Below, in pieces: positions 1 through 64,000 of a stretch of 64,000 nt of DNA. The notes beneath the pieces were generated by a model. That model saw only the letters and a list, made by a program, of their open reading frames with translations. It was not told the DNA's origin and did no database searches. Both the position numbers and the translations under genes were made by a program. How positions within the stretch are numbered: the stretch's first letter is position 1; the number at the start of each line of letters is the position of its first letter. Source of the stretch: an uncultured Rhodospirillaceae bacterium (GTDB lineage Bacteria > Pseudomonadota > Alphaproteobacteria > JAEUKQ01); assembly GCA_964414755.1 (NCBI GenBank), contig CAYPXH010000002.1, forward strand, positions 38,696 through 102,695, given 5' to 3'.

Positions 1-1755
1 TTGCTACGTCAAAGTGGTACTTTTCGCTCAAACCAGCAGGTTGCAGAGCGGGTAATGGATTCAAACGAATTAGAGCGCGAACGGGGAATAACCATTCTGG
101 CCAAATGTACTTCTGTTATGTGGAAGGGCATTAAACTTAATATTGTTGATACGCCTGGCCATGCTGATTTTGGCGGTGAGGTTGAACGAATATTGAACAT
201 GGTCGATGGTGTGGTTGTGCTGGTTGATGCTGCTGAAGGTCCGATGCCGCAAACAAAATTTGTTACCATGAAAGCATTAAAACAAGGTCTGAAGCCTATT
301 GTAGTTATTAATAAAGTTGACAGACCCGATGCACGGCCTCAGGAAGTTCAGAATCTGGTATTTGATTTATTTGCTTTGTTAGGTGCAACTGATGAACAGC
401 TAGATTTTCCAACATTATTTGCATCATCTAAGCAGGGGTGGGCTGCACCCACACTTGATGCACCTAGGCAAGACCTACAGCCTTTGTTTGATTTAATCGT
501 CCGCCATGTGGCGCCACCAACCTGTAATCCTGACGATAAATTTACATTGTTGGCGACAATTCTGGAAGCTGATCCGTATCTGGGTCGTATTTTGACAGGG
601 CGTATTAATAGTGGTCGTGCAAAAATGAACATGCCGGTTAAGGCATTAAGTCCTAGTGGCGCGGTGATTGAGCAGGGCCGCTTAACTAAACTGCTGGCAT
701 TCCGGGGGGTAGAGCGCGTTCCTGTAGAGCAGGCTGTAGCGGGCGATATTATCGCGGTTGCAGGGTTAACCGCACCTACGGTAGCTGACACAATTTGCGA
801 TCCTACGGTTACCAGCCCAATTTCAGCGCAACCCATTGATCCACCGACCTTGTCGATTAATATCAGTGTTAATGATTCACCTTTGGCAGGGCGGGAAGGA
901 ACAAAGGTAACAAGTCGGGAAATTCGGGCAAGACTTTGGAAAGAAGCTGAAGGCAATGTGGCGATACGGGTGCGCGAATCGGAAGAAAAAGATTCTTTTG
1001 AAGTATCTGGTCGTGGCGAATTACAATTAGGCGTACTCATAGAAACCATGCGCCGTGAAGGTTTTGAATTATCAATTAGCCGTCCCAAAGTGATTTACCA
1101 GCAAGATTCTGCTTCGGGCCAACGTTTAGAGCCATTTGAAGAATTACTGGTTGATGTTGATGAAGAATTTGCCGGTGTTGTGGTTGAGAAAATGGGTAGC
1201 AGACGTGGTGAAATGACCGACATGATACCATCTGGAAATGGAAAGACACGGATTACTTTTGTTGTCCCATCACGCGGATTAATTGGTTATCATGGCGAAT
1301 TTATGACCGATACAAGAGGTACAGGTATTATGAATCGGCTGTTTCATGGCTACGCCCCATATAAGGGGACCATCGGCGGGCGACGTAATGGTGTGCTTAT
1401 TTCAACCGCTAATGGTCGGGCGGTTGCCTATGCACTTTGGTATTTGGAAGAACGTGGACAGTTAATGGTTGTTCCAGGTGTTGATGTTTATGAGGGAATG
1501 ATTATTGGAGAGCATACGCGTGATAATGATTTGGAAGTTAATCCAATTAAAGAAAAACACCTAAGCAACGTACGTACTACAGCCAAGGATGAAGCTATTC
1601 GTCTGACACCACCCATGTTGATGACCCTAGAAAAAGCTATGTCTTACATTGAAGAAGATGAATTGGTTGAGATTACGCCAAAAAGTATCCGGTTGCGGAA
1701 GAAATATCTCAATCCGCATGAACGCAAAAGGTTTAACCGACAAAATACGGAGTAA
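1..1755 (+). CDS. typA: Translational GTPase TypA/BipA (5'-truncated at window edge)
   Basis: 584-aa ORF running from position 1. GTP-binding motifs [16 protein letters not shown] and NKVDR. EF-G-like domain architecture. N-terminal ~20 aa lie outside the window. Confidence 0.9.
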
Positions 1756-1759
1756 TTGA

Positions 1760-3106
1760 TTGCACACCAAACAATCTAGCGCTGAATCTAAAAAGTCACT
1801 TTGGGGCAAGATACTTGGACTATACATCGACCGCCGCAGTTTTTCACTGCTAATTTTAGGTCTATCTGCCGGTCTACCCTTTGCCTTGCTGCATGGTTCT
1901 TTAACCGCTTGGTTACGGCAAGAAGGCATTGCCCGCGCAACTATTGGCTATATCAGCTGGATTGGTATATTTTATGGGGTAAAAGTTCTGTGGGCGCCTG
2001 TTGTTGATCATGTACGTATACCGTTGATTGGTAAAATTTTAGGCCAGCGACGCAGTTGGATTCTTTTGTCGCAACTTGCAATAATGGCTGGATTAGTATG
2101 GATGGTTGTTGAGGCGCCCGATCGTAGAAAACCAGACAGTTTGATTGATTTAACCGGATTTGTTATTGGAGCCTTATGGGTAGCTTTTTGGTCTGCGACC
2201 CAAGATATTGCAGTTGATGCCTACCGTATTGAAGTGGCAGGCGAAGAATTGCAAGGCATCATGAGCGCAAATTATATTTTTGGTTACCGTGTTGCCTTAT
2301 CATTCTTGGTTGGGGTGGGTGCCTTCTATTTAGCCGAAGATTATTCGTGGGCTGATGCGTATTTGCTGATGACGGCCTGTTTTATAGTTCCCATTGTTGT
2401 TTTATTATTTTCCCCAGAACCACCTCCAAGAACAATACAGCATTTTCACGGGATTGCTGGGTATCTTAAAAATGCAGTTGTAAAACCATTTTCTGAATTC
2501 TTTGCGCGTCAACCCTATAGTCATGCATTGTGTATTTTACTGTTTATATCTCTTTGTCGCATTAGCGATATTATTATGGGCCCTATGGCAAACCCGCTTT
2601 ATAAGGATTTGGGTTTTGCAAATGACGAGATTGCAAATATTACCAAACTTTATGGTTTTTGGGTATCCATACTGGGCGGATTTATAGCTGGGTTACTGGT
2701 TGCGCGGTATTCGGTACAGCGATTATTGCCAATTGCGGTGTTATTTTTGGCTGTCCCGAACGCAATGTTTATGATTCTAGCTGATTCTGGGAAAGATTTT
2801 CTTGTCTTTACCCTAACAATCAGTGCCGATAATTTCGGCAATGCAGTAGCTGCAACGGTTTTTGTTGCCTATTTTTCAAGCCTGGCCAATCAGGCTTATA
2901 CGGCAACGCAATATGCACTTTTTAGCTCGCTTATGAATTTGCCTGGCAATATTTTAGGTGGGTTTTCGGGCTGGGTTGTCGAAAAAGTTGGTTATGGCAA
3001 TTTCTTTTTGTCAACCGCTGTTTTTTGTATTCCAGCGCTTATTTTGGCTTTCATCATTCCGCAATTTCTTAAAAAACAAAAGACTAAGACTTTATCTTAT
3101 CAATAA
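1760..3106 (+). CDS. AmpG-family MFS muropeptide permease
   Basis: 448-aa polytopic membrane protein, ~12 TM. N-terminal region (SLLILGLSAGLPFAL...) resembles AmpG/MFS_1 permeases. TTG start immediately after the typA stop. Confidence 0.65.
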   Translation: MHTKQSSAESKKSLWGKILGLYIDRRSFSLLILGLSAGLPFALLHGSLTAWLRQEGIARATIGYISWIGIFYGVKVLWAPVVDHVRIPLIGKILGQRRSWILLSQLAIMAGLVWMVVEAPDRRKPDSLIDLTGFVIGALWVAFWSATQDIAVDAYRIEVAGEELQGIMSANYIFGYRVALSFLVGVGAFYLAEDYSWADAYLLMTACFIVPIVVLLFSPEPPPRTIQHFHGIAGYLKNAVVKPFSEFFARQPYSHALCILLFISLCRISDIIMGPMANPLYKDLGFANDEIANITKLYGFWVSILGGFIAGLLVARYSVQRLLPIAVLFLAVPNAMFMILADSGKDFLVFTLTISADNFGNAVAATVFVAYFSSLANQAYTATQYALFSSLMNLPGNILGGFSGWVVEKVGYGNFFLSTAVFCIPALILAFIIPQFLKKQKTKTLSYQ

Positions 3107-3746
3107 CATAACCAACCGAGCGAACGGTACGGACAATATCAGCACCTTTGGGATTGGTTATGTTAGATAATGCCTGGCGCAACCGACCAATGTGAACATC
3201 AACAGTACGTAAATCGACATCGCCATCATCGCCCCATACGGCGTCAAGCAATTGTTCGCGTTTTATAACGCGGCCCTGATTACACAACAAATGACGCAAT
3301 ATTTTAAATTCAGTTGGACTTAGAAAAATCAATTTATCCTGGTTATAGGCTCGGTACTGGTTAATATCTACACGTAGATCCCCATATAGAATATGGTTTA
3401 CCGGATTAAGACCCATACTGCGCCGCAACAGTGCCTTTAAACGTGCTAGCAACTCGCCGATACTGAAAGGTTTTGTTATATAATCATCAGCCCCTGTTTC
3501 CAGGCCAAGTAACTTATCATTATGTTCACCACGCGCGGTAAGTAAAACGATAGGAAGTAAATAAAATTCTGCCGATCGCCGCAAGATTCGACACAATTCA
3601 AGACCAGATATCTTTGGAACCATCCAGTCTGCGATAATTAGGTCGGGCTTTTTTTCTTTAATGCTGATTAAGGCATCTTCGCCATTAACGGCTGAGGCCA
3701 CCAGATAGCCTGCTTGCTGCAAATTATAGACCAGAACTGTGCGCAA
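3084..3746 (-). CDS. phoB: Phosphate regulon response regulator PhoB (OmpR family). Annotated start is probably too short.
   Basis: Receiver domain plus winged-helix C-terminus (VDVHIGRLRQAL). The in-frame upstream sequence encodes the conserved PYILIIEDD N-terminus with no ATG/GTG/TTG, so the true start is probably ATT or ATA near 3797-3803. Last gene of the pst-phoU-phoB operon. Confidence 0.85.
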   Translation of the reverse strand: MRTVLVYNLQQAGYLVASAVNGEDALISIKEKKPDLIIADWMVPKISGLELCRILRRSAEFYLLPIVLLTARGEHNDKLLGLETGADDYITKPFSIGELLARLKALLRRSMGLNPVNHILYGDLRVDINQYRAYNQDKLIFLSPTEFKILRHLLCNQGRVIKREQLLDAVWGDDGDVDLRTVDVHIGRLRQALSNITNPKGADIVRTVRSVGYVIDKIKS

Positions 3747-3793
3747 GGCAGCATCATCCTCGATGATAAGAATATAAGGGGTTGCAGCAACGG

Positions 3794-4534
3794 TTATGTT
3801 AATTTCTCTTTGGTTGTTGGGTTAGAATAAGTATGACTGATGGTATGGTCACTTTTGGGACGCTCACCCTGAATATGGGAACCATGTACCATAAAATAAA
3901 CTGTTTCTGCGATATTCGTGGCATGATCGCCGATTCGTTCAATGTTTTTGGCAATAAATAACAAATGAATACATCCCCCAATAGTTCTTATGTCTTCCAT
4001 CATATAGGTTAAAAGTTCGCGAAATATGCTGGTGTACAAGGCATCTACTTCCTCATCCTGACGCCAGGCTTGCAGCGCTCGGTCGGTATTTTTATTAATA
4101 TAAGAATCCAATACGTTCTTAACAATTTGTTGTACGGCTTTTCCCATCCGGCTAAGACCACTGATAATTTGCTTGTTTGTGATTATTTCTGGTAAAGCGG
4201 GAATACGTTTGGCCACATTCGCGGCATAATCGCCCATACGTTCCAAATCGCTAGAAATTTTCAATGAAGAAACCACCTCGCGCAGGTCTTGCGCCATAGG
4301 TTGACGTAAGGCCAAAATTTTTACGGCAAGCTGGCTGACATTTTGATCAAGAACGTCAATCTGATGATCTTGGTCAACAATCTGCACTGCTTGCTTAAGA
4401 TTATGGGAAATAAGCGCTTCAATCGCTTGCTGTAACTGGGATTCAACCATTGTTCCCATCTGCACTAAGATAGTGCCCAGCTGCTTTAGTTGGTCATCAA
4501 AAGATTTAACAATGTGATCGGTTAAATTCGGCAT
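3794..4534 (-). CDS. phoU: Phosphate signalling regulator PhoU
   Basis: 246 aa with two PhoU repeats. Sits between pstB and phoB. Confidence 0.9.
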   Translation of the reverse strand: MPNLTDHIVKSFDDQLKQLGTILVQMGTMVESQLQQAIEALISHNLKQAVQIVDQDHQIDVLDQNVSQLAVKILALRQPMAQDLREVVSSLKISSDLERMGDYAANVAKRIPALPEIITNKQIISGLSRMGKAVQQIVKNVLDSYINKNTDRALQAWRQDEEVDALYTSIFRELLTYMMEDIRTIGGCIHLLFIAKNIERIGDHATNIAETVYFMVHGSHIQGERPKSDHTISHTYSNPTTKEKLT

Positions 4535-4549
4535 ATGTAAATTCCCTTT

Positions 4550-5314
4550 TTAGCCAAAACGGCCTGTGATATACCCTTGTGTTCGTTGATCTTGCGGTTT
4601 TGTAAAAATGTCTTCTGTTGGCCCAGTTTCAATCAATTCACCTAAGTGGAAAAAAGCTGTTTTTTGAGAAACACGCGCAGCTTGTTGCATAGAATGGGTT
4701 ACGATAACAATCGTGAAATTAACCCGTAATTCGTCGATTAACTCTTCAACCTTGGCAGTGGCGATGGGGTCTAAAGCTGAACAGGGTTCGTCCATTAAAA
4801 TAACATCAGGATTAATGGCAATGGCGCGAGCAATGCAAAGTCGTTGTTGTTGTCCGCCTGATAATGACAAAGCAGGATCCTTTAGACGATCTTTAACTTC
4901 ACCCAATAAACCAGCTTTTTCAAGGCTTGTCATAACAATCTGATCAAGGTCATCACGCTTGTTGGCTAAACCATGCAACTTTGGTGCGTAAGCAACGTTC
5001 TCATAAATAGATTTCGGGAATGGATTGGGTTTTTGAAAAACCATCCCAACTTTTGCCCGCAACGTTACAACATCAATATCCGAATTGTAGATATTCTGAC
5101 CATCTAAAAGAATTTCGCCGTGAATCCGGCACGATTCAATTACATCGTTCATTCGGTTAAGACAACGCAGGAAGGTTGATTTACCGCATCCCGATGGTCC
5201 GATTAATGCTGTAACCTGCATAGGTAAAATTTCCAGGCTAACATTCTTTAATGCCTGTTTTGAACCATAGTAAACCTGTAACTGACGAACAGAAATTTTA
5301 GCAGTGCTTGACAT
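4550..5314 (-). CDS. pstB: Phosphate ABC transporter ATPase PstB
   Basis: Walker [13 protein letters not shown] signature LSGGQQQR, Walker B ILMDEP. 254 aa. Confidence 0.9.
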
Positions 5315-5352
5315 AAATTTTCAACCTATAGCCAACTTTTCTTTTATCTACT

Positions 5353-6579
5353 TTACCACTTTTTTTCAACCCGCTGACGAATGATGATAGCCAGCAAATT
5401 CATCATAATTAAAAATATAATTAAAACCAGAATTGCTGCGTATGTTTTTTCCACAAAAGCTGTTTCTTGTAAGTCAGACCACATAAAGATTTGTGCTGGA
5501 AGAACGGTACTTGGGTCTGTAAATCCACTTGGAATATCAACAATAAAAGCAATCATGCCAATCATCATGAGCGGTGCTGTTTCACCAAGTGCTCTTGCCA
5601 TACCAAGAATTGTACCCGTTAATATTCCTGGTAAAGCTAGGGGAAAAACATGATGCCATATGACCTGCGAATGTGAAGCCCCGACGGCTAAAGCGGCCTG
5701 CCTGATCGAAGTTGGAATCGCACGTAAAGAAGCCCGTGCTGCAATAATAATTACAGGCAATGTCATCAATGCAAGTACCATTCCACCAACCAAAGGCGAT
5801 GAACGGGGTAACCCGAATATGCCTAGAAAAAGCACAATTCCTAATAAACCAAAAATAATTGATGGAACGGCGGCCAGGTTGTTGATATTAATTTCAATTA
5901 ACCTGCTTAGAAAGTTCTTTTTAGCGAATTCTTCCAAATACAAAGCCGCAGCAGCACCAAATGGAAGTGATAGTAACAGTGTAATGATCATGGTTAGGAA
6001 ACTACCCATAACACTTCCCCAAATGCCTGCTTCTTCAGGTTCACGGCTGTCACCACTCTGCCAGAACGAAGTATCAAATGCGCGGTTAATTTTTTCTTGT
6101 GTTTCTAAGGCTGCTACCCATTGTTGTTGGTTAGCAGTTAACTTGCTGTTATCACCTGTTGTCAGATACTGGTCGATGACTGCCGACATTGGCAATGAAA
6201 CAATATAGGGCATTGCAGGGGCTGATGGTAATTTTTGTAGGGTGATTGCAAGATCATCACTTGCATGTGGCGACAGCATCCTTGGCAATTCACGTCGTTG
6301 TTGAGAGGTTGCAGTAATTTCTAAATTTTTTTCAAGCAATTGGCGGGTTAAAAGTCGGTAGTCCGGGTTACTTTCTTTGAACGACGAACTTGGTAGGTCT
6401 TCTGCGTTCATCTCAAGATCTATATAATGGTGAAAAAAAGCAGGCCATGCCTGGTAAAAAATATGTCCTACCAAAAATGTCAGGAAAGTGATAGGGATAG
6501 CTAAGCTTAAAAAGGTTACAAAACGGAACCGTTTTTCACGTGACAAGCGTTTTTTAAGATGTTTTTTGGGATTAGTCAT
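5353..6579 (-). CDS. pstA: Phosphate ABC transporter permease PstA
   Basis: 408-aa polytopic permease with an EAA-like loop (ARALGETAP), downstream of pstC. Overlaps pstC by 8 nt. Confidence 0.85.
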   Translation of the reverse strand: MTNPKKHLKKRLSREKRFRFVTFLSLAIPITFLTFLVGHIFYQAWPAFFHHYIDLEMNAEDLPSSSFKESNPDYRLLTRQLLEKNLEITATSQQRRELPRMLSPHASDDLAITLQKLPSAPAMPYIVSLPMSAVIDQYLTTGDNSKLTANQQQWVAALETQEKINRAFDTSFWQSGDSREPEEAGIWGSVMGSFLTMIITLLLSLPFGAAAALYLEEFAKKNFLSRLIEININNLAAVPSIIFGLLGIVLFLGIFGLPRSSPLVGGMVLALMTLPVIIIAARASLRAIPTSIRQAALAVGASHSQVIWHHVFPLALPGILTGTILGMARALGETAPLMMIGMIAFIVDIPSGFTDPSTVLPAQIFMWSDLQETAFVEKTYAAILVLIIFLIMMNLLAIIIRQRVEKKW

Positions 6580-7963
6580 ATTTTTGCCTGTAGCGTGCCA
6601 GAATCCATAAAGATATGATGTTTAAAACCAGGGTGATGAGAAACAAGATCAGACCCAAAGCAAATGCGGCCAGCGTTTTGGAACTATTGAATTCCTGATC
6701 CCCTGTTAACAAAGTTGTAATTTGAACTGTAACGGTTGTAACTGAATCAAGCGGGTTAATGGTTAAGTTTGCAGCTAAGCCAGCTGCCATAACCACAATC
6801 ATGGTTTCTCCGATTGCGCGTGATATAGCCAGCAATACCCCCCCAATAATTCCTGGTAGCGCTGCAGGCACCAAAACCTTACAAATTGTCTCTGATTTTG
6901 TTGCACCTAACGCATAAGATCCGTCACGCAGGGAAGAGGGCACTGCTTTTAAGGCATCATCGCTAAGTGAGGCAACAAAAGGTATAATCATCATACCCAT
7001 AACAAGAGCTGCTGCCAAGGCGCTTTCAGCCGCCACATCAATTCCTAACCAATTTCCAGTGTCTCGAAGGAGTGGGGCTACAATAATAGCTGCAAAATAG
7101 CCATAAACTACCGTGGGTATACCGGCTAGCAACTCAAGTACCGGTTTTACCAAGGAACGGTGGCGGGGTGATAAATACTCTGTCATATAAATTGCTGACA
7201 TAAGGCCAAAAGGCGCCGCAATTCCAACCGCTATTATCATAATCATAAATGTTCCAAGAATAACCGGTATTACACCAAAAGAAGCCGAGCTTCCGGTCTG
7301 ATCGGCACGAAGTGCTGTTTGTGGGCTCCATTCAAGTCCGAAAACAAAATCACTGATGGGAACACGTTCAAAGAATCGCCCTGCCTCTAATACCAGGGAG
7401 GCAACAATGCCAATAGTTATTGCAACCGCAATACTGGCACAAATTGCTAACAGCCTTTGGGTATATTTTTCGACAATGGTTCTTGCTTTAAAATGGCTAT
7501 TAATATGCCTTTTGGTGATCAGGCTGGTTAACCCAGCTGCAATTACCATGATCATTGGTGGCAGCAATAATTGAATATTTAGCCATGTTTGTAATGTTGC
7601 TTGAAGTTTTTCTAAAAGGTCGGCTGACAATATTTCGCCAAGATTTGAGACGGGTTGCTTAAGGCTTTGTTCAATCCTTAGGATTAAGGTATCCAAAGAT
7701 AATCCCGATGATTCCAAAAAGCCACTTGGTAAAGTTGCTTGGATTTTTTTATACATTAACCAAGGTAAAATGGCGTTACTAAGAAATAAACTTAGCAATG
7801 CAGCAATTATAGCCCATGTTGCAAGATATAAACCATGATATGCCGGACGTGCTATTAGTGGGGCGGTGTTGTTTTTTTGTAAGCGTACAGCTTTCTGGCT
7901 ACCCCAGTGATAGAAAACGATTGCCAAAAAAATTACTACAAACACAAATAACACGTCCGACAA
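6572..7963 (-). CDS. pstC: Phosphate ABC transporter permease PstC
   Basis: 463-aa permease with long periplasmic N-terminal region as in rhizobial PstC. EAA motif SRAIGETM. Position after pstS. Confidence 0.85.
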   Translation of the reverse strand: MSDVLFVFVVIFLAIVFYHWGSQKAVRLQKNNTAPLIARPAYHGLYLATWAIIAALLSLFLSNAILPWLMYKKIQATLPSGFLESSGLSLDTLILRIEQSLKQPVSNLGEILSADLLEKLQATLQTWLNIQLLLPPMIMVIAAGLTSLITKRHINSHFKARTIVEKYTQRLLAICASIAVAITIGIVASLVLEAGRFFERVPISDFVFGLEWSPQTALRADQTGSSASFGVIPVILGTFMIMIIAVGIAAPFGLMSAIYMTEYLSPRHRSLVKPVLELLAGIPTVVYGYFAAIIVAPLLRDTGNWLGIDVAAESALAAALVMGMMIIPFVASLSDDALKAVPSSLRDGSYALGATKSETICKVLVPAALPGIIGGVLLAISRAIGETMIVVMAAGLAANLTINPLDSVTTVTVQITTLLTGDQEFNSSKTLAAFALGLILFLITLVLNIISLWILARYRQKYD

Positions 7964-7990
7964 TATCCTTGCTATATAAAGATAATATGG

Positions 7991-9013
7991 TTAAGGCTGA
8001 TATAATTTTTGTTGCTGAATGTTATTTAATTGACGCTGATGATCAATGGTTGGGAGTGGGATAAGCCCTTTCTCGGTTAAATATCCTTCGTCACCCGTCG
8101 CACGGTCACTCGCATATTCCAACATAAAATCGCGTAAACCAGGAATAATGTCAAAATGTTTCTTCTTAACATAAACATACAAAGGACGGGCGATGTTATA
8201 TTGACCTGCGGCGATCGTATCAAAACTGGGGGTAAAGTTATCTATTGCTAATCCGTGCAAGCTGCTAGTATTTTCTTCAAGAAAACTATAACCAAAAATG
8301 CCCAAAGCCTTTGGATTCGCTTGAAGTTTACGCACAATAAGGTTATCATTCTCCCCAGCTTCGATGTAGGCGCCATCTTCCCGCATACTTTGGCAAATGC
8401 TTTGACGTTGAGCAGCGTCGGTTATTTGTACAACAACAGAAAATTTCTGGCATCCCTTATCCATGACCAATTCAACAAAAGAATCACGGGTCCCAGAAGT
8501 TGGTGGTGGACCAAAAACTTCTATTTTATCGGCGGGTAAATTTGGGTTAATTTGATTCCATGTTTTATAAGGATTAGGCACAAGTTGGCCGTTAACCGGC
8601 ACCGTTTTAGCCAATGCCAGCCATAATTCGGTTGTTGTTAAGCCAAAGGGTTTTTGCTGATTTGATTGAGCAATTACAATACCATCATATCCAATCTTCA
8701 ATTCGATAATTTCCGTAACACCATTCTGCCGGCATAAATCTAGCTCAGAAGACTTGATAGCTCTTGAGGCGTTAACAGCATCTGGGTATGATGTGCCGAT
8801 TCCTCCGCACCAAAGTTTTATACCACCGCCTGTTCCTGTTGACTCAACGATAGGTGTTCGAAATTTGCCCATGCGTCCAAAATTTTCGGCAACTGTTGTA
8901 GTGAATGGAAAAACAGTACTTGATCCAACAATCTGAATCTGTTCACGCCCATGAGCGTTTGTATGAAATATTGCTAAAGATATCCCAAGAATTACGCCAT
9001 ATTTTTTCATCAA
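7991..9013 (-). CDS. pstS: Periplasmic phosphate-binding protein PstS
   Basis: 340 aa with signal peptide. PBP superfamily protein, first gene of the pst operon, preceded by a Pho box. Confidence 0.85.
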   Translation of the reverse strand: MMKKYGVILGISLAIFHTNAHGREQIQIVGSSTVFPFTTTVAENFGRMGKFRTPIVESTGTGGGIKLWCGGIGTSYPDAVNASRAIKSSELDLCRQNGVTEIIELKIGYDGIVIAQSNQQKPFGLTTTELWLALAKTVPVNGQLVPNPYKTWNQINPNLPADKIEVFGPPPTSGTRDSFVELVMDKGCQKFSVVVQITDAAQRQSICQSMREDGAYIEAGENDNLIVRKLQANPKALGIFGYSFLEENTSSLHGLAIDNFTPSFDTIAAGQYNIARPLYVYVKKKHFDIIPGLRDFMLEYASDRATGDEGYLTEKGLIPLPTIDHQRQLNNIQQQKLYQP

Positions 9014-9069
9014 TAAACCCCATAAAATTAAAATTGATCCTAAAACATGTCTTAATGGCTACCAGATAT

Positions 9070-9090
9070 TTATGACAATTTTATGACAAA
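9070..9090 (-). promoter_or_regulatory. Pho box (PhoB binding site) upstream of pstS
   Basis: Minus-strand reading is TGTCATAAAATTGTCATAAA. This is two direct 7-bp TGTCATA repeats with a 4-bp AT spacer (11-bp periodicity), 56 bp upstream of the pstS start and directly downstream of the phoR stop. Confidence 0.6.
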
Positions 9091-9098
9091 AAATATTT

Positions 9099-10508
9099 TT
9101 ATCCAACCTTAAAGTCTTCAGGGGTTGTATCAGATTCAACAGTCGGTAATCTTACTAAAAAACAGCTACCTTGTTCGGGCTTGCTATAAATTAATAATTG
9201 GCCATGATGGTGGTATAAAATTTTTTGGACTATTGCTAAACCCAATCCAGTTCCTGTTGGGTTGTGTTCGTTTTGACATCTGTAAAATCTTTCGCCTAAT
9301 CTTGGCAGGTCATTCGGTTGAATTCCAACGCCTTCATCTATAAAAGCCACTGTTAAAGTTGCATTTTTATTTAGCTGTTGATTGGGCGATAAACTAAAGC
9401 CAATCCAGACATTTTTGCCTGATTTGCTGTAACGAATCGCATTTTCTAACAAATTTTCAAAAATAATATAAAGTTGTTGTTCGTCACCCCATAAATCAGG
9501 CAATTTTTCCAAGTCATCCAGCCATATTAAATTACTGGGAATAAAAGAAAAAAACGGCATACTTCGGGCAACATGAATCTTTACCCTTGTTTTATTAATA
9601 AGTGGCGTAAGCCCTTTGATAAGATTATCAAGCAAGCTGCGGGGTGAAACAGCTTTATATGTTGCTGTTCCTATACCCCGATCAACTTTTGCCAATAATA
9701 ATAAGCTTGAGACAAGCTGACTCATGCGCTCGGTCTGCTGCATTAAAAGAGACAGGAAATCGTGGTGTTGCATGTTATTGCTAAAATGTGTTTGCAGTGT
9801 TTCGCCAATGTTTCTAATAACAGCAAGGGGGGTTTGAAGTTGATGGCTGGCATTGGCAATAAAATCTTGACTTTCTTGAGCAACTATTTTTAGTGCTGTT
9901 TGATCACGTAGAGTAACAATTGTAACAAAATTATTGTTAAAAAACACCGGTATGCGTTCAAGGCTAATATGCCAATAGCGGGTTTCGGGAATTGCCAGTG
10001 AAAAAGCAGTCTCGAAAACTTTTTGTTTTGTATTCCGTATTTCCTGAAGAATTGCCAACAAGGAAGAATGTCTTAAAAAACCAGTTATATCTCGACCAAT
10101 AAATTGGTTGATATTTGGGTTATTTAGTAAATTAGCTGCCGTGGCGTTGATAAAAATAATGCGCTGCCGATCATCTAAGACCAGAAACCCAACAGGCATT
10201 TGACCAAAAAGCGTATGGAATAGTTCGGTTAATGAGTAATTCAAGCTGTTTTGTGAATCATAGATAAGATTTATTTGTTGTCTCTGAATATTGGATGGCT
10301 TGAAAGTTATCCTACTATCTGTTTGTGCAGTTTGCCGATAATACCAAATAAAAGAAATAAACCCACCAATAAAAATACCGGCGGCAATAAGTACAGCGCT
10401 TGTGTTATTTTGGAAACCAAGCGACCAAATTAAAAAACCCAAACTACAACTTATCAAAAAATTATAAGTGCAAAAAAGTAAAAGATTAAGATATGATTTT
10501 TTTGGCAT
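9099..10508 (-). CDS. phoR: Phosphate regulon sensor histidine kinase PhoR
   Basis: 469 aa with N-terminal TM helices and a PAS-like region. H-box ASHQLQTPL. HATPase_c with N/G1/G2 boxes (NLLENAIRYS, DEGVGI, GTGLGLAIV). Immediately upstream of pstS. Confidence 0.85.
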   Translation of the reverse strand: MPKKSYLNLLLFCTYNFLISCSLGFLIWSLGFQNNTSAVLIAAGIFIGGFISFIWYYRQTAQTDSRITFKPSNIQRQQINLIYDSQNSLNYSLTELFHTLFGQMPVGFLVLDDRQRIIFINATAANLLNNPNINQFIGRDITGFLRHSSLLAILQEIRNTKQKVFETAFSLAIPETRYWHISLERIPVFFNNNFVTIVTLRDQTALKIVAQESQDFIANASHQLQTPLAVIRNIGETLQTHFSNNMQHHDFLSLLMQQTERMSQLVSSLLLLAKVDRGIGTATYKAVSPRSLLDNLIKGLTPLINKTRVKIHVARSMPFFSFIPSNLIWLDDLEKLPDLWGDEQQLYIIFENLLENAIRYSKSGKNVWIGFSLSPNQQLNKNATLTVAFIDEGVGIQPNDLPRLGERFYRCQNEHNPTGTGLGLAIVQKILYHHHGQLLIYSKPEQGSCFLVRLPTVESDTTPEDFKVG

Positions 10509-10649
10509 TTAAGGGCACGTAAAAACAAGCGGTAATTTCTTTACAAACGATATGATATATTGTGTTACAATCGTGATCTATGGTATAATTAGCACGTTAC
10601 CAGTTAATCTCTTACATGATAAATTAAAAATTAACAAAGGATAACCCCA

Positions 10650-11552
10650 ATGAAAGTTTTATATCAGCGTTTTATGCAGGCTGTGGTCGGCGGTGCGTTG
10701 CTTCTGGCTGCCTCAACAGCCGTTGCCCAGCAATATCGCCCATGGAATGGCAGTACCAGTGATTTTCAAACGATGTTTCGCGAACTAAAAGACATGATTC
10801 GCGAAGCGGATCGCGCCAACGCAGCAGATCCAATTTTTTTGGATGACCTCAATGACTTTGTCCAGCGCTATGAACGACTAGTTTTGTCTGGTAACAACCC
10901 ACCATCTACTGCAGGTTGGTCAAGAGTCGTTTTATCAGACACTTTCCGAGATGGCAATTTTACGCAAAATCCTGCTTGGGTTGTTCGTTCAGGCGCTTGG
11001 CGTGTTGACAATGGCGGCAGTAGCGTTGGACTTCGTTCTTCGGTTTATTCCGCTTATTCTGGTAATAGTCAAGATGTCGCCCAGGCGTTGTTAGGGGCAT
11101 TATTTCAGCAGCCAGGCCAACAAAATTTTGCTGCTCAGGTTGCCCAGATTGCTGTTGCAGCAAAAATACCTAATAGTTTTCAGCTAAAGGTTGAATTTAA
11201 GTCCAGGGCTGCTGGTGGACGGCTGGATTTTATCGTCTATAATGTTCAAAGTGCTGGTTCATACGTTATATCTTATACACCTGGTTATGATAATGGGTTA
11301 CAGCTATTGCGTATTACGAATCGGGGAACAAATTTATTGGCAGGGTCCAATAACAATATTGTTCTTGAAGATGATAAATATCATACGCTTGAACTAAACA
11401 GAGATGGTAGGGGGATGATGAACCTACTGATCGATGGGCGGGTTGTTGCACGCGCCGAGGATAACAGCTTAAATCGTGGATTTGACAATTTAACGATCGC
11501 CAATGGCGGCGGAACATATTGGATCAAATCAGTAACAATTAACGGCCAGTAA
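10650..11552 (+). CDS. Secreted hypothetical protein with C-terminal concanavalin-A-like (LamG/lectin-like) beta-sandwich domain
   Basis: 300 aa with N-terminal signal peptide (AASTAVAQQ). Beta-rich C-terminal half. A sigma70-like TTGTGT-18-TATAAT lies upstream and an intrinsic terminator follows. Confidence 0.45.
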   Translation: MKVLYQRFMQAVVGGALLLAASTAVAQQYRPWNGSTSDFQTMFRELKDMIREADRANAADPIFLDDLNDFVQRYERLVLSGNNPPSTAGWSRVVLSDTFRDGNFTQNPAWVVRSGAWRVDNGGSSVGLRSSVYSAYSGNSQDVAQALLGALFQQPGQQNFAAQVAQIAVAAKIPNSFQLKVEFKSRAAGGRLDFIVYNVQSAGSYVISYTPGYDNGLQLLRITNRGTNLLAGSNNNIVLEDDKYHTLELNRDGRGMMNLLIDGRVVARAEDNSLNRGFDNLTIANGGGTYWIKSVTINGQ

Positions 11553-11575
11553 TTTATTTAAGCCAAATGTATTTT

Positions 11576-11606
11576 AAAAACCCGCCGGTCCTAGGCGGGT
11601 TTTTTA
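11576..11606 (+). terminator. Rho-independent terminator downstream of the 10650..11552 gene
   Basis: CCCGCC-ggtccta-GGCGGG hairpin followed by TTTTTT. Confidence 0.6.
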
Positions 11607-11720
11607 GTTATTTCTCGGTGATAAATAAAAAACTTGAAAAGGTTTTATTTTAGTGCTTCTTTGAGGAAAGAAGAGGGATATAGCCGTGACAATCTTTTCT
11701 TCCGATTTTACATAAGAAAC

Positions 11721-14369
11721 ATGCATAAAAACGATCAGGAATTACCTGCAACTCCAGCTCTATCGCAATATTTGCAGATCAAAAAACAGCAACAAAATAC
11801 CTTGCTGTTTTACCGCTTGGGCGATTTTTACGAGATGTTCTTTGAAGATGCTAAAAAGGCATCTGTAATTTTAGGTATAGCCCTTACCAAACGTGGCCAA
11901 TTTCAGGGTCAAGATGTGCCAATGTGTGGAGTGCCGGCACATGCAGCCGATAGTTATATTGCCAAACTTATTCAGCATGGGGAACGTGTTGCTATCTGTG
12001 AGCAGGTCGAGAACGCCGAACAGGCCAAAAAGCGTGGTAGCAAAAATATTATCGAGCGGCGTATCGTTCGTATCATAACACCTGGAACAATTACGGAAGA
12101 CAGCTTGCTAGATAACAAGCGTAATAATTATTTGGCAGCACTTATTGATAATAACGATTTATTGGCAATTGCTTGGATTGATTTGTCAACAGCGGACTTT
12201 TCGACAATTATAATTGGGAAAAATGATCTTGTATCTTGGCTTGAACGAATTAACCCAAAAGAATTATTAATTCCTGATGGGCGTGACACAATTTTACCTT
12301 CACAAATGCCAGAAAATTGGCAGAAAAATTTGGTTTACCGTCCCCAAGACCGATTTGAACAAAGATCGGCCAGGGGCCGATTGCTTAAGGCATATAATAC
12401 CCAAGCTCTTGATGGTTTTGGGGCATTTACCGATTTAGAAATTTGTGCCGCCGGTGCTTTAATCGAGTATATTGATTTAACACAACAAGGGCAATTTCCT
12501 GTTCTAAAGCCTTTAAAAAAAGTTTTAGATCATCAGGTAATGGCGATAGATGCGTTTACCTGGCGTAGTTTAGAAATTGATAAAACGCAATCAAATCGAT
12601 TTGAAGGTAGTTTGCTTCATGTTATCGATCGTAATTGTACTGCGGCCGGTGCAAGATGTCTTGCAACATGGTTAACCTACCCTCTAACAAATGTTGATCA
12701 AATTAACCAGCGCCAGTTGATTGTAGAATTTTTTGTAGCACACGAACAAATACGAGATCATGTGCGGCGGATTTTATCAAAAATGGCAGACTTACAACGT
12801 GCTTTGTCGCGGTTGATGGTCGGTCGCGGCACACCGCGCGATTTAGGTGCAATACAGGCATCCTTGCAGCATGTTATGGTTATTCGGCAAATTTTGAATG
12901 CAATAAGCCTACCCCAATCTTTACAACAGCTTGTTGGATCAATCAAAGATCATCAGGGATTAATTCAAATTCTATCGAAGGCATTGAGTGCGGTTTTACC
13001 AATAGACATAAAAGAAGGTGGTTTTATCGCGAGTGGTTATCATCCTGAACTTGATGAATGGCGCAAATTGCGTGACGGGGCAAAACAGCAGATTGTTGGA
13101 TTAGAAAACCGCTACCGTGATTTAAGCGGGGTTAACAGTTTAAAAATCAAGCACAATAACATTCTTGGTTATTATATTGAAACGACTGCACTGCAAGCCC
13201 AAAAATTGTTTGAAGATTCAGCAAAAACTTTTATACACCGGCAGACCATGGCTGGGTCTGTTCGTTTTATCACATCTGAACTTAATGATTTGCAGCAAAA
13301 AATTTTTCAATCAGCCGACAAAGTTATTGCCCTTGAAATAGAACTATTTCAAGAACTAGTTCAGCAAATAAAGAACCAGGCCGATTCTATCCAAATAACG
13401 GCTGATATTATCGCCCAATTAGATGTCTTGATATCTCTTGCCAGTTTGGCTGTTGAACAAGCTTATACCAGGCCAGTTGTTGATAATAGCCTTTATTTTG
13501 AAGTCACGGAGGGGCGGCACCCCGTTGTCGAGTTTATGTTACTCAAAAATAATCAAACTTTTATTGCTAATGATTGCCATGTTAATCCGGGGCAGCAACT
13601 GTGGCTAATAACTGGTCCAAATATGGCAGGAAAATCTACTTTTTTACGTCAGAATGCATTAATCGCTATCTTGGCTCAGATTGGCTCATTTGTGCCTGCA
13701 AAGAATGCCCGGATAGGTATTATCGACAAATTATTTAGTCGGGTTGGGGCAGCAGATGATTTAGCCCGCGGACAATCAACTTTTATGGTTGAAATGATCG
13801 AAACGGCTGCAATTCTAAACCAGGCCACAGCACGTTCTTTTGTAATATTTGATGAAATAGGCAGAGGTACATCGACCTTTGACGGCCTTTCAATTGCTTG
13901 GGCGATTTTAGAACATATGCATTCTAATGTCAAAAGCCGTTGTTTATTTGCAACCCATTATCGCGAATTGGCTAATCTTGAACAAAAACTTGCGTCATTG
14001 CGTTGTTATTGCTTTAAACTAAAGGAATGGCGTGATAACATCGTCTTTTTACATCAACTTGTGCTTGGAGTTGCTGATCGTTCATATGGTATTGACGTTG
14101 CACGATTGGCGGGTGTACCCAAAACGGTAACTGACCGCGCAAGAAATATTCTTGTGCAGTTAGAAAAAAACAATGAAAACCCCAAAAATGCTTATGTTCT
14201 GAAAGAAACATTGCCTTTATTCCAGGAAAAAGAGAAAACACCAACAGTTCACACTCAAACCCCACAGCTAACTATTATCGATGCGCTGATAGGAATGGAT
14301 TTAAACAATCTGTCACCAAAACAGGCCCTGGACAAACTTTATGAGCTGCAGAAAAAAGCGCTAGGGTAA
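11721..14369 (+). CDS. mutS: DNA mismatch repair protein MutS
   Basis: Mismatch-binding N-terminus (TPALSQYLQIKKQ, GDFYEMF). Walker A GPNMAGKST. ST-F-MVEM motif. C-terminal HTH. Start placed at ATG 11721 rather than the upstream TTG at 11634 of the six-frame ORF. Confidence 0.85.
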   Translation: MHKNDQELPATPALSQYLQIKKQQQNTLLFYRLGDFYEMFFEDAKKASVILGIALTKRGQFQGQDVPMCGVPAHAADSYIAKLIQHGERVAICEQVENAEQAKKRGSKNIIERRIVRIITPGTITEDSLLDNKRNNYLAALIDNNDLLAIAWIDLSTADFSTIIIGKNDLVSWLERINPKELLIPDGRDTILPSQMPENWQKNLVYRPQDRFEQRSARGRLLKAYNTQALDGFGAFTDLEICAAGALIEYIDLTQQGQFPVLKPLKKVLDHQVMAIDAFTWRSLEIDKTQSNRFEGSLLHVIDRNCTAAGARCLATWLTYPLTNVDQINQRQLIVEFFVAHEQIRDHVRRILSKMADLQRALSRLMVGRGTPRDLGAIQASLQHVMVIRQILNAISLPQSLQQLVGSIKDHQGLIQILSKALSAVLPIDIKEGGFIASGYHPELDEWRKLRDGAKQQIVGLENRYRDLSGVNSLKIKHNNILGYYIETTALQAQKLFEDSAKTFIHRQTMAGSVRFITSELNDLQQKIFQSADKVIALEIELFQELVQQIKNQADSIQITADIIAQLDVLISLASLAVEQAYTRPVVDNSLYFEVTEGRHPVVEFMLLKNNQTFIANDCHVNPGQQLWLITGPNMAGKSTFLRQNALIAILAQIGSFVPAKNARIGIIDKLFSRVGAADDLARGQSTFMVEMIETAAILNQATARSFVIFDEIGRGTSTFDGLSIAWAILEHMHSNVKSRCLFATHYRELANLEQKLASLRCYCFKLKEWRDNIVFLHQLVLGVADRSYGIDVARLAGVPKTVTDRARNILVQLEKNNENPKNAYVLKETLPLFQEKEKTPTVHTQTPQLTIIDALIGMDLNNLSPKQALDKLYELQKKALG

Positions 14370-14412
14370 CGAGAAAATCTGATAAAAACCTAAACTCAGT
14401 TGAAAATCCAAC

Positions 14413-14952
14413 CTAATTAGGTTGCGGTGCAGAAAGCTTACGTTTGTTCACGGTACCATCTGGGTTATCGCTGCCAAAAACAAGCTCAATTGTTAATTTC
14501 GACCACAGTTTGGAATAATCAACTTTATTAGGGATTACTATCTCAAGCACGCTTTCAACCATGCTTTTTTGACCCGAGCGTTCGGTTAATGGAACATTCA
14601 CCCCAACCCCACCACCAAATTGAACATTTCCACCGGTAAATGCCCCTACACCAACTCCAATACTCGGTACAAAGTGGCGATTGCCGGTATAAACCAGTTG
14701 TTGATGTTGTATTGTAGTTGATGATTGAAGAAAGGAAGACCCATTTTTAAGCTTAGCCTCTAAAACTGGTTGTTCATCTACAACCCTAATTAACAACGAT
14801 TTTTGATCAGAGCTAAGGCTAATATTTACGGAAGGGTTGAGCGTATATTGTGATGATGATGTGCATGCACTAAGAAAAATTAAAAGAAACAATGGTAAAA
14901 GTCTCATGCTGCTTGCTCCGATTCTAAGCTTGTTTAGAAGTGATAATAACAT
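14413..14952 (-). CDS. Putative lipoprotein (hypothetical)
   Basis: Signal peptide with lipobox FLSAC. Gly-rich beta region. True start is probably the internal Met (MRLLPLF...). Confidence 0.4.
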   Translation of the reverse strand: MLLSLLNKLRIGASSMRLLPLFLLIFLSACTSSSQYTLNPSVNISLSSDQKSLLIRVVDEQPVLEAKLKNGSSFLQSSTTIQHQQLVYTGNRHFVPSIGVGVGAFTGGNVQFGGGVGVNVPLTERSGQKSMVESVLEIVIPNKVDYSKLWSKLTIELVFGSDNPDGTVNKRKLSAPQPN

Positions 14953-15087
14953 GAATTATTAGTATAAACAACTTTTTCAACAGGATTTAACTGTATTTTT
15001 TCTCAAAGTAAGCCATAATTTTGCCATAATTCATAATTAATGCCATTTAAGTATCAGAAATAATCGGCCAAAAACTGACATAACAAC

Positions 15088-16635
15088 ATGACCCGCAAAG
15101 CAGCCACTTTATTCAAGTCAATCTTAACAATTGGCATATATACCCTTCTAAGCCGTTTTTTGGGCTTGCTGCGCGAAGTGTTGATGGCTTTTTATCTGGG
15201 TGCAAGCTGGATTACTGATGCTTTTATCGTTGCGCAGCGCTTGCCCAACATGTTTCGCAATCTAGTGTCCGAAGGTGCTTTTAACGCAGTTTTCGTTCCA
15301 AGTTTTTCGGATAATTTACATAAAAATGGCAAAGTATCTGCCAAAAAATTTGCGGAACAGATACAAAGCATTATGCTAAGCGGATTGTTTATTTTTGTTA
15401 TCTTGTTGCAATTGCTAATGCCTTGGCTTGTTCACATTATAGCTCCTGGTTATGCCGATACCCAGGAAAAAGCAACCATGGTTCAGGACTTGTCGCAAAT
15501 AACCATGCCTTATTTGCTTTTTATGTTTTTAACCGGCCTACAAAGTGCTGTTCTTGCGTCTTTGAACAAATTTGCTGCAGCTTCTGTGTCCCCTGTTATT
15601 TTAAATATTTGCCTTATTGGTGTACTTTATTTTCTTATTCCAGGTTCAAATCAACCGGGATATGTACTAGCTTGGACGCTTTTTGGTGCCGGAGCAGTAC
15701 AATTTCTTGTTACGGCTTTTTTCTGTTACAAGGCTGGCTTTCCCCTAGCTTTCATTTATCCAAGAAATAACGAAACAACGCGATTGTTTTTTAAAAAAAT
15801 GCTTCCAGGATTGATTGGGGCTAGCGTTACCCAAATTAATCTATTGGTTGGAACAATTATTGCAACTTGGCAGGATGGTGCCGTTTCGTACCTTTATTTT
15901 GCCGATCGGGTATATCAACTGCCTCTTGCTTTGCTGGGAACGGCGGCGGGTACTGCTTTACTGCCTATGTTAAGCCAGGCTCTGGCCCAAGATGATAAAC
16001 ATCAAGCCCACCAACTTCAGGGGCAGGGTATCTTTGTTGCCTTGTTGCTTGGAATTCCAGCAACTGTTATTCTTATGGCCGTGCCTTACCCCATAGTTAA
16101 TGTTCTGTTCGAGCGGGGGCAATTCACCTTAATCGATGCACAACAAACCAGTTTTGTCCTACAAATTATGGCAATGGGATTACCGGCCTATCTGTTGGTT
16201 AAAAGTTTATTACCGATTTTTTATGCTCGTCACGATACTAAAACACCTTTTCATTTTGCCCTAATATGTGTCGCTGCTAATATGGTTCTCAATATTGCCT
16301 TGTTTCCGTGGATTGGTTTTATCGGTATTGCTATTGCAACCGTTATTGCCAGTGCATTGAATGCTTGCTTGCTTTACATAGCGGCCAATAAGCGCGGGTA
16401 CCTGCAATTGCAGCGGGCAATTTGGATAGGGTTTATAAAAATGCTTATCGGCGGACTTTTTATGGGAGTTTTTCTTGTTTTGATTCCTGATTTATGGTCA
16501 TGGCCAACCACATTAATCGCAAGGGTTAGTTATTTGGTAATGGTTGTGCTGGTTGCAAGCGGTATTTATTTTGCTTGTCTTTTTCTCATGGGTGTTATTT
16601 CATGGAAAAAATTGCGTCGCAAAAGCTTTTCCTAG
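15088..16635 (+). CDS. murJ: Lipid II flippase MurJ (MviN)
   Basis: 515 aa, ~14 TM. N-terminal LSRFLGLLREVLMAFYLGAS is typical of MurJ. Conserved murJ-trpS adjacency. Confidence 0.85.
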   Translation: MTRKAATLFKSILTIGIYTLLSRFLGLLREVLMAFYLGASWITDAFIVAQRLPNMFRNLVSEGAFNAVFVPSFSDNLHKNGKVSAKKFAEQIQSIMLSGLFIFVILLQLLMPWLVHIIAPGYADTQEKATMVQDLSQITMPYLLFMFLTGLQSAVLASLNKFAAASVSPVILNICLIGVLYFLIPGSNQPGYVLAWTLFGAGAVQFLVTAFFCYKAGFPLAFIYPRNNETTRLFFKKMLPGLIGASVTQINLLVGTIIATWQDGAVSYLYFADRVYQLPLALLGTAAGTALLPMLSQALAQDDKHQAHQLQGQGIFVALLLGIPATVILMAVPYPIVNVLFERGQFTLIDAQQTSFVLQIMAMGLPAYLLVKSLLPIFYARHDTKTPFHFALICVAANMVLNIALFPWIGFIGIAIATVIASALNACLLYIAANKRGYLQLQRAIWIGFIKMLIGGLFMGVFLVLIPDLWSWPTTLIARVSYLVMVVLVASGIYFACLFLMGVISWKKLRRKSFS

Positions 16636-16665
16636 ATATTAAATTGTGTGGTTGGATAACAATAT

Positions 16666-17715
16666 ATGCAACAAAAAATTATTCTTTCTGGTGTACAGCC
16701 AACGGGTAATCTTCATTTAGGTAACTATCTTGGGGCAATTCGCAATTGGGTTGGATTGCAGGCTAAAAATCAGTGTTATTTTACTGTTGTTGATTTACAC
16801 GCCATTACTGTTTGGCAAGATCCAAAGCATTTACAACAGCAAACGCGTGAAATTGCTGCTGCCTTTATCGCGGCAGGGATTGATGTTCATCAGCATCCGG
16901 TATTTAACCAAAGTCAGGTTGAAGCCCATGCGCGGCTTGCCTGGATTTTAAGTTGTATCGCCCGGGTTGGGTGGCTTAATCGGATGATTCAGTTTCGGGA
17001 AAAAGCGGGTAAGGATCGTGAGAATGTTAGTGTTGGCCTGCTGACTTATCCAACCCTAATGGCTGCTGATATCTTGCTTTATCAGGCAACACATGTGCCG
17101 GTTGGCGAGGATCAAAAACAGCACATTGAGTTGACGCGCGATATTGCTCAAAAATTTAATAACGATTTTGGTGTGTCTTATTTTACCATGCCTGAGCCAA
17201 TGATTAATGGTCCAGCCACCCGTGTCATGAGTTTGCGTGATGGAACAAAAAAAATGAGTAAGTCTGACCCATCTGATTATAGTCGGATTAATTTATTGGA
17301 CACAACCGACCTAATTCAAGACAAAATTCGTAAAGCTAAAACCGATATATATCCAATCCCTGACCCTGGAATGCTTGACAATAATGGGCAATTTACATCG
17401 GATATAAAAGATACACGGCCTGAAGTTGTTAATTTGCTTAATATCTATAGTGCTGTTGCCGATCAACCATTGCATTTGGTTATGAATGAATTTGCTGGTC
17501 GCGAGTTTTCATTCTTCAAAAACAGGTTAACGGACTTGCTTGTGCACCATTTAACCCCAATTCAAAAGAAAATGAGCGACTTGTTAAACGATCGCAATAA
17601 TTTGGATGCCATATTGCGCGATGGCGTTGAAAAAGCCCGTAAGACTGCGAACAAAACGCTTCATGATGTTCACAAAATTGTTGGGTTTATCGAAACAGGA
17701 TACAAAAGTTTTTAA
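16666..17715 (+). CDS. trpS: Tryptophan--tRNA ligase
   Basis: Class I aaRS with HIGH-type motif ([15 protein letters not shown]) and KMSKS motif (KMSKS at aa ~195). Confidence 0.9.
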
Positions 17716-17736
17716 CTCCAGGAAAACAGACCGATT

Positions 17737-18663
17737 ATGCAAATATATCTGCCAATTGCCGAACTATCAGTTGATGTGTTTGTTTTACTGATTCTGGGGT
17801 GGCTTGTGGGGTTTATTTCCGGTATATCGGGAATAGGGGCCAGTTTTTTAATGACCCCAACCTTGATATTTTTGGGGATACCATCGCCAGTTGCGGTTGC
17901 CAGCCAGGCAAACCAAGTGGTTGCAACATCGATTTCTGGAACTCTTGCCCAGTGGTCACGCGGGAATATCGACTTTAAAATGGGTGGAATACTGCTTCTA
18001 GGAGGGTTAGCGGGATCTAGCTTTGGGGTGTGGCTTTTCGGCTTTTTGGCGCGTATAGGTCAGGGCGATTTAGTTGTTGCGATAAGTTATATTATGTGCT
18101 TGGGCTGGATTGGTTTATTAATGCTTTGGGAAAGTTTACGTAGTGTATTCAAAAAACTACAAGCGTCAGCCAAAGTTAAAATACCGTTTTATCAGCGTGC
18201 TTGGGTGCAGGGTTTGCCATTTAAACGCAACTTTCCTCGCTCTAACCTTTATATCAGTTTATGGTTACCGATCATGATTGGTTTTGGTGTTGGGGTATTG
18301 TCGGCCATTATGGGGGTCGGCGGTAGCTTTTTGTTGGTGCCGGCAATGATTTATTTGCTGGGTATGCCTGTTACAGTTGTGGTTGGCACGTCACTTTTTC
18401 AGATGGTTTTTGTTACAGCCAACGTAACATTACAGCAAGCAATTCAAAACAATTCTGTTGATATTTTACTTGCGTTAATTTTGATGATCAGCGGTGTTGC
18501 CGGGACCCAGTGGGGTACAAAAATGTCTGGCAAGGTGCGTGGGGAATATGTGCGTTTTGTTTTTGCCCTTTTAATGCTTGGCGTTTGTGTTGGGCTAATT
18601 AACGAATTTCTTGTGGAACCAAGTTCTGTTTATTCCATTCGCACTGTAGGGGAATTGCGTTGA
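17737..18663 (+). CDS. TSUP-family (TauE/SafE) anion exporter membrane protein
   Basis: 308 aa, 8 TM. Two internal repeats with Gly-rich helices (GISGIGASFLMTP, GVGGSFLLVPAM). Confidence 0.65.
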   Translation: MQIYLPIAELSVDVFVLLILGWLVGFISGISGIGASFLMTPTLIFLGIPSPVAVASQANQVVATSISGTLAQWSRGNIDFKMGGILLLGGLAGSSFGVWLFGFLARIGQGDLVVAISYIMCLGWIGLLMLWESLRSVFKKLQASAKVKIPFYQRAWVQGLPFKRNFPRSNLYISLWLPIMIGFGVGVLSAIMGVGGSFLLVPAMIYLLGMPVTVVVGTSLFQMVFVTANVTLQQAIQNNSVDILLALILMISGVAGTQWGTKMSGKVRGEYVRFVFALLMLGVCVGLINEFLVEPSSVYSIRTVGELR

Positions 18664-19412
18664 AAAAATCAGGTAAATTTTTTGTCAGAATAGTTGTTAT
18701 CTCGTTGTTGACACTGTCGGTTGCTGGGGTAAGGGCTGATACCCTAATTGCTGATCTATCGAACCGGTTTATTGCAATTACCACTGGCTTTAGTGGAACA
18801 GATTTACTGGTATTTGGAGCGATTGATGTTCCTGGCGATATTGTGGTGATTGTTCAAGGTCCACCTACAGATGTTGTGGTGCGCCGCAAGGAAAGAATCG
18901 CCGGTTTTTGGGTTAACCGTGCAAATGTCACTTTTAAAAATATTCCTAGTTTTTATGCAATAGCCGCCAGTAAGCCGATAGAAGATATTCTATCACCCGA
19001 AATCCAGCAACAGCTAAATATAGGGCTAGAATATTTGCCAATGAAAACAGATGTCACACTAACACCATCCGAGACAAAAGAATTTCGCGAAGCGCTGATT
19101 GTGAACAAAAGGCTACAGCAACTTTATTATAGCAACATTCTACGTGTTAATTTTATGGGGCGCGAACTTTTTAGAACCAATATATCTTTTCCTTCGAATG
19201 TGCCAACGGGAGACTATTTATTAGATATTATGTTGGTGCGCGATAAAAACGTGGTTAGTGCTCAACAAACGCCTTTAAGTGTTACAAAAACAGGTTTTGG
19301 CGCAGAAATTTATGATTTTGCGCACCACAATGCTTTGTTATATGGTCTAGCAGCAATTGTTCTGGGGTTGTTTGGTGGTTGGGCTGGCTACGTATTTTTC
19401 CGTCGGAGGTAG
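18660..19412 (+). CDS. Alphaproteobacterial TIGR02186-type putative transmembrane protein
   Basis: 250 aa with N-terminal signal/TM and a C-terminal TM. Conserved neighbour of the TSUP gene in Rhizobiales, recalled from genome context rather than checked. Confidence 0.45.
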   Translation: MKKSGKFFVRIVVISLLTLSVAGVRADTLIADLSNRFIAITTGFSGTDLLVFGAIDVPGDIVVIVQGPPTDVVVRRKERIAGFWVNRANVTFKNIPSFYAIAASKPIEDILSPEIQQQLNIGLEYLPMKTDVTLTPSETKEFREALIVNKRLQQLYYSNILRVNFMGRELFRTNISFPSNVPTGDYLLDIMLVRDKNVVSAQQTPLSVTKTGFGAEIYDFAHHNALLYGLAAIVLGLFGGWAGYVFFRRR

Positions 19413-19416
19413 GTAC

Positions 19417-19905
19417 ATGAGTGCTATTGCAGCTGTAGATGATCATCGTCAGGTATTTTTAGTTGTTCTTGAATCAAGTATCGATATGAATCTACCACTT
19501 TACTATGCTTGCCGTATGGCAAAAAGGGTACATGGCCGTGTTTCATTACTTTATGTTATCGAGCCTAATGATTTAACCGAATGGCAATCGGTTGGTAATT
19601 TAATGTACGAGCAGCAACGCCAAGAAGCTGAAAGAGTTCTTCAAAAAGCAGCGACCTTTGTCCACGGTAATTCAGGAATTTTTCCAGCTCTTTTTATTAG
19701 AGAGGGCGGTAAAATTGATCAAACGGTTCAGCTTGCTGGGGAGGATGAATCGATCAGTGCGCTGGTTATTGTTGTTGATGTGCAGGGCAAGGCATCTGGT
19801 ACAATTTCCGCACAATGGAACGCCAAGCTATCGGCACGGCTTAAGGTGCCCTTAATCATTGTTCCTAATAACCTAACTGAAGAAGACATTCAGCGCGTCA
19901 CCTAG
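19417..19905 (+). CDS. Universal-stress-protein-like (adenine-nucleotide alpha-hydrolase-like) protein
   Basis: Start moved to ATG 19417 (RBS GGAGGT) after the stop of the preceding gene. ~160 aa with a Usp-like alpha/beta pattern. Confidence 0.4.
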   Translation: MSAIAAVDDHRQVFLVVLESSIDMNLPLYYACRMAKRVHGRVSLLYVIEPNDLTEWQSVGNLMYEQQRQEAERVLQKAATFVHGNSGIFPALFIREGGKIDQTVQLAGEDESISALVIVVDVQGKASGTISAQWNAKLSARLKVPLIIVPNNLTEEDIQRVT

Positions 19906-19974
19906 ACAGGGACTTGAAGATAAAAATTTTTGACCTATCTTCAAAATAGTTTTTTAAAATTTAGGATAGTAACC

Positions 19975-20526
19975 ATGTTTATTCAAACTGAAACGACACC
20001 TAACCCACAAACCATGAAATTTTTACCAAACCAAACAGTAACTGGTGGTGTTGGTGTTGATTTTTGCCGTTCGGATAAGACTACCTCTTCGCCCCTCGTG
20101 ACAAGATTATTTAAGATAGAAGGAGTTGAAGGGGTTTTTCTTGGTTATGATTTTATTACCGTTACAAAAAATCATGCGAAAGAATGGCAGGTTTTAAAAC
20201 CTGTATTATTAGCAGCTATCATGGATCATTTTACCAGTGGTCAGCCCGTGATGTTGTCATCGGCTAAAATTGCTGATTCAAAACTAGACGAACATGATGA
20301 TGATATAACAAAAAAAATTAAAGAATTATTAGAAACAAGGGTTCGTCCTGCCGTAGCCCAAGATGGTGGGGATATTGTTTTTGCTGATTTTAAAGAAGGT
20401 ATTGTTTATGTGCATTTGCGCGGGTCTTGTTCTGGGTGTCCAAGTTCAACTGCAACGTTAAAAGTAGGTATTGAAAATATGTTGCGTCACTATGTTCCCG
20501 AGGTAAAGCAAGTCCGGGCGGTTTAA
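19975..20526 (+). CDS. NifU-like Fe-S cluster scaffold/carrier (Nfu: Nfu_N + NifU C-terminal CxxC domain)
   Basis: N-terminal ETTPNPQTMKF (Nfu_N). C-terminal CSGCPSS motif. Start at ATG 19975 with RBS AGGAT. Confidence 0.8.
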   Translation: MFIQTETTPNPQTMKFLPNQTVTGGVGVDFCRSDKTTSSPLVTRLFKIEGVEGVFLGYDFITVTKNHAKEWQVLKPVLLAAIMDHFTSGQPVMLSSAKIADSKLDEHDDDITKKIKELLETRVRPAVAQDGGDIVFADFKEGIVYVHLRGSCSGCPSSTATLKVGIENMLRHYVPEVKQVRAV

Positions 20527-20566
20527 GCGGTGGTTGTGGGGTGATAATCAGCTGAGGGTTGTTCTT

Positions 20567-21121
20567 TCATTCCATTAATCGATTGGGAACTGCGCGGTCG
20601 CTATAAAGCGGGTAGCGCCGTGAATTAAAAAGTTGGTAATGCCACCATTCATTGCGGTAAAAATCCCAACCTGCAGCAGTCATAATACCCATCAGCAACA
20701 TTCTATTTTCTTGAGCTTTTGCGCTTATTTCCATTGCGCCATGATGAGATAGTGGGGTAAAATCGTCAAATTTTGTTCCCATATCCAGCTCACGCTTTAG
20801 GTGGTCAATTAAAGTTAGATCAACTGCTACACCACGCGAATGAGGTGATCCTTTTCGCGGATCTGCAACAAACCCTGGATCAGGAAACTGATGCCAAAGA
20901 ATCCATTGGGCTTCGGTTGGTCGGAAAGCATCGAAAATTTTAAGCCGATAACCAATATGTTTTGCAAGCTCTGAGGCTTTTTTAAGACACTTTGCTGCGT
21001 CTGTGTGTAAATAGCAAAACGAGTGACGGTATATTTTCTTCCCAGTAACGTTGTGTGGTGTAGCGTAGGCTAAAGATATTTCCAGGTCGAATTCGGAAGG
21101 GTTAATTAGGATTAGTGTCAT
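20567..21121 (-). CDS. D-alanyl-D-alanine dipeptidase (M15D, VanX/DdpX-like)
   Basis: 184 aa with the VanX-type zinc motifs SPHSRGVAVDLT (SxHxxGxAxD) and EWWHY. Confidence 0.7.
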   Translation of the reverse strand: MTLILINPSEFDLEISLAYATPHNVTGKKIYRHSFCYLHTDAAKCLKKASELAKHIGYRLKIFDAFRPTEAQWILWHQFPDPGFVADPRKGSPHSRGVAVDLTLIDHLKRELDMGTKFDDFTPLSHHGAMEISAKAQENRMLLMGIMTAAGWDFYRNEWWHYQLFNSRRYPLYSDRAVPNRLME

Positions 21122-21232
21122 TCTAGGCTTGTTTCGCTTGATTTCGTGTAGTATTTATTGGATAGAACATAAAAAATTTCAAGCTCATACTACTACCATG
21201 AATAATGATTTTAGAAAAAACTAAAGACAAAT

Positions 21233-21922
21233 ATGCGTATTTTAGCAATTGAAACAAGTGGCAATCAGACGGCTGTTTGCTTTTTCCGCCAAGGGTTGGT
21301 TATTGACTTGTTGCAGCACCAAGGTCAGGAAGGGGGGGCTATCCTAATCAAGCAATTGCGGCATATACAAGATAATTGGCCTGAAGATTTTGCTAATATC
21401 AACTATATCGCTGTTACTGTTGGGCCTGCACCATATACTGGACTGCGTATGGGGTTAGCCGCTGTTCAGGGACTTGGTTTAGCCTTATCAAGGCCTATTT
21501 GGGGAATTAACACTCTAAAACTGGTAGCTTGGCAAACAGCACAAAAAAATGGAACAAGAAAAGACATTCTGGTTGTTTTGGACTCGAAACGGTCTGAATT
21601 TTTTGCCCAACTTTTTAACGATGATGCATACCCCTTAACTTCTGAAATTTTGGTAAAACCAGAATTATTACCCACAATCATAAGACAGCAGCCAACAATT
21701 ATTGTTGGTAACGCAATTACCCAATTGCCGCACCAATTAGTGCAGGACTATGAAGTTAAAAATACCATTCCTGACGTTTCCATGCTTGCAAAAATGGCAG
21801 TATATCAAATACAGAACCAGGAGTCGTGTTTGCCTGCTATACCAATTTATCTTAAATCGGCAGATGTTTCCGTGGCTAAAAAACAGTTTTGGTTGATCAA
21901 TGATCGTAATCCAGCAAGCTGA
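21233..21922 (+). CDS. tsaB: tRNA threonylcarbamoyladenosine biosynthesis protein TsaB (YeaZ)
   Basis: 229 aa. N-terminal MRILAIETSG. Inactive Kae1/TsaD paralog fold. Followed by rimI with overlap, the canonical tsaB-rimI pair. Confidence 0.8.
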   Translation: MRILAIETSGNQTAVCFFRQGLVIDLLQHQGQEGGAILIKQLRHIQDNWPEDFANINYIAVTVGPAPYTGLRMGLAAVQGLGLALSRPIWGINTLKLVAWQTAQKNGTRKDILVVLDSKRSEFFAQLFNDDAYPLTSEILVKPELLPTIIRQQPTIIVGNAITQLPHQLVQDYEVKNTIPDVSMLAKMAVYQIQNQESCLPAIPIYLKSADVSVAKKQFWLINDRNPAS

Positions 21923-22352
21923 TATTAATGGCGGCCAAGTTATATGTGACATTCAACAACAAAGTTTCACGAACCACTGGTCATTAAAAGATTGGCAAGA
22001 TTTATTAAAAGTTCCTGGAACTATTGTAAGATTAGCTTACGATAAGCAAAAGCCAATAGGATATGCGGTTATCCGGCATTTCGGTGATATGGCAGATGTT
22101 ATTTCTGTGGCTGTTTTACCCTCTTACCGACAGCAGGGGATAGCTAAGGCATTGATGAAAGAACTTATGAAAGAGATGCAAGATTTTGGTGTGCGCAATA
22201 TATTGTTAGAAGTGGGTTGTAATAACATGGCAGCCCAACGTCTTTATCAGATATTGGGTTTTAAACCTATTTCCATGCGATTAAATTACTATTATAGTCC
22301 GCCATCTCCACCAGAAAATGCAATTGTTATGCAGTATTTTTGTCATACATAA
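21900..22352 (+). CDS. rimI: Ribosomal-protein-alanine N-acetyltransferase RimI (GNAT)
   Basis: 150-aa GNAT with acetyl-CoA motif (QQGIAKALMKEL). Overlaps tsaB by 23 nt. Confidence 0.75.
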   Translation: MIVIQQADINGGQVICDIQQQSFTNHWSLKDWQDLLKVPGTIVRLAYDKQKPIGYAVIRHFGDMADVISVAVLPSYRQQGIAKALMKELMKEMQDFGVRNILLEVGCNNMAAQRLYQILGFKPISMRLNYYYSPPSPPENAIVMQYFCHT

Positions 22353-22425
22353 TAATAAAAACTCTGGAATATTTGATTAATATTGTTCACAATTAGTTCT
22401 TTATAAAAAAAGGAAGGTAGTTCTT

Positions 22426-22863
22426 GTGGTGAAACGTCAGGAAACGCCAATATCAAAAATTGAAAAAGCGTGTCTACAAAAAGGTATTAAATTAACTGGG
22501 GCGCGCCGTCTAATAGCACAAGTGTTATCCGAGGCAACAGATCACCCTGATGTTGAAACAGTATTTCAGCGTGTTCAGCACCTTGATGCCCGCGTTGGTA
22601 TGGCCACAGTATATCGTACAGTAAAACTTTTTGAAGAAGCACAAATAGTTGCTAGACACGATTTTTTGGATGGCCGTTCGCGGTACGAAGAGATTACGGA
22701 AGAAATCCACCATGATCATTTGATTGACATCAGAACTGGTAAAATTATCGAATTCCAGAATGAAGAAATTGAAATTTTACAAAAGAAAGTAGCAGAAAGT
22801 CTTGGTTACGAACTGATTGGACATCGCCTTGAACTTTATGCTATACCTAAGCAGAAGAAATAA
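22426..22863 (+). CDS. Fur-family transcriptional regulator, Irr-like (iron response regulator)
   Basis: 145-aa Fur fold. HHDH motif present but no C-terminal CxxC cluster, as in rhizobial Irr. Confidence 0.65.
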   Translation: MVKRQETPISKIEKACLQKGIKLTGARRLIAQVLSEATDHPDVETVFQRVQHLDARVGMATVYRTVKLFEEAQIVARHDFLDGRSRYEEITEEIHHDHLIDIRTGKIIEFQNEEIEILQKKVAESLGYELIGHRLELYAIPKQKK

Positions 22864-22900
22864 TTACACCGTGATTTATATGCACATAGGTTAAAATTTT

Positions 22901-23710
22901 ATGCACCAATTATCTACAGCAAACCAACCAGGTCCAGCACCTGTTAGGGTTCGGAACCTTGAAATAAAAATGGCCGGTAGCCGTGCTGAAATTGATGCAG
23001 CCCAAGCATTGCGTTACCAGGTATTCTACCAAGAAATGTCGGCAAAGCCAAGTGCCAACATGAAGCAACAGCAGCGTGATTTTGATCATTTTGATGCCTT
23101 TTGTGATCATTTGATTATCCTAGACCATGATCTGAAAACAAACCTCCCTCCTGTTATTGCTACCTATCGCTTCATGCGCCGCGAAGCAGCTAAAAAATGT
23201 GGTCAGTTTTATTCACAAGATGAATATAATATCGACTGTTTAATTGATCATGCCGGTGAAATTATGGAGTTAGGGCGGTCATGTGTTTCCCTTCCTTATC
23301 GTAATGGACTGGTGATGCAATTATTATGGAGGGGTGTCGTAGAGTATGTGCGTTTTTATGATGTGCAATTAATGTTTGGGTGTGCTAGCTTGCCTGGAAC
23401 AACAATCGATAATCTTGCGGTGTCTCTTTCTTATTTGCACCATTTTCATCAAGCACCTCCTGAGCTTAGGGCAAAAGCACTGGCTAAGCGTTATGTTAAT
23501 ATGAACCTTCTACCGAAAGATCAAATTGACGAAAAAAATGCAATGCTCACACTACCCCCGTTGATTAAAGGATACCTTAGATTAGGTGGATTTATTGGTG
23601 ATGGTGCCGTTATTGATGATCAGTTTAATACAACTGACGTTAATGTTGTTGTAAAAATGGCTTTGGTAACCGATAAGTATGTAAAACATTATTATGGTCG
23701 TACGGAATAA
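22901..23710 (+). CDS. olsB: Ornithine lipid N-acyltransferase OlsB (GNAT-like, hemolysin-like)
   Basis: 269 aa. N-terminal VRNLEIKMAGSRAEIDAAQALRYQVFYQEM matches the conserved OlsB signature. Followed by an overlapping PlsC-type acyltransferase (olsA), the classical olsBA arrangement. Confidence 0.7.
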   Translation: MHQLSTANQPGPAPVRVRNLEIKMAGSRAEIDAAQALRYQVFYQEMSAKPSANMKQQQRDFDHFDAFCDHLIILDHDLKTNLPPVIATYRFMRREAAKKCGQFYSQDEYNIDCLIDHAGEIMELGRSCVSLPYRNGLVMQLLWRGVVEYVRFYDVQLMFGCASLPGTTIDNLAVSLSYLHHFHQAPPELRAKALAKRYVNMNLLPKDQIDEKNAMLTLPPLIKGYLRLGGFIGDGAVIDDQFNTTDVNVVVKMALVTDKYVKHYYGRTE

Positions 23711-24632
23711 TTTGAATACAATGCAGAGCATGATAAAAGATTCCATGCAACTTTCGCAAAAAAAGCCATATCTCTTTTCATTTGGATCACGTGTTTTAGC
23801 AGCGTGGCGTTTATTTTTATATGCGCTAATTAATCTGGTTTTTATTAGCACACAACTGGTACTTCGTGCCATTAATGGCGATAAAATATCGGGATTCCCA
23901 ATTTTTTATCATCGCTTATGTTGTCGTGTTTTAGGATTAGATATTATCACCAAAGGGACGCAATCACCACACCGTCCAACCCTATATGTTGCAAACCATA
24001 CCAGCTATACCGATATTATTTCTTTTGCCACGCTGATGCCAATTTCATTTATTGGTAAACAAGAAATTGCGAATTGGCCAATTTTTGGGTTATTAGCAAA
24101 GCTTCAACGAACAGTCTTTATTGATCGTAAACGTCATAATACGGATGCACATCGTGATTCAATAACAGGTAGGTTGCAAGAAGGAGACAGCCTGATGTTA
24201 TTTCCTGAAGGAACAACCAATGATGGAAACCGGTTATTACCCTTCCGCAGCTCGTTATTTGCTGTGGCTGAAACACCATTAGTTCATGATCAACGTGTGA
24301 CATCTTCATATGTTTGGGTACAACCAGTTTCAATATCATACACCCATTTGAACGGGTTGCCATTGGGGTATAGCTGGCGTCATCTTGTTGCTTGGTATGG
24401 TGATATTGGTTTTGCCGAACATATGTGGCAATTGCTTAGATTAGGTAGAATTACTATTCGAATAGAATTTCATGAGCCGGTAAACATAACACAATTTAAG
24501 TCCCGTAAGGAGATGAGTGATTACTGTTTTAAAAAAGTTGAAAAGGGCTTTTATGATGCCATAACCGGCCGGCCCTGGACTGGTCCAGAACAGCTATTAT
24601 CTAAAGATCAGCGGAAAACAGATCAATCATGA
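23694..24632 (+). CDS. olsA: Lyso-ornithine lipid O-acyltransferase OlsA (PlsC family)
   Basis: 312 aa with N-terminal TM. HX4D acyltransferase motif NHTSYTD and FPEGT motif. Overlaps olsB. Confidence 0.65.
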   Translation: MVVRNNLNTMQSMIKDSMQLSQKKPYLFSFGSRVLAAWRLFLYALINLVFISTQLVLRAINGDKISGFPIFYHRLCCRVLGLDIITKGTQSPHRPTLYVANHTSYTDIISFATLMPISFIGKQEIANWPIFGLLAKLQRTVFIDRKRHNTDAHRDSITGRLQEGDSLMLFPEGTTNDGNRLLPFRSSLFAVAETPLVHDQRVTSSYVWVQPVSISYTHLNGLPLGYSWRHLVAWYGDIGFAEHMWQLLRLGRITIRIEFHEPVNITQFKSRKEMSDYCFKKVEKGFYDAITGRPWTGPEQLLSKDQRKTDQS

Positions 24633-26005
24633 AAAAGGTATTTATCAAAAGCTATGGCTGTCAGATGAATCATTATGACTCAGAGAGAATGCTTGAATCC
24701 CTGACCCCCCTGGCTTTTCAGCAAACCGAATCGGTTGAAGAGGCCGATATGATTATTTTAAATACCTGCCATATTCGTGAAAAAGCTGCTGATAAGCTAT
24801 TTTCTGATTTGGGGCGCTTGAATCAACTGAAAAACAGGCGTCAGCAACAAGGTCAACAAACCGTTCTAACGGTAGCGGGGTGTGTCGCTCAAGCCGAAGG
24901 GGAAGAAATACAAAAACGCGCACCTTATGTTGATATTGTTATTGGTCCGCAGGCATATCATCGCTTGCCGCAAATTCTTGAAACGCCAGCCCATCAAAAC
25001 GCTGATGAGAAAATTTCTGCTTTCGGGGTTGTTGATACCGAATTTCCGGTCGAGTCAAAATTTGATCATTTACCAAAAAACCGCAGCAAAACAAACGTTT
25101 CGGCTTTTTTAACAATTCAGGAAGGCTGCGATAAATTTTGCACATTTTGTGTGGTGCCTTATACAAGGGGTGCTGAAAGTTCGAGACCCGTTAGTGATAT
25201 TGTCAAAGAAGCACAACAGCTGGTAAGGAATGGTGCACAGGAAATAATCTTATTAGGCCAAAATGTAAATGCTTATCATGGAATATCTGAAAAAAATGCT
25301 GAAAGCTGGGGTTTAGCGCGATTACTTTATGAATTGGCAGAAATTAGTGGATTACGTCGGCTGCGCTATACAACATCACATCCACTTGATATGGGCGATG
25401 ATTTAATTAAGGCGCATGGTGAAATTGATATTTTAATGCCTTATTTGCATTTACCGGTTCAATCTGGTTCAAATCGAATATTAAAATTAATGAACAGGCG
25501 GCATAATACGAACGACTATGAGCGTGTGATTAATCAACTTAGGTTTGTTAGGCCGGATATAGCACTATCATCGGATTTTATTGTTGGCTTTCCGGGTGAA
25601 ACAGACCATGATTTTAAAGAAACCTTGGCATTTGTTAACAAGATAGGATATGCCCAAGCTTTTTCGTTTAAATATAGTGCCCGGCCAGGAACACCTGCAG
25701 CAACACATGATCAACAGGTAGACGAGGTTGTTAAGGATCATCGGTTGCAGGAACTGCAAGCATTGCTTGATCAACAGCAACATGATTTTAACCAAAAAAT
25801 GGTTGGACAAATTGTACCTGTTCTTTTTGAAAAAACGAGCCGGTATGATCACCAAATACAGGGTCGTAGTCCTTATATGCAGTTGGTGCATGTAATAGCT
25901 ACAAACGAGCTGATCGGACATATCAGAAATGTTCGTGTCGATCTTGCTCATCCACATAGCTTGGTTGGCACCTTGCAGCCAGTTTCTTCGAGATATACAG
26001 GTTAA
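24629..26005 (+). CDS. miaB: tRNA-2-methylthio-N6-dimethylallyladenosine synthase MiaB
   Basis: 458 aa. MTTase N-terminal domain, radical SAM CxxxCxxC (CDKFCTFC) and TRAM domain. ATGA overlap with olsA. Confidence 0.9.
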   Translation: MKKVFIKSYGCQMNHYDSERMLESLTPLAFQQTESVEEADMIILNTCHIREKAADKLFSDLGRLNQLKNRRQQQGQQTVLTVAGCVAQAEGEEIQKRAPYVDIVIGPQAYHRLPQILETPAHQNADEKISAFGVVDTEFPVESKFDHLPKNRSKTNVSAFLTIQEGCDKFCTFCVVPYTRGAESSRPVSDIVKEAQQLVRNGAQEIILLGQNVNAYHGISEKNAESWGLARLLYELAEISGLRRLRYTTSHPLDMGDDLIKAHGEIDILMPYLHLPVQSGSNRILKLMNRRHNTNDYERVINQLRFVRPDIALSSDFIVGFPGETDHDFKETLAFVNKIGYAQAFSFKYSARPGTPAATHDQQVDEVVKDHRLQELQALLDQQQHDFNQKMVGQIVPVLFEKTSRYDHQIQGRSPYMQLVHVIATNELIGHIRNVRVDLAHPHSLVGTLQPVSSRYTG

Positions 26006-26008
26006 AAT

Positions 26009-27046
26009 ATGGTTGAAACCTCTGACTCGTCGCTTTTACCACCTACAGTTCTATCGTTTGATGATAACCGTCTTTTACCATCATTATATGGTCAACATGA
26101 AGAGCACCTAGCACGATTGGAACAATTATTGCAGCTATCGATTGTTTCACGGGGTAATAAATTGTTGGTTTCAGGTCTACCTTCTAATGTTGAAATTGTA
26201 AAAGTGGTTCTTAACCTTTTGTATCAGCGTCTAAAGAAAGGCCAAAACGTTGATCTTGCCGAGATTGAAGGGGCGGTTCGAATTGTCAAGGACAAGAATA
26301 TTACTTCTAATGGACATGCTGATAACATGGCTTCAGGCCAATTATTATTACCCGATGAAAGCAGTGAAGCTGTTATTAAAACCATTCGCCGCCATGTTAT
26401 TCCACGCTCACCCAATCAAGTTGCCTATGTTAAGGCTTTACGACAACATCCCCTAGTTTTTGGATTAGGGCCAGCTGGTACAGGCAAAACGTATTTAGCG
26501 GTTGCAGCCGCAGTTTCAGCACTAATTAACGGTAAGATTGATCGGATTATTTTATCCAGGCCTGCTGTTGAAGCTGGGGAACGTTTGGGCTTTTTACCCG
26601 GTGATCTTAAAGAAAAGGTTGATCCTTATTTAAGGCCGCTCTACGATGCTCTTTATGATATGCTTCCGCCCGAGCAGGTAGAGCGTCGGCTAACTACCGG
26701 TGATATTGAAATTGCGCCCCTGGCGTTTATGCGTGGCAGAACTTTATCAAATTGCTTTGTTATTTTGGACGAAGCACAAAACACAACCCCTGTTCAGATG
26801 AAAATGTTTTTGACACGTCTTGGACAGAATGCCCAAATGGTTGTTACGGGTGATTTATCGCAAATTGATCTTCCAGGGGGGAGCCTTTCCGGATTGGCCG
26901 ATGCGCTGCGCATTTTGCGTGGGGTTAAAGATATTCAAGTTATTGAATTTACAAAAGATGATGTCGTACGTCATCCTTTAGTAGCGCGGATTATTGAGGC
27001 ATATGATCGACGAAACCCAAATCAAACTGAACAATCGCGTTCCTAG
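26009..27046 (+). CDS. ybeZ: PhoH-like ATPase (YbeZ)
   Basis: 345 aa. Walker A GPAGTGKT. PhoH family. Position between miaB and ybeY. Confidence 0.85.
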   Translation: MVETSDSSLLPPTVLSFDDNRLLPSLYGQHEEHLARLEQLLQLSIVSRGNKLLVSGLPSNVEIVKVVLNLLYQRLKKGQNVDLAEIEGAVRIVKDKNITSNGHADNMASGQLLLPDESSEAVIKTIRRHVIPRSPNQVAYVKALRQHPLVFGLGPAGTGKTYLAVAAAVSALINGKIDRIILSRPAVEAGERLGFLPGDLKEKVDPYLRPLYDALYDMLPPEQVERRLTTGDIEIAPLAFMRGRTLSNCFVILDEAQNTTPVQMKMFLTRLGQNAQMVVTGDLSQIDLPGGSLSGLADALRILRGVKDIQVIEFTKDDVVRHPLVARIIEAYDRRNPNQTEQSRS

Positions 27047-27047
27047 A

Positions 27048-27563
27048 ATGCGGAAAAATATAATCAGAAAATCGACAATCAAGTTGCATATTCAGGTTCT
27101 AGATAGGAATTGGCGCCGGACTTTACCCAGTTTTGGCAGATATATTAGAAAGATTGTGGCATGTCATTATCCAGGACCACGTGATCTTGCCATCCCAGAA
27201 TTTTCTGTTGTTTTAACGGATAACCAACACTTGCAGAAACTAAATGCTCAATACAGGGGGCATGACAAAGTGACCAATGTGTTATCGTTTCCGATACCAT
27301 ATTTATACCAGAATGCCAATGGTCATACCGTAAGTTTCCTTGGGGACATTTTTATGGGTCATGATCTGATTGTTGCAGAAGCGCGTGCACAACAAAAAAC
27401 AGTTCTTGATCACGCAACCCATTTATTGTTTCATGGATTGCTGCATCTACTTGGACATGATCACCAAACAACAAAAGAGGCAGAAATTATGGAACGCTTG
27501 GAAATAGATATATTGGCTTCACTTAACATTAAAAATCCATATATTATTCAATCAAAGTCTTAA
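27048..27563 (+). CDS. ybeY: rRNA maturation endoribonuclease YbeY
   Basis: Zinc motif HGLLHLLGHDH. Start reset to ATG 27048, one nt after the ybeZ stop, instead of the 26994 overlap start. Confidence 0.85.
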   Translation: MRKNIIRKSTIKLHIQVLDRNWRRTLPSFGRYIRKIVACHYPGPRDLAIPEFSVVLTDNQHLQKLNAQYRGHDKVTNVLSFPIPYLYQNANGHTVSFLGDIFMGHDLIVAEARAQQKTVLDHATHLLFHGLLHLLGHDHQTTKEAEIMERLEIDILASLNIKNPYIIQSKS

Positions 27564-27585
27564 AAATTCTTTTAACGAAAATTCA

Positions 27586-28494
27586 ATGTCAGACCAATCA
27601 TTTTCATCACATTCTGCAACATCTTCTTCTTCAAACCAAGATCCTGGAAGGCGAGGGTTTTGGCAGCGTTTATTAGGGTTTTGGCGCAAAAAAAATGGTA
27701 GCGAAGAACTACGTGAAGTTATCGAGGATTTGATTGAAGAACATGATGCAGATCCTGATTCTTCGGCTTTTGGTGCTGATGAAGGTAGTTTGCTACGTAA
27801 CATATTAAAATTACGTGATTTAACAGCCTATGATGTTATGATACCTCGTGCCGATATTGTTGCTGTTTCAAATAACTTAAGCCTACAGGAATTATTAAAA
27901 GTTTTTAGCCGTGAAGGTCATTCGCGGCTGCCTCTTTACCGCGATCATTTAGATGATGTTATTGGCTTTTTGCATATTCGTGATATATTGGCTTGTACTA
28001 TTCATGAACGTGAATATCAGCTTGACGCTTTAAAACGTGATATTTTGTTCGTTGCCCCAACTATGTCAGTATTGGATTTGTTGCTTGAAATGCGTCTTAG
28101 CCGCATTCATATGGCTGTTGTTATTGACGAGTTTGGTGGTACCGATGGGCTTATAACTATCGAGGATGTAATTGAATCGATCGTTGGTGATATCGAGGAC
28201 GAGCATGATGTTCCAGAAGCTTCCCATCTTGTACATCGTTCTGATGGTTCATGGCTTGCAGATGCCCGCCTATCAATCAACGATCTTGAGCAGCAGGTTG
28301 GTAAGGTTTTAACCGAGGAAGAAGAGAAAAAAAATATTGATACTGTTGGCGGACTAATTTTCTCGATCACTGGGCGTATTCCAAGTCGTGGTGAATTAAT
28401 AGCACATCCTTCGGGCCTGCAATTCGAGGTTATTGAGGCCGACCCGCGGCGAATTAAAAAATTGCGTATCATACGTTCAATACCGAATTACTGA
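27586..28494 (+). CDS. CorC/HlyC (TlyC) family protein with tandem CBS domains (YbeX-like Mg/Co efflux-associated)
   Basis: 302 aa. CBS pair plus C-terminal CorC_HlyC transporter-associated domain. Conserved ybeZ-ybeY-ybeX-lnt order. Confidence 0.8.
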   Translation: MSDQSFSSHSATSSSSNQDPGRRGFWQRLLGFWRKKNGSEELREVIEDLIEEHDADPDSSAFGADEGSLLRNILKLRDLTAYDVMIPRADIVAVSNNLSLQELLKVFSREGHSRLPLYRDHLDDVIGFLHIRDILACTIHEREYQLDALKRDILFVAPTMSVLDLLLEMRLSRIHMAVVIDEFGGTDGLITIEDVIESIVGDIEDEHDVPEASHLVHRSDGSWLADARLSINDLEQQVGKVLTEEEEKKNIDTVGGLIFSITGRIPSRGELIAHPSGLQFEVIEADPRRIKKLRIIRSIPNY

Positions 28495-28502
28495 AATACC
28501 TT

Positions 28503-30110
28503 ATGAAACCCAATAAAATTGCTGGTCATTTTTTTCTTTTGATTAACCAATATCCTTGGCTATTGCGCTTGGTTCTAGTCGTGTTAGGGGTTATATCTTC
28601 GTTAGCTTTTGCACCATACCATCTGGTCTTTTTATTGGTTCCAGCTTTTAGTTTTTTAATTTGGTTTCTTGATATTCAAACAAATCGCATATCTGTTTTT
28701 GCACCAATATGGTGGTTTGGTCTGGGGCATTTTGTTTTTGGTAACGCTTGGATGGCAAATGCTATTTTGGTGCGGGCTGACGAGTTTTGGTGGCTATATC
28801 CTATTGCGCTTTTTGTGCCAGGTGCCGTACTAGCTACTTTGCCGGCCTTGTTAGGTGCTGTTGTATGGTCAAAGCGCAAGTCTCCTGATATTACGGTATC
28901 AGTTATATCGGTTGCTTTTGCATGGTCTTTGTCAGAGTGGCTGCGGTGCTGGATGTTAACAGGCTATCCATGGAATCTTATTGGGTATGTTTGGTCAAAT
29001 TACATACCAGTTTTACAAAGCGTAAATATTATTGGGGTTTTGGGGCTGGGGCTACTGACATTAATAACAGCAATGCTGCCCGTATTGTTTTGGAGTCCAA
29101 CAAAAAAAACAGTCATAAATCTTAAAAACATTACTTTTTTGGCAGGTATGGTTTTTATATGGTTAGGGATTGTGATCTATGGTGTGCAGCGACTGCACTA
29201 TTTCCCTACCACTTATGTACCAGGTATTCTGCTTAGATTAGTACAGCCAGCTATTTCCCAGCAGGATAAAATTAATCCCGATAATTATCAGCGCAACTTA
29301 AATGATTATTTGCGCCTAACCCGTAATACAAGTAACTTTCACCAGGTTACCCATGTAATATGGCCTGAATCGTCTGTTAGTTACGATGTCGAGCGGTATC
29401 CAGAAGTGCGCCAGTTGTTATCAAGTGCCGTACCCGAAGGCGGAAAACTAATCTTTGGTGCTAATCGATTGCTGTGGCAGGTTGACCAAGTTATTCAAGC
29501 CTGGAACAGTCTATATGTAATTAATCAGGTTGGTGATATACTGGCGCGTTATGATAAGACTCATCTGGTACCATTTGGAGAGTATGTGCCTGGACGTTCA
29601 TGGTTTCCATGGCTTAACAAGATAACGCCGGGAGTGCTTGACTTTTCAGCCGGTTCCGGACATGTAACATTAACTTTGGAAAACGATATATTACCCCCGT
29701 TTAGTCCCCTTATATGTTACGAGGTTATTTTTCCCGGGCAGGTTAAATCCTACACAGACAGACCAACCTGGTTACTAAATATCACTAATGACGGTTGGTT
29801 TGGCCTTAGCAGTGGCCCATATCAACATTTTGAGATGGCTAAAACGCGTGCTGTCGAGGAAGGAATTCCGCTAATTCGAGTTGCGGCAACCGGAATTAGT
29901 GGTGTGGTTGATCCGTATGGTCGCGTCTTGGCCTTGATGCCCCTTAATCAGGTTGGTGTTGTTGATGCACCTTTGCCAAAACCACATCCTACACGGACAT
30001 GGTATTCCAAATTTGGTAACAGCACGTTTTTGGTCCTCTTAGGGATGTTGGCTATTTTCCTTGTTTGGAGCAGAGTGACCATAAGAAGGAAACCTGCAGG
30101 CCAATCCTAA
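28503..30110 (+). CDS. lnt: Apolipoprotein N-acyltransferase Lnt
   Basis: 535 aa. N-terminal multi-TM domain plus C-terminal CN-hydrolase (nitrilase) domain with conserved Glu-Lys-Cys region (ICYEVIFP). Confidence 0.85.
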   Translation: MKPNKIAGHFFLLINQYPWLLRLVLVVLGVISSLAFAPYHLVFLLVPAFSFLIWFLDIQTNRISVFAPIWWFGLGHFVFGNAWMANAILVRADEFWWLYPIALFVPGAVLATLPALLGAVVWSKRKSPDITVSVISVAFAWSLSEWLRCWMLTGYPWNLIGYVWSNYIPVLQSVNIIGVLGLGLLTLITAMLPVLFWSPTKKTVINLKNITFLAGMVFIWLGIVIYGVQRLHYFPTTYVPGILLRLVQPAISQQDKINPDNYQRNLNDYLRLTRNTSNFHQVTHVIWPESSVSYDVERYPEVRQLLSSAVPEGGKLIFGANRLLWQVDQVIQAWNSLYVINQVGDILARYDKTHLVPFGEYVPGRSWFPWLNKITPGVLDFSAGSGHVTLTLENDILPPFSPLICYEVIFPGQVKSYTDRPTWLLNITNDGWFGLSSGPYQHFEMAKTRAVEEGIPLIRVAATGISGVVDPYGRVLALMPLNQVGVVDAPLPKPHPTRTWYSKFGNSTFLVLLGMLAIFLVWSRVTIRRKPAGQS

Positions 30111-30207
30111 AATTTACTGATATGCATAAAATCTATTTTCTTTTTTGGAAATATAGATAGTCTAACGTTTTTGGTACAGTAATGAATATTAAAAGGATTT
30201 TTGTATC

Positions 30208-31386
30208 GTGCAAAGCAAAAAAAAGGACTATTTATTCACCAGCGAGTCTGTTTCCGAGGGGCACCCAGACAAGGTTTGTGATCGCATTTCCGACAGCATC
30301 GTAGATGCGTTTTTGTCTGTTGATCCCTATGCTCGTGTTGCTTTGGAAAGCTTGGCTACAACCAACAAAGTGGTGCTGGCTGGTGAAGTTCGTGGACCTG
30401 ATCAGATAAACCATCAAAAATTGCGGGACATTACCCGACAGGCGATTCGTGATATCGGTTATGAGCAAGAGGGGTTTAACTGGAAAACGGTTGATATTGA
30501 CGTTTATGTTCATAAACAGTCTGCCGATATTGCCATGGGTGTTGATGCCACGTCAAATAAGGAAGAAGGGGCTGGTGATCAGGGAATTATGTTTGGGTAT
30601 GCTTGTACGGAAACACCCGATTTAATGCCTGCGCCACTTTATTATGCCCACGCTATTTTGAAATCATTATCAATGGCGCGGCGCGAGAACAAAAATTTGG
30701 GCTTATTTCCCGATGCCAAAAGTCAGGTAACTTTACAATATATTAATGGCAAACCTGTTCGTGCAACCTCGATTGTTGTTTCAACCCAGCATCATGCCGA
30801 TTTAACCCAACAAGAGGTTCGCGAAATTGTGCGTCCACATGTTTTAAAAATTTTGCCGAAAGGTTGGATGTGTGATGAAAAAGAGTTTTACGTCAACCCA
30901 ACAGGACGTTTCGTAATTGGTGGGCCAGATGGTGATACAGGGTTAACCGGCCGCAAAATTATTGTTGATACTTATGGCGGGGCTGCTCCACACGGTGGGG
31001 GGGCTTTTTCTGGCAAAGATCCAACCAAGGTTGATCGTTCAGCTGCCTATGCAGCTCGATATTTAGCTAAAAATGTGGTAGCTGCAGGCTTGGCGGATGC
31101 TTGTACAATTCAACTAGCGTATGCCATAGGTGTTGCTAGGCCATTATCTGTTTATGTTAACGCCCATGGTACTGGTAAAGTGGAAGAAGAGCAGCTATCC
31201 AGAAAACTGCAACAAATGGTTAATTTGAGCCCGCGCGGCATTCGCGAAAAATTGCAACTGAATCGTCCGATTTATGCTCGGACGTCTGCTTATGGCCATT
31301 TTGGCCGGAAGCCCGATTCTGATGGCGGTTTTTCTTGGGAAAAATTGGACTTGGTTGCCGAATTGAAGTCGACTTTTGCGTGCTAA
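30208..31386 (+). CDS. metK: S-adenosylmethionine synthase MetK
   Basis: [18 protein letters not shown]-terminus. [28 protein letters not shown]. 392 aa with GTG start. Confidence 0.9.
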
Positions 31387-31395
31387 AATATTATT

Positions 31396-32091
31396 ATGGC
31401 AGATTTAATTGACCACCGCTTCTATGGTCGCCGTAAGGGACGGCGTATGCGTGTGCGGCAGCAACAGGATTTTAATCAGTTGTTGCCAAAATTTTCTTTT
31501 AATCTACCAGAAAGTAGCTTTTGCAACCCAAAGCTATTTTTTTCAAGGCCAACTAAAGATATCTGGCTTGAGATTGGATTTGGTTACGGCGAGCATTTGG
31601 CTATTTTAGCTGAATGCAATCCTGATATTGGGTTTATTGGATGTGAAGTTTTTGAAAATGGTATTGGTCATCTTCTGTCCGCGATTGCAGAAAAGAATAT
31701 GGAAAACATTCGTATTTTTCCGCAACCAGCCCAACCATTGTTACAGCGGTTGCCAGATCAATCAATAGGGCGGATATTTTTACTTTTTCCTGATCCTTGG
31801 CCTAAAAAAAGGCACGCTCGCAGGCGCTTTGTCCAACCTGAAACTATCGAATTACTGGGCCGCATCTTAAAGGATGGCGGGGAATTGCGCATGGCAAGCG
31901 ATGATCCTGGGTTGATTACCTGGATTACTGAGCACATGATGCGCAGCCAAAATTTCCGTTGGCTTGCTGACTCTGCTGGTGACTGGCTAGCTCGGCCAGC
32001 CGACTGGCCGTCAAGTCGATATGAAGAGAAGGCAATTAACAAAGGAATACAACCGGTCTATTGGCGTTTTGAACGATTATCTCGGATTTGA
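31396..32091 (+). CDS. trmB: tRNA (guanine46-N7)-methyltransferase TrmB
   Basis: 231 aa. SAM-MTase fold with FPDPWPKKRH motif diagnostic of TrmB. Confidence 0.85.
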   Translation: MADLIDHRFYGRRKGRRMRVRQQQDFNQLLPKFSFNLPESSFCNPKLFFSRPTKDIWLEIGFGYGEHLAILAECNPDIGFIGCEVFENGIGHLLSAIAEKNMENIRIFPQPAQPLLQRLPDQSIGRIFLLFPDPWPKKRHARRRFVQPETIELLGRILKDGGELRMASDDPGLITWITEHMMRSQNFRWLADSAGDWLARPADWPSSRYEEKAINKGIQPVYWRFERLSRI

Positions 32092-32159
32092 TCGCTACCC
32101 TTGTGTTAACGGCTTGCACAAGAAAAAAGCGTATTAAGGAATAGTTGTTTAGCTCAAAA

Positions 32160-32726
32160 CTAGTCTCTTGAAGAAACTGAAGTCAATACAAGGGATTGAT
32201 AGTGGGGTGGTGGAGATTTTATACCTTTGAATAAAAACTCTTTGCTTTCGTCCCAATTAACACCGCTCTCAAAATAACATATTAATCTCTTCTTTAGTTT
32301 ACCGGGATCACCAATCATTCCTGCAAGTTCTATAAGATCAAGATCCTGATTAATATTCAAGCCAGCTTTGATAACAGGTTCTGGTAAAAGACGGGACGCT
32401 GGATGATGTTCTATTAAATTAGCCCCGTAACGTCCTGGCTCAATGATGGGGCTTAGTATTTTATTAGGAAGAGGGCGTAAGTTTGGCAGAACATCTGAAG
32501 ACCGCATTCTCGCAATCATGAGGGGGCGAAATTTCTGAGGGGCAGCTACGGCACAAAAAAGCTGTTCGGTTTTGTTAAGATCAATTCCTTCAAATTTTTC
32601 AAAGGCACTTTTAATATTAAAGAACTCCATCAAAGTAGGAGTACGAAGCTGTGTTAAAGTGAAAAGATCATCTTTTAATTTTAGTGAAAGAACTAAATTA
32701 TCACGATAAACTAACCTCTTTAGCAA
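32160..32726 (-). CDS. Hypothetical protein (no recognisable family), first gene of AT-rich islet
   Basis: 188-aa ORF in a markedly AT-rich segment. No motif I can assign. Confidence 0.35.
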   Translation of the reverse strand: MLKRLVYRDNLVLSLKLKDDLFTLTQLRTPTLMEFFNIKSAFEKFEGIDLNKTEQLFCAVAAPQKFRPLMIARMRSSDVLPNLRPLPNKILSPIIEPGRYGANLIEHHPASRLLPEPVIKAGLNINQDLDLIELAGMIGDPGKLKKRLICYFESGVNWDESKEFLFKGIKSPPPHYQSLVLTSVSSRD

Positions 32727-33090
32727 GAATTACTCCTAGCTTCTGTTACGGATAGTAAAAAGAAAAACGACCTAATTCGCCACATGGTTTGTTTAAGCCC
32801 ATTAAACTTAAGGGTTATGATTCTACCCAGCAGTTCGTGCTCAATAGATAAAAATTTACAGGCTGGTTTAAAAAGGTTATACCTACCCGAATTTACACAA
32901 ATAGCTAATAAATTGATCTTCAAGCCCACTCTTGCGTGCTATCACTAGGAATACCGCTAATCAAGACAATTATAGTTTATTAGCCATTTAATCACCCAAA
33001 ACTTGTTACCACAAAATTAAATTTTTCTACCTAGAATCCCGTTGATGGAACGGAACATATTGTAATGATGGGTTCAAAACAATGTACGCA

Positions 33091-33324
33091 TCACTTAAGA
33101 TATAAATTTTGACCCACATACCAACCAGTCATCATATCCAGAATGTTTCCTAATATAGCTATTTCTTTCTCGTTATCTTGTTCAGATAAGCTATTCATAT
33201 ACTGGTAAAAATTTTGGATAATTTCTTCTTTAGGGATGCCTTTAGCGTTTAATGCTTTGACGATCATCCTAAGGCGTAGGGTAGGGTTCTTGCTTTTAAG
33301 AGCTTTAGATATTAGATCTTTCAT
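33091..33324 (-). CDS. Small hypothetical protein (77 aa), translationally coupled to upstream 224-aa gene
   Basis: ATGA 4-nt overlap with the 33321..33995 ORF. Charged helical peptide in the AT-rich islet. Confidence 0.3.
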   Translation of the reverse strand: MKDLISKALKSKNPTLRLRMIVKALNAKGIPKEEIIQNFYQYMNSLSEQDNEKEIAILGNILDMMTGWYVGQNLYLK

Positions 33325-33995
33325 GAAAAAAGATTTTCTTTAAGAGGATTCAAAAGAGAAGCCTGTTTTTTTATGTCAACCAGCATTTGATATTTTTTCG
33401 GGAACTGGGTTTGAAAAGTGAGAATACCTTTTTTTGAAAGCTTATCTTCTTCAAAAGCCCAGCTTAAAACGTATTCAGCTATAAACCTATTTCGGTTTAT
33501 ACCGCAAGGGATTAATTGTTGACAATTATACTTCTTGTCTAAGCGCTGTAATAGTTTTTTTGCTAAAACCCGCAATGGCCAGTCGATCCAATTATTATAA
33601 CCCTTGGTCACTAAAATAAGTTTTCGTGAACGAATTATTTTGATTAACGTTACTTCGTTAACATTCGGGTGGGCTACAAAATATTCTAGAAAATTTTCAA
33701 TATTAAAGCTTCTTTGTTTTCTTAGTAAAAAGATTAGATCAGAAATTTTAACAAGTGATTTCTTAATAATCACTTCAATAAAATTCTTAGCTTCAATCAA
33801 GCACCTTCTGGGTTCACTATCAGTGTATATAATGCTTATAGCATAGCAGAAAATTTCTCGAAAGGTTCGTCGTTGATTTTTCCAAATACATTCAATTGTT
33901 GAGGTATCTTTATGATATTCTACAAGATATTTGGAAAATTTAGTACAACCCATTTTGCTTTTAAATTTTTTGTAAGTTACAAGCGTGATCGACAT
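33321..33995 (-). CDS. Hypothetical protein (224 aa), AT-rich islet
   Basis: Long ORF in ~30% GC DNA, same strand as neighbours. No recognisable motifs. Confidence 0.35.
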   Translation of the reverse strand: MSITLVTYKKFKSKMGCTKFSKYLVEYHKDTSTIECIWKNQRRTFREIFCYAISIIYTDSEPRRCLIEAKNFIEVIIKKSLVKISDLIFLLRKQRSFNIENFLEYFVAHPNVNEVTLIKIIRSRKLILVTKGYNNWIDWPLRVLAKKLLQRLDKKYNCQQLIPCGINRNRFIAEYVLSWAFEEDKLSKKGILTFQTQFPKKYQMLVDIKKQASLLNPLKENLFS

Positions 33996-34235
33996 ATTAA
34001 AGAATATGTTCTTATGATGGCAAGTAAATCATATTAACTTGTTTTTTCATAAAGTTTTTTAATCTAGATAATAATAGATTATTTGGATGAGTGGCTAAAC
34101 CCATGCTTTTGGCAAGAGAGTTTGGTAAATTTTTACCAACTTTACTAATGATAGGTAAGATAATGATTGAATATCTAATTCTTCTGCACAACATGTATTC
34201 TGAATAATCTAGATGACCCCCATTTTATCAAATCG

Positions 34236-34751
34236 CTATGTCGATCGGAATAATTTTTGCATCTCTTTTAGGTTTTGCATATTAATAGATTTATCTATTC
34301 CCAAATGCTTCACTTTTAGTGACCAATTCTGATTATAAAACCTAATATCAACATCTGTAAAAAATAATCCACTTTCACCAAATACAACATGCGCGTCCGA
34401 TAAAGAAGATGCCCACTGGTTTTTAATTGCAGGGTTATTCAGAGAAACAAATTGGGTTAATAAAATCCGCTGGTTGGTAACAGAAAGAACATAATTGGTG
34501 GTGCTATGAATAAACCATAAACCCAAAAGCGAGCAAATAGAGGTAAGAAAAGCGATAATTGCTGTAAAATTTCGACTGTTCTTTACGGAAATAGCTACAA
34601 CGACGATAAATAGTATTAAAAACAAATTAACTATCGGTGGAACAGGTTGTTTGGTTGTTAATAGTGCATATTTTATCTTTTCTTCGGGCTGAAGTACCAC
34701 ATCAGATAAAACCTTTTGTGCAACAGCTGGGTATGGTAAAATCATCAACAA
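34236..34751 (-). CDS. Membrane protein with bacterial PH domain (bPH_2 / YdbS-like)
   Basis: 171 aa. Two N-terminal TM helices, then a beta-rich domain with YVLSVTNQRILL, resembling the Y-x-x-T-x-x-R core of bPH_2 domains. Confidence 0.45.
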   Translation of the reverse strand: MLMILPYPAVAQKVLSDVVLQPEEKIKYALLTTKQPVPPIVNLFLILFIVVVAISVKNSRNFTAIIAFLTSICSLLGLWFIHSTTNYVLSVTNQRILLTQFVSLNNPAIKNQWASSLSDAHVVFGESGLFFTDVDIRFYNQNWSLKVKHLGIDKSINMQNLKEMQKLFRST

Positions 34752-34860
34752 TGTTCCATTATAGCTAGTAACAGAGCTTGTAATATAAGTGCAAAGTGCA
34801 CAGACGCAATGTATTTGTTCTTGATGGAAAATGATAAATAAATGCTGAATTTAAATAAAT

Positions 34861-34947
34861 TCTTGCCAAGGCCTAACGCGTGTGATATCATCCCACACGA
34901 AATCATCCTTACCACAAAGGGTGGGCCTGGTGCCCGCCCTTTTTGTT
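34861..34947 (+). ncRNA. Candidate small RNA: 5-bp hairpin (GTGTG..CACAC) plus strong intrinsic terminator, upstream of rimP
   Basis: Hairpin at 34880-34899. Then GGGTGGGC-ctggt-GCCCGCCC stem-loop (one G.U pair) followed by TTTTTGTT at 34919-34947. No ORF on this strand. Confidence 0.25.
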
Positions 34948-35000
34948 AGGTGCTATTAGTCAAAACTTTTTGTCTTTAGTGACAGCGGAATTTGTAACGT

Positions 35001-35558
35001 TTGAGAATGAATAATATAGAGACGGTTCAAAAATTATTGGAAACCCCGTTGCAAGAACGGGGGTACGATTTGGTAATGGTCAAATGGTTGCAAGGTAATC
35101 CAGCTGTTTTGCAAATTATGGCAGAGCGCCAAAGTGGTATGTCGCTAACACTTGATGACTGTGTCTTGCTAAATAATCTTGTTTCAACCCTTTTGGATGT
35201 TCACGATACAGTACCCCACGCATATCAGCTTGAGGTTGGATCACCAGGAATTGACCGGCCATTAGTAAAGAAACAGGATTTTCAACGTTTTGTTGGCAAG
35301 GAGGCTTTTGTTGAAGTAGCCTTGCCGGAAAATAAGACAAAAAGATTGACAGGGATTTTAGCTGGAGTACATGAAGAAAAAATTTTATTAAGGGTTGATG
35401 CCCTGGAAGAAGTTCTCGAGCTGCCTTATTCGGGAATTCGTCAAGCCCATCTGCGGTTGGAAAAAAACTTGTGGTCAGCAGGTAAAAAAAATCGAGCAGC
35501 AACCAAAAGAATCAGCCGCCAACAACCAGAGAACCAAAAAAAGAAAGTTTCAAATTAG
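35001..35558 (+). CDS. rimP: Ribosome maturation factor RimP
   Basis: 185 aa. Conserved rimP-nusA-infB order. N-terminal RimP fold with basic C-terminal tail. Confidence 0.85.
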   Translation: MRMNNIETVQKLLETPLQERGYDLVMVKWLQGNPAVLQIMAERQSGMSLTLDDCVLLNNLVSTLLDVHDTVPHAYQLEVGSPGIDRPLVKKQDFQRFVGKEAFVEVALPENKTKRLTGILAGVHEEKILLRVDALEEVLELPYSGIRQAHLRLEKNLWSAGKKNRAATKRISRQQPENQKKKVSN

Positions 35559-35567
35559 GATACAAAA

Positions 35568-37091
35568 ATGCCAACGCTTTCAAATATTCAACGCCATGAA
35601 TTGTTACAAGTTGCCGATGCAGTTGCGCGGGAAAAAAATATTAACCGTGAAGAAATTTTAATGGCCATGGAAATGGCTATTCAGAAAGCTGGCAAGGCCA
35701 AGTATGGCAACGACCACGATATTCGTACAAAAATTGATCGTCGAACGGGTGAGGTGAAACTTTTCCGCTATTTACAAGTTGTTGATAATGTCGAGAATGA
35801 AGTAACGCAAATTTCGCTTCCTGAAGCAGAAAAACAACAGCCAGGGGCCAAGTTGGGTGATTTTTTAACCGAAGAGTTACCACCAATTGATTTAGGACGA
35901 ATATCTGCACAAACCGCAAAGCAGGTTATTGTTCAGAAGGTTCGTGAGGTTGAACGCCAGCATGAATACGAGGAATACAAAGATCGTAAGGGGGAAATTA
36001 TCAATGGGGTTGTGCGCCGTGTTGAGTTTGGTAATGTAACTATCGAACTTGGCAAAGCCGAAGCGATGTTGCGGCGTGACATGATGCTTCCCAGGGAAAC
36101 GTTCCGGCCTGGTGACCGCGTACGCGCCCTGATAGCTGACGTGCGATCAGACAGCAAGGGTTCGCAAATCGTTTTATCAAGGACTAGCCCAGAGTTTATG
36201 GCCAAGCTGTTTACCCAGGAAGTTCCAGAAATATACAACAAAATTATTGAAATTAAATCGGTCGCCCGTGATCCAGGTAGTCGGGCAAAGATGGCGGTTT
36301 ATTCACGCGACAGTAATATTGATCCGGTTGGTGCTTGTGTTGGGATTCGCGGCAGTCGTGTGCAAGCAATTGTTAACGAACTCCAGGGCGAGAAGGTAGA
36401 CATTGTTCCTTGGTCATCTGATCAGGCAACCTTTGTTGTCAATTCGTTGGCTCCAGCTGAGGTAAGTAAAGTTGTTTTGGATGAGGAAACAAAGAGAATT
36501 GAGGTAGTTGTTCCAGATGAACAACTAAGCCTGGCAATTGGCCGAAAAGGTCAAAATGTTAGATTAGCCAGCGAGCTTACTGGCTGGGAAATTGATATTT
36601 TAACAGAAGCCGCTGAGTCTGAACGTCGTGCCCAAGAATTCAAGAATGTTTCCCAGGTTTTTGTTGATGCGCTTGACATCGATGAGGTCATTGCGCATTT
36701 GTTGATTACGGAAGGTTTTACCAAAGTTGAAGAAGTAGCTTATGTCGGTCTTGATGAGCTGGAAAAAATAGAGGGCTTTGATCAAGATTTGGCACAACAA
36801 TTACAAGAACGCGCCAAAAACTACATTCAACAGCAGCAGCAGCAGCAAGCATCTCGTTGGCAGGATTTAGGTGTTGATAGTATGTTGGCGGATGTCCCAG
36901 GTCTTACACCAGAGTTATTGGTCACCCTAGGTGAGCAGGGTGTCAAAACTTTGCAAGATTTTGCCGACTTATCAAGTGACGAACTTATTAGTTCCGAAGA
37001 TGGGTTGTTGAGAAAGCATAAGCTTAATTTGGCAAGCGCTGATCAAATGATTATGGCGGCACGTCATATGCTTGATAAGGTGAAAAAATAG
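35568..37091 (+). CDS. nusA: Transcription termination/antitermination factor NusA
   Basis: 507 aa. N-terminal domain, S1, KH1/KH2 (GACVGIRGSRVQAIVNELQGEKVDIV), C-terminal acidic repeats. Contains a (CAG)6 poly-Gln tract. Confidence 0.95.
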   Translation: MPTLSNIQRHELLQVADAVAREKNINREEILMAMEMAIQKAGKAKYGNDHDIRTKIDRRTGEVKLFRYLQVVDNVENEVTQISLPEAEKQQPGAKLGDFLTEELPPIDLGRISAQTAKQVIVQKVREVERQHEYEEYKDRKGEIINGVVRRVEFGNVTIELGKAEAMLRRDMMLPRETFRPGDRVRALIADVRSDSKGSQIVLSRTSPEFMAKLFTQEVPEIYNKIIEIKSVARDPGSRAKMAVYSRDSNIDPVGACVGIRGSRVQAIVNELQGEKVDIVPWSSDQATFVVNSLAPAEVSKVVLDEETKRIEVVVPDEQLSLAIGRKGQNVRLASELTGWEIDILTEAAESERRAQEFKNVSQVFVDALDIDEVIAHLLITEGFTKVEEVAYVGLDELEKIEGFDQDLAQQLQERAKNYIQQQQQQQASRWQDLGVDSMLADVPGLTPELLVTLGEQGVKTLQDFADLSSDELISSEDGLLRKHKLNLASADQMIMAARHMLDKVKK

Positions 37092-37142
37092 GTTTTTATC
37101 TGAACTGTAATGAATATATGATGAACAAGGGTTTCCCACAAT

Positions 37143-39800
37143 ATGACCACGAACAACGATCCATCTTTAGGTAAAAAGACTCTTGGTTTATCCTCAGGCG
37201 GTAAGTTAGAGCTTAAAAAAACAGTTGACATGGGCCAAGTTCGCCAAAGCTTTTCTCATGGCCGCAGCAAGACGGTAACAGTGGAAGTAAAACGTCGCAG
37301 GATTTTGCCAACCGAAACTCTTGGTACACCATCAGCTACTGAAACACCAGTTAAGTTAGCCGAGCAATTGACCGATGTGGAGGGACACCATCATCTGACA
37401 GCAGAAGAGCGTGCTATACGCACCAAAGTCATCGAAGAGGCGCGTAAAGAGGAAGAAAGAAAAGCAATTGAACAGCAACGTCAACGCGAAATAGAGCAAA
37501 AACTTGCCGAAGAACAGGCAAAAGCTGCTGAACAATTGAAATTGCAGCGTGCTGAGGAAGAAAAAGCACACAAAGCCATTGCCTTAACTGAAAAACCTGC
37601 CTCTTTAGTATCTCAGACAGAGCCGGATCGTGTATTTACGGCTAAAGGCAAGGAACAACAAGTATCCGAAGTTAAGCCAGCGGTTGTTGCGCAACCAGCA
37701 AATAAATCAGTACCAGTCAGTGGAGACGTTAAAAAAACCAAAGAAAAAGAGAAGCAGCCAATTAAAGGAAATACGGCGAAATTTTCTTATGACGAAGACG
37801 GTGATGACGAGCCTGTTTCAGCTAGAAAGCCAGGAAAAGCGGTTCCATCTGCGCCGATTAGCGAACTACGTAAAAACACCCCTTCTAAATGGCGTGGGGG
37901 CAAGATAACGATTGATCAGGCCTTAGATGATGAAGAGAAGGTTCGCGTGCGCAGTCAGGCTTCTATTCGTCGGGCGCGTGAGAAAGAGAAACAAAAGTTT
38001 CTTAAGGAAAATCAACCCGAAGCTACAAAAATTATTCGGGAAGTTGTTTTACCAGAAACAATTTCGGTGCAGGAATTATCAAACCGTATGGCGGAGAGAA
38101 GCGCTGATGTTATTAAGACACTTATGAAAATGGGAATGTTAGTTACATTAAATCAGATTATTGATGCCGATACAGCCGAGCTAGTTGTTAGTGAATTTGG
38201 TCATCGTGTTAAGCGTGTTAAGGAATCAGACAGTTTCCTAGTTGATGTCTTGGCGGAAGATTCAAGCAGCCAGTTACATCCGCGTCCCCCCGTTGTAACT
38301 GTTATGGGGCATGTTGATCACGGTAAAACCTCGTTGCTTGATGCCTTGCGTTCAACCGATGTTGCCTCGGGCGAGGCGGGCGGTATCACCCAACACATCG
38401 GTGCATACCAAGTAACAAGGCCGTCTGGCCAAAAAATAACTTTTATTGACACACCTGGTCATGCTGCATTCTCTGAAATGCGCGCCCGCGGTGCCAATGT
38501 AACAGACCTTGTTGTGCTTGTTGTGGCGGCTGATGATGGGATCATGCAGCAAACAATCGAGGCTATTAACCATGCCCAGGCTGCAAAGGTGCCGATTGTT
38601 GTTGCCGTTAATAAGATTGATAAACCCCAAGCCGATCCTACGAAAGTTCGGCGTGAATTGCTTAATCATGGGCTTGTTGTTGAAGAATTAGGTGGTGAAG
38701 TACTTGCAGTGGACGTTTCAGCTAAAGCCAAACTCAATCTTGAAAAGCTGGAAGAAGCAATATTACTACAAGCTGAAATTCTTGACTTAAAATCAAATCC
38801 ACATAGACCCGCGACCGGTACGGTTATAGAAGCTAGGCTCGAGCGGGGACGTGGTTCTGTGGCAACCTTTTTGGTTCAGCGAGGTACATTAAAGGTTGGC
38901 GATATTCTTGTTGCGGGTAATGAGTGGGGGCGGGTGCGTGCTCTGCATGATCATTATGGTCATCAGTTAAAAGAAGCTGGTCCATCAACCCCGGTTGAAG
39001 TTTTAGGGTTACAGGGGACGCCAATGGCCGGTAATCAGTTTGTTGTCGTTGAAAGTGAAAATAAGGCGCGTGAGGTTAGTGAAACGCGTCAGCGCAAAAG
39101 TCGCGAAATGCAAGTTGCTGCTGCTTTGGGTAAGCGCGGTAATATCGAGCAAATGCTATCAAAGGCGGCTGACAGTAATCTGCGTGAATTAGCGGTTATT
39201 CTGAAGTCTGATGTTCAAGGGTCATTGGAGGCTTTAAGCAATAGTCTCAATAAATTAAATACAAACGAGGTTGCGGTTCGAATTCTGCACGCTGCCGTTG
39301 GTGGAATTAATGAATCGGATGTTACCTTGGCCCGTGCCTCTGGCGCGATTATTGTGGGATTTAATGTCAGAGCTAACCCCTTAGCGCGTGAAATTGCCCG
39401 TCGTGATGCTATTGATATCAAATATTATTCGATCATCTATAACGTTATTGATGATGTAAAAGCCATACTGGGCGGACTTTTGGCACCAACCTTGCAAGAA
39501 AAATTCTTGGGCTACGCCGAAATCCGCGAGGTTTTCTCGGTACCAGGTTTTGGCAAAGTTGCTGGTTGTATGGTTACCGAGGGGATCGTCAAGCGCGGCG
39601 CCAAGGTTCGTTTGTTGCGGGATAACGTTGTGATTTATCAGGGTAATTTGCAAAGCTTGCGGCGATTTAAGGATGAAGTTCGCGAGGTTAAAGAGGGCTA
39701 TGAGTGCGGTATGGCATTTGATAATTATCAAGATATTTCGAAAAGTGATGTTGTTGAGTGCTACGAAATTGAACAAATAGCCAGAACTTTGGCAAGTTGA
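37143..39800 (+). CDS. infB: Translation initiation factor IF-2
   Basis: 885 aa. Lys/Glu-rich N-terminal region. G domain ([21 protein letters not shown]). C-terminal beta-barrels. Confidence 0.95.
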
Positions 39801-39815
39801 TACAAGAGGTTCTCG

Positions 39816-40205
39816 GTGAGTGTAGTGGAATTAAGTCAACGACAATTACAAGTTGGACACGAGATTAGGCGCTTGTTGATGGATGTTTTTATAAAGCAAC
39901 AACTGCGAGACCCCGATTTGTATAATGTAAGCATAACCGTAACAGAGGTACGCGTTACACCAGATTTACGTGAAGCAACGGCCTTTGTATTGCCATTGGG
40001 TGGCAAGGATCTGGAACAGGTTCTTCGTGGGTTAAAGCGAGCATCTGGGTTTTTCAGAACATATTTGGCCCACCATTTGAAGTTGCGTGTCGCACCAATT
40101 GTTCATTTTCGGCCTGATCATTCTTTTGATTATGCTAGTCACATTCAAAAGGTTTTGACAAAAGTTCAGGAAGCAGATCGTGGTCGCGGTGATCTCCAGG
40201 GCTGA
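39816..40205 (+). CDS. rbfA: Ribosome-binding factor A
   Basis: 129 aa. KH-like RbfA signature (VTEVRVTPDLREATAF). Position after infB. Confidence 0.85.
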   Translation: MSVVELSQRQLQVGHEIRRLLMDVFIKQQLRDPDLYNVSITVTEVRVTPDLREATAFVLPLGGKDLEQVLRGLKRASGFFRTYLAHHLKLRVAPIVHFRPDHSFDYASHIQKVLTKVQEADRGRGDLQG

Positions 40206-41187
40206 AAAAATTACAAGCCAACCTAATAGCGGGTGGTTAAACCTTGATAAGCCGGCTGGATTATCTTCAGCCCAGCTGTTGACAAAGGTTAAACGGCTAT
40301 TATCAATTAAAAAACTTGGCCATGCAGGAACATTAGATCCATTCGCCAGTGGTGTATTGCCCGTTGCGGTTGGAGAAGCAACCAAATTAATGCCTTATAT
40401 CGTTGATCAGGAAAAAGAATACCGTTTTACCGTTAGTTGGGGTATTAACACAGACACGGATGATATAACCGGACGGATAATTTCCCAGCATCAATTTATG
40501 CCTTCCCAACAAGCTGTTGAAAAGGTTGTTCAACATTTTGTTGGCGATATTCAGCAAGTACCACCGATTTATAGTGCTCTTAAAATAAATGGTCAGCGGT
40601 CTTATAGGTTGGCGCGTGCCCATCAACCTATCGAATCATTAAAGTCCAGATTGGTTCGTGTGTTTAAACTTGAAATATTATCTCATACAGAGGGGGAAAC
40701 ATCATTTTTTCTGTGCTGTGGCAAGGGAACATATGTCCGTAGTTTGGCGCGTGATATGGGTAGAAATCTTGGAACAGGTGGCTGTGTAAAAAGTTTGCGG
40801 CGCTTGCGAGTTGGAATCTTTAAAGACATTGAGTCGATTTCGCTGGAAACTCTAAAAAATATCGGGCATATTATTTCATCCTCAGGGGCAGGGGTTGATT
40901 TTCTTCGGCCATTGCACACAGGTCTGGACGACATCCCGGTGGTGTGCATTACTAGCAAAGAATATCAAGATTTGCGCTGTGGGAAGCCCGTTTTGTTGAC
41001 TGCAGAACGTTATGACCATAACGTTTCCGGCTTTCGTGACGGCTTTGTGCCAACACTCCAGGCAAGGGTTCAGGATCGCCTTGTTGCGATTACATCTTTT
41101 GTTCAGGGGTATTTAAAATCAACACGTGTATTAAACATAAATTTTGAAGAAAGGAATAGGATCGATGTCGATCAATCAAGAACGTAA
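40180..41187 (+). CDS. truB: tRNA pseudouridine(55) synthase TruB
   Basis: [13 protein letters not shown]. Catalytic-Asp motif [13 protein letters not shown]. Overlaps rbfA at the start and rpsO at the end. Confidence 0.85.
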
Positions 41188-41434
41188 ACAGGAAATTATT
41201 CAGGAACATGCTCGTTCAAAGCAAGATACTGGCTCACCAGAAGTTCAGGTTGCTTTGCTTAGCGAAAGAATCAACAGTCTGACGGAACACTTAAAATCAC
41301 ATCAAAAAGATTTCAGTTCACGGCGTGGACTTCTGATTATGGTAGGGCAGCGTCGCAGGCTGCTTGATTATTTGAAAAGAAAAGACTTAGCAAAATACCA
41401 AGATATCGTTAAAAAGCTTGGGCTGCGGCGTTAG
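41165..41434 (+). CDS. rpsO: 30S ribosomal protein S15
   Basis: 89 aa from ATG 41165 ([15 protein letters not shown]...), the canonical S15 N-terminus. Confidence 0.9.
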
Positions 41435-41505
41435 GTAATTTTCCAGGTAACAGGTATGCTCGGGGCCTGTTGATTGGAGTAAATCATGAAAGGTTATAGT
41501 ACAAA

Positions 41506-43620
41506 ATGTTTAATATATTTCGTAAAGAGTTAAATTGGGGTGGAAAAAAGTTAACCCTAGAAACGGGGCGTATTGCCAGGCAGGCTGATGGAGCAGTTCT
41601 GGCAACTTATGGTGATACGGTTGTATTGTGTACCGTTTCGGCAGCAAAAGAAGTAAAACCCGAGCAAGATTTTTTTCCATTAACCGTGCATTATCAAGAG
41701 AAAAGTTTTGCAGTTGGCCGGATTCCAGGTGGTTTTTTTAAACGCGAAGGACGCCCTAGTGAGCGCGAAGTTTTGGTATCACGGTTAATTGATCGCCCAA
41801 TAAGACCTCTTTTTCCAGAGAAGTTTTTTAATGAAGTTCAGGTTATTTGCACGGTCTTAAGCCATGATTTGGAAAATGACCCAGATTTGGTTTCGATGAT
41901 TGGGGCTTCAGCAGCGTTAACAATTTCGGGTATTCCCTTTCTTGGGCCGATTGCAGCGGCACGTATTGGTTATATTGGCGGTCAGCTTGTTCTTAACCCT
42001 GGCTTATCGCAAATGTCCAAAAGTGACTTAGATTTGGTTGTGGCAGGGACTGAAGAGGGTGTTCTTATGGTTGAATCCGAAGCCAAAGAGCTTACGGAAG
42101 AAGTTATGCTTGAAGCAGTAATGTTTGGTCATCGCCATTTTCAGCCGGTTATTCAAGCTATTATTGGATTGGCTGAGCAATGTGCCAAAGATCCTTGGGA
42201 ATTACCGACGCCATCTTCGGAATTAACGTTGATGACAGACCAACTTTATCAAAAATACCACCAGCGTATTCGAGATTGCTACAAAATAGCCAACAAGCAG
42301 CAGCGTTATGCAGCTCTTGATACGTTGAAGGCTGAAATTACAGCTTCTGTTGAACAGACTAAACAGCAGCAAGCTTCCGCAATATTTAAAGAGTTGGAAT
42401 ACAAAATTGTTCGCCAAAGCGTTCTTGAAACAGGACGCCGAATTGATGGACGTGATACGGTAACTATACGACCAATCGTTTCCGAAACAAACTTTTTGTC
42501 TAAGGGGCACGGGTCAGCCTTATTTACTCGCGGTGAAACACAAGCCTTGGTGGTTGCGACTCTCGGTACGGGTGAAGACGAACAGATAGTTGACGCGTTG
42601 CAAGGAGAGTACCGGGAAAACTTTATGCTACATTATAATTTCCCACCATACTCGGTTAATGAAGTTGGTCGACTTGGCTCGCCGGGGCGGCGCGAAATTG
42701 GCCACGGTAAGCTCGCTTGGCGCGCCATTCACCCGCTTCTGCCTGCAAAAGAGTCTTTCCCCTACACCATTCGGGTTGTTTCTGAAATTACAGAATCGAA
42801 TGGATCGTCGTCGATGGCAACGGTTTGCGGAACTTCCCTGGCCTTGATGGACGCTGGTGTTCCTTTACCAAGGCCGGTTGCAGGCATTGCCATGGGTTTA
42901 ATCAAGGAACAAGAAAAGTTTGTTGTTCTTTCAGACATTCTTGGCGATGAAGATCATTTGGGTGATATGGATTTTAAGGTAGCTGGAACATCACAGGGTG
43001 TTACAGCCTTGCAGATGGATATTAAAATTACCTCAATTACTTCGGAAATTATGCGTACAGCCTTACAGCAAGCCGCAAAAGGCCGGCTACATATTTTGGC
43101 AGAAATGGCTAAAACATTGCCAATATCACGCCCTGCTGTTAGCGAAAAAGCCCCGCGGATTACAGTTATTAGTGTTCCAAAAGATAAAATACGTGAAATT
43201 ATCGGAACAGGCGGCAAAGTTATTCGTGAAATTTGTGAAGTAACCAAGGCCAAAATTGATATTGATGATGACGGAACAGTTAAGGTGGCTGCTGTTGATG
43301 CAGCTTCTTCACAGGCAGCTATTAACTGGATTCGCGGGATTGTTTCAGAACCCGAAATTGGTACTATCTATACCGGTAAAGTGGTGAAGATCATGGATTT
43401 TGGGGCTTTTGTCAATTTTCTGGGTAGTCGCGATGGTTTGGTGCATGTTAGTGAAATGGCAAATCAGCGCATTAAGCAACCAAGTGATGTTGTGGCTGTG
43501 GGTGATACCGTGCGTGTAAAAGTTTTGGGAGTTGATGATCGCGGTAAAATTAAGTTAAGCATGAAAAATATTGATCAAAAAATTGATCCTGCCTCTGAAA
43601 ACTCAAAAATGACTGTTTGA
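41506..43620 (+). CDS. pnp: Polyribonucleotide nucleotidyltransferase (PNPase)
   Basis: 704 aa. Two RNase PH domains, KH (GGKVIREI) and S1 ([13 protein letters not shown]). Confidence 0.95.
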
Positions 43621-44417
43621 TGGGGTGTGAAATGCTGTTGCCATTAGTAATTGGTCATCGAGGGGCGGCAGCTGTCGCGCCTGAAAATACACTTGAAAGT
43701 ATTAGGCAGGCTTGGCTACAGGGTGTTTCTTGGGTTGAGTTTGATGTTCAGTTAACCAGGGATGACCAAGTCGTTGTTTTTCATGACGATGATTTACGTC
43801 GAACGAGTAATGGTCAAGGTGCGATTCGGAATACCGATTGGGGACGTATCCAGCTTCTGGATGCAGGGAGTTGGTTTTCAAAGGAATGGCAGGGTATTCG
43901 TGTCCCAAATCTGCAGCAAACATTTGCTTTATTGCTAGATTTAGGGCTAAACGCCAATGTTGAAATTAAGATACCGGATGCCTATATGGAAGATCAGGTA
44001 TATATTGAAAAAACTGTTTCCAAGACTATCTCTATAATTGATCAATATTGGACAAGGAATAGGCCATTGTTGATTTCAAGTTTTTCGACATCGGCTTTGC
44101 GGGTTTTGATGGAAAAAGCTCCAAAACTTCCACGTGGATTGTTACTGTGGGGTCAGCCAGATGGTTGGCTGCTACAAGCCCGATCACTTCAATGTTTAAC
44201 GATTAATATTGCTGACCAGTTTGCGTCAGCAGAGTGGGTAAAGGCTATTCGTCATGCTGGATACGAAGCTGCTGTTTATACAATAAATAATGTAAAGCGC
44301 GCGCGTGAATTAATTGAATTAGGTGTCAACGGTTTATTCAGTGATTGTCCTGCTATGGTTCTTGCGGGACTACGTGCGCGCAATTTGTCCGGCGAGACAC
44401 CAACGGGTATTAAGTAA
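43617..44417 (+). CDS. Glycerophosphodiester phosphodiesterase (GDPD family, UgpQ-like)
   Basis: 266 aa. HRG motif ([16 protein letters not shown]) and EFDVQLTRD, typical of GDPD. Confidence 0.75.
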
Positions 44418-44443
44418 CTTTTAAATTGTTCTGCGTAGGCTAA

Positions 44444-45868
44444 GTGTTAAAAAGAAAGGGTGTTCATTTGAAAAACTTGCAGCCAATTTTGTTATCTGGA
44501 AGGGAGGTATTACCCCTGATAGAGGGTGGCAAGGGAATTTCTGTTTCAAATGGAGAGAGTTCTGGTGCATGGGCTGCATCCGGTGGGGTTGGTACATTTT
44601 CTGGAGTCAATGCTGATTCGTACGATGATCAGGGGCGGCTAATCCCCCAAGTTTATTACGGCGAGACACGGCGCGAACGACATGAAGAACTTATTCGTTT
44701 TGCCATTAAGGGTGGAATTCATCAAGCGCGTGTAGCGCATGAATTGGCTTCTGGCCAAGGCCGGATTCACATGAACATCTTATGGGAGATGGCTGCTGCC
44801 GAGCAAATTCTAGAAGGTGTTTTGGAAGGTGCAAAAGGATTAGTTCATGGTGTAACCTGTGGCGCTGGTATGCCTTATAAGATTGCCGAAATATGTTCAA
44901 AATTTGGAGTGTATTACTATCCCATAGTCTCGTCTGCTCGTGCTTTTAGGGCGCTTTGGAAAAGGGCATATTACAAATTTGGCGAACGTCTTGGGGCCGT
45001 TGTTTATGAAGATCCATGGCTGGCAGGTGGTCATAATGGATTATCCAACAATGAAGATCCACTAAAACCTCAAGACCCTTATCCCCGTGTTCTTGAACTT
45101 CGGCGCGTCATGCGAGAGGAATGTGGTTTGTCAGATACACCGATTGTCATGGCAGGTGGGGTCTGGTATCTGCGTGAGTGGGAACATTGGATCAACAACC
45201 CCGATCTTGGTCCGATAGCTTTTCAATTTGGTACAAGACCGCTCCTTACCGTTGAAAGCCCTATATCACATGCTTGGAAGAAAAGACTTTTAAACCTTAA
45301 AAAGGGCGATGTTTTTCTTAATCGCTTTAGCCCGACAGGCTTTTATTCGTCGGCGGTTAACAATCCCTTTTTGCACGAGCTTAAGGCGAGATCCGAACGC
45401 CAAATTGCCTATACACTTGATCCAGTAGGGGAACATCAAACACAATTAGCTGTTGGAATTCGTGGTCGGATTGTATATGTCACGGCACCTGATAAGGTGC
45501 GGGCTGACAGCTGGCTCAATCAAGGGTATGACGAGATTCTGCGTACCCCTGATTCGACCCTGATTTTTGTTACTTCTGAAAAAGCTAATGAAATAAGGAC
45601 GGATCAAATTAATTGCATGGGATGTCTTAGTGCGTGTGTTTTTTCAAATTGGTCTCAGAATAAAGAAGGTACAACAGGCAAGAAGGCAGACCCACGTTCA
45701 TTCTGTATTCAAAAAACCCTGCAAACCATTAGCCATTCAAATGATACAGAAAATCAGCTCATGTTTGCTGGACATAATGCATATCGATTTGCAACCGACC
45801 CGTTCTATAAAAACGGGTTTATCCCAACGGTTCAACAATTAATTGAACGGCTTTTGACGGGTGATTAG
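44444..45868 (+). CDS. NMO/FabK-like FMN-dependent oxidoreductase (nitronate monooxygenase family), putative
   Basis: 474 aa. TIM-barrel flavoprotein-like motifs (GVTCGAGMPY, PIVMAGGV). Start uncertain (GTG 44444 or TTG 44468). Confidence 0.45.
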   Translation: MLKRKGVHLKNLQPILLSGREVLPLIEGGKGISVSNGESSGAWAASGGVGTFSGVNADSYDDQGRLIPQVYYGETRRERHEELIRFAIKGGIHQARVAHELASGQGRIHMNILWEMAAAEQILEGVLEGAKGLVHGVTCGAGMPYKIAEICSKFGVYYYPIVSSARAFRALWKRAYYKFGERLGAVVYEDPWLAGGHNGLSNNEDPLKPQDPYPRVLELRRVMREECGLSDTPIVMAGGVWYLREWEHWINNPDLGPIAFQFGTRPLLTVESPISHAWKKRLLNLKKGDVFLNRFSPTGFYSSAVNNPFLHELKARSERQIAYTLDPVGEHQTQLAVGIRGRIVYVTAPDKVRADSWLNQGYDEILRTPDSTLIFVTSEKANEIRTDQINCMGCLSACVFSNWSQNKEGTTGKKADPRSFCIQKTLQTISHSNDTENQLMFAGHNAYRFATDPFYKNGFIPTVQQLIERLLTGD

Positions 45869-45946
45869 CAAGTTAAAAACAAATAATACACAATATTCTT
45901 GCTGTGTGATAGTGAGAGGAAGAATGTTGTTTTAGTCATTTCAAAA

Positions 45947-47356
45947 CTATTGAGAAATAATGAAAATGTTTTTCTTCCATTCCTTGACTTTCAAATGATC
46001 AAAACGACTGTTTAGACAAGATGATAAAAGGGCAACCTTGTCTTTAACTTGGATTTCAGTTAAGGGAGCGAACTCGTTGAGTCGGCTTGCGGGATTGACT
46101 CGACCATTTTCTTTACGCATGCGTAAAGATGATTTTAAACGGTGTCTTAAGAAGCGTATTTTGCGGTGTAAAATGGACAAGGGAGATATCTTAGGAAATC
46201 CGTGTTCTTCAATATAGTGTTCGATTAATGAAATAACCCTTTCAGCCCCCAGTTCTGGTCCATTGAAATTAGAAACAAATTTCTTAAATAAAATTTCTCG
46301 GTATAATGAGATCCGGTCATGTTGTTCGGTTGAAACTATTGCTTGGGGGTTGTTGCTTAACACTGTTATATACTTAAATAATGCATCAGGAGTAGTTACC
46401 TGGTAACTCAGATTATTTGGTAACATGGGGTCAAAATAAGCATGTGATATTGGTCTATAACTTACTGGCTGTAGGCCTAGGATAGCAGCCTCGACTGCAG
46501 TTGTGCATCCATTATGTATGAGAGCAGAACATGCTTTAAGCCAAGGAATAACATTTCCCTCGCGAATGACAACAATATTGGGGTGTTTTTTAGCTACTGC
46601 TACCCATAAGTCATAACCCTCGGCTGGGTGTGGTCTAATAATAATTCTAAAGTTGGAGAATTTTTCTGCTAACGACGGTAAAATTTGGATGAAGTGATCT
46701 AACAGTTGGTGGCGGTAAACTGCCAAATCAGGATCATAATTCTTAAGATTGGCATCAGCTGCTATGCTCCCTAATTCTTCCGGCAATGGTAGGTGCTTAT
46801 ATAATTTATTGAAGGGATTGACCTTACCAAAATTACTATTAAAAAGAATAAAACTTCCGTACTTTTTTTTAATTGAACTGACTTCGTGGTCAAAGAAGCC
46901 ACTAAACTCTGGTCGTAAAATATCAACCCGTGGATTACCGGTTATTTCAATTTGCCCGGGATTTGGGTGAAAATATTCAAGATTTTCTTTGTTGTCTTGA
47001 CCCCAAGCAAAAATAAGTTTGAAATAAGGTAAAGTGTCTTTGTGAACACGACGCTGGCGATAAAGTTCTGGTGAGTAATAAACGAGGGCTTCTTCATCCC
47101 ATCCTGTAATAATTGGTGTTATTACCCTTTGTAGGCTAGCAACCGTTTTATGGTGGCCTTCTGTTAGAGCTTTGGATATATAGATTGTGTTGAACAAATT
47201 TCCCAAGATTTTATTTCTTAATTCTATATGTTGACCAATAAAGACCCTGAAACCACGTTCGGCAGCAATACAGGATAACAACAGTTTTGCATCAAATTCG
47301 CGCACTTGCGACTCAACGGAAACAACTAGATTACCAATGGTTGTTATTGATTTCAT
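45947..47356 (-). CDS. Capsule polysaccharide biosynthesis protein, Capsule_synth family (KpsS/KpsC/LpsZ-like beta-Kdo transferase-like), paralog 2
   Basis: 469 aa. Motifs IIIRPHPAEG and VIREGNVIPWLKACSALIHNGCTTAVEAAILGLQPV resemble E. coli KpsS (IKHHPMD, VHD...LRHAKAVVTINSTAGISALI), recalled from memory. Tandem paralog of the upstream gene. Confidence 0.5.
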   Translation of the reverse strand: MKSITTIGNLVVSVESQVREFDAKLLLSCIAAERGFRVFIGQHIELRNKILGNLFNTIYISKALTEGHHKTVASLQRVITPIITGWDEEALVYYSPELYRQRRVHKDTLPYFKLIFAWGQDNKENLEYFHPNPGQIEITGNPRVDILRPEFSGFFDHEVSSIKKKYGSFILFNSNFGKVNPFNKLYKHLPLPEELGSIAADANLKNYDPDLAVYRHQLLDHFIQILPSLAEKFSNFRIIIRPHPAEGYDLWVAVAKKHPNIVVIREGNVIPWLKACSALIHNGCTTAVEAAILGLQPVSYRPISHAYFDPMLPNNLSYQVTTPDALFKYITVLSNNPQAIVSTEQHDRISLYREILFKKFVSNFNGPELGAERVISLIEHYIEEHGFPKISPLSILHRKIRFLRHRLKSSLRMRKENGRVNPASRLNEFAPLTEIQVKDKVALLSSCLNSRFDHLKVKEWKKNIFIISQ

Positions 47357-48759
47357 TATCTATCCGTTCTCAGAGAAAGATTGAAAATATTTTCTTTGTG
47401 TAGACTAATCTCTAAAGTATCAAAGCAACCATTCAGACATCTTGATAAAAGGGCTATCTTTTTTTGGATCGTCTCAAACGAGAGGGGTGGAAAATCGTTC
47501 TTACGCATGTCATCACTGTAACGGCTATTAACATCTCTCATAGCTGCCAGTTTTTGACGCTTGCGCTTAAGATAAGCCATTCTAGCCTTTAACTTTGAAA
47601 GCCAACATGTTTTCACTTGCTTTCCATTCGCATGTCTTTGAATCTCGTCGAGAATCAATTCGCTTGACAACCTACCTCTAGGATTAGTTATATAATTATC
47701 AATTATTTCCGAAAAATCTTTTTGCGTATTATAAGGTAGGCAAGAGTTATTTTGGTTAGCGTATATCAGCGATTTTAGGGTGCTTACAAGCTCATCCGCA
47801 CTGTAAGTTGGGAGACTGAGTCGAGTTGGCAAAAACGGATCAAAGCGCTCATCAACTAAGGGGTTATAAGAGATTACTGGAACATTCATAATACGCGCCT
47901 CTATGGACGTTGTACAGCCATTATGCAAAACCAGTTTACAGGCTTTCAGCCAATTAACTATGTTACCATCGCGTACAACACAAACATTTGCACAATCTTT
48001 ACTAATCTTTATCCATGGTTCGTGACTTTCTGCTGGATGAGGACGAATAACAAAACGCTGTTTAGGAAAGTTGTTGGCAAGTTGAGGTATAATTTCTAAG
48101 AACTTTTGAAATAACGCATTCTTATAAATAGCTAAATCTGCAACGTAATTTTTTTGGTTTATTTTGGAAAGAATAACTTTTTCTCCTGGCACAGGCAATT
48201 TTTTATAGAGGGTAGCAAATGGATTAACGCTACCAAAATTACTATTGAAAAGAACAAAATCCCCATATTCTTTCTTTATATTAGAGACATCTTGTTCAAA
48301 AAATGACTCAAATTCGCTCCTCAATAGATCACCACGAGGATTACCCGTAATGTAAACAGGAACATTGGTGTCATTATCCATGTTCCAGATAGCTGCACTA
48401 TCATTCCCCCAAGCAAACAAACCATCAAAAAGAGCCATGGATGGCTTATAAATGCGGCGCTTCCTATATAATTCTTGAGAATAATATACTAAAACTTCTT
48501 CATCCCAGCCAAAAATTCTAAAACCAAAACTTTTAATAAAGCTAAGAACTTTGAAACGCTGCGGTGTTATATCTTTTGCTAAGTAAGTCCCAACTGGTAA
48601 ATTACCAATCTCTAAATGAATATCGAATTGGTTGCCCAAAAATACATTAAAACCCCTAGTGGCAGCTAGGCAGGCCAGCAAAAGTTTTGCATCTAACTCG
48701 CGGATCTGTAATTCGATCGGAATAATAAGCGATGGTTTTTGTGATTGAATTGATGTCAT
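47356..48759 (-). CDS. Capsule polysaccharide biosynthesis protein, Capsule_synth family (KpsS/KpsC-like), paralog 1
   Basis: 467 aa. Collinear similarity to 45947..47356 throughout (ELDAKLLL, GWDEE-LVYYS-ELYR-RR, LFNSNFG-VNPF, RPHPAE, HNGCTT). Stop overlaps the start of the downstream paralog (TAATGA). Confidence 0.5.
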   Translation of the reverse strand: MTSIQSQKPSLIIPIELQIRELDAKLLLACLAATRGFNVFLGNQFDIHLEIGNLPVGTYLAKDITPQRFKVLSFIKSFGFRIFGWDEEVLVYYSQELYRKRRIYKPSMALFDGLFAWGNDSAAIWNMDNDTNVPVYITGNPRGDLLRSEFESFFEQDVSNIKKEYGDFVLFNSNFGSVNPFATLYKKLPVPGEKVILSKINQKNYVADLAIYKNALFQKFLEIIPQLANNFPKQRFVIRPHPAESHEPWIKISKDCANVCVVRDGNIVNWLKACKLVLHNGCTTSIEARIMNVPVISYNPLVDERFDPFLPTRLSLPTYSADELVSTLKSLIYANQNNSCLPYNTQKDFSEIIDNYITNPRGRLSSELILDEIQRHANGKQVKTCWLSKLKARMAYLKRKRQKLAAMRDVNSRYSDDMRKNDFPPLSFETIQKKIALLSRCLNGCFDTLEISLHKENIFNLSLRTDR

Positions 48760-49158
48760 TACAATTTTTGATTTGCGCCAAAGGTTAGAAAACTTAATTT
48801 TGTACTTTATATGCTAAAACTAGATTAATATAACACAATAATCAACCCACAGCTTTGATATTAGCTAAAATAATATTAGTAAAGAACAGAGCAAACGACC
48901 AGCGATGGAAAATTTTAAAACTTTTGGCAGATATTGAAATTATTTTGTTGATCGGGATATATGCGCAGCGATTTTATTTACCAATACCAGCCAAACAACC
49001 GTTGAAAAGCTTACTCTTGAAAAATGGTGTGACTACCTTCCTAAATACTGGGTTTTGCCATATCCCAGCCGGCATAACAATTATTTGTTAAAAAAAACAG
49101 TTGTTATGAAGCAATTAATTACAGGGCTTCAAGAACGCGTTCAAGGTATAATTAGCAG

Positions 49159-49557
49159 TTAGCTAATTTCTTGATCAATTTTGTCCATATCAGCATCACT
49201 ATAACCAAAATGATGACCAATTTCATGAATCAATACATGATGAATAATCTGAGCAAGAGAATGAAAAGGTTTTTCTTGCTGCCAATATCTTATAATAGGT
49301 AGGTAATAAAGAAAAATGCGTGGGTGGTCTGACCATAACATGCCGTGATGTTGTTTAGGAATTGGTATGCCATGGTATAAACCCATTAATTGGAAGGGCG
49401 ATGTTAATCCAAGTCCCTGAAGCGTTTCTATGGTTGGGGATTCTTCCACAATAACGGCAACCCCTTTTAGCTGGTCACGAAATAATTCAGGTAAGGTATG
49501 AAGCGATTGCTCGGCCAAAATTTGGAAATCAGCAATATTTGGAATCTGTGGGAACAA
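49159..49557 (-). CDS. Zincin-like metallopeptidase-family protein (DUF1025-type, HExxH)
   Basis: 132 aa with HEIGHHFG zinc-binding motif. Confidence 0.55.
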   Translation of the reverse strand: MFPQIPNIADFQILAEQSLHTLPELFRDQLKGVAVIVEESPTIETLQGLGLTSPFQLMGLYHGIPIPKQHHGMLWSDHPRIFLYYLPIIRYWQQEKPFHSLAQIIHHVLIHEIGHHFGYSDADMDKIDQEIS

Positions 49558-49704
49558 CTGAAACCTTTTTCATTTATTTAAGTGACAATTGATAGAATTT
49601 CTCAAAGACACTTGATTCTTGTTAAGCATTAACCATATTATAGCTGTGAATACTGTTACTTTAACAGAAATAGGGATGATTTTCTAAATTAAAAGGGTGA
49701 TACT

Positions 49705-50424
49705 ATGGCTTTACAACCTAATCTAAGACGAACGACAATCAGTCGCTCTGCCGCGAATGTTGATGAAGGGCTTCGCCAATACATGTTGGGCATATACACT
49801 TATATGGGTTTTGGTGTTTTGCTGACAGGCTTAGTTTCTTATTTTATTGGCACTAATGAACAGTTACTTTTATCACTGTTTAGTTCGCAGGGAATGATGT
49901 ATCTGCTGATGTTCCTACCAGTTGGCATTGCCCTATGGTTGAATTTGGGTATTAACCGCATTAAGGCCTCAACAGCCCAGCTGCTGTTCTGGGTTTATGC
50001 AGCTTTAATTGGTGTGGCTTTGGCGCCAATTTTTGTTCTTTATACCGACACATCGATCGCTAAAGCCTTCTTTATTGCCGCTGCAATGTTTGGTGGGATG
50101 AGTCTTTACGGCTATACAACTCAAAAAGACCTATCAGGAATTGGATCCTTCCTTATTATGGGTGTTTGGGGCTTGTTGGTGGCGATGATCGTTAACATAT
50201 TCTTGCGCTCCAGCGGGTTGGATTTCTTGATTTCCATTGTTGCTGTTCTGGTTTTTACAGGCCTGACAGCTTATGAAACACAGCTGGCTAAAGCTTCTTA
50301 TCAAGAAGATGAAACTGCTGAGATTACCAAAAAGAAATCAATTATCTTCGCTTTACAGCTTTATGTTAACTTCATTAACATGTTTATTCATTTGCTGCGC
50401 TTAATGAACAGCAATCGTAATTAA
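49705..50424 (+). CDS. Bax inhibitor-1/YccA family membrane protein
   Basis: 239 aa, 7 TM. Conserved BI-1 features, including a charged C-terminus. Confidence 0.8.
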   Translation: MALQPNLRRTTISRSAANVDEGLRQYMLGIYTYMGFGVLLTGLVSYFIGTNEQLLLSLFSSQGMMYLLMFLPVGIALWLNLGINRIKASTAQLLFWVYAALIGVALAPIFVLYTDTSIAKAFFIAAAMFGGMSLYGYTTQKDLSGIGSFLIMGVWGLLVAMIVNIFLRSSGLDFLISIVAVLVFTGLTAYETQLAKASYQEDETAEITKKKSIIFALQLYVNFINMFIHLLRLMNSNRN

Positions 50425-50457
50425 ATTCTTTTAGAATTTCATAATTATTTGGCTAAT

Positions 50458-50494
50458 AAACACCCAGCTCTTTCTTTAGTGCTGGGTGTTTTTT
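50458..50494 (+). terminator. Rho-independent terminator after BI-1 gene
   Basis: CACCCAGC-tctttctttagt-GCTGGGTG followed by TTTTTT. Confidence 0.6.
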
Positions 50495-50662
50495 ATGGAC
50501 TTGTTCTTTTTATAGAATGATATAATTAAGCAAATCTAATATAGACAATAATAGTTTTGGTACATTAGGTTAATAAACTAAATCTTTTGTTACTTGTTGA
50601 TATCTAGACTATAACAAACCTAATATTCATAGAATTAAGGGTTATCAAGCAAGGGTTGTTCA

Positions 50663-51718
50663 ATGCTCAAAACAAAAAATAAGTTGCTTTTATTGGCTTT
50701 AAGCCAGTTATTGTTGACACATCAGGGAATTGCCCAGGCCCCTAATGGTGCCCAAGAGAGGCCGCCAATGCCTGTTGAGGCTGTCCAGGTTGAAGTTGGT
50801 CAAGTTGTTCTGTCAATTCCAGCCGTTGGATCTTTAAAATCGGCAGAATCCGTCACGATAAGTCCGGAAATTCCAGGCCGTTTATCAGCCGTTATTGGTA
50901 AAGAAGGACAGGCAGTGCAAGCCGGCGAGGTTCTTGTAACGCTTGATTCATCGATTTATCAGGCCGAATTGGCGCAAGCAGAAGCCAGCATAGCTTTGAG
51001 TAAGGCGAATTACCAACGAGCTGCCGAACTTTTTGAAAAACGCGTTGGAACCCAACAGGCGCGCGATGAGGCAGAAGCCCGTTTCCGAGCTGATGAAGCA
51101 GCTTTAGCCCTAGCTAAAGCACGTTTAACAAAAACAACAATCAACGCCCCCTTTAATGGTATTTTGGGATTACGGCGCGCCAGTATTGGGCAATATTTAT
51201 CCCCTGGCGAAATTGTGTTTAATCTTGAATCCATCAATCCGTTAAAAGTTGATTTTCGGATTCCTGAAATTTATCTAAGCAAAATTCGTGTTGATCAGCA
51301 AATTATCATTAAAATTGATGCGTTGCCAACAAAAGAATACTCAGGAACAGTCTATGCCATTGATCCATTAATTGATCAAAACGGTCGAAGCATTCTTATT
51401 CGCGCAACTTTGGCTAATGACAGTGGTGAGTTACGCCCCGGGTTGTTTGCACGGATAAATCTAGTCTATGAAACTCGCGCAGAAGCTTTGCTAATCCCAG
51501 AACAATCTGTATTTTTTATGGGGCAGCAAAAATTTGTATACCGTATTGTTGATGGAAAAGCATCGTTAACAGCGGTTAAGACTGGCGAGAGAAGCACTGG
51601 AAAAATCGAAATTGTTGAGGGGTTGTCTTCAGGTGATATTGTGATAACAGCCGGCATGATGAAAATATTTGATCATGCTCCAGTTGCACCATTACCACAA
51701 AATCCTCGGCCACAATAA
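50663..51718 (+). CDS. RND efflux periplasmic adaptor (membrane fusion protein)
   Basis: 351 aa with signal sequence. HlyD_D23/biotin-lipoyl-like hairpin with coiled coil. Immediately upstream of the RND pump. Confidence 0.85.
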   Translation: MLKTKNKLLLLALSQLLLTHQGIAQAPNGAQERPPMPVEAVQVEVGQVVLSIPAVGSLKSAESVTISPEIPGRLSAVIGKEGQAVQAGEVLVTLDSSIYQAELAQAEASIALSKANYQRAAELFEKRVGTQQARDEAEARFRADEAALALAKARLTKTTINAPFNGILGLRRASIGQYLSPGEIVFNLESINPLKVDFRIPEIYLSKIRVDQQIIIKIDALPTKEYSGTVYAIDPLIDQNGRSILIRATLANDSGELRPGLFARINLVYETRAEALLIPEQSVFFMGQQKFVYRIVDGKASLTAVKTGERSTGKIEIVEGLSSGDIVITAGMMKIFDHAPVAPLPQNPRPQ

Positions 51719-51748
51719 TTGTGGAAATTTGATATTAAAGAGAACAAT

Positions 51749-54700
51749 ATGTCCTTATCTGATGTTTTTATCCGGCGACCGGTTTTTACCACTGTCTTAA
51801 GTATCTTGGTTATTTTAATTGGCGTTATTAGTTATGATCGACTTGTCATTCGTGAATATCCTAATATTGACCAACCTGTGGTTACGGTATCAACCAGCTA
51901 TTCTGGTGCTAATGCCGAAATTATGGAAAGCCAAGTAACAAAACCCTTAGAAGACGCTTTGTCTGGTATTGAAGGGATTGACGTGATGACATCTAATAGC
52001 CGTGCGGGTGAGAGTAATATCACCTTACGGTTTAATTTAAATAGAAATATTGATCTTGCGGCAAACGATGTGCGCCAAAAAGTTAGCCAGGCGCGTGATT
52101 TCTTGCCAGATGGTGTTGATGAGCCGGCTGTCACAAAAGCCGAAGATGACTCTGAAGCCATCATTTATATTGCTTTTTCAAGTGATCGCCATTCACCGAT
52201 CGAATTGACAGATTATGCAAGACGGGTGGTTCGTGACCGGCTACAGACAGTGTCCGGGGTTTCTGAGGTTCAGGTTTTTGGCGAGCGGCGCCAATCGATG
52301 CGCATTAATTTGCGGCGCGATTCTCTGGCTGCCTATAGCATTACAGTTCAGGAAATTGAAGAAGCCTTGCGCCGGCAGAATATTGAAATACCTGCAGGTG
52401 TTGTTGAAGGACGTTTTCGTGAATTTACTGTACGTGCCGAAACAGATTTGCAAACAGCTATACAATTTGAAAATATTATTATCAGGCGTTCGGAAAACTA
52501 TCTTGTTCGCTTAGGCGATGTTGCAGACGTAAGCATTGCACCCGAAAGTGAGCGAACAATTACCAGATATAAAGGTGATTTTGCCGTTGCTTTGGCTATT
52601 GTTAAGCAATCAACAGCCAATCCCCTAGAAGTATCACAGGGTGTGCGCACAATTTTGCCAGAAATTCAAAAGTCCTTACCAACCGGTATGGCACTTAATA
52701 TAGCTTATGATTCGGCGGTTTTTATTGATCAATCAATTCACGAGGTTTTTATTACAATTTTAGAAGCCATTTTGCTGGTTGTTTTGGTAATTTTTGTTTT
52801 CCTAAGAACCTTGCGCGCAACGATTATTCCGATTGTCACGATACCTGTTTCATTAATTGGTAGTTTTGCTTTAATGTATCTATTTGGTTTTTCCATTAAT
52901 ACCTTAACATTATTAGCCTTCGTACTGGCGATTGGTCTTGTGGTTGATGATGCTATTGTCGTTCTTGAAAATATTTATCGCTATATCGAAAAAGGTATGA
53001 AACCTGTAGAAGCTGCCTTCAAAGGTATGCGGGAAATTTCATTTGCTGTTATTGCTATGACACTAACTTTGGCTGCCGTTTTTGCCCCGATTGGCTTTGC
53101 AACAGGAACAACCGGACGTCTCTTTACCGAATTTGCACTAACCTTAGCCGGTGCTGTGTTAATTTCGGGGTTTGTTGCCCTGACTCTTTCACCCATGATG
53201 TGTGCTTTGTTATTAAAGCATAAGAAAAAACACCATCAACAGGTACCGACTGTCGAAAAACATCTAACAAACACAACCGAGGTTGCTAAAGAAATATCCG
53301 ATTCACCATCAGTAAATAAAGGTTTTTATCCACAATTTTTAAAGGCCGTTCTTAAGGCTCGGCTTTTTGTATTACCATTGATTGTGGTTTTATCATATTT
53401 AGGATACACTAATCTTACAAATTTGCCTCAGGAACTGGCACCCACAGAAGATCGTAGCATTCTGATAGGCATCACAATTGGTCCCGAAGGTTCAACCGCC
53501 GCTTATACGGATAAATACATGCGGCAAATAGAGGCCATTTATCAAAAAGTACCTGAAATGGTAAGTTATTTTATTGTGGTAGGCTTCCCAACAGTTAGCC
53601 GTGGTATTTCATTTGTCGAGTTGCAGCCAATTGATAAGCGCGTGCGCAGTGCAGAAGAAATTGTCGGCGGATTGCGCCCCATTATGTTTGGGGGGGTAGC
53701 AGGGACCATGAATTTTCCTGTAATGCCACCATCGCTGGGTCAGCAATCTACCGGTAAGCCATTATCATTAGTTGTTCAAACCACCGGGTCACACCAGGAA
53801 TTGCAAAGATTAGTTAATGCAATAATGGCAGAAGCACGTTCAAATCCCAGTATTACCGAGCTTGAAAGCGACCTGGAACTAAATAAGCCTGAATTACGTA
53901 TTACTGTAAATCGTGACAAAGCAGCGGATATGGGAATTAGTATTGATACAATCGGCCGTACATTAGAAACCATGATAGGAGGGCGCATCGTAACCCGCTT
54001 TAAATTGGATGGCGAGCAATATAACGTCATTGTACGATTGGAAAGCCAGGAGCGTGCTAATCCCCAAGATTTGTTGAATATTTACATACGTGCTGGTGAT
54101 GGCCAAATGGTTCCCCTGTCTAATATTGTTGAAGTTGTTGAAACATCAGCCGCGCGCGAATTGCGACACTTTAACAAACTGGCCTCGGTTACTTTGACGG
54201 CGAATCTTGCGGAAGGATATACCTTGCCAGAAGCCATTACATATATGGAAGGGTTGGTGCGCAAGCTTGATGTTGATAATAAAACTCAGATCGATTACTC
54301 GGGTTATACACGCGAATTTAAACAATCCAACGAAAGTGTTATTTTTATTTTCGGGTTAGCGTTGCTGTTTATTTATTTGGTATTGGCCGCCCAGTTTGAA
54401 AGTTTTATCGATCCGTTTGTTATTATGTTAACAGTCCCACTGGCCATGACAGGTGCCTTATACACCTTAGGGTGGTCGGGTGGCACATTAAATATTTATA
54501 GCCAGATAGGTCTTGTTACACTTATTGGTCTTATTACCAAGCATGGAATTTTGATTGTCGAATTTGCCAATCAGTTACGCGATACTGGTAAAACAATTAA
54601 AGAAGCAATTATAGAATCAGCTACCCTGCGGTTGCGCCCAATCTTAATGACCACTGCAGCCATGGTTTTAGGGGCATTACCATTAGCTTTAGCAGCAGGT

Positions 54701-54865
54701 CCTGGTGCTGAAAGCAGGCAGCCAATTGGTTGGGTTATCGTGGGCGGTATGACCTTTGGTACATTACTTACTTTGTTTGTTGTGCCAGCTGCGTATATGT
54801 TGTTAGCGCGCCATCATCGCCGTTCTTTAGGAGAGGGTATAAGTCCTTCGTCCCAATCTGCTTAA
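51749..54865 (+). CDS. RND efflux pump inner-membrane permease (AcrB/HAE1-like)
   Basis: ~1038 aa from ATG 51749 (MSLSDVFIRRPVF...), the canonical ACR_tran N-terminus. 12 TM with two large periplasmic loops. Confidence 0.9.
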   Translation: MSLSDVFIRRPVFTTVLSILVILIGVISYDRLVIREYPNIDQPVVTVSTSYSGANAEIMESQVTKPLEDALSGIEGIDVMTSNSRAGESNITLRFNLNRNIDLAANDVRQKVSQARDFLPDGVDEPAVTKAEDDSEAIIYIAFSSDRHSPIELTDYARRVVRDRLQTVSGVSEVQVFGERRQSMRINLRRDSLAAYSITVQEIEEALRRQNIEIPAGVVEGRFREFTVRAETDLQTAIQFENIIIRRSENYLVRLGDVADVSIAPESERTITRYKGDFAVALAIVKQSTANPLEVSQGVRTILPEIQKSLPTGMALNIAYDSAVFIDQSIHEVFITILEAILLVVLVIFVFLRTLRATIIPIVTIPVSLIGSFALMYLFGFSINTLTLLAFVLAIGLVVDDAIVVLENIYRYIEKGMKPVEAAFKGMREISFAVIAMTLTLAAVFAPIGFATGTTGRLFTEFALTLAGAVLISGFVALTLSPMMCALLLKHKKKHHQQVPTVEKHLTNTTEVAKEISDSPSVNKGFYPQFLKAVLKARLFVLPLIVVLSYLGYTNLTNLPQELAPTEDRSILIGITIGPEGSTAAYTDKYMRQIEAIYQKVPEMVSYFIVVGFPTVSRGISFVELQPIDKRVRSAEEIVGGLRPIMFGGVAGTMNFPVMPPSLGQQSTGKPLSLVVQTTGSHQELQRLVNAIMAEARSNPSITELESDLELNKPELRITVNRDKAADMGISIDTIGRTLETMIGGRIVTRFKLDGEQYNVIVRLESQERANPQDLLNIYIRAGDGQMVPLSNIVEVVETSAARELRHFNKLASVTLTANLAEGYTLPEAITYMEGLVRKLDVDNKTQIDYSGYTREFKQSNESVIFIFGLALLFIYLVLAAQFESFIDPFVIMLTVPLAMTGALYTLGWSGGTLNIYSQIGLVTLIGLITKHGILIVEFANQLRDTGKTIKEAIIESATLRLRPILMTTAAMVLGALPLALAAGPGAESRQPIGWVIVGGMTFGTLLTLFVVPAAYMLLARHHRRSLGEGISPSSQSA

Positions 54866-55404
54866 AAAAACAAGTTCTGTAATTTTAATAAAGTATCTTT
54901 GGATAGCGGGTAACCGCCTGCTATCCACCATATATAAAGGGCAAAAAACAAAAAAGACCAAGTAAAAATGTATTCAACTGGTGATTTATACGACCAGTGG
55001 AAAGGAAAACGATAGCGTTGCTGGTGTGGCCATAATAGGGGAATGCCAGACGGATTCATCATGTCACCTAACAAATGTGACAGATAGCCAATCAGAAAAG
55101 GAATAATAACAAAATGTTGCCATCCAACCAACTGGGGGTGTTGTAGCAACCACGTAAGACCGGCTAGACATATGAAAATAGCTATTAAACTATGAGTAAA
55201 GCCCCGGTGGCCAACTAAAAAACCAAGTGGGTAGGCAATAAAGGGAAAACGTTTGCCAATACTGCTTTTTGGTGTATCTAAGTCTGGAGCTAGTCCAGAA
55301 ACTGTTGCAACACCAAGATCAATTGGTGTTAGTGGAATTTTGAACAGTCCTGCGGTGATAATCCAGCAGCCAGCCGCCCAACGCAAATGATTGGGAGCGA
55401 TCAT
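54862..55404 (-). CDS. Membrane-bound metal-dependent hydrolase (YdjM/DUF457-like)
   Basis: 180-aa polytopic protein with conserved His residues (GHRGFTHS). Confidence 0.5.
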   Translation of the reverse strand: MIAPNHLRWAAGCWIITAGLFKIPLTPIDLGVATVSGLAPDLDTPKSSIGKRFPFIAYPLGFLVGHRGFTHSLIAIFICLAGLTWLLQHPQLVGWQHFVIIPFLIGYLSHLLGDMMNPSGIPLLWPHQQRYRFPFHWSYKSPVEYIFTWSFLFFALYIWWIAGGYPLSKDTLLKLQNLFF

Positions 55405-55472
55405 CTGGAAGCACCAAACATATACGGTTTAATCATATCCATCCACGCCACCACGCACCAAGACATTAAAAA

Positions 55473-55925
55473 CTATTTTTTCCAAAACAACCAGCTGCTA
55501 GAACCTTTTTTCGAGAAACTAAGCCACTGCTTGTTGATTGTTGCAGCCATCAAATCGAAATTATCCCAGGTATCTTTAACTTCATAAAGGCTTGCCAAAT
55601 TTTGCCCCAGAACTTTTTCATAATCATCTAAATAAAGATTATTTTCATAGTAAAATTTTGTAAAATCGTTGCCCATAGAGGTTAAATGATTATCTGAAAA
55701 TACACCATCACAATATTCTAGAAAAAATGCTCCAGGGGTTATTTGGCGCGATAAAAGCTTTTCAAGACCCTGGTTGCAATCTTTGGAAAATGGGGCGCTG
55801 GCAATATTATTTTGAATAGCCCAGACAATAAAAAAAGCAATATGCGTAGCAGCGCATTTTTGGGGCACATATTCCGGGAAACCATCACCACCTGCATGCC
55901 AATCGGCTTTATCGTATATGTTCAT
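55473..55925 (-). CDS. Hypothetical cytoplasmic protein (150 aa)
   Basis: ORF abutting the tRNA-Gly 3' end. No recognisable family. Confidence 0.35.
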   Translation of the reverse strand: MNIYDKADWHAGGDGFPEYVPQKCAATHIAFFIVWAIQNNIASAPFSKDCNQGLEKLLSRQITPGAFFLEYCDGVFSDNHLTSMGNDFTKFYYENNLYLDDYEKVLGQNLASLYEVKDTWDNFDLMAATINKQWLSFSKKGSSSWLFWKK

Positions 55926-55986
55926 TTCTATCTCTGCTAGAAAACAAGCAATTATTCGCGGTGGTTTTTTTACATTTTAAGGGTTT

Positions 55987-56060
55987 TGGAGCGGGTGAGG
56001 GGAATCGAACCCCCGTCGTAAGCTTGGGAAGCTTCTGCTCTACCATTGAGCTACACCCGC
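55987..56060 (-). tRNA. tRNA-Gly (anticodon CCC)
   Basis: Minus-strand sequence GCGGGTGTAGCTCAATGGTAGAGCAGAAGCTTCCCAAGCTTACGACGGGGGTTCGATTCCCCTCACCCGCTCCA folds as a cloverleaf. Anticodon loop TTCCCAA. Encoded CCA. Confidence 0.9.
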
Positions 56061-56168
56061 ACTCTGACGAGTTTTATATTATAGAACCAATTAAAACACA
56101 AGAATTATACTAAGGATATAGTAACAACAAATAACAATATGAAAATGTCAGTATATAGCCCATTGAAG

Positions 56169-56801
56169 TTATTTAGGGCGGTATTTTGTATGATAACCCG
56201 GATTATCAGTTGGCCTTAATTGGTTTGGATACTCAATATCTGTCTTAATATCATAAGAAATTTGTTTTAATTTTTTGAAAACTTCATAAGGATCGGGAAT
56301 ATGTGATATAATGAAAGGCTTGCTTGTAAATGTTTTGTATTTATCAAAAGAAAAATTGCCAGCAGTTAAAATCATAATGCTGCCGCTGTTGCCGCCTGTT
56401 ATTATGTCTGCTAATCCAACATTGACCTGGATATTGGTAATTTTATCAAAATCTATCGCATCAAAATCACGGCCGATAATCCCTCGCTGCAAAACAACTC
56501 TTTTATCGGTAATAGCATATCTAATATATTTAAAATTTAGTAATGTTATAAGAAAGGGAATTAGGAATCTTAGGGCGATGAGAATACAAAATCCAATAAT
56601 TATATAAAGCCCAAAACCAATTTTCACCTCTAGAAATTCAGCAATTTCAAAAAACCCCCAAAAAATTACAAATATTAATATTGCTGTGCCTAAGCCAAAC
56701 GAAAATTCAAAGATTTTGGCTATAAAAAATGGCATAAATTTAGGTCCGGATTGCCAGAAAATCTGCTCGTTTTTGTCGAAAATTTGCTTAAATTCTTGCA
56801 A
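56169..56801 (-). CDS. Membrane protein with bacterial PH domain (bPH_2 / YdbS-like)
   Basis: 210 aa. Two TM helices followed by YAITDKRVVLQRGIIGRDFDAIDFDKITNIQV (bPH_2 signature). Lies between the two tRNA genes. Confidence 0.5.
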   Translation of the reverse strand: MQEFKQIFDKNEQIFWQSGPKFMPFFIAKIFEFSFGLGTAILIFVIFWGFFEIAEFLEVKIGFGLYIIIGFCILIALRFLIPFLITLLNFKYIRYAITDKRVVLQRGIIGRDFDAIDFDKITNIQVNVGLADIITGGNSGSIMILTAGNFSFDKYKTFTSKPFIISHIPDPYEVFKKLKQISYDIKTDIEYPNQLRPTDNPGYHTKYRPK

Positions 56802-56852
56802 GACCAGCCCATTATTATATTTATTATTAATAAGCTATTACTTAACCAAGGA

Positions 56853-56937
56853 TGGTGCCCCTTGCCGGACTCGAACCAGCACGTCTCTCAACACCTGATT
56901 TTGAGTCAGGCGCGTCTACCAATTCCGCCAAAGGGGC
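56853..56937 (-). tRNA. tRNA-Leu (anticodon CAA)
   Basis: Minus-strand GCCCCTTTGGCGGAATTGGTAGACGCGCCTGACTCAAAATCAGGTGTTGAGAGACGTGCTGGTTCGAGTCCGGCAAGGGGCACCA. Long variable arm. Anticodon loop CTCAAAA. Encoded CCA. Confidence 0.9.
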
Positions 56938-57012
56938 TTATGGGTACCAGTTGTTTACCCTTAAACATAAAATCCGTCAACAAAAATACTTTAAGTAAAG
57001 CTATTAGTAATT

Positions 57013-57328
57013 GGGGTCGACACAGAATTCGGAAAAAATAGTACGCTAAGATTAATTATCAGCTTATTATTCCTTCTCTTAGCGTGCTTTATTTTCGTTT
57101 CCTGAGGCGATTCCAAAAAGCCAAAATAATCTTGGTTAACAATACCACGAACCATCTGCATTCAATACCCCGTGCTAATCCACAGATTGGAATCGATAAA
57201 ATAGGGGTCGTTTGACGAAAGGGAAATAAAGCACCTTAAGACGATGGGAAGGGGCGCAAAGGCCTAAACTTCCAACCTATTGCTAAAACCTTAGCGTACT
57301 ATTTTTTCCGAATTCTGCGTCGATTCCT
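57013..57328. mobile_element. Tn3-family-derived miniature inverted-repeat element (TIME-like), copy A, 316 bp
   Basis: 38-bp terminal inverted repeats. Left IR 57013-57050 GGGGTCGACACAGAATTCGGAAAAAATAGTACGCTAAG. Right IR 57291-57328 reads (reverse complement) GGAATCGACGCAGAATTCGGAAAAAATAGTACGCTAAG. Outer GGGG and inner TAAG match the Tn3-family IR signature. No ORF inside. Confidence 0.6.
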
Positions 57329-57931
57329 ATATGAATCTTTTGGATCAGAATTTTCATTTCATCTAGGACCGATAATTGAGTTTTTTTACCACCTCAGGCA
57401 AGCTACTATCTTCCCATTTCGTCATTTTTCTTCTGAGCGCTATTTCTTTCTTAAAAGGGGTTAGATTATATTTTGACTCTGGTTATTGGAATAACACTAT
57501 TCCTCAAAATACTTAAAACGAAGTTAAATAATTATTATTTTACTACATATTCCATATTACATAATAAAACGCGGGTTTCAATCTGACTTAGATTTTTTTT
57601 ATGCCCATCAATAGCGGAGAAGTTTGGCTTAGCACTGAAATCATCGAACTCAAAAAAATATAATTCGATTGTCCTTGGTAGGACTTTAAAGCAACCCAAG
57701 CATTGAAGTTCGTATTTTTGTGGAGTCTTAGAGCATATTTGGCCATAGGCAGTAATGTTAATATGGTGAAACATTCAAGATTGAGACTGGAAAATTAAAC
57801 AACATGTTGTATCCCTTAAAATTGCAGTACGTAACTGCACTTGAAAACAAGCAGATCAGAGAAAAGATCAAGGTTCTTTGTAAGCATCGTTCGATGCTAT
57901 AAACTGGGCTATTATTACAATCATTATAGCT

Positions 57932-58885
57932 TTGTATAGTGGTGGTATAGGGTTAATAATTACCGATAAACCTTTATTTCTTGTATTTGGAACGATCTCG
58001 CTCAGTTTATCAATGCTTCTTTCTTGGTATTTAAGTCATGATTGCGCTCATCTTTTAGTTTTCAAAGCCAAAAAATACAACGATTTTCTTGGAGAATTAC
58101 TGTCGTGGATTAACGGTCTCGCATATTTCAGATTTCACGAATATCGCAAAGATCATTTAAGGCATCATTTAGAACAAGTTGATCTTGCTGGAGTAAATGT
58201 TTCTAAAGTTTTGTCTAAGCTACCATACCCATGTGGCAAAATCACAATATTTCTAGAGCAATGTTATATCCCAATAATTTTTTTCATAATAAAAATTCAC
58301 AACATCATTGGTGTTATTCAGAGCAAAAATATAAGTTACATTATTCGAGTGATATTGGTAGGGTTAGTTTCTCTGTTATTTCTTTTTTGGTTAGCAATAA
58401 CTCATTGGTGGTCACCATTTCTATATTTTTTTGCTGTAATTATACGAATTCATTCTGTTAGGTTCGTAGACGCTTTCCAACATAGTTATGTGCAAATTGA
58501 TCCCTCCAATAGAAATAAACCTCAAGACAAATTGTACGAACAGAAAAATACTTTTTCATACCCTGTTGCGCGTCAGTTTAAATTCTTAAATCTTATTATA
58601 TTAAATTTTGGATTTCACAATGCCCATCATGCTGTACCCGGCTGTCCTTGGTATAATTTACCTAAAATCAATGAGATTATTCTCAACTATAAAATAACTG
58701 AGAAGGGTTCTTTAAAAATTAATGGAGAACCTCATTATGTAAGGTTCTCAGAATTAATTTATTGTTATCATAAGAAGCTAAAAGAGAGGCTTACTTCTAC
58801 AAACGAAGGAAGACCTTATAATGATGAACTTAGATTTTCAATGAAAGACTTTACGGGTGCTTTCACAGATAATCTTCTAGGATAG
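57932..58885 (+). CDS. Membrane fatty-acid desaturase/hydroxylase superfamily protein (di-iron, three His boxes)
   Basis: 317 aa, ~4 TM. His boxes HDCAH, HEYRKDHLRHH, HNAHH. Low-GC cargo gene of the composite element. Confidence 0.7.
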   Translation: MYSGGIGLIITDKPLFLVFGTISLSLSMLLSWYLSHDCAHLLVFKAKKYNDFLGELLSWINGLAYFRFHEYRKDHLRHHLEQVDLAGVNVSKVLSKLPYPCGKITIFLEQCYIPIIFFIIKIHNIIGVIQSKNISYIIRVILVGLVSLLFLFWLAITHWWSPFLYFFAVIIRIHSVRFVDAFQHSYVQIDPSNRNKPQDKLYEQKNTFSYPVARQFKFLNLIILNFGFHNAHHAVPGCPWYNLPKINEIILNYKITEKGSLKINGEPHYVRFSELIYCYHKKLKERLTSTNEGRPYNDELRFSMKDFTGAFTDNLLG

Positions 58886-58916
58886 GACAATAACAGTAAT
58901 TCAAAGGCTTTACATT

Positions 58917-59894
58917 ATGCTAAATAAAAAAATTAAAGGTGACACAGTCCCAGTTATCGATATTTCCTCACTTTTTAGTAATAAAAAGAGTGAAACTGAT
59001 AACTTAGCAAGGTCTATTGCGGCGGCCTGTAATTCAATTGGATTTTTCTATATTATTAATCATGGAGTTTCTCATACTATCTTTGATAACGTGTTTTCAG
59101 AATGCAGGGCGCTTTTTAATATGTCTGCTCAAGAAAAGGAATTAATAAATATCCACAAATCAAAGCACATGCGGGGATATTTTAGTTTTGGTGCAGATAA
59201 ATCTGATGGTATTCATGGGGATATTAAAGAGGGTTTTGATATGGCCAGTGACATTCCTTTAGATGATCCATATGTGAAAGCAGGACTAGCATTTTATGGG
59301 CCAAATGTTTGGCCGGCAAATTTGCCAAATTTCAAAAGAGTTACAACAGAGTATTATACAAGTATGTTACAAGTAGGTCGATTACTTTTAAGATCTTTTG
59401 CTCGGGGATTAGGAGTAGAAGATAATTTCTTTGACGACAAATTCCGTAAACCAATGGCCCAAATGAGACTACTACGCTATCCCCAAACCCCTAATCCAAA
59501 TAGTAAACAAATTGGTGCAGGAGAACACACAGATTTCGGTTGGATAACTATGATTGCTCAAGATGAGATAGGTGGCCTCGAAGTATTAAATAAACAGGGA
59601 GAGTGGATTGACATTCCTCCCGTTCCATCATCTTTAGTAGTCAATATCGGTGATCTTATGGCACGGTGGACAAATGATCAATACACTGCTACGTTTCATC
59701 GTGTCATCAACAAAAGCAGTCGGGATCGTTATTCTATCGCTTTTTTCATGGATCCTGATTATCATGCAAACGTTGAGTGTCTACCTAGTTGCAAATCGAA
59801 AAATCGTCCTGCTAAGTATGATCCAATTATTGCTGGAGACTATATGAATAAGAGATTCTATGAGACAACTACCTTCCGGGATTATCAGAAATAA
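58917..59894 (+). CDS. 2-oxoglutarate/Fe(II)-dependent oxygenase (IPNS/ACC-oxidase-like: DIOX_N + 2OG-FeII_Oxy)
   Basis: 325 aa. Facial triad H-x-D...H (HTDFG ... FHRV) and R-x-S (RYSIAF). Confidence 0.7.
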   Translation: MLNKKIKGDTVPVIDISSLFSNKKSETDNLARSIAAACNSIGFFYIINHGVSHTIFDNVFSECRALFNMSAQEKELINIHKSKHMRGYFSFGADKSDGIHGDIKEGFDMASDIPLDDPYVKAGLAFYGPNVWPANLPNFKRVTTEYYTSMLQVGRLLLRSFARGLGVEDNFFDDKFRKPMAQMRLLRYPQTPNPNSKQIGAGEHTDFGWITMIAQDEIGGLEVLNKQGEWIDIPPVPSSLVVNIGDLMARWTNDQYTATFHRVINKSSRDRYSIAFFMDPDYHANVECLPSCKSKNRPAKYDPIIAGDYMNKRFYETTTFRDYQK

Positions 59895-59967
59895 AACACC
59901 AATTAAAATTCTTGTTAAATCAATGTATTAATAAATCAACAGGCTAATCTTAGAGGATGCTTCTATT

Positions 59968-60417
59968 ATGCCAGAAAAAAGTAGTTTCTTGTATTATCTT
60001 TCAGCAGTTATTGCAATTATTGGTACCGTTGGGTACCACTTTTTCGTCAAAAAGATACCTTCTGGCATTCATCCTCTTGTTTCGGTTGTTGGTATTTATG
60101 TCGCAGTATTAGTCATTTGTATTCCGATTTTATTGTTAATCCCTATCCAGGGAGGACTTGCCATGCATATTAAACAATTGAATTGGGTTCAGGTGGCAGT
60201 TGCGCTAGCCATCATCTTGATGGAGCTTGGCTTTTTATTAATGTATCGGTATGGGTGGGATTTAAGTGTAGGGAATTTGGTGACCGGAGTTGCTATCAAT
60301 ATTATGTTAATGGCTATTGGGTTGCTTATTCTTCGAGAACAGTTAAGTTTTATTAATATAGTTGGTATTATCTTATCGATTGCAGGCGTAGCGATGATCA
60401 GTTACCGAAGCTCATAA
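59968..60417 (+). CDS. Small 4-TM DMT-superfamily (EamA-like half-transporter) membrane protein
   Basis: 149 aa, four hydrophobic helices. Last cargo gene before TIME copy B. Confidence 0.45.
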   Translation: MPEKSSFLYYLSAVIAIIGTVGYHFFVKKIPSGIHPLVSVVGIYVAVLVICIPILLLIPIQGGLAMHIKQLNWVQVAVALAIILMELGFLLMYRYGWDLSVGNLVTGVAINIMLMAIGLLILREQLSFINIVGIILSIAGVAMISYRSS

Positions 60418-60431
60418 AATAAACTTAGGAT

Positions 60432-60667
60432 GGGGTCGACGCAGAATTAGAAAAAAATAGTACGCTAAGGTTTTGCAATAGGTTTGAAGTTTAGGCCTTT
60501 GCCCCTCCTTCCCATCGTCTTAAGGTGCTTTATTTTCCCTTTCGTCAAAGGACACCTTAGAAGGGTTTTCTAACTCTTATAAAATTCCCAATATACTTCG
60601 CCGGGTCGCAGCAGCTCTAAGCACAAAACATTAGCCTAGTATTTTTTCCTAATTCTGCGTCGACCCC
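60432..60667. mobile_element. Tn3-family-derived miniature inverted-repeat element (TIME-like), copy B, 236 bp, inverted relative to copy A
   Basis: Left IR 60432-60469 GGGGTCGACGCAGAATTAGAAAAAAATAGTACGCTAAG. Right IR ends at 60667 (...GCGTCGACCCC). Internal 60470-60548 is the reverse complement of copy A's 57204-57290. Sits between the convergent DMT and hppD genes. Confidence 0.6.
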
Positions 60668-60670
60668 TAA

Positions 60671-61750
60671 TTAAGCTTTTAAAACCCCACGACGAATCTG
60701 GTCTTGTTCCATGGATTCAAACAATGCCCGGAAATTTCCTTCACCAAACCCCTCATCGCCCTTCCGCTGGATAATCTCAAAGAAAATAGGGCCAATAACA
60801 GTTTCCGTAAAAATTTGTAAAAGCAATCCACCAGCCGGTGATCCATCAATCAGCAAAGCATTTTTCTGCAAGCGGGCAACATCTTCACCGTGATTTGGTA
60901 ATCTTTTTTGTAACATTTCATAATATGTTGCGGGAGGAGCAGCCAAAAACTTAATTTTGCGCTGACGCAGGCTTTCAACAGTTTTATAGATATTGTCGGT
61001 GGCAAGGGCGATGTGTTGGATTCCTTCGCCTTTATAGAGTTTTAAATATTCCTCAATCTGACTTTTATCATCGGCACTTTCATTGATGGGAATGCGAATT
61101 TTACCACATGGACTGGTCATTGCTTTGGATTTAAGGCCAGTTAACTTCCCTTCAATATCAAAATAGCGAATTTCTCGGAAATTGAACAGTCGTTGATAAA
61201 AATCAGCCCATTTAGCCATATTTCCACGGTATACATTATGGGTTAAGTGGTCAATATAAGCTAATCCCATATCTGGTATGTTAGAAGGAGTTGTTTTGGT
61301 AAAAGACGATTCATAAACATTACCTTTTTTACCATAGCGATCTACAAGGTAAAGATGACTACCGCCAATGCCTTCGATGGCGGGAACATTATCTAAAAGC
61401 GTGGTGCCAGTGGCTATGGGTTTGGCGCCCAATTTTATGCTACGCTGATATGCTTTGTTGGCGTCTTTAACGCGAAATCCGATTGAGGCGCAGCATGGAC
61501 CATGCATGTTAGCAAATTTTTTTGCATGGCTTGATGGATCCTGATTTAAAATAAAATAAATATCGCCCTGTTTATACAATATTATTTTTTTGGTTTTGTG
61601 CAAACCAACACGTGAAAAACCCATCTGCTCGAAAAGGGGCTCTAGTAGTTTACTATCATTTGGTTCTGCGTATTCAACGAATTCAAAACCATCTGTTCCA
61701 GCCGGATTAATAGGGTCAAGATCATAACCGGTGGTTGGTGTTTGGTGCAT
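60671..61750 (-). CDS. hppD: 4-hydroxyphenylpyruvate dioxygenase
   Basis: 360 aa from ATG 61750 (MHQTPTTGYDLDPINPAGTDGFEFVEYA), N-terminal to the upstream-extended ORF. VOC-fold tandem domains. C-terminal FGEGNFRALFESME motif. Confidence 0.85.
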   Translation of the reverse strand: MHQTPTTGYDLDPINPAGTDGFEFVEYAEPNDSKLLEPLFEQMGFSRVGLHKTKKIILYKQGDIYFILNQDPSSHAKKFANMHGPCCASIGFRVKDANKAYQRSIKLGAKPIATGTTLLDNVPAIEGIGGSHLYLVDRYGKKGNVYESSFTKTTPSNIPDMGLAYIDHLTHNVYRGNMAKWADFYQRLFNFREIRYFDIEGKLTGLKSKAMTSPCGKIRIPINESADDKSQIEEYLKLYKGEGIQHIALATDNIYKTVESLRQRKIKFLAAPPATYYEMLQKRLPNHGEDVARLQKNALLIDGSPAGGLLLQIFTETVIGPIFFEIIQRKGDEGFGEGNFRALFESMEQDQIRRGVLKA

Positions 61751-62129
61751 GGTATCCTCAAATAATTTTTCTAGATGCTGATAAACAGGGTTAATTTTAC
61801 GAGAAACTGGATATAGATGTAAAAAGCACAGAAATTCTATAATGGCCGCAGGGTAAAGACAACTATAAAACACAAAATTACTTTATATTATTTTATAAAA
61901 ACTTTATTTTTTGTGACATTTTAGCATCAAGTCGCTAAAAAGCTTGGAAAAACTAATAAAGTCCTTTGACAAATGACTAAGGAATTCGTATATCGGAATC
62001 GCAACTTGCTTTTTTAGGCTATAGTTATAGTAAAGCGAGTTTTTAAGAGTTTGTTAATAAGTGGTTGGTTATAATTCTCGAGTGGGTAAATCAATTATAG
62101 TAGGCTTTAACTAAGAAAGAGGAATAAAC

Positions 62130-62945
62130 ATGAATCAAACTAAATTATTTTTGGCAATGGCTGCTGCTGGGCTTTTAGCCGGTTGTGCAACCAATATAGA
62201 CCAAATGAAAACTGTAAAGCCAAAAGGCGGAAATGAATTCACAGCATCTCTGACAGAAGAATATCGGCAGCTAACAGCCTTAGAGGCCGAGTATGAGCGT
62301 GACTGGATTGACGCAAACACCTGGGCACGTAAAGGCCTTGCTGCATCACGCGGTCAAGCAGTGCAGCCAGAGGAATTAAAAAATTGGCATCTGCCAGCGG
62401 ATAAGGTCAATGAATTAACCCAGGCACGTGCTCGTTTGGTAAGTGCTCTTAATGGTGGCGCAGGTCAGCGTATGCCAAAAGTTGCTGCCCGTGCTCAAGC
62501 CCGTTTCGATTGTTGGGTTGAACAACAAGAAGAGAATCATCAGCCAAAAGACATAGCTGCTTGCCGCGATGGTTTTTATCAAGCCATGGAAGCTTTGGGT
62601 GGACGCTATGTACAACCAGCAGGAAATGTGATTTACTTTCAGTTTAACAGTGCAGATTTAACAGAAGCTGCTCAGAATATCGTTGTAGCATTGGCCAGCG
62701 AAATTAAGCAGAAGAATGCTAAAAACGTAACTGTTGTTGGTCATACGGACTTAAGCGGTCCTGCCTCATACAACATGACCTTATCGCTACGTCGCGCTGA
62801 TGCCGTGCGTAGTGCATTGGTTAATGCCGGTGTGGCACCAGAACAGATTACAACATCTGGTCGTGGTGAAGAACAGCCAGCTGTTCCAACGGAAGACGGT
62901 GTTGCTGATCGTCGCAACCGTCGTGCCGAAGTCTTGATGCAGTAA
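62130..62945 (+). CDS. OmpA-family peptidoglycan-associated lipoprotein
   Basis: 271 aa. Lipobox LLAGC. C-terminal OmpA_C domain (NVTVVGHTDLSGPASYNMTLSLRRADAV). Confidence 0.75.
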   Translation: MNQTKLFLAMAAAGLLAGCATNIDQMKTVKPKGGNEFTASLTEEYRQLTALEAEYERDWIDANTWARKGLAASRGQAVQPEELKNWHLPADKVNELTQARARLVSALNGGAGQRMPKVAARAQARFDCWVEQQEENHQPKDIAACRDGFYQAMEALGGRYVQPAGNVIYFQFNSADLTEAAQNIVVALASEIKQKNAKNVTVVGHTDLSGPASYNMTLSLRRADAVRSALVNAGVAPEQITTSGRGEEQPAVPTEDGVADRRNRRAEVLMQ

Positions 62946-62972
62946 TTTGCCTTATAAGCAAAGAAACAGCAA

Positions 62973-63001
62973 GGGGTGCCACAAATCGGCACCCCTTTTT
63001 T
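62973..63001 (+). terminator. Rho-independent terminator after OmpA-family gene
   Basis: GGGGTGCC-acaaatc-GGCACCCC followed by TTTTTTTAT. Confidence 0.7.
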
Positions 63002-63030
63002 ATATAGTTTTGATCTTAATGTGAATTTCT

Positions 63031-63423
63031 ATGTATACCAAAACGACACGCGCAATTAAGATTACGGTCAAATCCATTTTTTTGGACGAGCGTTCCAGCC
63101 CAGAACAACATAAATTCTTCTGGGCGTATCAGGTGACAATTGAAAATACAGGACAAGAAACTGTAACGTTAAAGAACCGGTATTGGAAGATTATTGATGC
63201 CCATGGGCATCAGGTTGAAGTTGAAGGGGAGGGCGTTATTGGCCAACAACCTACCATAAATCCGGGAATGGTTTTTGAATACACAAGTGGTACCCCTTTA
63301 TCTACACCATCAGGATTTATGGTTGGACGATACGAAATGCATAATTCTTTGGGGGAATCTTTTTCTGTCGATATACCTGCTTTTTCACTTGATAGCCAAC
63401 ATCAACCTAAATCCATTCACTAA
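63031..63423 (+). CDS. apaG: ApaG (DUF525) protein
   Basis: 130 aa. Matches the ApaG beta-sandwich domain across its length (ITVKSIFLDERSSPEQHKFFWAYQVTIENTG, GVIGQQPTINPG). Confidence 0.8.
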   Translation: MYTKTTRAIKITVKSIFLDERSSPEQHKFFWAYQVTIENTGQETVTLKNRYWKIIDAHGHQVEVEGEGVIGQQPTINPGMVFEYTSGTPLSTPSGFMVGRYEMHNSLGESFSVDIPAFSLDSQHQPKSIH

Positions 63424-64000
63424 TGTGATCATTAAGTTTTCTACAACAGGTTTGTATATTTATGAATTTTATTATAAAAAGCTTATAAATAGACATCATC
63501 AATAATCGAGAAACTAAACAGGCTTAAATTATAGTATTTATTAAAAATACATAGAAATATTTGTAATAAATTTGGGAATTTGGTTTAGGGGCTGTTAAGA
63601 ATTAGTCAAAAGGCGTGTGCGAAAAATTAATAGCATGCCAAAGAGTAGTTTTTTGTATTCCTAAAAGAATGTGCATGGCGGTTCAATAATCCAGGCCCCC
63701 AATCGCTACTCCGTCAACTAAAGCCTTTGGTCTAAACTTCATCAACTCTAGTTATTTGATCCAGCCCTAAAAATTATTTAGGGTAGTGGGCCTAAAAAAA
63801 CCTGATCTGGTGGTTGCTACTTGTTAAAATACCGGACACAACTCGCTATAACTGAGACAATAAAGAAATGACACATCTTTTGCTGATTAGATTATAGGCA
63901 AACCCGCTGCCCGTTACCAATTCGTATCGCGTTCTCCATCACCAAGGTTTAATAGAACGTGTTATTTATGTTTTTTATTAAGGTAAAAGCCCTAAAAGAT

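Follow-up and report, generated by a model that had tools for sequence, protein, structure and literature searches.

Layout, composition, and borders of the trmB-rimP interval

Between trmB and rimP, the window (i.e., the whole 64-kb stretch of DNA analyzed here) carries four co-directional ORFs on the minus strand, located as an initial annotation of the sequence had placed them. All four have conserved homologues and are therefore real genes. The ORFs and the segments around them are listed below.

32160-32726, minus strand: w188, a 188-aa member of DUF8309 (PF26977) with a TTG start; candidate orphan immunity gene against an RHS toxin domain here termed CT126
32727-33090, no strand: 365-nt spacer between w77 and w188, without detectable homology or toxin remnant
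33091-33324, minus strand: w77, a 77-aa lineage-specific partner or extension of w224, with ATGA translational coupling
33321-33995, minus strand: w224, from an unannotated family of ~200-aa predicted alpha-solenoid proteins; candidate orphan immunity gene against an RHS toxin domain here termed CT107
33996-34170, no strand: AT-rich unique spacer (~28% GC) upstream of w224, with promoter-like sites on the minus strand
34236-34751, minus strand: w171, a membrane protein of lineage-restricted occurrence (two predicted TM helices), in the rimP flank
32076-34170, no strand: variable cassette (the islet proper), where DNA homology to the sister species is lost; the trmB and membrane-protein/rimP flanks on either side of it are conserved

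The GC content of the window averages 40.5% (sd 3.3% over 1-kb windows), and the lowest 1-kb values of the entire 64 kb (30.7-31.7%, ~3 sd under the mean) fall in the islet, which bears out the dip (to roughly 30-33%) described in the initial annotation. Per gene, GC content was 31.0% in w224, 33.3% in w77, 33.9% in w171, and 37.9% in w188, compared to 44.7% in trmB and 41.2% in rimP, and it was 33.7% in the variable cassette as a whole. The overlap reported between the 224- and 77-aa genes is also present, the w224 stop and the w77 start sharing an ATGA at 33321-33324. Likewise, the ORF list and the repeat search agree with the reported absence of mobility features: no integrase was found among the ORFs in or beside the islet, and searches for flanking direct repeats and integron- or attC-like repeats at the cassette borders gave no meaningful match. 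Rfam models detected two tRNAs only across the entire window, both far from the islet. Scans of the four ORFs and two intergenic ORFs against Pfam, PADLOC, NCBIfam, and PHROGs returned nothing significant; sub-threshold matches to WH_Rok, Cmr5, DUF4131, and MotB_plug were regarded as noise. Three promoter-like sites lie on the minus strand near w224 (34177-34148, 34097-34068, and 34023-33994), and the spacer at 33996-34170 is likely the cassette's own promoter region.

The variable segment is real, though smaller than the four-gene islet initially proposed. When the window was aligned (blastn) with the sister species (locus L017), identity was 92% over 35676-34171 and over 32075-31301, and only patchy matches (67-80%) were found between these two blocks. 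Since the DNA from rimP to w171 is conserved in the sister species, as is trmB, the islet proper spans ~32076-34170 and holds three genes rather than four. The protein encoded by w171 is 87% identical to its sister-species counterpart (92% at the nucleotide level), and sequence conservation places this gene with the rimP flank, outside the exchanged cassette. The label of a bPH_2 PH-domain protein (PF03703) that it had been given is unsupported at the sequence level: Pfam gave no bPH match even at E ≤ 1, and hhalign assigned a probability of 0.1% to its relationship with the genuine bPH_2 protein of the window (56169-56801; Pfam E 1.5e-7). Homologues of w171 formed 3 clusters only, none with a precomputed Pfam domain, and a sequence search against the PDB found nothing.

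Protein families of the cassette and their RHS-linked relatives

The initial description of the genes as uncharacterized holds only in part, as w188 belongs to DUF8309 and w224 has a family of ~30 clusters. The DUF8309 assignment derives from precomputed matches rather than from hmmscan, with PF26977 recorded for identical or near-identical w188 products and for 8/8 homologue clusters. Pfam lists this family without an assigned function, our literature search found no mention of it, and a sequence search against the PDB returned nothing; its linkage to RHS genes now supplies a functional hypothesis. DUF8309 and RHS genes are immediate neighbors in seven loci (L015/16, L022, L024, L026, L027, L029, and L051). 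In all seven, the RHS protein ends in a common domain of ~126 aa (CT126; 57-95% identity), and the DUF8309 gene sits directly downstream on the same strand, usually overlapping the RHS stop codon. The hosts of these loci are unrelated and include Pseudomonas spp., a Bryobacteraceae MAG, and a 62%-GC contig, among others; L024 is from Pseudomonas salmasensis SWRI126 (NZ_CP077083.1). The downstream gene co-varies with the toxin domain, as RHS genes that carry Tox-SHH or AHH have a first downstream gene that differs from DUF8309. Three such loci (L020/21, L025, and L028) place the RHS gene's own immunity gene next and then an extra DUF8309 gene, which in L020 is preceded by a SUKH-like gene. Two DUF8309 copies occur in L028 and likewise in L051, where the order is RHS-CT126, DUF8309, Imm26-like, DUF8309. 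Identity between w188 and the RHS-linked DUF8309 proteins is 41-49% only.

CT126 had no match in Pfam or, by sequence, in the PDB. A resemblance to GIY-YIG nucleases (the pattern “TYVG...YVGY...R...E...N”) was considered and dropped because Pfam was silent at E ≤ 10. An assignment of CT126 or CT107 to the newly reported Tox-REHH toxin also found no support: the immunity partners listed for it are others (Imm22, SUKH, CdiI-like, and Imm24), a comparison made by description only.

A word-indexed homologue search suggested that w224 was an ORFan, which was overturned by exhaustive HMMER searches that recovered an unannotated family of ~30 clusters with proteins of ~200 aa. The family is marked by the motif EYxLSWAFEExKLS...FPKKY, of which EYxLSWAFEE is the most conserved part and is kept in w224. 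Gene callers and the family alignment favor a w224 start at 33953 (210 aa). Structure prediction confidently modeled an alpha-solenoid with no catalytic fold, and a sequence search of the family against the PDB found nothing. The RHS-linked members of this family (4/4; L035, L036, L041, and L045, the last with its RHS identity confirmed by Pfam) follow a common C-terminal domain of ~107 aa (CT107; 54-63% identity), for which no PDB match by sequence and only a sub-threshold Pfam match to DUF4160 were detected. Identity between w224 and these RHS-linked proteins is 25-30% only. Other members lie within co-directional arrays of small genes, and the array neighbors (38 scanned) include SMI1_KNR4/SUKH-1 (3), SUKH_6 (2), SUKH_5, and Imm9. 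In L039, the w224 family shares a single array with SUKH-1 and with DUF8309, the DUF8309 member being recognized by hhalign at a probability of 97%. Judged from these neighborhoods, the relatives of both w188 and w224 look like polymorphic-toxin immunity genes, being adjacent to toxin C-terminal domains on the same strand, co-varying with them, and recurring in immunity arrays.

The third cassette gene, w77, had no family match in profile searches, and its relatives lie close to home. It is 49% identical (E 3e-19) to an 87-aa gene that follows a w224-like gene in L031, and it matches a frameshifted tail in L017. In L037, its counterpart extends the C-terminal end of the w224-like ORF in frame, so that the 224-like and 77 parts form one fused ORF. 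The ~30 clusters of the w224 family have no 77-aa partner, which is confined to the clade of the window. In RHS loci, DUF8309 is followed by a 102-aa gene, to which w77 is unrelated (hhalign probability 1.3%), and no link to toxin systems was found for w77 or for a 143-aa cassette gene.

Both toxin domains are small with a pI of ~10, and the w188 and w224 families are mostly acidic (median pI ~5.7). The window copies are basic outliers, with a pI of 9.2 for w188 and a pI of 9.7 and net charge of +16.6 for w224, which weighs against an immunity role for them; AT-driven lysine enrichment or a changed function could account for this.

Exchange and history of the slot at the trmB 3' end

At least 4 alphaproteobacterial lineages carry the cassette at the 3' end of trmB. 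Those of L017 and L037 are 91-93% identical at the nucleotide level next to trmB genes that share 68.6%, a disparity that indicates horizontal exchange and agrees with the horizontally acquired accessory module proposed initially. Compared with its sister species L017, the window has housekeeping proteins at 94-99% identity but islet proteins at only 42-56%, and the order of the islet genes differs. Decay is seen as well: DUF8309 is internally deleted and the w224-like gene frameshifted in L037, and L017 has a frameshift in the w77 tail.

Conservation of the same genes at this locus had been named at the outset as evidence for a core rather than an accessory nature. The 224+77 pair does recur at the trmB 3' end even where trmB is only ~70% identical (L031 and L037), so both the slot and the kind of gene it holds are old. 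Its alleles, though, are exchanged, lost, or frameshifted, as accessory rather than core genes would be. Within species, no rise in polymorphism was found in the islet, which is invariant.

No trace of a toxin gene was detected in or around the cassette. The 365-nt spacer gave nothing in tblastn searches with the RHS C-terminal domains and all neighbor proteins, nor in blastn-short searches against L017, L031, and L037, and no toxin remnants were found in the 365-nt and 240-nt spacers. Similarity to RHS, PAAR, VgrG-like, or toxin C-terminal sequences was absent anywhere in the 64-kb window.

Candidate orphan immunity genes and competing explanations

Taken together, the cassette at ~32076-34170 is probably a short run of orphan immunity genes against polymorphic toxins of the T6SS/RHS type, and an immunity pair was among the roles listed in the initial annotation. 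Mechanistically, a neighboring bacterium would inject a PAAR-RHS effector carrying CT126 or CT107 by type VI secretion, and w188 (for CT126) or w224 with its add-on w77 (for CT107), as non-enzymatic binders, would block the toxin by stoichiometric binding, such that the cell may survive without a toxin gene beside the immunity gene. We infer that the window copies bind and neutralize RHS toxins, and these toxins would presumably arrive from competitor bacteria. Several lineages of this uncultured alphaproteobacterial group use the trmB 3' slot, where alleles move horizontally and are also reshuffled, deleted, and frameshifted. Orphan status here refers to the 64-kb window; matching RHS toxins could be encoded elsewhere in the genome.

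Orphan immunity is a known kind of interbacterial defense, which would be represented here by two uncharacterized protein families. Orphan immunity genes have been experimentally documented to protect against non-self T6SS effectors (PMC10539506, PMC12247911, PMC10470768), immunity arrays are documented to arise by effector displacement (PMC5361080, PMC3150448, PMC3482391), and AID/rAID clusters and orphan immunity against T6SS effectors have been described in Bacteroidales, for Serratia Rhs, and in Vibrio cholerae arrays (PMC12247911, PMC10470768, PMC10539506, PMC5361080). The islet resembles these systems in that it has no effector gene (across the 64-kb window), its immunity-type genes are divergent from effector-linked cognates, it is horizontally exchanged and compositionally distinct, and its families have members in both effector-immunity bicistrons and immunity-only arrays. 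It differs from AID clusters in its very small size, with w188 and w224 as immunity-type genes and w77 as an add-on, in having no mobile-element genes, and in residing in an uncultured alphaproteobacterium at a fixed slot between the housekeeping genes trmB and rimP. Neither of its two families is of the SUKH or Imm type, one being a DUF and the other unannotated, and their protective role is a prediction. The rAID class is defined by its recombinase, and the islet was not assigned to it because it has no recombinase ORF (no tyrosine recombinase) and no significant intergenic repeats. Similarly, relatives of w188 and w224 occupy the RhsI position of displaced Rhs CT-immunity modules (Poole et al. 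2011, PMC3150448; Zhang et al. 2012, PMC3482391), after a toxin domain delimited by PxxxxDPxGL, with frequent stop-codon overlap and displaced downstream modules in L020, L025, L028, and L051; unlike those modules, the window has no rhs gene, core fragment, or orphan toxin fragment, leaving the immunity side only, with no Rhs locus within the 64 kb.

The same family evidence would also fit self-immunity, in which the host encodes RHS or other polymorphic toxins with CT126- or CT107-type domains elsewhere and the genes next to trmB act as unlinked or spare copies against sibling attack. Our inspection covered 64 kb of the genome only, within a source contig of 107 kb, and RHS genomes often have extra immunity copies (two DUF8309 genes each in L028 and L051). 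We nevertheless consider this quite unlikely, as the window has no RHS, PAAR, or VgrG-like sequence, every toxin-bearing genome seen has its immunity gene within a few genes downstream of RHS on the same strand, and the islet copies have diverged from the RHS-linked ones (41-49% identity for DUF8309 and 25-30% for w224). Domestication, with 224+77 and perhaps DUF8309 as former immunity proteins that now have another cellular role (e.g., as binders of a basic or nucleic-acid-associated partner made by the cell itself), seems improbable to much the same degree. Pseudogenes and losses in close relatives (the w224-like frameshift and DUF8309 deletion in L037 and the w77-tail frameshift in L017), allele replacement between near-identical genomes (42% vs 94-99%), variable gene order, and the retained EYxLSWAFEE motif all argue against such a role, even though the 224+77 position at the trmB 3' end is kept in at least 4 lineages, a clade-specific 77-aa domain was gained, the proteins have become far more basic than their family, and within-species polymorphism is lacking.

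The other roles initially suggested fared less well, and no link of the islet to phage, toxin-antitoxin, or known defense systems was found. The ATGA-coupled 224- and 77-aa genes are small, their translation is coupled, and the accessory segment that holds them is AT-rich, so that they could be read as a type II toxin-antitoxin pair or an addiction module of a similar kind. Such a pair is very improbable here: no toxin-antitoxin, nuclease, or DNA-binding family matched at meaningful E-values, L037 encodes both parts as a single ORF, the ~30 family clusters lack a 77-aa partner and several follow RHS toxins or occur within immunity arrays, and w224 is a predicted alpha-solenoid. An anti-phage (including abortive-infection) system or prophage remnant, to which the AT-rich, co-directional, uncharacterized genes and a sub-threshold PADLOC match of w77 to Cmr5 (E 0.0028, 16 bits) might point, is scarcely credible, given that PADLOC and PHROGs gave no significant match (best PHROGs, phrog_12313, E 0.014), neither family has relatives among 2.9 million viral contigs, no integrase, repeats, or phage genes lie nearby, and no enzymatic domain is present.

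A more ambitious version of the orphan-immunity reading, which we offer as speculation and think unlikely to hold in full, is that the trmB 3' end is a dedicated recombinase-free immunity exchange slot across a family of uncultured Alphaproteobacteria, with two new RHS toxin/immunity pairs (CT126-DUF8309 and CT107-w224 family), a two-part w224+w77 immunity protein that may be split or fused, and strongly basic versions in Alphaproteobacteria that were re-tuned in specificity or recruited to a new cellular role.

If the orphan-immunity reading is correct, DUF8309 and the unannotated ~200-aa alpha-solenoid family would gain an immunity function, and two uncharacterized, very basic RHS toxin domains would be flagged in Pseudomonas, a Bryobacteraceae MAG, and other hosts. 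Acquired interbacterial defense, studied mostly in gut Bacteroidales and enterobacteria, would then reach an uncultured alphaproteobacterium in the form of a minimal recombinase-free cassette between core translation genes, in which alleles are exchanged horizontally while the chromosomal position stays fixed. It would also carry a warning for annotation, in that “hypothetical proteins” grouped in a small AT-rich islet may represent interbacterial rather than anti-phage defense. The host contigs bear sewage-survey sample labels.

Composition and borders of the islet between trmB and rimP

The window comes from an uncultured alphaproteobacterial genome (members of its trmB cluster are named "Alphaproteobacteria bacterium" MAGs) and carries the gene order lnt-metK-trmB / islet / rimP-nusA-infB. 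Four minus-strand ORFs, named here by their length in amino acids, were found exactly where the initial annotation had placed them, together with the ATGA overlap of the w224 stop with the w77 start:

32160-32726, minus strand: w188, ORF in the islet
33091-33324, minus strand: w77, ORF in the islet
33321-33995, minus strand: w224, ORF in the islet
34236-34751, minus strand: w171, ORF, membrane protein

The GC dip described there was equally evident, as the lowest 1-kb windows of the entire 64 kb (30.7-31.7%, against a mean of 40.5% and sd of 3.3%) were those of the islet, with w188 (37.9%) less extreme than the rest. No integrase or meaningful repeats were found at the islet, and Rfam matches in the window were limited to two tRNAs, both distant from it. 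Another low-GC patch (48.0-49.7 kb) holds the second of two tandem paralogues (45947-47356 and 47356-48759, both minus strand; 469 and 467 aa, 41% identical) that had no Pfam match at 1e-3.

In the sister species (loci L017-L019), housekeeping proteins were 94-99% identical to those of the window (metK 99.0%, nusA 98.6%, infB 98.0%, trmB 94.8%, and rimP 94.0%). The DNA was 92% identical from rimP through the membrane-protein gene to position 34171, and also in trmB up to 32075, and homology collapsed in between; the variable cassette is about 32076-34170. Because this identity runs through w171, the gene (87% aa identity) sits in the conserved rimP flank, and its earlier inclusion in the islet did not hold. 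Nor was its bPH_2 (PH-domain) label supported, because w171 had no Pfam match to bPH_2 even at E<=1, its homologues carried no Pfam domain across three clusters, and profile comparison with the window's genuine bPH_2 protein (56169-56801, Pfam E 1.5e-7) gave a probability of 0.1%. Cassette proteins were far more diverged (DUF8309 56% and w224-like 42% identical), and their order was w224-w77-DUF8309 in the window vs 143-remnant-DUF8309-w224-like in L017. Four independent metagenome contigs of the species to which the window belongs showed no variation in the islet.

The genuine bPH_2 protein (minus strand, 210 aa, PF03703) is flanked by minus-strand tRNA genes (55990-56060 and 56856-56937) and adjoins a low-GC, ORF-poor stretch at about 57000-57900. 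In the sister species, the predicted product of the membrane-protein gene (L017 8079-8741) has 220 aa, including an N-terminal extension of 49 aa that matches a separate 56-aa ORF of the window (34745-34915, minus strand) in another frame, so upstream of w171 either the two sequences differ by a frameshift or the gene call reaches too far. At 34863-34950 (plus strand), a promoter-like site (TTGCCA-17-TATCAT, TG upstream) precedes a GC-rich hairpin (GGGTGGGC...GCCCGCCC) and then a T-run. The hairpin stops ~50 nt short of the rimP start, where 92% of the DNA is conserved in the sister species, and could serve the rimP-nusA-infB operon as a leader or attenuator.

RHS toxin genes beside both cassette families

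Direct profile scans (Pfam, PADLOC, NCBIfam, and PHROGs) gave no significant match for any of the four ORFs. Precomputed annotation assigned w188 and all its homologues to DUF8309 (PF26977), a model that postdates the Pfam copy used in our scans. Contexts of DUF8309 genes, obtained by looking up contigs and by scanning a single genome for each species, fell into four classes. In the first, the DUF8309 start overlaps or abuts the stop of a PAAR-RHS gene (RHS identity confirmed via Pfam or homology) in seven loci: L015/16, L022, L024 (Pseudomonas salmasensis), L026 (P. paraveronii), L027 (P. cyclaminis), L029 (Bryobacteraceae MAG), and L051 (a 62%-GC contig). All seven RHS proteins end, past the DPxGL/DPxGW demarcation, in one domain that we call CT126 (57-95% identity). 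In the second, an RHS gene with another toxin (Tox-SHH in L020/21 and L025; AHH in L028) and its own immunity gene precede DUF8309, as in the displaced-module arrangement classically seen at Rhs loci (PMC3150448, PMC3482391, PMC5361080). L051 reads RHS-CT126, DUF8309, Imm26-like, DUF8309. The remaining classes are a DUF8309 member within a co-directional small-gene array (L039; hhalign probability 97%) and lone copies adjoining housekeeping genes (the window, L017, and L049/50). From these contexts, DUF8309 appears to behave as an RHS immunity gene.

A word-indexed homologue search with w224 matched the same species only. Exhaustive HMMER recovered 32 representative clusters (~190-230 aa; 16 at E<=1e-10) sharing the motif EYxLSWAFEExKLSxxGIxYFxxxFPKKY, which ruled out w224 as an ORFan. 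In L035 and L036, the gene just ahead of the w224-family member ends with an RHS core signature (…YYNRYRYFDP…DPLGL…WVDPLGL) and then a ~107-aa domain, CT107, and its stop codon is where the family member starts. In L041 the family gene lies downstream of an RHS C-terminal fragment with CT107, and in L045 it comes after an RHS protein of 1412 aa, confirmed by Pfam, in which CT107 makes up the final ~107 residues (the four copies share 54-63% identity). Further members occurred in arrays of small genes (100-250 aa) that share one orientation and a low GC content (L039, L040, L042, L043/44, and L046/47), where Pfam matches among 38 neighbours were SUKH-1 (3), SUKH_6 (2), SUKH_5, and Imm9, each of them an established immunity family.

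The domains and a gene that recurs behind DUF8309 are located as follows:

L024 7627-8004; L022 3007-3384; L029 7615-7923; L051 about 2224-2598: CT126, ~126-aa RHS C-terminal domain
L035 146-469; L036 35-349; L041 371-691; L045 5293-5601: CT107, ~107-aa RHS C-terminal domain
L020 7513-7821; L015 1273-1581; L024 8549-8854; L026 5964-6269; L028 9350-9631: conserved 102-aa gene

CT126 (THITYVGxKDGxPYVGYAS...ARGLEQRI...NxQxPVGP) had no Pfam or PDB match and a pI of about 10 in most copies (7.7 in L029), and DUF8309 always follows it. CT107 (…HADPIHFHxE…RKAEKRIANYIRKV…; pI about 10) had a sub-threshold DUF4160 hit (E 0.0017) as its sole match, and a w224-family gene always comes after it. The 102-aa gene (C-terminal …EYAEEWRGDW) lies directly 3' of DUF8309 in RHS loci, often with overlapping stop and start, and is absent from the window. 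Just downstream of the RHS-DUF8309-102-aa module in L015 (GCA_942641665.1) are a 380-aa ankyrin-repeat protein (1697-2839) and two related ORFs of 220 and 119 aa.

Exchange at the trmB-linked slot

L031 (trmB 71%, metK 87%, and lnt 60% identical to the window) and L037 (trmB 70%) share the layout 143-aa gene → w224-like → w77-like → / ← trmB, so the association of the cassette with the trmB 3' end is old. Cassettes of L017 and L037 were 91.3% (143-like gene) and 92.7% (w224/w77-like) identical in nucleotides vs 68.6% for the abutting trmB, and the earlier suggestion of a horizontally acquired accessory module was right in outline. The L037 DUF8309 ORF retains only its first 10 nt and last ~21 nt (ATGCCACAGC/AAATCAATTCTTTATAG), an internal deletion relative to L017; the L037 w224-like gene is frameshifted and the L017 143-like gene 5'-truncated. 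The cassette behaves as accessory genes at a fixed slot whose contents are exchanged, and neither a recombinase nor repeats were found there as a mechanism. The 143-aa family is the first cassette gene in related lineages, a truncated remnant in L017, present with an additional duplicated fragment in L037, and absent from the window:

L031 1106-1537; L037 1704-2138 and 506-762; L017 8859-9218: 143-aa gene family

An 87-aa gene after the w224-like gene of L031 is 49% identical to w77 (E 3e-19), a w77-like segment is joined in frame to the w224-like ORF of L037, and the "273-aa" ORF of L017 is a w224/w77-like fusion with a frameshifted tail. The ~200-aa w224-family members outside this clade have no such segment; w77 had no match in family searches, nor is it related to the 102-aa gene. 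It is an add-on of w224 specific to this clade, and its occurrence in both split and fused form argues for joint action of the two parts.

Probable orphan immunity genes and alternative explanations

Three independent lines support both families as probable immunity proteins of RHS/T6SS polymorphic toxins, since their genes sit directly behind toxin domains, each family strictly co-varies with a single toxin domain even though the hosts are unrelated, and arrays hold them together with established immunity families. No RHS or toxin remnant was found within the 64-kb window, so these would be orphan immunity genes within that sequence. The cassette would belong to an already known class, orphan interbacterial-immunity genes, whose protection against non-self T6SS effectors has been demonstrated by experiment in Bacteroidales and Serratia (PMC12247911, PMC10470768, PMC10539506). 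Notable here are a probable role for DUF8309 and for one unannotated family, a pair of uncharacterised toxin domains of RHS proteins, and an exchange slot that lies between core genes and has no recombinase. We propose that CT126-type and CT107-type toxins would be injected by co-resident bacteria and that, as family context suggests, the immunity proteins would bind them stoichiometrically and neutralise them.

Among the roles listed in the initial annotation, immunity fits best. Matching toxins encoded elsewhere in the genome, which would make this self-immunity, would accord with an orphan status that covers the 64-kb window, and we regard this as unlikely; domesticated lineage-specific genes, with which a 224+77 pair kept long-term beside trmB would also fit, seem improbable to much the same degree. 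The other listed roles fared worse: the split/fused pattern of w224 and w77 argues against a toxin-antitoxin pair, which is very unlikely, and an anti-phage system or prophage remnant, with no significant PADLOC or PHROGs match and no relatives in viral contigs, is also very unlikely.

Charge is a caveat to the immunity reading. Both families have a median pI of about 5.7 (acidic in 6/9 and 23/28 members), and mostly acidic families would complement basic toxins. The window copies are basic outliers (w188 pI 9.2; w224 pI 9.7, net charge +16.6), which could reflect AT-driven lysine enrichment or functional drift.

Follow-up and report, generated by a model that had tools for sequence, protein, structure and literature searches.

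Tandem TIGR04396 genes in a strain-variable cassette as candidate transferases for CMP-activated nonulosonic acids

Introduction

Two adjacent and mutually related genes lie among housekeeping genes in a 64-kb stretch of DNA from an uncultured Rhodospirillaceae bacterium (the whole stretch is referred to below as the window), raising the question of what kind of enzymes they encode. The first-pass annotation, made from the sequence alone, placed both proteins in Capsule_synth, the family of KpsS and KpsC, and likened them to a split KpsC, with an orphan role in glycolipid-linker synthesis or one like that of LpsZ/RkpZ in K-antigen or LPS processing. Whereas the enzymes that synthesize the sialic-acid-like sugars of bacteria (pseudaminic, legionaminic and related acids) are comparatively well known, little is known about the transferases of these sugars.

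Organization and conservation of the gene pair

Both genes are on the minus strand. The upstream gene (47356..48759; ORF list, HMM and AF2 model) encodes a protein of 467 aa, and the downstream gene (45947..47356; ORF list, HMM and BLASTP) encodes a paralog of 469 aa. These ORFs are exactly as first described, namely two collinear paralogs of ~468 aa with a TAATGA overlap: the proteins are 41% identical over 463 aligned residues (BLASTP, E 1e-111), and are collinear from end to end. Read directly from the sequence, the junction (47353..47358, minus strand; gaTAATGAaa) has one base common to the TAA stop codon of the upstream gene (47358-47356) and the ATG start codon of the downstream gene (47356-47354). 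This overlap suggests co-transcription and translational coupling of the pair. Scans for promoters and terminators around the pair were uninformative, since the counts equaled the shuffled expectation.

Two motifs had been claimed for both proteins. The first, [IV][IV]RPHPAE, is present in each (FVIRPHPAE and IIIRPHPAE), while the second is present with a different spacing, W-L-K-A-C-x-x-[LV]-[LI]-H-N-G-C-T-T in both proteins, the earlier version having dropped one residue. The HP motif corresponds to codons R239-P240-H241-P242 of the upstream protein (48034..48045, minus strand; alignments and conservation) and to R241-P242-H243-P244 of the downstream protein (46625..46636, minus strand; pairwise alignment and conservation table). 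Codons N280-G-C-T-T-x-x-E287 of the upstream protein (47899..47922, minus strand; invariant columns and model) specify the part of a GT-B C-domain, a loop and a helix, that presumably binds the nucleotide. An alignment of 39 sequences shows no variation at R239, P240, H241, N280, G281, C282, T283 and E287, and the same eight residues are at least 94% conserved among 123 members of TIGR04396, the family to which the pair is assigned below. In these 123 proteins the R, P and H of the HP motif are 100% conserved and the second P (P242) is 97% conserved; P242 is also kept in all 3 proteins of a three-protein alignment. Of 65 columns with a conservation of 93% or more across the family, the upstream protein retains 63 and the downstream protein 58, including every charged one. 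Judged by this retention, both proteins look functional.

Genomic neighborhood

The pair is flanked by genes for an NMO-like protein (PF03060, 38.6 bits) and a zincin-like protein (Zincin_1, PF06262), in agreement with the first-pass annotation, whose observation that capsule genes are missing nearby was likewise borne out: the 64-kb window contains no capsule, Kdo, sialic-acid or other polysaccharide genes, and Pfam scans of its ~46 ORFs returned housekeeping functions only. When the window was searched by tblastn with the 20 commonest neighbor families of TIGR04396 (NeuB, CTP_transf_3, sulfotransferases, PLD and others), only PstB matched. The ~6-7 kb past each window edge, read from near-identical contigs, are also housekeeping, and neither NeuB, a cytidylyltransferase nor an exporter was found in the window and the ~14 kb beyond it. 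With the E. coli CFT073 kps locus as the reference for association, kpsMT/kpsDE and kdsB/kpsF were found neither in the window nor among the 20 commonest neighbor families of 77 related loci.

A glycerophosphodiester phosphodiesterase (GDPD) gene lies two genes from the pair (43617-44417). A decayed gene of the uracil-DNA-glycosylase (UDG) family (48909..49144, plus strand; tblastn) separates the pair from the zincin gene; the intact UDG of locus L086 matches it only along the C-terminal ~80 residues, in two frames. Relative to the contig of a sister strain (L087), in which the UDG gene is intact (216 aa), the window bears a ~400-bp deletion at 48902. Recent transfer was considered on grounds of composition, but the GC3 of the pair (0.31-0.32) is within the range of the window (0.26-0.43), and there is thus no compositional signal of transfer. 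A Pnp search matched only MAGs labeled Alphaproteobacteria bacterium at 98% identity, and then Rhodospirillales-type taxa at ~74%.

Family assignment and predicted structure

Both proteins matched the NCBIfam model TIGR04396 ("surface carbohydrate biosynthesis protein", surf_polysacc), with 328.0 bits for the upstream and 307.1 bits for the downstream protein against a cutoff of 125. The matches extend over residues 11-438 of the upstream protein (model positions 1-426 of 427) and residues 10-443 of the downstream protein (1-425 of 427). In contrast, an HMM search with PF05159, which the first-pass annotation had itself named as the check on its assignment, gave no match at E<=1 for either protein, and membership in Capsule_synth therefore fails. 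PF05159 is recorded on all 120 listed KpsS homologues, whereas homologues of the pair in the same database are without any Pfam domain. Taken together, these searches indicate that the pair are paralogous members of the uncharacterized, widespread family TIGR04396, and not of Capsule_synth. The family comprises ~120 listed homologues and at least 543 genomic loci, falls into a length class of ~455-475 aa, and is spread over Pseudomonadota, Desulfobacterota and Myxococcota; a text search of the literature found no paper naming TIGR04396, one passing mention of the product name and no biochemical study of any member.

A more distant relationship was detected with NF046086 (the BFO_1060 family), at E values of 3.5e-17 for the downstream and 6.4e-16 for the upstream protein, with model positions 98-343 and 100-344 of 365 aligned. 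The pair are not members of this family, since their scores (62.6 and 58.4 bits) are far under its cutoff of 200, but the homology, albeit remote, is significant. The Tannerella prototypes of NF046086, Tanf_01245 and TFUB4_00887, are genetically required for transfer of Pse and Leg, and bear HP and acidic motifs (PMC5420450). Neither protein matched the sialyltransferase Pfam models (GT38/42/52/80) at E<=1, and neither the family profile nor the C-domain on its own found more than chance-level matches in the PDB, with no TagF, KpsC or sialyltransferase among them.

The AF2 model of the upstream protein (pLDDT 88.2, pTM 0.90) consists of two Rossmann-like domains followed by a basic, helical C-terminal extension, and the fold that it predicts is canonical GT-B. 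The N-terminal Rossmann domain, presumably the acceptor side, carries invariant ExQxRE...K and almost invariant WDEE acidic clusters. The C-terminal Rossmann domain bears the R-P-H-P motif, modeled after predicted strand 235-239, and the H-N-G-C-T-T-x-x-E loop, modeled at the junction of strand 276-279 and helix 284-290; its presumed role in nucleotide binding follows from the general architecture of GT-B enzymes. The closest structures are the CMP-releasing enzymes TarL, TagF and Bcs3, along with UDP-GlcNAc 2-epimerases; the best match is a polyol-phosphate polymerase. Fold similarity of the model to TagF, TarL and Bcs3 is high, at a sequence identity of 11-14%.

Gene context of TIGR04396

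We examined 84 fetched loci, including a few duplicate records, of which 77 are non-redundant. Within 6 kb, the commonest neighbors across the 77 loci were NeuB (27) and CTP_transf_3 (27), and one or the other of NeuB and a NeuA-like cytidylyltransferase was present at 38; about half of the related loci have neither within this distance, many of these being short contigs. Two or more family copies were found at 48 of the 84 loci (a count that includes a few duplicates), ranging from 2 to 5 paralogs per locus, and 20 adjacent pairs are on the same strand. Tandem copies are thus a habit of TIGR04396.

At two loci of alphaproteobacterial type (L013, from Dongia, and L017), the gene order is NeuB, a NeuC-like epimerase and two successive family genes, and in L017 a cytidylyltransferase comes next. 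A member of the family also lies on an Azospirillum thermophilum plasmid, inside an annotated legionaminic-acid cluster together with LegB, LegC, NeuC, a cytidylyltransferase and NeuB; it was the only relative, and a distant one, recovered by a search of a plasmid collection. The same adjacency to neuABC is reported in a Herbaspirillum genome paper (PMC6679464).

A strain-variable cassette and a mosaic allele

Alignment of the window with sister contig L087 delimits a strain-variable cassette (45871..48364, no strand assigned) made up of the 3' two-thirds of the upstream gene and the whole downstream gene. The flanks share 92-97% nucleotide identity (blastn flank blocks, 95.5% and 96.7%), while identity drops to 60-73% at ~48364, and the sequences are unalignable from ~47825 to 45871. 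The two upstream alleles are correspondingly mosaic, with protein identities of 97.2% over residues 1-145, 58.5% over residues 146-345 and 41.7% over residues 346-467. L087 contains one complete family gene and no second paralog. Instead, L087 and L088, the latter cut by the contig end, possess an unrelated gene of 295-296 aa; the replacing genes of the sister strain (295 and 268 aa) have no NCBIfam match and no Pfam match on record. Gene conversion from the downstream paralog was considered as the source of the mosaic, and was rejected, since the distance to the downstream gene is the same for the two upstream alleles in each segment.

Discussion

Could the two proteins nevertheless be retaining β-Kdo transferases (Capsule_synth/GT107), whether as a split KpsC or as a KpsS-plus-KpsC-like pair, that serve a poly-Kdo glycolipid linker or act in the manner of RkpZ/LpsZ? 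The resemblance to KpsS that the first-pass annotation had pointed to is real but local. BLASTP with E. coli KpsS yields 25% identity across 128 aa (E 7e-5 as a single-pair comparison), aligning VIRPHPAE with VIKHHPMD and HNGCTTSIEA with TINSTAGISA, that is, the HP motif and the nucleotide-binding helix that follows; at E<0.01, KpsS is matched by 7 of the 123 family members and by 0 of 123 shuffled controls. Any Gram-negative cell that makes LPS would contain CMP-Kdo even with no linked pathway, and an unlinked supply would fit the orphan context, while genes for PLD-like proteins, CDP-alcohol phosphatidyltransferases and diacylglycerol kinases that recur at some related loci hint at a lipid-linked product. 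However, hhalign gave the family profile a probability of 0.2% (E 0.36) against a 13-sequence KpsS profile, which is shallow because its sequences are closely related (at least 63% identical), and 0.2-1.5% across this profile and single KpsS and KpsC sequences, even though the HP region was aligned. The N-terminal halves gave no reliable alignment with KpsS/KpsC, and the family profile found no PDB chain at E<=10 in a searched copy whose inclusion of the published KpsC-N structures is unconfirmed. The nucleophile of KpsC-N is an Asp (D160). β-Kdo glycosyltransferases represent a radical departure from the canonical GT-B fold (PMC10148158), and this atypical fold is not seen in our model. The resemblance to KpsS is that of an HP motif common to CMP-dependent GT-B enzymes, and is not diagnostic of GT107, because sialyltransferases share it. 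Pathway neighbors of the family are of the NeuB type rather than KdsA. Finally, none of the 123 members is a fused two-module protein, and the absence of a second paralog from the sister strain argues against an obligate split KpsC. We therefore regard this reading of the pair as very unlikely. What survives of the original proposal is the orphan surface-glycan function: a transferase of a CMP-activated keto-sugar acid, orphaned from its pathway, fits the family context, whereas membership in KpsS/KpsC is not supported.

It also appears unlikely, albeit less so, that the pair are TagF/TarL-like phosphotransferases, which would transfer alditol- or sugar-phosphate from a CDP-activated donor to a phosphodiester-linked (teichoic-acid-like) polymer or lipid head group. 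A weak signal points in this direction, in that 22 of the 123 members, and 1 of the 123 shuffled sequences, reach E<0.01 against a CDP-glycerol glycerophosphotransferase-family protein of E. coli CFT073; the lipid-related genes named above and the nearby GDPD gene would be in keeping with it as well. The catalytic residue of these enzymes is a His (H444 in TagF and H300 in TarL). Arguing against such an activity, neither protein matched PF04464 (Glyphos_transf) at E<=1, the dominant neighbors of the family are NeuB and the NeuA-type CTP_transf_3, no polyol-phosphate (glycerol-3-phosphate or ribitol-phosphate) cytidylyltransferase is among its 20 commonest neighbor families, and the GDPD gene lies in the conserved flank rather than in the cassette. 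The least probable of the alternatives is that the proteins are not transferases at all, but 2-epimerase- or hydrolase-like enzymes of sugar nucleotides, or non-catalytic scaffolds of a nonulosonic acid pathway. A faint match of one of the two proteins to Epimerase_2 (PF02350; 12.4 bits against a threshold of 30.6, E 0.069) hints at this, but separate, bona fide Epimerase_2/NeuC genes adjoin family genes at several related loci, the significant HMM relationship (E about 1e-17) is with the transferase family NF046086, and 2-5 paralogs per locus are typical of transferases rather than pathway enzymes.

Instead, we favor the view that the pair are probably transferases of CMP-activated nonulosonic (or ulosonic) acids for a surface glycan, forming a strain-variable cassette with the donor pathway encoded elsewhere. 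The best structural match of the model to a polyol-phosphate polymerase, and not to a sialyltransferase, speaks against this view. So do the missing NeuB, cytidylyltransferase and exporter genes in and around the window, the roughly half of related loci with neither NeuB nor a cytidylyltransferase within 6 kb, the lack of a match to sialyltransferase Pfam models and the sub-cutoff NF046086 scores. Both proteins would be cytoplasmic GT-B enzymes with CMP as the donor leaving group, and the HP histidine may act on the CMP phosphate in the same way as its counterpart in sialyl- and Kdo-transferases. As donor, a nonulosonic acid activated with CMP (sialic, legionaminic or pseudaminic in type) would be the most likely, CMP-Kdo being less so; donor synthesis, being unlinked, would be encoded elsewhere in the genome. 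The sugar may be added onto LPS, capsule, a glycolipid or a glycoprotein. Since the two genes are probably co-transcribed, two residues could be added, or two linkages made, in succession. The sister strain has kept the N-domain of the first enzyme together with a divergent C-domain, unrelated genes taking the place of the second enzyme; exchange of the cassette between near-identical flanks would thus change the glycan between strains.

We tentatively extend this view to the family as a whole. TIGR04396 may, as a possibility that we hold with some doubt, be an unrecognized family of CMP-nonulosonic acid glycosyltransferases, often acting in conserved upstream/downstream pairs. Among many Desulfobacterota and Gammaproteobacteria, family genes occur with those for NeuB, a cytidylyltransferase, a sulfotransferase, PLD-like proteins, CDP-alcohol phosphatidyltransferase and diacylglycerol kinase, a combination that would fit synthesis of a phospholipid-anchored, possibly sulfated glycan of nonulosonic acids. 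If so, this glycan would be a functional analogue of the KpsS/KpsC poly-Kdo linker without being homologous to it. In the species of the window, recombination exactly at the GT-B domain boundary would exchange the domain on the donor side along with the partner gene, and would create strain-specific surface glycans.

For the window itself the significance is modest: the family assignment is corrected, an orphan strain-variable pair is described, and the pair adds ordinary, though informative, new members to a known, uncharacterized family. More broadly, a large, unstudied family is tied to the pathways of sialic-acid-like sugars by its gene neighbors, the invariance of its HP motif and a remote homology with the Tannerella enzymes. 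If confirmed, this would provide glycobiologists with a new enzyme family to test and improve the annotation of many environmental genomes, and the mosaic allele is a compact case, from nature, of how strains may reshuffle the specificity of their surface glycans.

Comparison with known systems

The pair differs from the UDP-GlcNAc 2-epimerases NeuC and WecB in showing only a sub-threshold Epimerase_2 match, and genuine NeuC genes co-occur with TIGR04396. TagF, TarL and Bcs3, the CDP-polyol phosphotransferase polymerases, share its predicted fold; in contrast to them, the pair lacks PF04464, and the partners of TIGR04396 are NeuB/NeuA-type rather than polyol-phosphate cytidylyltransferases. 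With KpsS and KpsC (PF05159, CAZy GT107) there is local alignment of the HP motif and following helix, a plausible use of CMP-activated keto-sugar acids by both, two related catalytic modules in one pathway and, at some related TIGR04396 loci, a possible lipid-linked product. However, no HMM or profile-profile relationship connects them, the fold predicted for TIGR04396 is canonical whereas that of KpsC is atypical GT-B, kps export genes are missing near the pair, and the TIGR04396 modules are never fused (123 members), the second being dispensable in the sister strain.

Compared to the rest of TIGR04396, the pair matches over its full length, falls within the same length class and has the same invariant residues. 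The difference is one of context: most members reside within glycan or nonulosonic-acid clusters, while the window pair is alone among housekeeping genes. With Tanf_01245 and TFUB4_00887 the pair shares remote HMM homology over most of the model, an HP motif, an acidic D/E-D/E cluster and a TagB-like or GT-B prediction, and TIGR04396 members likewise adjoin CMP-nonulosonic acid biosynthesis genes. The acidic motif of the Tannerella proteins is D/E-D/E-G, whereas TIGR04396 has an almost invariant W-D-E-E without the following Gly. In Tannerella, too, alleles of different strains share one half of the protein and have the other swapped (PMC5420450); there the C-terminal half is conserved and the N-terminal half varies, while the locus of the window pair displays the reverse.

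Organization of the gene pair and its surroundings

Both genes lie on the minus strand where the first-pass annotation had placed them, the upstream gene at 48759-47356 (467 aa) and the downstream gene at 47356-45947 (469 aa). The view that their products are collinear paralogs likewise held, as BLASTP aligned the two proteins from end to end (41% identity, 60% positives, E 1e-111), and the sequence itself bore out the reported TAATGA overlap, in which the stop codon of the first gene and the start codon of the second have one base in common. Both motifs quoted for the pair were present, but the spacing proposed for the second was incorrect, there being one extra residue between A-C and H-N-G-C-T-T. 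The neighbors were, as described, an NMO-like protein and a Zincin_1 protein (Pfam). The NMO-like gene (44444-45868, plus strand, 474 aa) displayed a modest match to PF03060 (38.6 bits) and a weak FabK-type match.

Pfam scans of about 46 ORFs revealed an ordinary alphaproteobacterial housekeeping neighborhood that includes the pst operon, mutS, murJ, an olsB/olsA-like pair, miaB, lnt, metK, nusA-infB-rbfA-truB-rpsO-pnp, GDPD, a Bax inhibitor and an RND pump. The olsB/olsA-like genes are adjacent Acetyltransf_5 and Acyltransferase genes (22901-24632, plus strand) whose resemblance to the ornithine-lipid synthesis pair is at the level of Pfam domains. These scans found no capsule, Kdo or nonulosonic-acid genes in the window, and tblastn searches using the twenty commonest neighbors of the NCBIfam family TIGR04396 as queries found nothing relevant there, in agreement with the earlier claim that capsule genes are absent nearby. 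Near-identical contigs showed the 6-7 kb past each edge of the window to be housekeeping as well.

Family assignment

The pair had been assigned to Capsule_synth (PF05159), the family of the β-Kdo transferases KpsS and KpsC, with a Pfam search proposed as the check; neither protein matched PF05159, even at E≤1. Instead, both matched TIGR04396 ('surface carbohydrate biosynthesis protein') over their full length, with 328 bits for the upstream and 307 bits for the downstream protein against a cutoff of 125 bits. Matches to NF046086 (BFO_1060 glycosyltransferase family) were significant but sub-threshold (E 6.4e-16 and 3.5e-17, respectively). The prototypes of NF046086, Tannerella forsythia Tanf_01245 and TFUB4_00887, have HP and acidic motifs in common with bacterial sialyltransferases, and knockout and complementation demonstrated that both are required for attaching a derivative of pseudaminic or legionaminic acid to the protein O-glycan (PMC5420450). 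A database search returned 340 homologues of the pair; the best 120 of these were nearly all about 455-475 aa long (the three outliers measured 418, 505 and 506 aa), and none had a precomputed Pfam domain. For E. coli KpsS, each of the 120 homologues listed in the same database carried PF05159. The pair are new members of TIGR04396, a catalogued but experimentally uncharacterized family.

Predicted structure and conserved residues

An AlphaFold2 model built from a 39-sequence alignment was confident (pLDDT 88.2, pTM 0.90) and consisted of two Rossmann-like domains followed by a helical, basic C-terminal extension. N-domain strands run to residue 137 (upstream protein numbering), an inter-domain helix spans 148-165, and C-domain strands begin at 168. 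Among the positions that are invariant or almost so are E16, Q18, R20, E21, K25, K62, D86-E87-E88, W117-G118, G139-N-P-R142, D144, N172, N174, R239-P-H-P242 (the HP motif), E244, W270, H279-N-G-C-T-T284 and E287. The upstream protein retained 63 of the 65 columns that are ≥93% conserved in the family, while the downstream protein retained 58, including all of the charged ones. Judged by these residues, both proteins look catalytically competent.

A strain-variable cassette

The Pnp protein encoded in the window shares 98% identity with its counterpart in another 'Alphaproteobacteria bacterium' MAG, followed at about 74% by Rhodospirillales-type taxa. Metagenomes containing this species include SRR14932511, SRR14092377 and ERZ926158. 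In the sister contig from that MAG (L087), nucleotide identity with the window was 95.5% and 96.7% on the two sides of the pair. Between its NMO and uracil-DNA glycosylase (UDG) genes, L087 carries a 268-aa gene, a 295-aa gene and a single 467-aa family gene. The latter is a mosaic relative to the upstream gene: the first ~395 nt are 92-97% identical, identity drops to 60-73% at about position 48364, and the stretch from about 47825 to 45871 is unalignable. At the protein level, the two upstream alleles are 97.2% identical over residues 1-145, 58.5% over 146-345 and 41.7% over 346-467. The break in the mosaic falls where the two GT-B domains of the model meet. In every segment, the downstream paralog is as far from one upstream allele as from the other (30-47%), which rules out gene conversion from this paralog as the source of the mosaic.

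In L087 (14487-16358, corresponding to 45871-47356 of the window), the 295-aa and 268-aa proteins take the place of the second paralog; neither of them has an NCBIfam match or a Pfam match on record. Based on its W-H-C-D and H-R-G motifs, the 295-aa protein may be an Fe(II)/2-oxoglutarate dioxygenase. The alternative cassette type also occurs in L086 and in L088 (GCA_016794225.1), the latter bearing the same gene at 296 aa, and the window type occurs in three other assemblies (L001-L003). These results show that partnership with the second paralog is not obligatory, and this counts against the proposal that the pair is a split KpsC. The joint swap of a donor-side domain and the partner gene, with the flanks conserved, is as expected for a surface-glycan specificity cassette. 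The NMO-like gene belongs to the conserved flank, outside the cassette.

Other differences were also apparent. Between the pair and the zincin gene lies a frameshifted 3' remnant of a UDG-family gene (48909-49144, plus strand), with a deletion close to 48902. L086 and L087 have the intact gene (197-216 aa), which has decayed in the window-type allele. A second segment, 32076-34170, was unalignable with the sister contig despite flanks that align at 92-96%. It contains low-GC ORFs (32160-32726 and 33321-33995; GC 0.31-0.38) without Pfam matches, and L087 has other small genes at this position, one of them DUF8309.

Genomic context of TIGR04396

Species-representative genomes contain at least 543 TIGR04396 loci, mostly in Pseudomonadota, Desulfobacterota and Myxococcota; 76 of these were fetched, and ORF calling and clustering were done afresh. 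Two to five family copies were present in 48 of 84 loci, with 20 adjacent same-strand pairs. For the tandem pairs of Desulfobacterota and Gammaproteobacteria (L023, L028, L033, L034, L038, L041, L046, L049, L063, L064, L068, L074, L076, L077 and L081), the upstream and downstream members form separate clades, which indicates an old duplication with gene order conserved.

Within 6 kb, NeuB and a CTP_transf_3 cytidylyltransferase were each found in 27 of 77 loci, and one or the other in 38. Given that NeuB accounts for no more than one gene in thousands, we reason that this enrichment is very strong. Sulfotransferases (23/77), PLD-like (15/77), transketolase-like (12/77), SDR (11/77), GT4-like (10/77) and aldehyde dehydrogenase (10/77) genes followed, with lower counts for 2-hydroxyacid dehydrogenase, GFO/IDH, HAD, CDP-alcohol phosphatidyltransferase, Elm1-like, Epimerase_2, DegT and DAG kinase. 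Most telling are the tandem pairs of alphaproteobacterial type. In L013 (Dongia sp.) and L017 these follow NeuB and a NeuC-like epimerase, in the order NeuB, epimerase, family gene, family gene, and a cytidylyltransferase comes next in L017. On a plasmid of the cultured Azospirillum thermophilum (L085), a more distant member with the same PGAP name lies between a methyltransferase and NeuB, in a cluster with LegB, LegC, NeuC, acylneuraminate cytidylyltransferase and an amidotransferase. A Herbaspirillum genome paper (PMC6679464) describes this adjacency to neuABC as well. Other cultivable carriers of the family are Nitrosovibrio tenuis Nv1 (L059) and Elongatibacter sediminis (L014). Besides NeuB and a cytidylyltransferase, genes for sulfotransferases, PLD-like and transketolase-like proteins, aldehyde dehydrogenase, CDP-alcohol phosphatidyltransferase and DAG kinase recur near family members (e.g., L005, L007, L039, L048, L059 and L083). 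They could form an unusual pathway for a nonulosonic-acid glycan, possibly one that is sulfated or lipid-anchored.

Proposed activity and comparison with KpsS/KpsC and TagF

GT-B enzymes generally bind the donor on the C-domain and the acceptor on the N-domain; the same division, with a CMP-activated donor, would apply to the pair. CMP release is common to all the structures closest to the model, in sialyl- and Kdo-transferases it is the HP histidine that acts on this phosphate group of CMP (PMC5420450, PMC10148158), and the genomic partners of the family make and activate nonulosonic acids. From these points we infer that the pair are CMP-nonulosonic acid glycosyltransferases or, failing that, use CMP-Kdo.

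The main rival is a TagF-like phosphotransferase activity. Using E. coli CFT073 references (KpsC and KpsS from the annotated kps locus), 22 of 123 family members reached E<0.01 against the TagF-like protein, compared to 7 against KpsS and 3 against KpsC; in this small test, shuffled sequences gave 1, 0 and 0, respectively. TIGR04396 therefore has a weak C-domain signal in common with several CMP-releasing GT-B families, slightly stronger toward the TagF type. Pfam matches of the pair were limited to faint ones to DUF354 and Epimerase_2, and an epimerase-like role is a minor alternative to nonulosonic acid transfer.

The proposed resemblance to KpsS motifs proved real, though local: BLASTP returned one alignment of the upstream protein with KpsS (128 aa, 25% identity, E 7e-5 for a single pair), which pairs VIRPHPAE with VIKHHPMD and HNGCTTSIEA with TINSTAGISA. 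At the profile level, hhalign comparison of the 39-sequence family profile with KpsS, KpsC and a KpsS profile gave probabilities of 0.2-1.5%, and the family profile matched no chain in the PDB copy searched at E≤10, although crystal structures of KpsC-N are published (PMC10148158). Together with the Capsule_synth and split KpsC assignments, the β-Kdo linker interpretation was not confirmed. The family-level tie to nonulosonic acids and the domain-boundary mosaic merit follow-up. The general idea of orphan surface-carbohydrate transferases that use a CMP-activated acidic sugar survives, and everything in the locus is of a kind seen in known systems.

Follow-up and report, generated by a model that had tools for sequence, protein, structure and literature searches.

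The locus raises the question how a block of three metabolic genes, which does not encode a transposase, came to lie in the intergenic spacer between hppD and tRNA-Leu of an uncultured alphaproteobacterium. The block covers positions 57013-60667 (3,655 bp) of the 64-kb stretch of DNA that was analysed as a whole and is called the window here (Table 1). The setting is chromosomal, as the window encodes MutS, IF-2, NusA, and PNPase, and Rfam found two tRNAs in the window and nothing more. The block is very probably a non-autonomous TIME-COMP, whose ends are transposase-less miniature derivatives of the Tn21/Tn1721 subgroup around a conserved operon.

Inverted repeats and target-site duplication

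Searching the whole window with the 38-bp repeat pattern and up to three mismatches gave four GGGG...TAAG sites, at 57013-57050 (+), 57290-57327 (-), 60432-60469 (+), and 60630-60667 (-), while none were expected from shuffled sequences. The repeats noticed in the first-pass annotation are thus real. It had also described TAATT outside the block and the differing pentamers TATAT and AGGAT on the inner sides, which is what the sequence contains: TAATT flanks the outermost repeat pair only. Identical 5-bp flanks are found in one of the nine possible pairs of a '+' and a '-' end, namely the outermost, and the probability that two pentamers match by chance is about 0.0015-0.0018. When the ends of the individual miniature units (T1, T2, and T3) were compared, matching 5-bp flanks were found in none. 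The right outer repeat is present with the same sequence in two further contigs (L004 and L006) and is degenerate in its TAAG-proximal part. Because of this degeneration the unit may no longer be mobilisable. An extension of the right-end inverted repeat by 11 nt into the flanks was rejected, as 6 of 11 matches is the chance level. The distance to tRNA-Leu and the location of the unit on the hppD stop codon, both described before, are borne out by ARAGORN and the ORF positions. The hppD gene is intact despite the insertion, its stop codon being at 60671-60673. In the sequence collection, the hppD product has 400 aa and a GTG start.

Table 1. Features of the insertion locus, in window coordinates.
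Feature	Position	Strand	Basis and remarks
tRNA-Leu(CAA)	56853..56937	-	ARAGORN and Rfam tRNA; left neighbour, 5' end 75 bp from the unit
TAATT, left copy of the target-site duplication	57008..57012	.	Sequence; at the empty site it falls on the same 5 bp as the right copy
Unit T1, 102 bp	57013..57114	+	Pattern search, repeat finder, sequence reading
T1-T2 spacer, 89 bp	57115..57203	.	No convincing homologue in the right end
Unit T2, 124 bp	57204..57327	+	Pattern search and end-to-end comparison
AT-rich cargo leader	57328..57804	.	ORF list and plasmid search
Membrane His-box FA_desaturase-family oxygenase	57805..58885	+	Pfam 7e-28; orthologues in L150, L151, L155
2OG-Fe(II) oxygenase, IPNS/EFE-like family, 325 aa	58917..59894	+	Pfam DIOX_N and 2OG-FeII_Oxy
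Small membrane protein, 149 aa	59968..60417	+	Weak EamA/DMT match, Pfam 7e-6, below cut-off
Unit T3, 125 bp	60432..60556	-	Inverted counterpart of T2
Spacer between T3 and outer repeat, 73 bp	60557..60629	.	End comparison and plasmid search
Outer right repeat, solo degenerate IR-A (GGGGTCGACGCAGAATTAGGAAAAAATACTAGGCTAAT)	60630..60667	-	Pattern search, 3 mismatches to the degenerate pattern
TAATT, right copy of the target-site duplication	60668..60672	.	2-nt overlap with the hppD stop codon
hppD (4-hydroxyphenylpyruvate dioxygenase)	60671..61750	-	Pfam and homologues; right neighbour

Relationship of the repeats to Tn21 and Tn1721

Sequence comparisons place the repeats in the Tn21/Tn1721 subgroup of the Tn3 family. 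All four are about 38 bp long, start with GGGG, end with TAAG, and have a family-like sequence. The repeat matches the IRL of Tn1721 (sequence from PMC7864471) at 32 of 38 positions and a repeat of the IncP plasmid pALTS33 at 36 of 38, the latter located 79 bp beyond the Tn21-type repeat at the tnpA end. At least 120 metagenome stretches contain its inner 20-mer, with GGGG nearly always exactly 38 nt from TAAG, and in at least 20 metagenome loci a full-length Tn3-family tnpA abuts this repeat type. At such loci, 5-bp AT-rich duplications are also present (L048, L050, and L111). The assignment to Tn3-family ends made at the outset therefore holds, and a REP-type intergenic repeat is ruled out by this match to tnpA-abutting transposon ends and by the absence of other sites from the 64 kb. 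In the GTDB representative genomes, the 21-nt pattern of the repeat (IR-A) gave 14 loci, all at chance level (20-25 of 38), and the source species is evidently outside this set.

Mosaic structure of the two ends

The first-pass annotation regarded the ends as two inverse copies of one element at 57013-57328 and 60432-60667. The right coordinates are correct, the left element ends at 57327, and from IR-A to IR-A the left end has 315 bp and the right end 236 bp. They do share an inverted core, 57204-57327 versus the reverse complement of 60432-60556, with 115 of 126 positions identical (91%). However, outside this 124/125-bp core the left and right ends are unrelated, so that they are not simple copies and each end is a mosaic of miniature units. 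T1 is composed of IR-A (57013-57050, GGGGTCGACACAGAATTCGGAAAAAATAGTACGCTAAG), 27 bp, and the inward-facing Tn21-type repeat IR-B' (57078-57114, minus strand), which matches the Tn21-type repeat at the tnpA end of pALTS33 at 33 of 38 positions by hand count. T2 is composed of the Tn21-type repeat IR-B (57204-57240), a remnant of about 35 bp of a tnpA 3' end, and IR-A on the minus strand (57290-57327), whose tip reads GGAATCGA. T3 contains the cargo-facing IR-A (60432-60469) and IR-B (60520-60556). An extra Tn21-type repeat pair (57078-57114 and 57204-57240) is carried by the left end. The last 17 bp of the T1-T2 spacer, beside T2, lie inside a plasmid match, with 11 of 17 positions identical, which is about chance level.

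The homology extends beyond the repeats: IR-B and the adjoining 35-50 bp or so inside T2 and T3 align at 76% with the tnpA 3'-end region of the Tn21 subgroup. T2 has an 88-bp match (76%) to the tnpA-proximal end of Tn21-subgroup elements, and T3 a 73-bp match (75.7%) under the annotated 3' ends of Tn3-family transposases. With lengths of 102, 124, and 125 bp, Tn3-related repeats, and no transposase gene, the units are within the range of TIMEs (50-500 bp). An exact 22-mer of the T2/T3 core had no matches in the JGI metagenomes and IMG/VR, and no further copy of the core was found in the window, the JGI metagenomes, IMG/VR, or PLSDB. A multi-copy family that is mobile at present was therefore not seen, and the individual units also do not have the 5- or 6-bp direct repeats that a TIME may have of its own.

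No tnpA was detected in the window by tblastn with the pALTS33 TnpA, and a DDE Tn3-type transposase of about 1,000 aa is therefore not encoded there. Because of this, the unit is non-autonomous and is not classed as a Tn3-family unit transposon. The unit also lacks tnpR, and a res site was not recognised, although without a dedicated search. Within the 124-bp core there seems to be hardly any space for such a site.

It could be imagined that the block was once an autonomous Tn3-family transposon with its own tnpA and tnpR, which suffered a later internal deletion and was never mobilised in trans. The short tnpA 3'-end remnants beside IR-B in T2 and T3 would be in agreement with such a history, and deletion derivatives of the repeat family do exist in metagenomes (e.g. 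L063, 1.8 kb with a tnpA fragment). However, the remnants comprise only about 35 bp and are duplicated in inverted orientation at both ends, both ends are complete miniature units with inward repeats at 57327 and 60432, and tnpA is absent from all eight filled contigs. Such a layout fits two TIMEs that enclose a core and not a single transposon with a hole, and the deletion of an autonomous element is thus an improbable origin. A TIME-COMP, in which two TIMEs enclose a core without transposition genes, here the three-gene operon, is the preferred reading.

Empty and filled alleles

An empty site in relatives, which the first-pass annotation had suggested looking for, is found in three contigs of a sister lineage (L026, L152 with 258 kb, and L154), whose flanks have 93-97% nucleotide identity. 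They contain hppD, a single pentamer, and tRNA-Leu, and nothing between. The pentamer is TAGTT in window orientation, one SNP from TAATT, and exactly 5 bp of these contigs are covered both by their alignment to the left window flank and by that to the right. The locus therefore has the 5-bp target-site duplication of the Tn3 family, with TAATT on both sides of the unit and one pentamer at the empty site. The filled state is identical in eight contigs from several samples (98.4-100% identity). Two more distant relatives (hppD 79% identical at the amino acid level) also lack the cargo: in L024 tRNA-Leu follows 113 bp after hppD, and in L027 hppD adjoins tRNA-Leu, with the contig ending inside the tRNA. 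Because these relatives also have hppD beside tRNA-Leu, the empty state is ancestral, and the locus combines direct repeats around the outermost repeats with an ancestral replicon without the insertion.

As read from these alignments, the whole block entered the spacer in one event, via the two outermost 38-bp repeats and with duplication of TAATT, and the insertion is younger than the separation from the sister lineage, whose nucleotide sequence differs by about 3-7%. The single insertion of the whole unit, as proposed before, is supported by the restriction of TAATT to the outer ends and by the 5-bp overlap at the empty site. The opposite course, in which the three genes are ancestral at the locus and an exact deletion between the two TAATT copies removed them from the sister lineages, is very improbable. 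Short direct repeats can in principle give rise to such a deletion and the outgroups are of two depths only, but both outgroups have the empty arrangement, the GGGG tips of the Tn3-type repeats mark the limits of the block to the base, and the GC content of the cargo is below that of the host. Independent miniature insertions on either side of genes gained otherwise, through a tRNA-targeted island or homologous recombination, deserve just as little credence: the site does adjoin a tRNA gene, a common island target, but an integrative island is ruled out by the absence of an integrase and of a repeat derived from the tRNA 3' end and by the insertion at the tRNA 5' side, none of the single units has a duplication of its own while the outermost pair has one, and the empty site lacks exactly what lies between the outer repeat tips and nothing else.

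The three-gene core

The inserted unit carries an operon for a membrane di-iron oxygenase, a 2OG-Fe(II) oxygenase, and a small membrane protein. L150, L151, and Pseudomonas japonica L155 have orthologues of all three genes in the same order (52-64% amino acid identity for the third gene) and none of these repeats, and judged from these the operon is conserved in Pseudomonas and other Proteobacteria. For the gene products named in the first-pass annotation, the two oxidising enzymes match FA_desaturase and DIOX_N/2OG-FeII_Oxy, and the DMT transporter is a weak EamA/DMT match under the Pfam cut-off. The desaturase-family gene encodes 360 aa in other strains; in the window a 1-nt deletion near 57899 cuts off about the first 33 codons compared to L001 and L002. 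The best PDB match of the 2OG oxygenase is a chain deposited as 'ethylene/succinate-forming enzyme' (5e-63). Going by its protein families only, the cargo probably acts on a small molecule or lipid, which it would oxidise and handle.

On the minus strand of the leader there is a 79-aa ORF (57535-57774) without family match, and the region 57328-57930 has neither a plasmid match nor a LysR remnant. Scanning for promoter and terminator consensus sequences gave counts equal to the shuffled expectation. The interior is indeed of lower GC content, as had been described, but the drop is modest (34.4% versus 40.5% in the window), with the cargo genes 1 to 2.7 standard deviations under the gene mean. 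On plasmids, the cargo has no DNA match, and because the protein matches reach at most 42% identity no donor could be identified. A donor replicon with the same unit was not found in the contig collection or in the plasmid searches.

Proposed mechanism

A Tn3-family TnpA supplied in trans by an autonomous relative, in either the donor or the recipient cell, may have bound the outer repeats, and the unit would then have moved out of a donor replicon by replicative (paste-and-copy) transposition. For the resolution of the cointegrate, the unit would have depended on homologous recombination or on a resolvase that acts elsewhere, since it has neither tnpR nor a recognisable res site. The composite may have been put together in the donor from already diverged miniature copies: T2 and T3 are 91% identical, in contrast to a difference of at most 1.6% among the strains carrying the unit.

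Implications

The locus provides a base-precise natural before/after pair for a TIME-COMP insertion, with the two alleles in sister lineages of 93-97% identity. Nearly all published TIME-COMPs are located on plasmids, and in most cases the search for them was prompted by the resistance genes they carry. Because TIME-COMPs do not contain a transposase gene, standard annotation misses them. The same mechanism would here have moved an ordinary metabolic operon in the environment. The repeat signature, pairs of GGGG...TAAG together with a 5-bp duplication, can be used to find such events in metagenome-assembled genomes, and the conserved three-gene operon is marked as a horizontally traded module worth characterising.

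A far-reaching generalisation, which we consider rather unlikely, would be that TIME-COMPs are a general, overlooked route by which self-contained metabolic operons become fixed in the chromosomes of environmental bacteria, and that the present one is a still-mobilisable oxidise-and-export module of a GntB-like membrane di-iron hydroxylase, an EFE/IPNS-like 2OG oxygenase, and a small DMT-type membrane protein. If true, the module would make or modify a small molecule, resident Tn21/Tn1721-type transposases could still mobilise it, and TIME-COMPs would not be mainly a phenomenon of plasmids and antibiotic resistance.

Comparison with known elements

Like the unit transposons Tn21, Tn501, and Tn1721, the unit has 38-bp GGGG...TAAG repeats, a Tn21-type inner repeat, 5-bp duplications, and a tnpA 3' end that runs into the repeat, here as a remnant. 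Unlike these, it comprises 3,655 bp without tnpA, tnpR, or a recognisable res.

The first-pass annotation considered composites built from TIMEs to be rarely documented. This has to be tempered: experiments demonstrated TIME-COMPs in 2014 (Szuplewska et al., PMC4133298), a survey followed in 2026 (PMC13367494), and the two papers document AT-rich duplications of 5 bp, mobilisation in trans, and both orientations of the TIMEs. The kind of element is thus already known. What is unusual about the present one is that it lies in a chromosome, comes from the environment, and carries no resistance genes. TIME-COMP1 and TIME-COMP2 of Pseudomonas sp. ZM1 (PMC4133298) are similarly built from two Tn3-derived miniatures with 38-bp repeats around a core without transposition genes, and share the 5-bp AT-rich duplications, a size of 2.5-3.9 kb, TIMEs oriented either way, and a GC content below that of the host replicon. 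However, they are located on a small plasmid, have near-identical 262-bp TIMEs, and were seen to transpose in experiments, whereas the unit described here is found in the chromosome of an uncultured alphaproteobacterium, has mosaic ends (102-, 124-, and 125-bp units plus a solo repeat) with a 91% identical core, and its mobility is inferred from the empty site only.

The same logic applies to the TIME-COMPs bounded by TIME244, IS101, MITESen1, and IMU in Enterobacteriaceae (Gomi & Yano 2026, PMC13367494; Poirel et al. 2009 is among the sources on such elements cited there). TIME244 has a putative res-like site, while none was recognised here. The diagnostic applied in that survey, 5-bp direct repeats at the outermost repeats together with ancestral replicons without the insertion, is also what is observed at the hppD locus. 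The Enterobacteriaceae elements range from about 1 kb to more than 10 kb, and inverted TIMEs are common among them, like in the present unit. Of the replicons with those TIMEs, 97% are plasmids (PMC13367494), and the TIME-COMPs carry antibiotic-resistance genes, whereas the unit between hppD and tRNA-Leu carries a conserved oxidative operon in a chromosome.

Empty site and timing of the insertion

The 3,655-bp unit at 57013-60667, together with one copy of a flanking pentamer, is a single insertion between tRNA-Leu and hppD, younger than the separation of lineages that are about 3-7% divergent in nucleotide sequence. An identical copy of the 2OG oxygenase protein is found on 14 metagenome contigs, and the eight of these that were retrieved have the filled arrangement of the window, to which they are 98.4-100% identical. 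The samples with the filled allele include ERZ22681581, SRR35571891, and ERZ28614686. Contigs of relatives were reached via hppD homologues, and the empty site that the first-pass annotation had proposed to look for was found in contigs of one sister lineage, L026 and L152 among them. In L026 (hppD with 97% amino acid identity) the order is OmpA, hppD and directly tRNA-Leu, and the cargo is absent. Its junction reads ...GTTTTAAAAGCTTAACTACCAATAAC..., and the window with the unit taken out would read ...GTTTTAAAAGCTTAATTACTAATAGC... In blastn alignments, window 60668-63720 matches L026 3027-1 at 95.1% and window 56440-57012 matches L026 3593-3023 at 93.9%, so that the two flank alignments overlap by exactly five bases. 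L152 covers 17 kb of a contig of 258 kb. Window 49022-57012 aligns to it at 17080-9079 (96.9%) and window 60668-64000 at 9083-5754 (93.1%), again with an overlap of five bases and with collinear gene order on both sides. Sequences resembling IR-A, the 38-bp GGGG...TAAG repeat of the unit, are absent from all the empty-site contigs. Because tRNA-Leu(CAA) is also directly downstream of hppD in the distant relatives L024 and L027 (hppD 79% identical in amino acids; gap of 113 bp in L024, contig end inside the tRNA in L027), the empty state is ancestral.

With genes for MutS, IF-2, NusA, PNPase, MurJ, and Lnt, the window is chromosomal, and so is the insertion site. Two further low-GC stretches were noted. 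The gene at 56169-56801 (31.8% GC), which adjoins tRNA-Leu, encodes a bacterial-PH-domain membrane protein and is not part of the insertion, because it is also present in the empty-site lineage. The ORF at 33321-33995 (31.0% GC) encodes 224 residues with no annotation.

Repeats, target-site duplication, and anatomy of the ends

A 38-bp pattern search allowing up to 3 mismatches located IR-A exactly four times in the 64 kb of the window and never in shuffled sequence. Read directly, the sequence has TAATT at both 57008-57012 and 60668-60672, and TATAT and AGGAT at the inner sides of the end elements, as the first-pass annotation had stated. Including the internal Tn21-type repeats the unit contains seven repeat ends, and only the outermost of the nine possible left/right pairings has identical pentamer flanks; the chance that two random pentamers from window sequence match is about 0.0015-0.0018. 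The tRNA-Leu(CAA) gene occupies 56853-56937 on the minus strand. At the other side, the right TAATT overlaps the stop codon of hppD (60671-60673), which the insertion had rightly been said to touch.

Repeats and miniature units at the two ends of the inserted unit
Feature	Position	Strand	Length	Description
IR-A	57013-57050	+		pattern search
T1	57013-57114		102 bp	left end; IR-A, then 27 bp, then another Tn21-type repeat
Spacer	after T1		89 bp	left end
T2	57204-57327			left end; shared core
IR-A	57290-57327	-		pattern search
IR-A	60432-60469	+		pattern search
T3	60432-60556			right end; shared core, inverted
Spacer	between T3 and solo IR-A		73 bp	right end
Solo IR-A	60630-60667	-		right end; degenerate; pattern search

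The ends had been described as two inverse copies of one miniature element. Alignment shows an inverted core of 124/125 bp, 115/126 identical between T2 and the reverse complement of T3, which is all that both ends have in common; otherwise they are not simple copies. The left element stops one base earlier than the 57328 first assigned. T2 and T3 each have IR-B (GGGGTCGTTTGACGAAAGGGAAATAAAGCACCTTAAG), a Tn21-type repeat, at one tip and IR-A at the other, separated by about 48 bp. Together with the next ~35-50 bp, IR-B is about 76% identical to the tnpA-proximal end of Tn21-subgroup elements, in a stretch annotated as the 3' end of a 'Tn3 family transposase'. Because of this alignment with the tnpA 3' end region, the core is a transposon cut down to both ends plus a scrap of tnpA, and a transposon reduced to its ends and a remnant is what the term TIME (Tn3-derived inverted-repeat miniature element) denotes (PMC4133298; PMC13367494).

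Given this anatomy, the outermost repeats, which were those used in the insertion, are the IR-A of T1 and the solo IR-A. Comparison of the flanks of T1, T2, and T3 revealed no duplication belonging to any individual unit, which fits units carried as passengers within one composite. Since T2 and T3 differ by 9% and the filled strains among themselves by at most 1.6%, the composite was in all likelihood put together before it was inserted.

Three of the filled contigs (L002 119-156, L003 1735-1772, L005 119-156) have the variant of the 60432 repeat (G10, A18, A20) at the outer left repeat, window 57013-57050. This could be due to gene conversion among the copies of the repeat, or the metagenome assembly may have produced an artefact there. 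Two other filled contigs break at the cores: L007 ends at window 60430, two bases short of T3, and both ends of L008, which spans window 57225-60534, fall inside the inverted T2/T3 cores. Assemblers usually break contigs at repeats, and such breaks at T2/T3 may be a cause of the under-reporting of these units in MAGs.

Tn3-family identity of the ends

The repeats, initially called Tn3-family-like, are bona fide Tn3-family ends as judged by their matches elsewhere. In blastn searches of PLSDB the left element matched thousands of plasmids, at annotated Tn3-family transposase ends and beside merR. On the IncP plasmid pALTS33, tnpA terminates in a canonical Tn21-type repeat, and a second repeat 79 bp beyond it (GGGGTCGCCGCAGAATTCGGAAAAAATCGTACGCTAAG) is 36/38 identical to IR-A. 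The published Tn1721 IRL (GGGGAGCCCGCAGAATTCGGAAAAAATCGTACGCTAAG; PMC7864471) is 32/38 identical to IR-A. Where tnpA stops in pALTS33 (L023 4001-4158, MN366361), repeats of the Tn21 and then the Tn1721 type thus follow each other in one orientation, a tandem reminiscent of the mixture of repeat types in the end elements of the window.

In public metagenome contigs, at least 120 stretches contain the inner 20-mer of IR-A, and in nearly all of them GGGG is exactly 38 nt from TAAG; three stretches are 38/38 identical to the IR-A consensus, and the elements in L077, L086, and L116 have repeats with a 38/38 match. At 20 or more of the IR-A-type loci a full-length Tn3-family tnpA ends beside the repeat (65-84% amino acid identity to pALTS33 TnpA). 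In L048, L050, and L111 paired repeats surround 9-10-kb transposons with 5-bp duplications (TATAA, TTCAA, and AAGTA). The JGI contig Ga0114963_10108384 (L072 14-283) contains a candidate TIME of 270 bp, bounded on either side by a perfect 38-bp repeat of this family (GGGGGAAACGCACAAAACGGAAAAAATAGTACGCTAAG); its flanking pentamers differ. Repeats 38/38 identical to the consensus adjoin genes for a heavy-metal P-type ATPase and for signal peptidase II (L116 1987-4441, L086 199-900), which suggests that the nearest relatives of the window's ends belong to metal-resistance transposons.

Cargo operon

Of the three cargo genes, the desaturase-family gene (Pfam FA_desaturase, 7e-28) and the oxygenase gene (DIOX_N and 2OG-FeII_Oxy) have the domains expected, but the supposed DMT transporter has only a weak match to EamA, below the Pfam cut-off. 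The same three genes are found in the same order and without Tn3-type repeats in L150 (GC 57%), L151 (GC 67%), and Pseudomonas japonica (L155), with identities to the window's proteins of 43-51% (desaturase family), 58-70% (oxygenase), and 52-64% (small membrane protein). In P. japonica (JBHUNC010000052.1, L155 2638-6531) a divergent LysR gene is located upstream. Because of the shared gene order, with LysR there, the cargo is a conserved operon captured whole minus its regulator. As P. japonica is cultured, its copy of the operon is a tractable one in which to look for the function.

The best solved relative of the oxygenase is a chain deposited as ethylene/succinate-forming enzyme (5e-63). 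A structure search found no solved relative of the desaturase-family protein, and its NCBIfam matches, to DesA, the arginine hydroxylase GntB, and CrtW, all stay below threshold. Going by family membership, the operon may serve to oxidise a small molecule or lipid, the membrane protein acting as partner.

The lower GC content ascribed to the cargo was reproduced (unit interior 34.4%, window 40.5%); relative to the average of the remaining genes, the desaturase gene is lower by 2.7 sd and the other two by about 1 sd. The unit is absent from all PLSDB plasmids searched. No donor was found, the nearest of the homologous operons having high GC and at most 70% identity.

Within the desaturase-family gene, the window has a 1-nt deletion at 57895-57902 (GCTATTAAAC to GCTATAAAC), as has L003; the region was compared with L001 310-345, L002, and L008. 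Across this stretch L004 has 100% identity to the window and thus the same deletion. L001 and L002 keep an intact 360-residue frame, which orthologues match over its full length, and L008 retains the base missing from the window but has a nearby substitution and is called at 317 residues. The deletion may be cargo decay in some strains or a sequencing error.

Mechanism and comparison with known TIME-COMPs

The unit entered by one insertion that duplicated 5 bp, its boundaries are Tn3-type repeats, and it had no transposase in cis; the 64-kb window contains no Tn3-type transposase. Following what is known of Tn3-family transposition (summarised in PMC13367494), TnpA supplied in trans would have bound the outer repeats, and replicative transposition out of a donor replicon would have produced a cointegrate. 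Either homologous recombination of the host or a resolvase, at a site not recognised in the unit, could have resolved this. The unit is without tnpR, and a res site would seem hard to fit into its 124-bp cores. Given its degenerate right repeat, the unit may now be immobile.

By its sequence the unit has the structure of a TIME-COMP, a composite of two TIMEs around a core without transposition genes, and this assignment is well supported. The experimental capture of TIME-COMPs in Pseudomonas in 2014 yielded elements of 2.5 and 3.9 kb, whose direct repeats were AT-rich and 5 bp long and whose TIMEs had either orientation (PMC4133298), and a 2026 survey of Enterobacteriaceae found resistance genes as cargo (PMC13367494). 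The present unit differs from these in its mosaic ends and in its host, an uncultured alphaproteobacterium. In addition, it is located in a chromosome, whereas 97% of the TIME-bearing replicons in the Enterobacteriaceae survey are plasmids, and it carries a metabolic operon instead of the resistance genes found there.

Follow-up and report, generated by a model that had tools for sequence, protein, structure and literature searches.

A probable transposase-less Tn3-family composite transposon with a metabolic cassette in the chromosome of an uncultured bacterium

A filled insertion site between HPPD and tRNA-Leu

The stretch of DNA analysed here (64 kb in total, hereafter the window) is ordinary chromosome, as judged from bipA, pst genes, mutS, murJ and a rimP-nusA-infB-truB-pnp run. 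Between the stop codon of a hydroxyphenylpyruvate dioxygenase (HPPD) gene and the promoter of a tRNA-Leu(caa) gene, we found a segment of two short, repeat-bounded ends that enclose a cargo of three to four genes (57328-60431, about 3.1 kb). The arrangement recalls that of a TIME-COMP, the name given to a cargo that is bounded by two Tn3-derived miniature elements (TIMEs) and lacks a transposase (PMC4133298; PMC13367494). The locus and its cargo comprise the following features:

56853..56937, minus strand: flanking tRNA-Leu(caa) gene; insertion 75 nt upstream of it, with the conserved upstream region unaffected
57008..57012, no strand: left copy of the target-site duplication, TAATT, from direct reading of the sequence and the single site of the relatives
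57013..60667, plus strand: probable composite transposon without tnpA, TIME-COMP-like, 3,655 bp, delimited by blastn breakpoints and junction sequences
57535..57774, minus strand: cargo ORF79, 79 codons, called as a gene in related contigs; no Pfam or NCBIfam match
57932..58885, plus strand: cargo gene for a fatty-acid-desaturase-like membrane enzyme (PF00487, E = 7e-28)
58917..59894, plus strand: cargo gene for a 2OG-Fe(II) oxygenase, isopenicillin-N-synthase-like (PF14226, PF03171)
59968..60417, plus strand: cargo gene for a small EamA-like transporter, 149 aa (PF00892, under the Pfam cut-off; conserved cassette neighbour)
60668..60672, no strand: right copy of the target-site duplication, TAATT, overlapping the HPPD stop codon (60671-60673, minus strand)

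A nearby ORF of 1048 aa encodes AcrB and no transposase. The Rfam search returned only two tRNAs within the window and nothing above threshold for L092, and scans for promoter and terminator consensus sequences gave counts no higher than expected from shuffles.

Oxygenase homologues in other organisms are surrounded by the same three-gene cassette, and because these homologous cassettes (L101-L107) occur without inverted repeats (IRs) in organisms of 42-64% GC, the cassette is a portable module. Plasmids held no close homologue of the cargo (best identity 42% or less). The desaturase-like gene of the present strain carries a 1-nt deletion, which shifts the frame and shortens the N-terminus relative to the 360-aa form of other strains.

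Comparison with close relatives, which were reached via the OmpA protein cluster and were the sole source of the empty sites, defines the limits of the segment. The set of related contigs, which includes one of 258 kb and two NCBI MAGs, shares the order Bax1, RND efflux pump pair, YdjM, DUF7832, bacterial PH-domain protein, tRNA-Leu, HPPD, OmpA, ApaG, with tRNA-Leu(caa) directly after HPPD. The OmpA protein P0248 on the relatives' MAG contigs bears the NCBI label 'Alphaproteobacteria bacterium'. In seven contigs of unchanged gene order and 90.6-97.1% nucleotide identity to the window (L108, L110, L113, L118 from GCA_016794225.1, L119 from GCA_035329745.1, L120 and L121), the blastn alignments end exactly at 57012 and restart exactly at 60668, and in each relative both alignments overlap by 5 nt. 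These 5 bp are present as a single copy in all seven, as TAATT (n = 4) or TAGTT (n = 3). The empty site thus reads ...aaagttattag TAATT aagcttttaaaacc... (also given as ...attag TAATT aagctttt...; TAGTT in three contigs), and the filled site TAATT[GGGGTCGAC...GTCGACCCC]TAATT, with an insert of 3,655 bp. Despite the overlapping duplication, the HPPD stop codon is unchanged. We show by this comparison that 57013-60667 is one insertion relative to the close relatives, with the outermost IR tips as its limits, and that it produced a 5-bp TAATT duplication of an AT-rich site, as is typical of the Tn3 family.

The insert was found in eight of eight contigs at 98.5-100% identity to the window, with an identical structure that lacks tnpA. 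A more distant relative (L099; HPPD at 79% amino-acid identity) keeps OmpA next to HPPD and likewise has tRNA-Leu(caa) directly after HPPD, 113 nt past the stop codon. The HPPD loci of 80 distant genomes (60 of them scanned for tRNAs) have neither the tRNA-Leu synteny nor shared neighbours. The GC content of the insert is 0.355, compared to 0.405 for the window; composition nonetheless adds little as a sign of foreign origin, since neighbouring host genes are similarly low in GC.

Compound ends, inverted repeats and a tnpA remnant

The two ends, elements A and B, together hold seven IR-like sequences of two classes, a Tn1721/TnAs1-like class (IRa) and a Tn21-like class (IRb). IR alignments delimit the following features:

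57013..57327, plus strand: left compound end (element A), 315 bp, four IR-like sequences
57013..57050, plus strand: outermost left IRa, GGGGTCGACACAGAATTCGGAAAAAATAGTACGCTAAG; identities of 35/38 (pALTS33 outer IR) and 33/38 (Tn21-like IR)
57078..57114, minus strand: internal IRb', Tn21-like class, 37 nt, tip GGAATCG instead of GGGGTCG
57204..57327, plus strand: 124-bp core copy 1 (IRb, tnpA 3' remnant, IRa), matching 60432-60556 in reverse complement at about 94%
57204..57240, plus strand: internal IRb, Tn21-like class, GGGGTCGTTTGACGAAAGGGAAATAAAGCACCTTAAG
57236..57274, minus strand: remnant of the tnpA 3' end, WKFRPLRPFPSS*, stop codon within IRb, a position shared with Tn21-like transposons
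57290..57327, minus strand: internal IRa, tip mutated to GGAATC
60432..60667, plus strand: right compound end (element B), 236 bp, three IR-like sequences
60432..60556, minus strand: 124-bp core copy 2 (IRa 60432-60469, plus; IRb 60519-60556, minus), inverted relative to copy 1
60519..60556, minus strand: internal IRb, Tn21-like class, degenerate tip GGTGTCC
60630..60667, minus strand: outermost right IRa, GGGGTCGACGCAGAATTAGGAAAAAATACTAGGCTAAT, tip intact, inner end degenerate

An earlier note, made from the window's letters alone, had described A and B as two divergent copies of one miniature element, each ending in 38-bp IRs. The IR pairs are indeed present at 57013-57327 and 60432-60667, and dinucleotide shuffles of the window gave zero matches to the IR. 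The pair of A (57013-57050, plus, and 57290-57327, minus) has arms that are identical at 35 of 38 positions, and that of B consists of 60432-60469 (plus) and 60630-60667 (minus); the outermost right IR differs from the outermost left one by five mismatches. The length of 236 bp given for B is correct, while A ends at 57327 and therefore measures 315 bp instead of 316 bp. The proposed IR form, GGGGTC...ACGCTAAG, fits two of the four outer IRs; the right IR of A starts with GGAATC and that of B ends with ACTAGGCTAAT. What had been taken for an internal partial duplication in A is in fact a set of two further IR-like sequences of the Tn21-like class, 57078-57114 (minus) and 57204-57240 (plus). 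Several inner tips are altered from GGGG to GGAA, with GGAATCG for GGGGTCG in three of them, or to GGTG.

The class assignment of the IRs rests on ungapped scans, in which IRa (consensus GGGGTCGACGCAGAATTCGGAAAAAATAGTACGCTAAG) matched the TnAs1/Tn1721-like outer IR of pALTS33 at 35 of 38 positions and a Tn21-like IR at 33, whereas shuffles gave no more than 26 identities. IRb aligns with the IRs of Tn21 and TIME244 and with the left IR of the integron mobilisation unit (IMU). In a PLSDB plasmid search, the element matched the termini of Tn3-family transposons in more than 5000 records, and the IR matches extend into the ends of genes annotated as Tn3-family transposases; on pEclC18, for example, the overlapped gene lies beside resolvase and mer genes. 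Judged by these alignments, the IRs are of the Tn3 family and its Tn21/Tn1721 subgroup, and not of the Tn3 subgroup proper (Tn3, Tn1000, IS101). The earlier note had thus named the right family by way of a likeness that does not hold up: the Tn3 IR it cited (GGGGTCTGACGCTCAGTGGAACGAAAACTCACGTTAAG) is genuine, being 100% identical in more than 5000 plasmids, but its best ungapped match to the window IRs does not exceed 22/38, no more than expected by chance (shuffles give 22-25), and it is the match of 33-35/38 to the Tn21/Tn1721 subgroup that carries the family assignment.

A 24-mer pattern of IRa had no exact match in 185,579 representative genomes, so that no autonomous partner with the exact IRa is known, and none in viral contigs. 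Among the JGI metagenomes, it matched three stretches on two contigs only, both of which resemble the window solely at the IRa copies and adjacent bases.

Element A is composed of IRa (+), 27 nt, IRb' (-), 89 nt and core copy 1 (IRb (+), tnpA remnant, IRa (-)), and element B of core copy 2 (IRa (+) ... IRb (-)), 73 nt and IRa (-). The similarity between the cores drops off exactly at both IR tips. The cores are mutually inverted, with the IRa tips of both adjoining the cargo, and each is accompanied by a further IRa 73-190 bp past its IRb tip. Apart from this 124-bp core and their IRs, A and B have unrelated interiors. Neither A nor B holds a credible ORF, in agreement with the earlier note, and all three units (A, B and the core, at 315, 236 and 124 bp) have the size and structure of TIMEs, which are bounded by IRs, lack an ORF and measure about 50-500 bp. 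The window, the representative genomes and the viral contigs contained no further copies of the core or of the element. RNA folding predicts a long hairpin at A (z = -11.7) and at B (z = -7.5), which follows trivially from the IRs at both ends; a terminator role for these hairpins would be speculation.

The remnant inside the core corresponds to the last 12 codons of tnpA, reading KFRPLRPFPSS* compared to KFRPLRPLPPA* in a Tn21-like gene. Its local alignment, with an offset from the IR equal to that in Tn21-like transposons, scored 34, which was reached by 0 of 1000 shuffles, and tblastn found 8/9 identities to TnpA residues 980-988. Since three of the first seven remnant codons differ only synonymously, the parent was a distinct member of the Tn21 subgroup and not Tn21 itself. 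A second candidate remnant, at the right end of B (GCTGCTGCG block), is weak, with its score being reached by 7-23 of 1000 shuffles and its offset differing, and we do not claim it.

Beyond this 9-residue C-terminal match, tblastn with three TnpA proteins found nothing in the 64-kb window, and because no TnpA of about 1000 aa is encoded, the element is non-autonomous, which agrees with the earlier description of A and B as transposase-less. There was no tblastn match to tnpR anywhere in the window, and no integrase in or beside the insert. Compared with the sequence that precedes a Tn21-like tnpR and is assumed to contain res, the interiors showed no similarity above that of shuffles, although a divergent res is possible; the interiors of TIME244, IMU and IS101 likewise had no similarity above shuffles to those of the element.

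One transposon, probably mobilised in trans

The flanks of the IRs decide how the two ends belong together. Element A is flanked by TAATT and TATAT, and element B by AGGAT and TAATT; neither has a 5-bp direct repeat of its own, contrary to what the earlier note had implied, and the same is true of the cores, even though the core occurs twice in the element. When the flank of every (+) IR was compared with that of every (-) IR, a match was found for the outermost pair only. The chance of such a TAATT match is about 0.0014 per pairing and about 0.017 across the 12 pairings examined. The reverse-complement flank pattern of inversion-type intramolecular replicative transposition, or of recombination between A and B, was absent among the IR flanks. 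From the outermost TAATT duplication together with the precise empty sites in seven contigs, it follows that a single transposon of 3,655 bp is present, with A as its left and B as its right compound end, and not two copies of one miniature element.

We consider it highly probable that 57013-60667 is a single non-autonomous Tn3-family composite transposon of TIME-COMP organisation, with IRs of the Tn21/Tn1721 subgroup, which was presumably mobilised in trans. A Tn21-subgroup TnpA, supplied by a plasmid or another transposon, would have bound the two outermost IRa copies, introduced nicks at the 3' ends and transferred these ends to the staggered TAATT target. The whole unit would then have moved by the replicative 'paste-and-copy' route to form a cointegrate, which may have been resolved by homologous recombination or a foreign resolvase (the steps of Tn3-family transposition are as summarised in PMC13367494). 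Since several internal tips are mutated, only the outermost IR pair would be usable. The internal IRs may have been left behind when Tn21-like and Tn1721-like transposons earlier nested within one another and underwent deletions. The 124-bp core could be a miniature derivative with hybrid IRs that retained the last 12 tnpA codons; through its inverted duplication, the cargo would have been flanked by two cores already before the composite reached its present locus. It is a fair inference that a source of Tn3-family transposase existed in the past; its residence in this chromosome is not required.

Viewed singly, A and B might be taken for separate miniature Tn3-derived elements that inserted independently on either side of native chromosomal genes. 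Each is bounded by inverted IRa-type repeats and lacks an ORF, and the core common to both, being bounded by IR tips, must at one time have been copied as a whole. We regard independent insertion as very unlikely nevertheless: the missing direct repeats at A and at B, the unrelated interiors beyond the core and, above all, the joint absence of A, B and the intervening genes from seven syntenic relatives, with breakpoints at the outermost tips only, speak against it. The same empty sites bear on the idea that the segment is ancestral and was precisely lost by the relatives, or that it is a tRNA-associated genomic island placed by a site-specific recombinase. A tRNA gene does adjoin, and the GC content of 0.355 is below the window mean. 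An integrase is absent in and next to the segment, however, and the insertion is located upstream of the tRNA promoter and not in the tRNA 3' end, with 5-bp repeats at Tn3-family IR tips. Empty sites are found in seven contigs (90.6-97%) and also, at 74% nucleotide identity, in one relative that is farther removed, and given this spread, ancestral presence would require repeated exact excisions. Replicative Tn3-family elements are not known to excise in this exact manner. Ancestral presence and island alike therefore have next to no probability in our assessment.

Closer to the preferred reading is the possibility that an autonomous Tn3-family unit transposon, with tnpA and with or without tnpR, inserted here, lost these genes in place soon after and was never mobilised in trans. 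Tn3-family transposons commonly decay through internal deletion, and such a loss would leave outer ends and a TAATT repeat that look identical to those observed; the weak tnpA 3'-end likeness beside the right outermost IR could be read in its favour. Against it, all eight filled-site contigs are equally devoid of tnpA, the spacers hold no further trace of tnpA or tnpR, and the deletion junction of the clear tnpA remnant occurs in both inverted cores. As the cores differ by about 6%, compared to at most 1.5% among the filled strains, the tnpA deletion predates the spread of the insertion. Loss in place is improbable on this evidence, and we favour mobilisation of a composite that already lacked its transposase.

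A further thought concerns the compound ends themselves, which could be functional design and not debris: as their seven IRs belong to two specificity classes, the 124-bp units with hybrid IRs might let two transposases drive one cargo. The silenced inner tips (GGAA/GGTG) might then force the movement of the whole unit. We give this little credence.

Relation to known elements and significance

Published TIME-COMPs have IRs of the Tn3 family, 38 bp in length, and 5-bp AT-rich repeats; an unrelated cargo lies between two short modules, which may be direct or inverted, and the sizes range from 1.2 to 11.4 kb, with the TIME244/tet(A) example at 3,414 bp (PMC4133298; Gomi & Yano 2026, PMC13367494). 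The window element resembles them in its lack of a transposase, its 38-bp outermost IRs, its inverted modules around a cargo and its AT-rich 5-bp repeat, and its 3,655 bp fall inside the published size range. It differs in that its end modules are unlike each other (315 and 236 bp), sharing only the 124-bp core and the IRs, where the published cases have identical miniature elements, and in that they contain extra internal IRs of a second class. Whereas published TIME-COMPs come mainly from Pseudomonas and enterobacterial plasmids, this element is chromosomal, in an uncultured bacterium of about 40% GC, and its cargo is an uncharacterised oxygenase/transporter cassette instead of a resistance or replication gene. 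The element is a clear natural example of a known element type and implies no new mechanism.

For the 124-bp core, a precedent exists in the IMU (Poirel et al. 2009), which also has hybrid IRs, one Tn21-like (...AAAGCACG.TAAG) and one Tn1721-like (...AAAAAATCGTACG.TAAG). In contrast to the core, the IMU measures 288 bp and has no recognisable tnpA remnant and no interior similarity. This miniature element of the Tn21 subgroup (sequence from Table S2 of PMC13367494) is moved by the Tn21-subgroup transposase of ISSod9 and forms composites in inverted orientation (PMC13367494). TIME244 and IS101 are, like elements A and B, short derivatives with Tn3-family IRs that lack tnpA, those of TIME244 belonging to the Tn21 subgroup. 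The IR of IS101 is of the Tn3 subgroup, to which the window IRs match at chance level (22/38). Both TIME244 and IS101 bear res-like sites (PMC13367494), unlike the window element, in which no res-like similarity was detected.

Nested ends of Tn21, Tn1721 and TnAs1 in plasmids such as pALTS33 (MN366361.1) resemble elements A and B as well, with IRs that are identical at 33-36 of 38 positions and a tnpA stop codon inside the IR. On pALTS33, the ends of the two classes, Tn21-like and Tn1721-like, are likewise within 83 bp of each other. The pALTS33 IRs are direct, however, whereas those of the present cores are inverted, 48-50 bp apart and left without coding capacity. The plasmid Tn21, Tn1721 and TnAs1 also differ from the window element in being autonomous, at about 60% GC, or remnants still joined to tnpA.

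An unrelated metagenome contig, Ga0075163_10004187, contains a unit of 3.9 kb that lacks tnpA and has perfect IRa ends; its cargo comprises a P-type ATPase, an ArsR regulator and LspA. A direct repeat is absent from this unit, and an inverted Tn21-type IR overlaps each IRa tip back-to-back, which results in 68-bp terminal repeats. This unit shows that IRa-type ends circulate with cargo elsewhere, and its back-to-back IR classes hint at a recurrent, hitherto undescribed route by which such ends are joined.

In Enterobacteriaceae, 97% of the replicons with such miniature elements are plasmids (PMC13367494), and most of the composites described to date are located on plasmids of Pseudomonas and enterobacteria. 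Annotation pipelines overlook such elements, as their ends, viewed singly, resemble two separate miniature elements. The pair of filled and empty sites described here indicates that a Tn3-family composite without tnpA carried a metabolic cassette of three to four genes into the chromosome of an uncultured environmental bacterium, which would extend the known host range of these composites, and their cargo past antibiotic resistance genes.

Adjacent Tn3-family ends in other replicons

The two adjacent IR classes have a natural precedent in plasmid pALTS33 (MN366361.1; stretch L095, 9001-9159), where a TnAs1/Tn1721-like transposon harbours a Tn21-like one 83 bp in from its end, and this nested transposon cuts the 3' end of its host's tnpA. 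In the unrelated metagenome contig Ga0075163_10004187 (stretches L093 and L094), we found a 3,938-bp unit without tnpA that is bounded by perfect IRa copies at both ends and encodes a P-type heavy-metal ATPase, an ArsR regulator and LspA. Each IRa tip shares 12 nt with an inverted Tn21-type IR, the two being arranged around the palindrome GTCGAC, back-to-back, and the terminal inverted repeats of this unit thus reach 68 bp:

Ga0075163_10004187 1957-2024 (L094 1957-2024), 68-bp terminal inverted repeat
Ga0075163_10004187 5887-5954 (L093 863-930), 68-bp terminal inverted repeat

A 5-bp direct repeat is absent from the flanks of the 3,938-bp unit. A further Tn21-type IR on the same contig (L093 9660-9697) could be the boundary of an 8.8-kb unit, a putative element that includes a resolvase and lacks tnpA. 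On contig L092, a perfect IRa stands alone:

L092 2020-2057, minus strand, solo perfect IRa

This copy adjoins a 340-bp segment of 55% GC (region 1680-2057), compared with 39% GC for the remaining contig. No Rfam family reached threshold within L092 1680-2057, the sole nearby match being a weak, sub-threshold hammerhead.

Variation of the inverted repeats

Within the composite transposon, positions 18-20 of IRa are hypervariable among copies and among strains, with the remainder of the IR conserved. They lie at the following sites, with equivalent positions in contigs L084-L088:

window 57030-57032, IRa positions 18-20
window 57308-57310, IRa positions 18-20
window 60449-60451, IRa positions 18-20
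window 60648-60650, IRa positions 18-20

The variants comprise TTCGG, TTAGA, TTAGG, TTCAA and one carrying a 1-nt deletion. In some strains, the left-IR variants of elements A and B are seemingly exchanged, a pattern suggestive of gene conversion or of slippage within the A-run. Element A moreover contains three copies of GGAATCG, an IR tip in which GGGG is altered to GGAA:

window 57108-57114, GGAATCG
window 57189-57195, GGAATCG
window 57321-57327, GGAATCG

Two of these form inner-IR tips; the remaining copy is an orphan located 9 nt ahead of the IRb at 57204.

Cargo genes and assembly effects

The desaturase-like cargo gene, a 360-aa ORF in L084 and L085, has a 1-nt deletion at about 57905 (window 57880-57935) both here and in L086. 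What is left is a 317-aa ORF that starts with TTG; the gene may thus be in decay or may be translated from another start. The cassette of desaturase-like, 2OG-oxygenase and EamA genes is conserved in unrelated organisms of 42-64% GC (L101, L106, L107 and L102-L105), and Tn3-family IRs are absent near these seven loci. In L102-L105 (42% GC), the oxygenase is shortened to its C-terminal 191 aa.

Elsewhere in the window, ORFs without a Pfam match (two adjacent ones of ~468 aa and three of 171-224 aa) occupy 45947-48759 and 32160-34751, the parts lowest in GC (0.35-0.38).

The same-species short-read contigs L090 and L091 (Logan) break at the start of, or within, the two 124-bp inverted cores; assemblies would therefore be expected to split the transposon at its ends.
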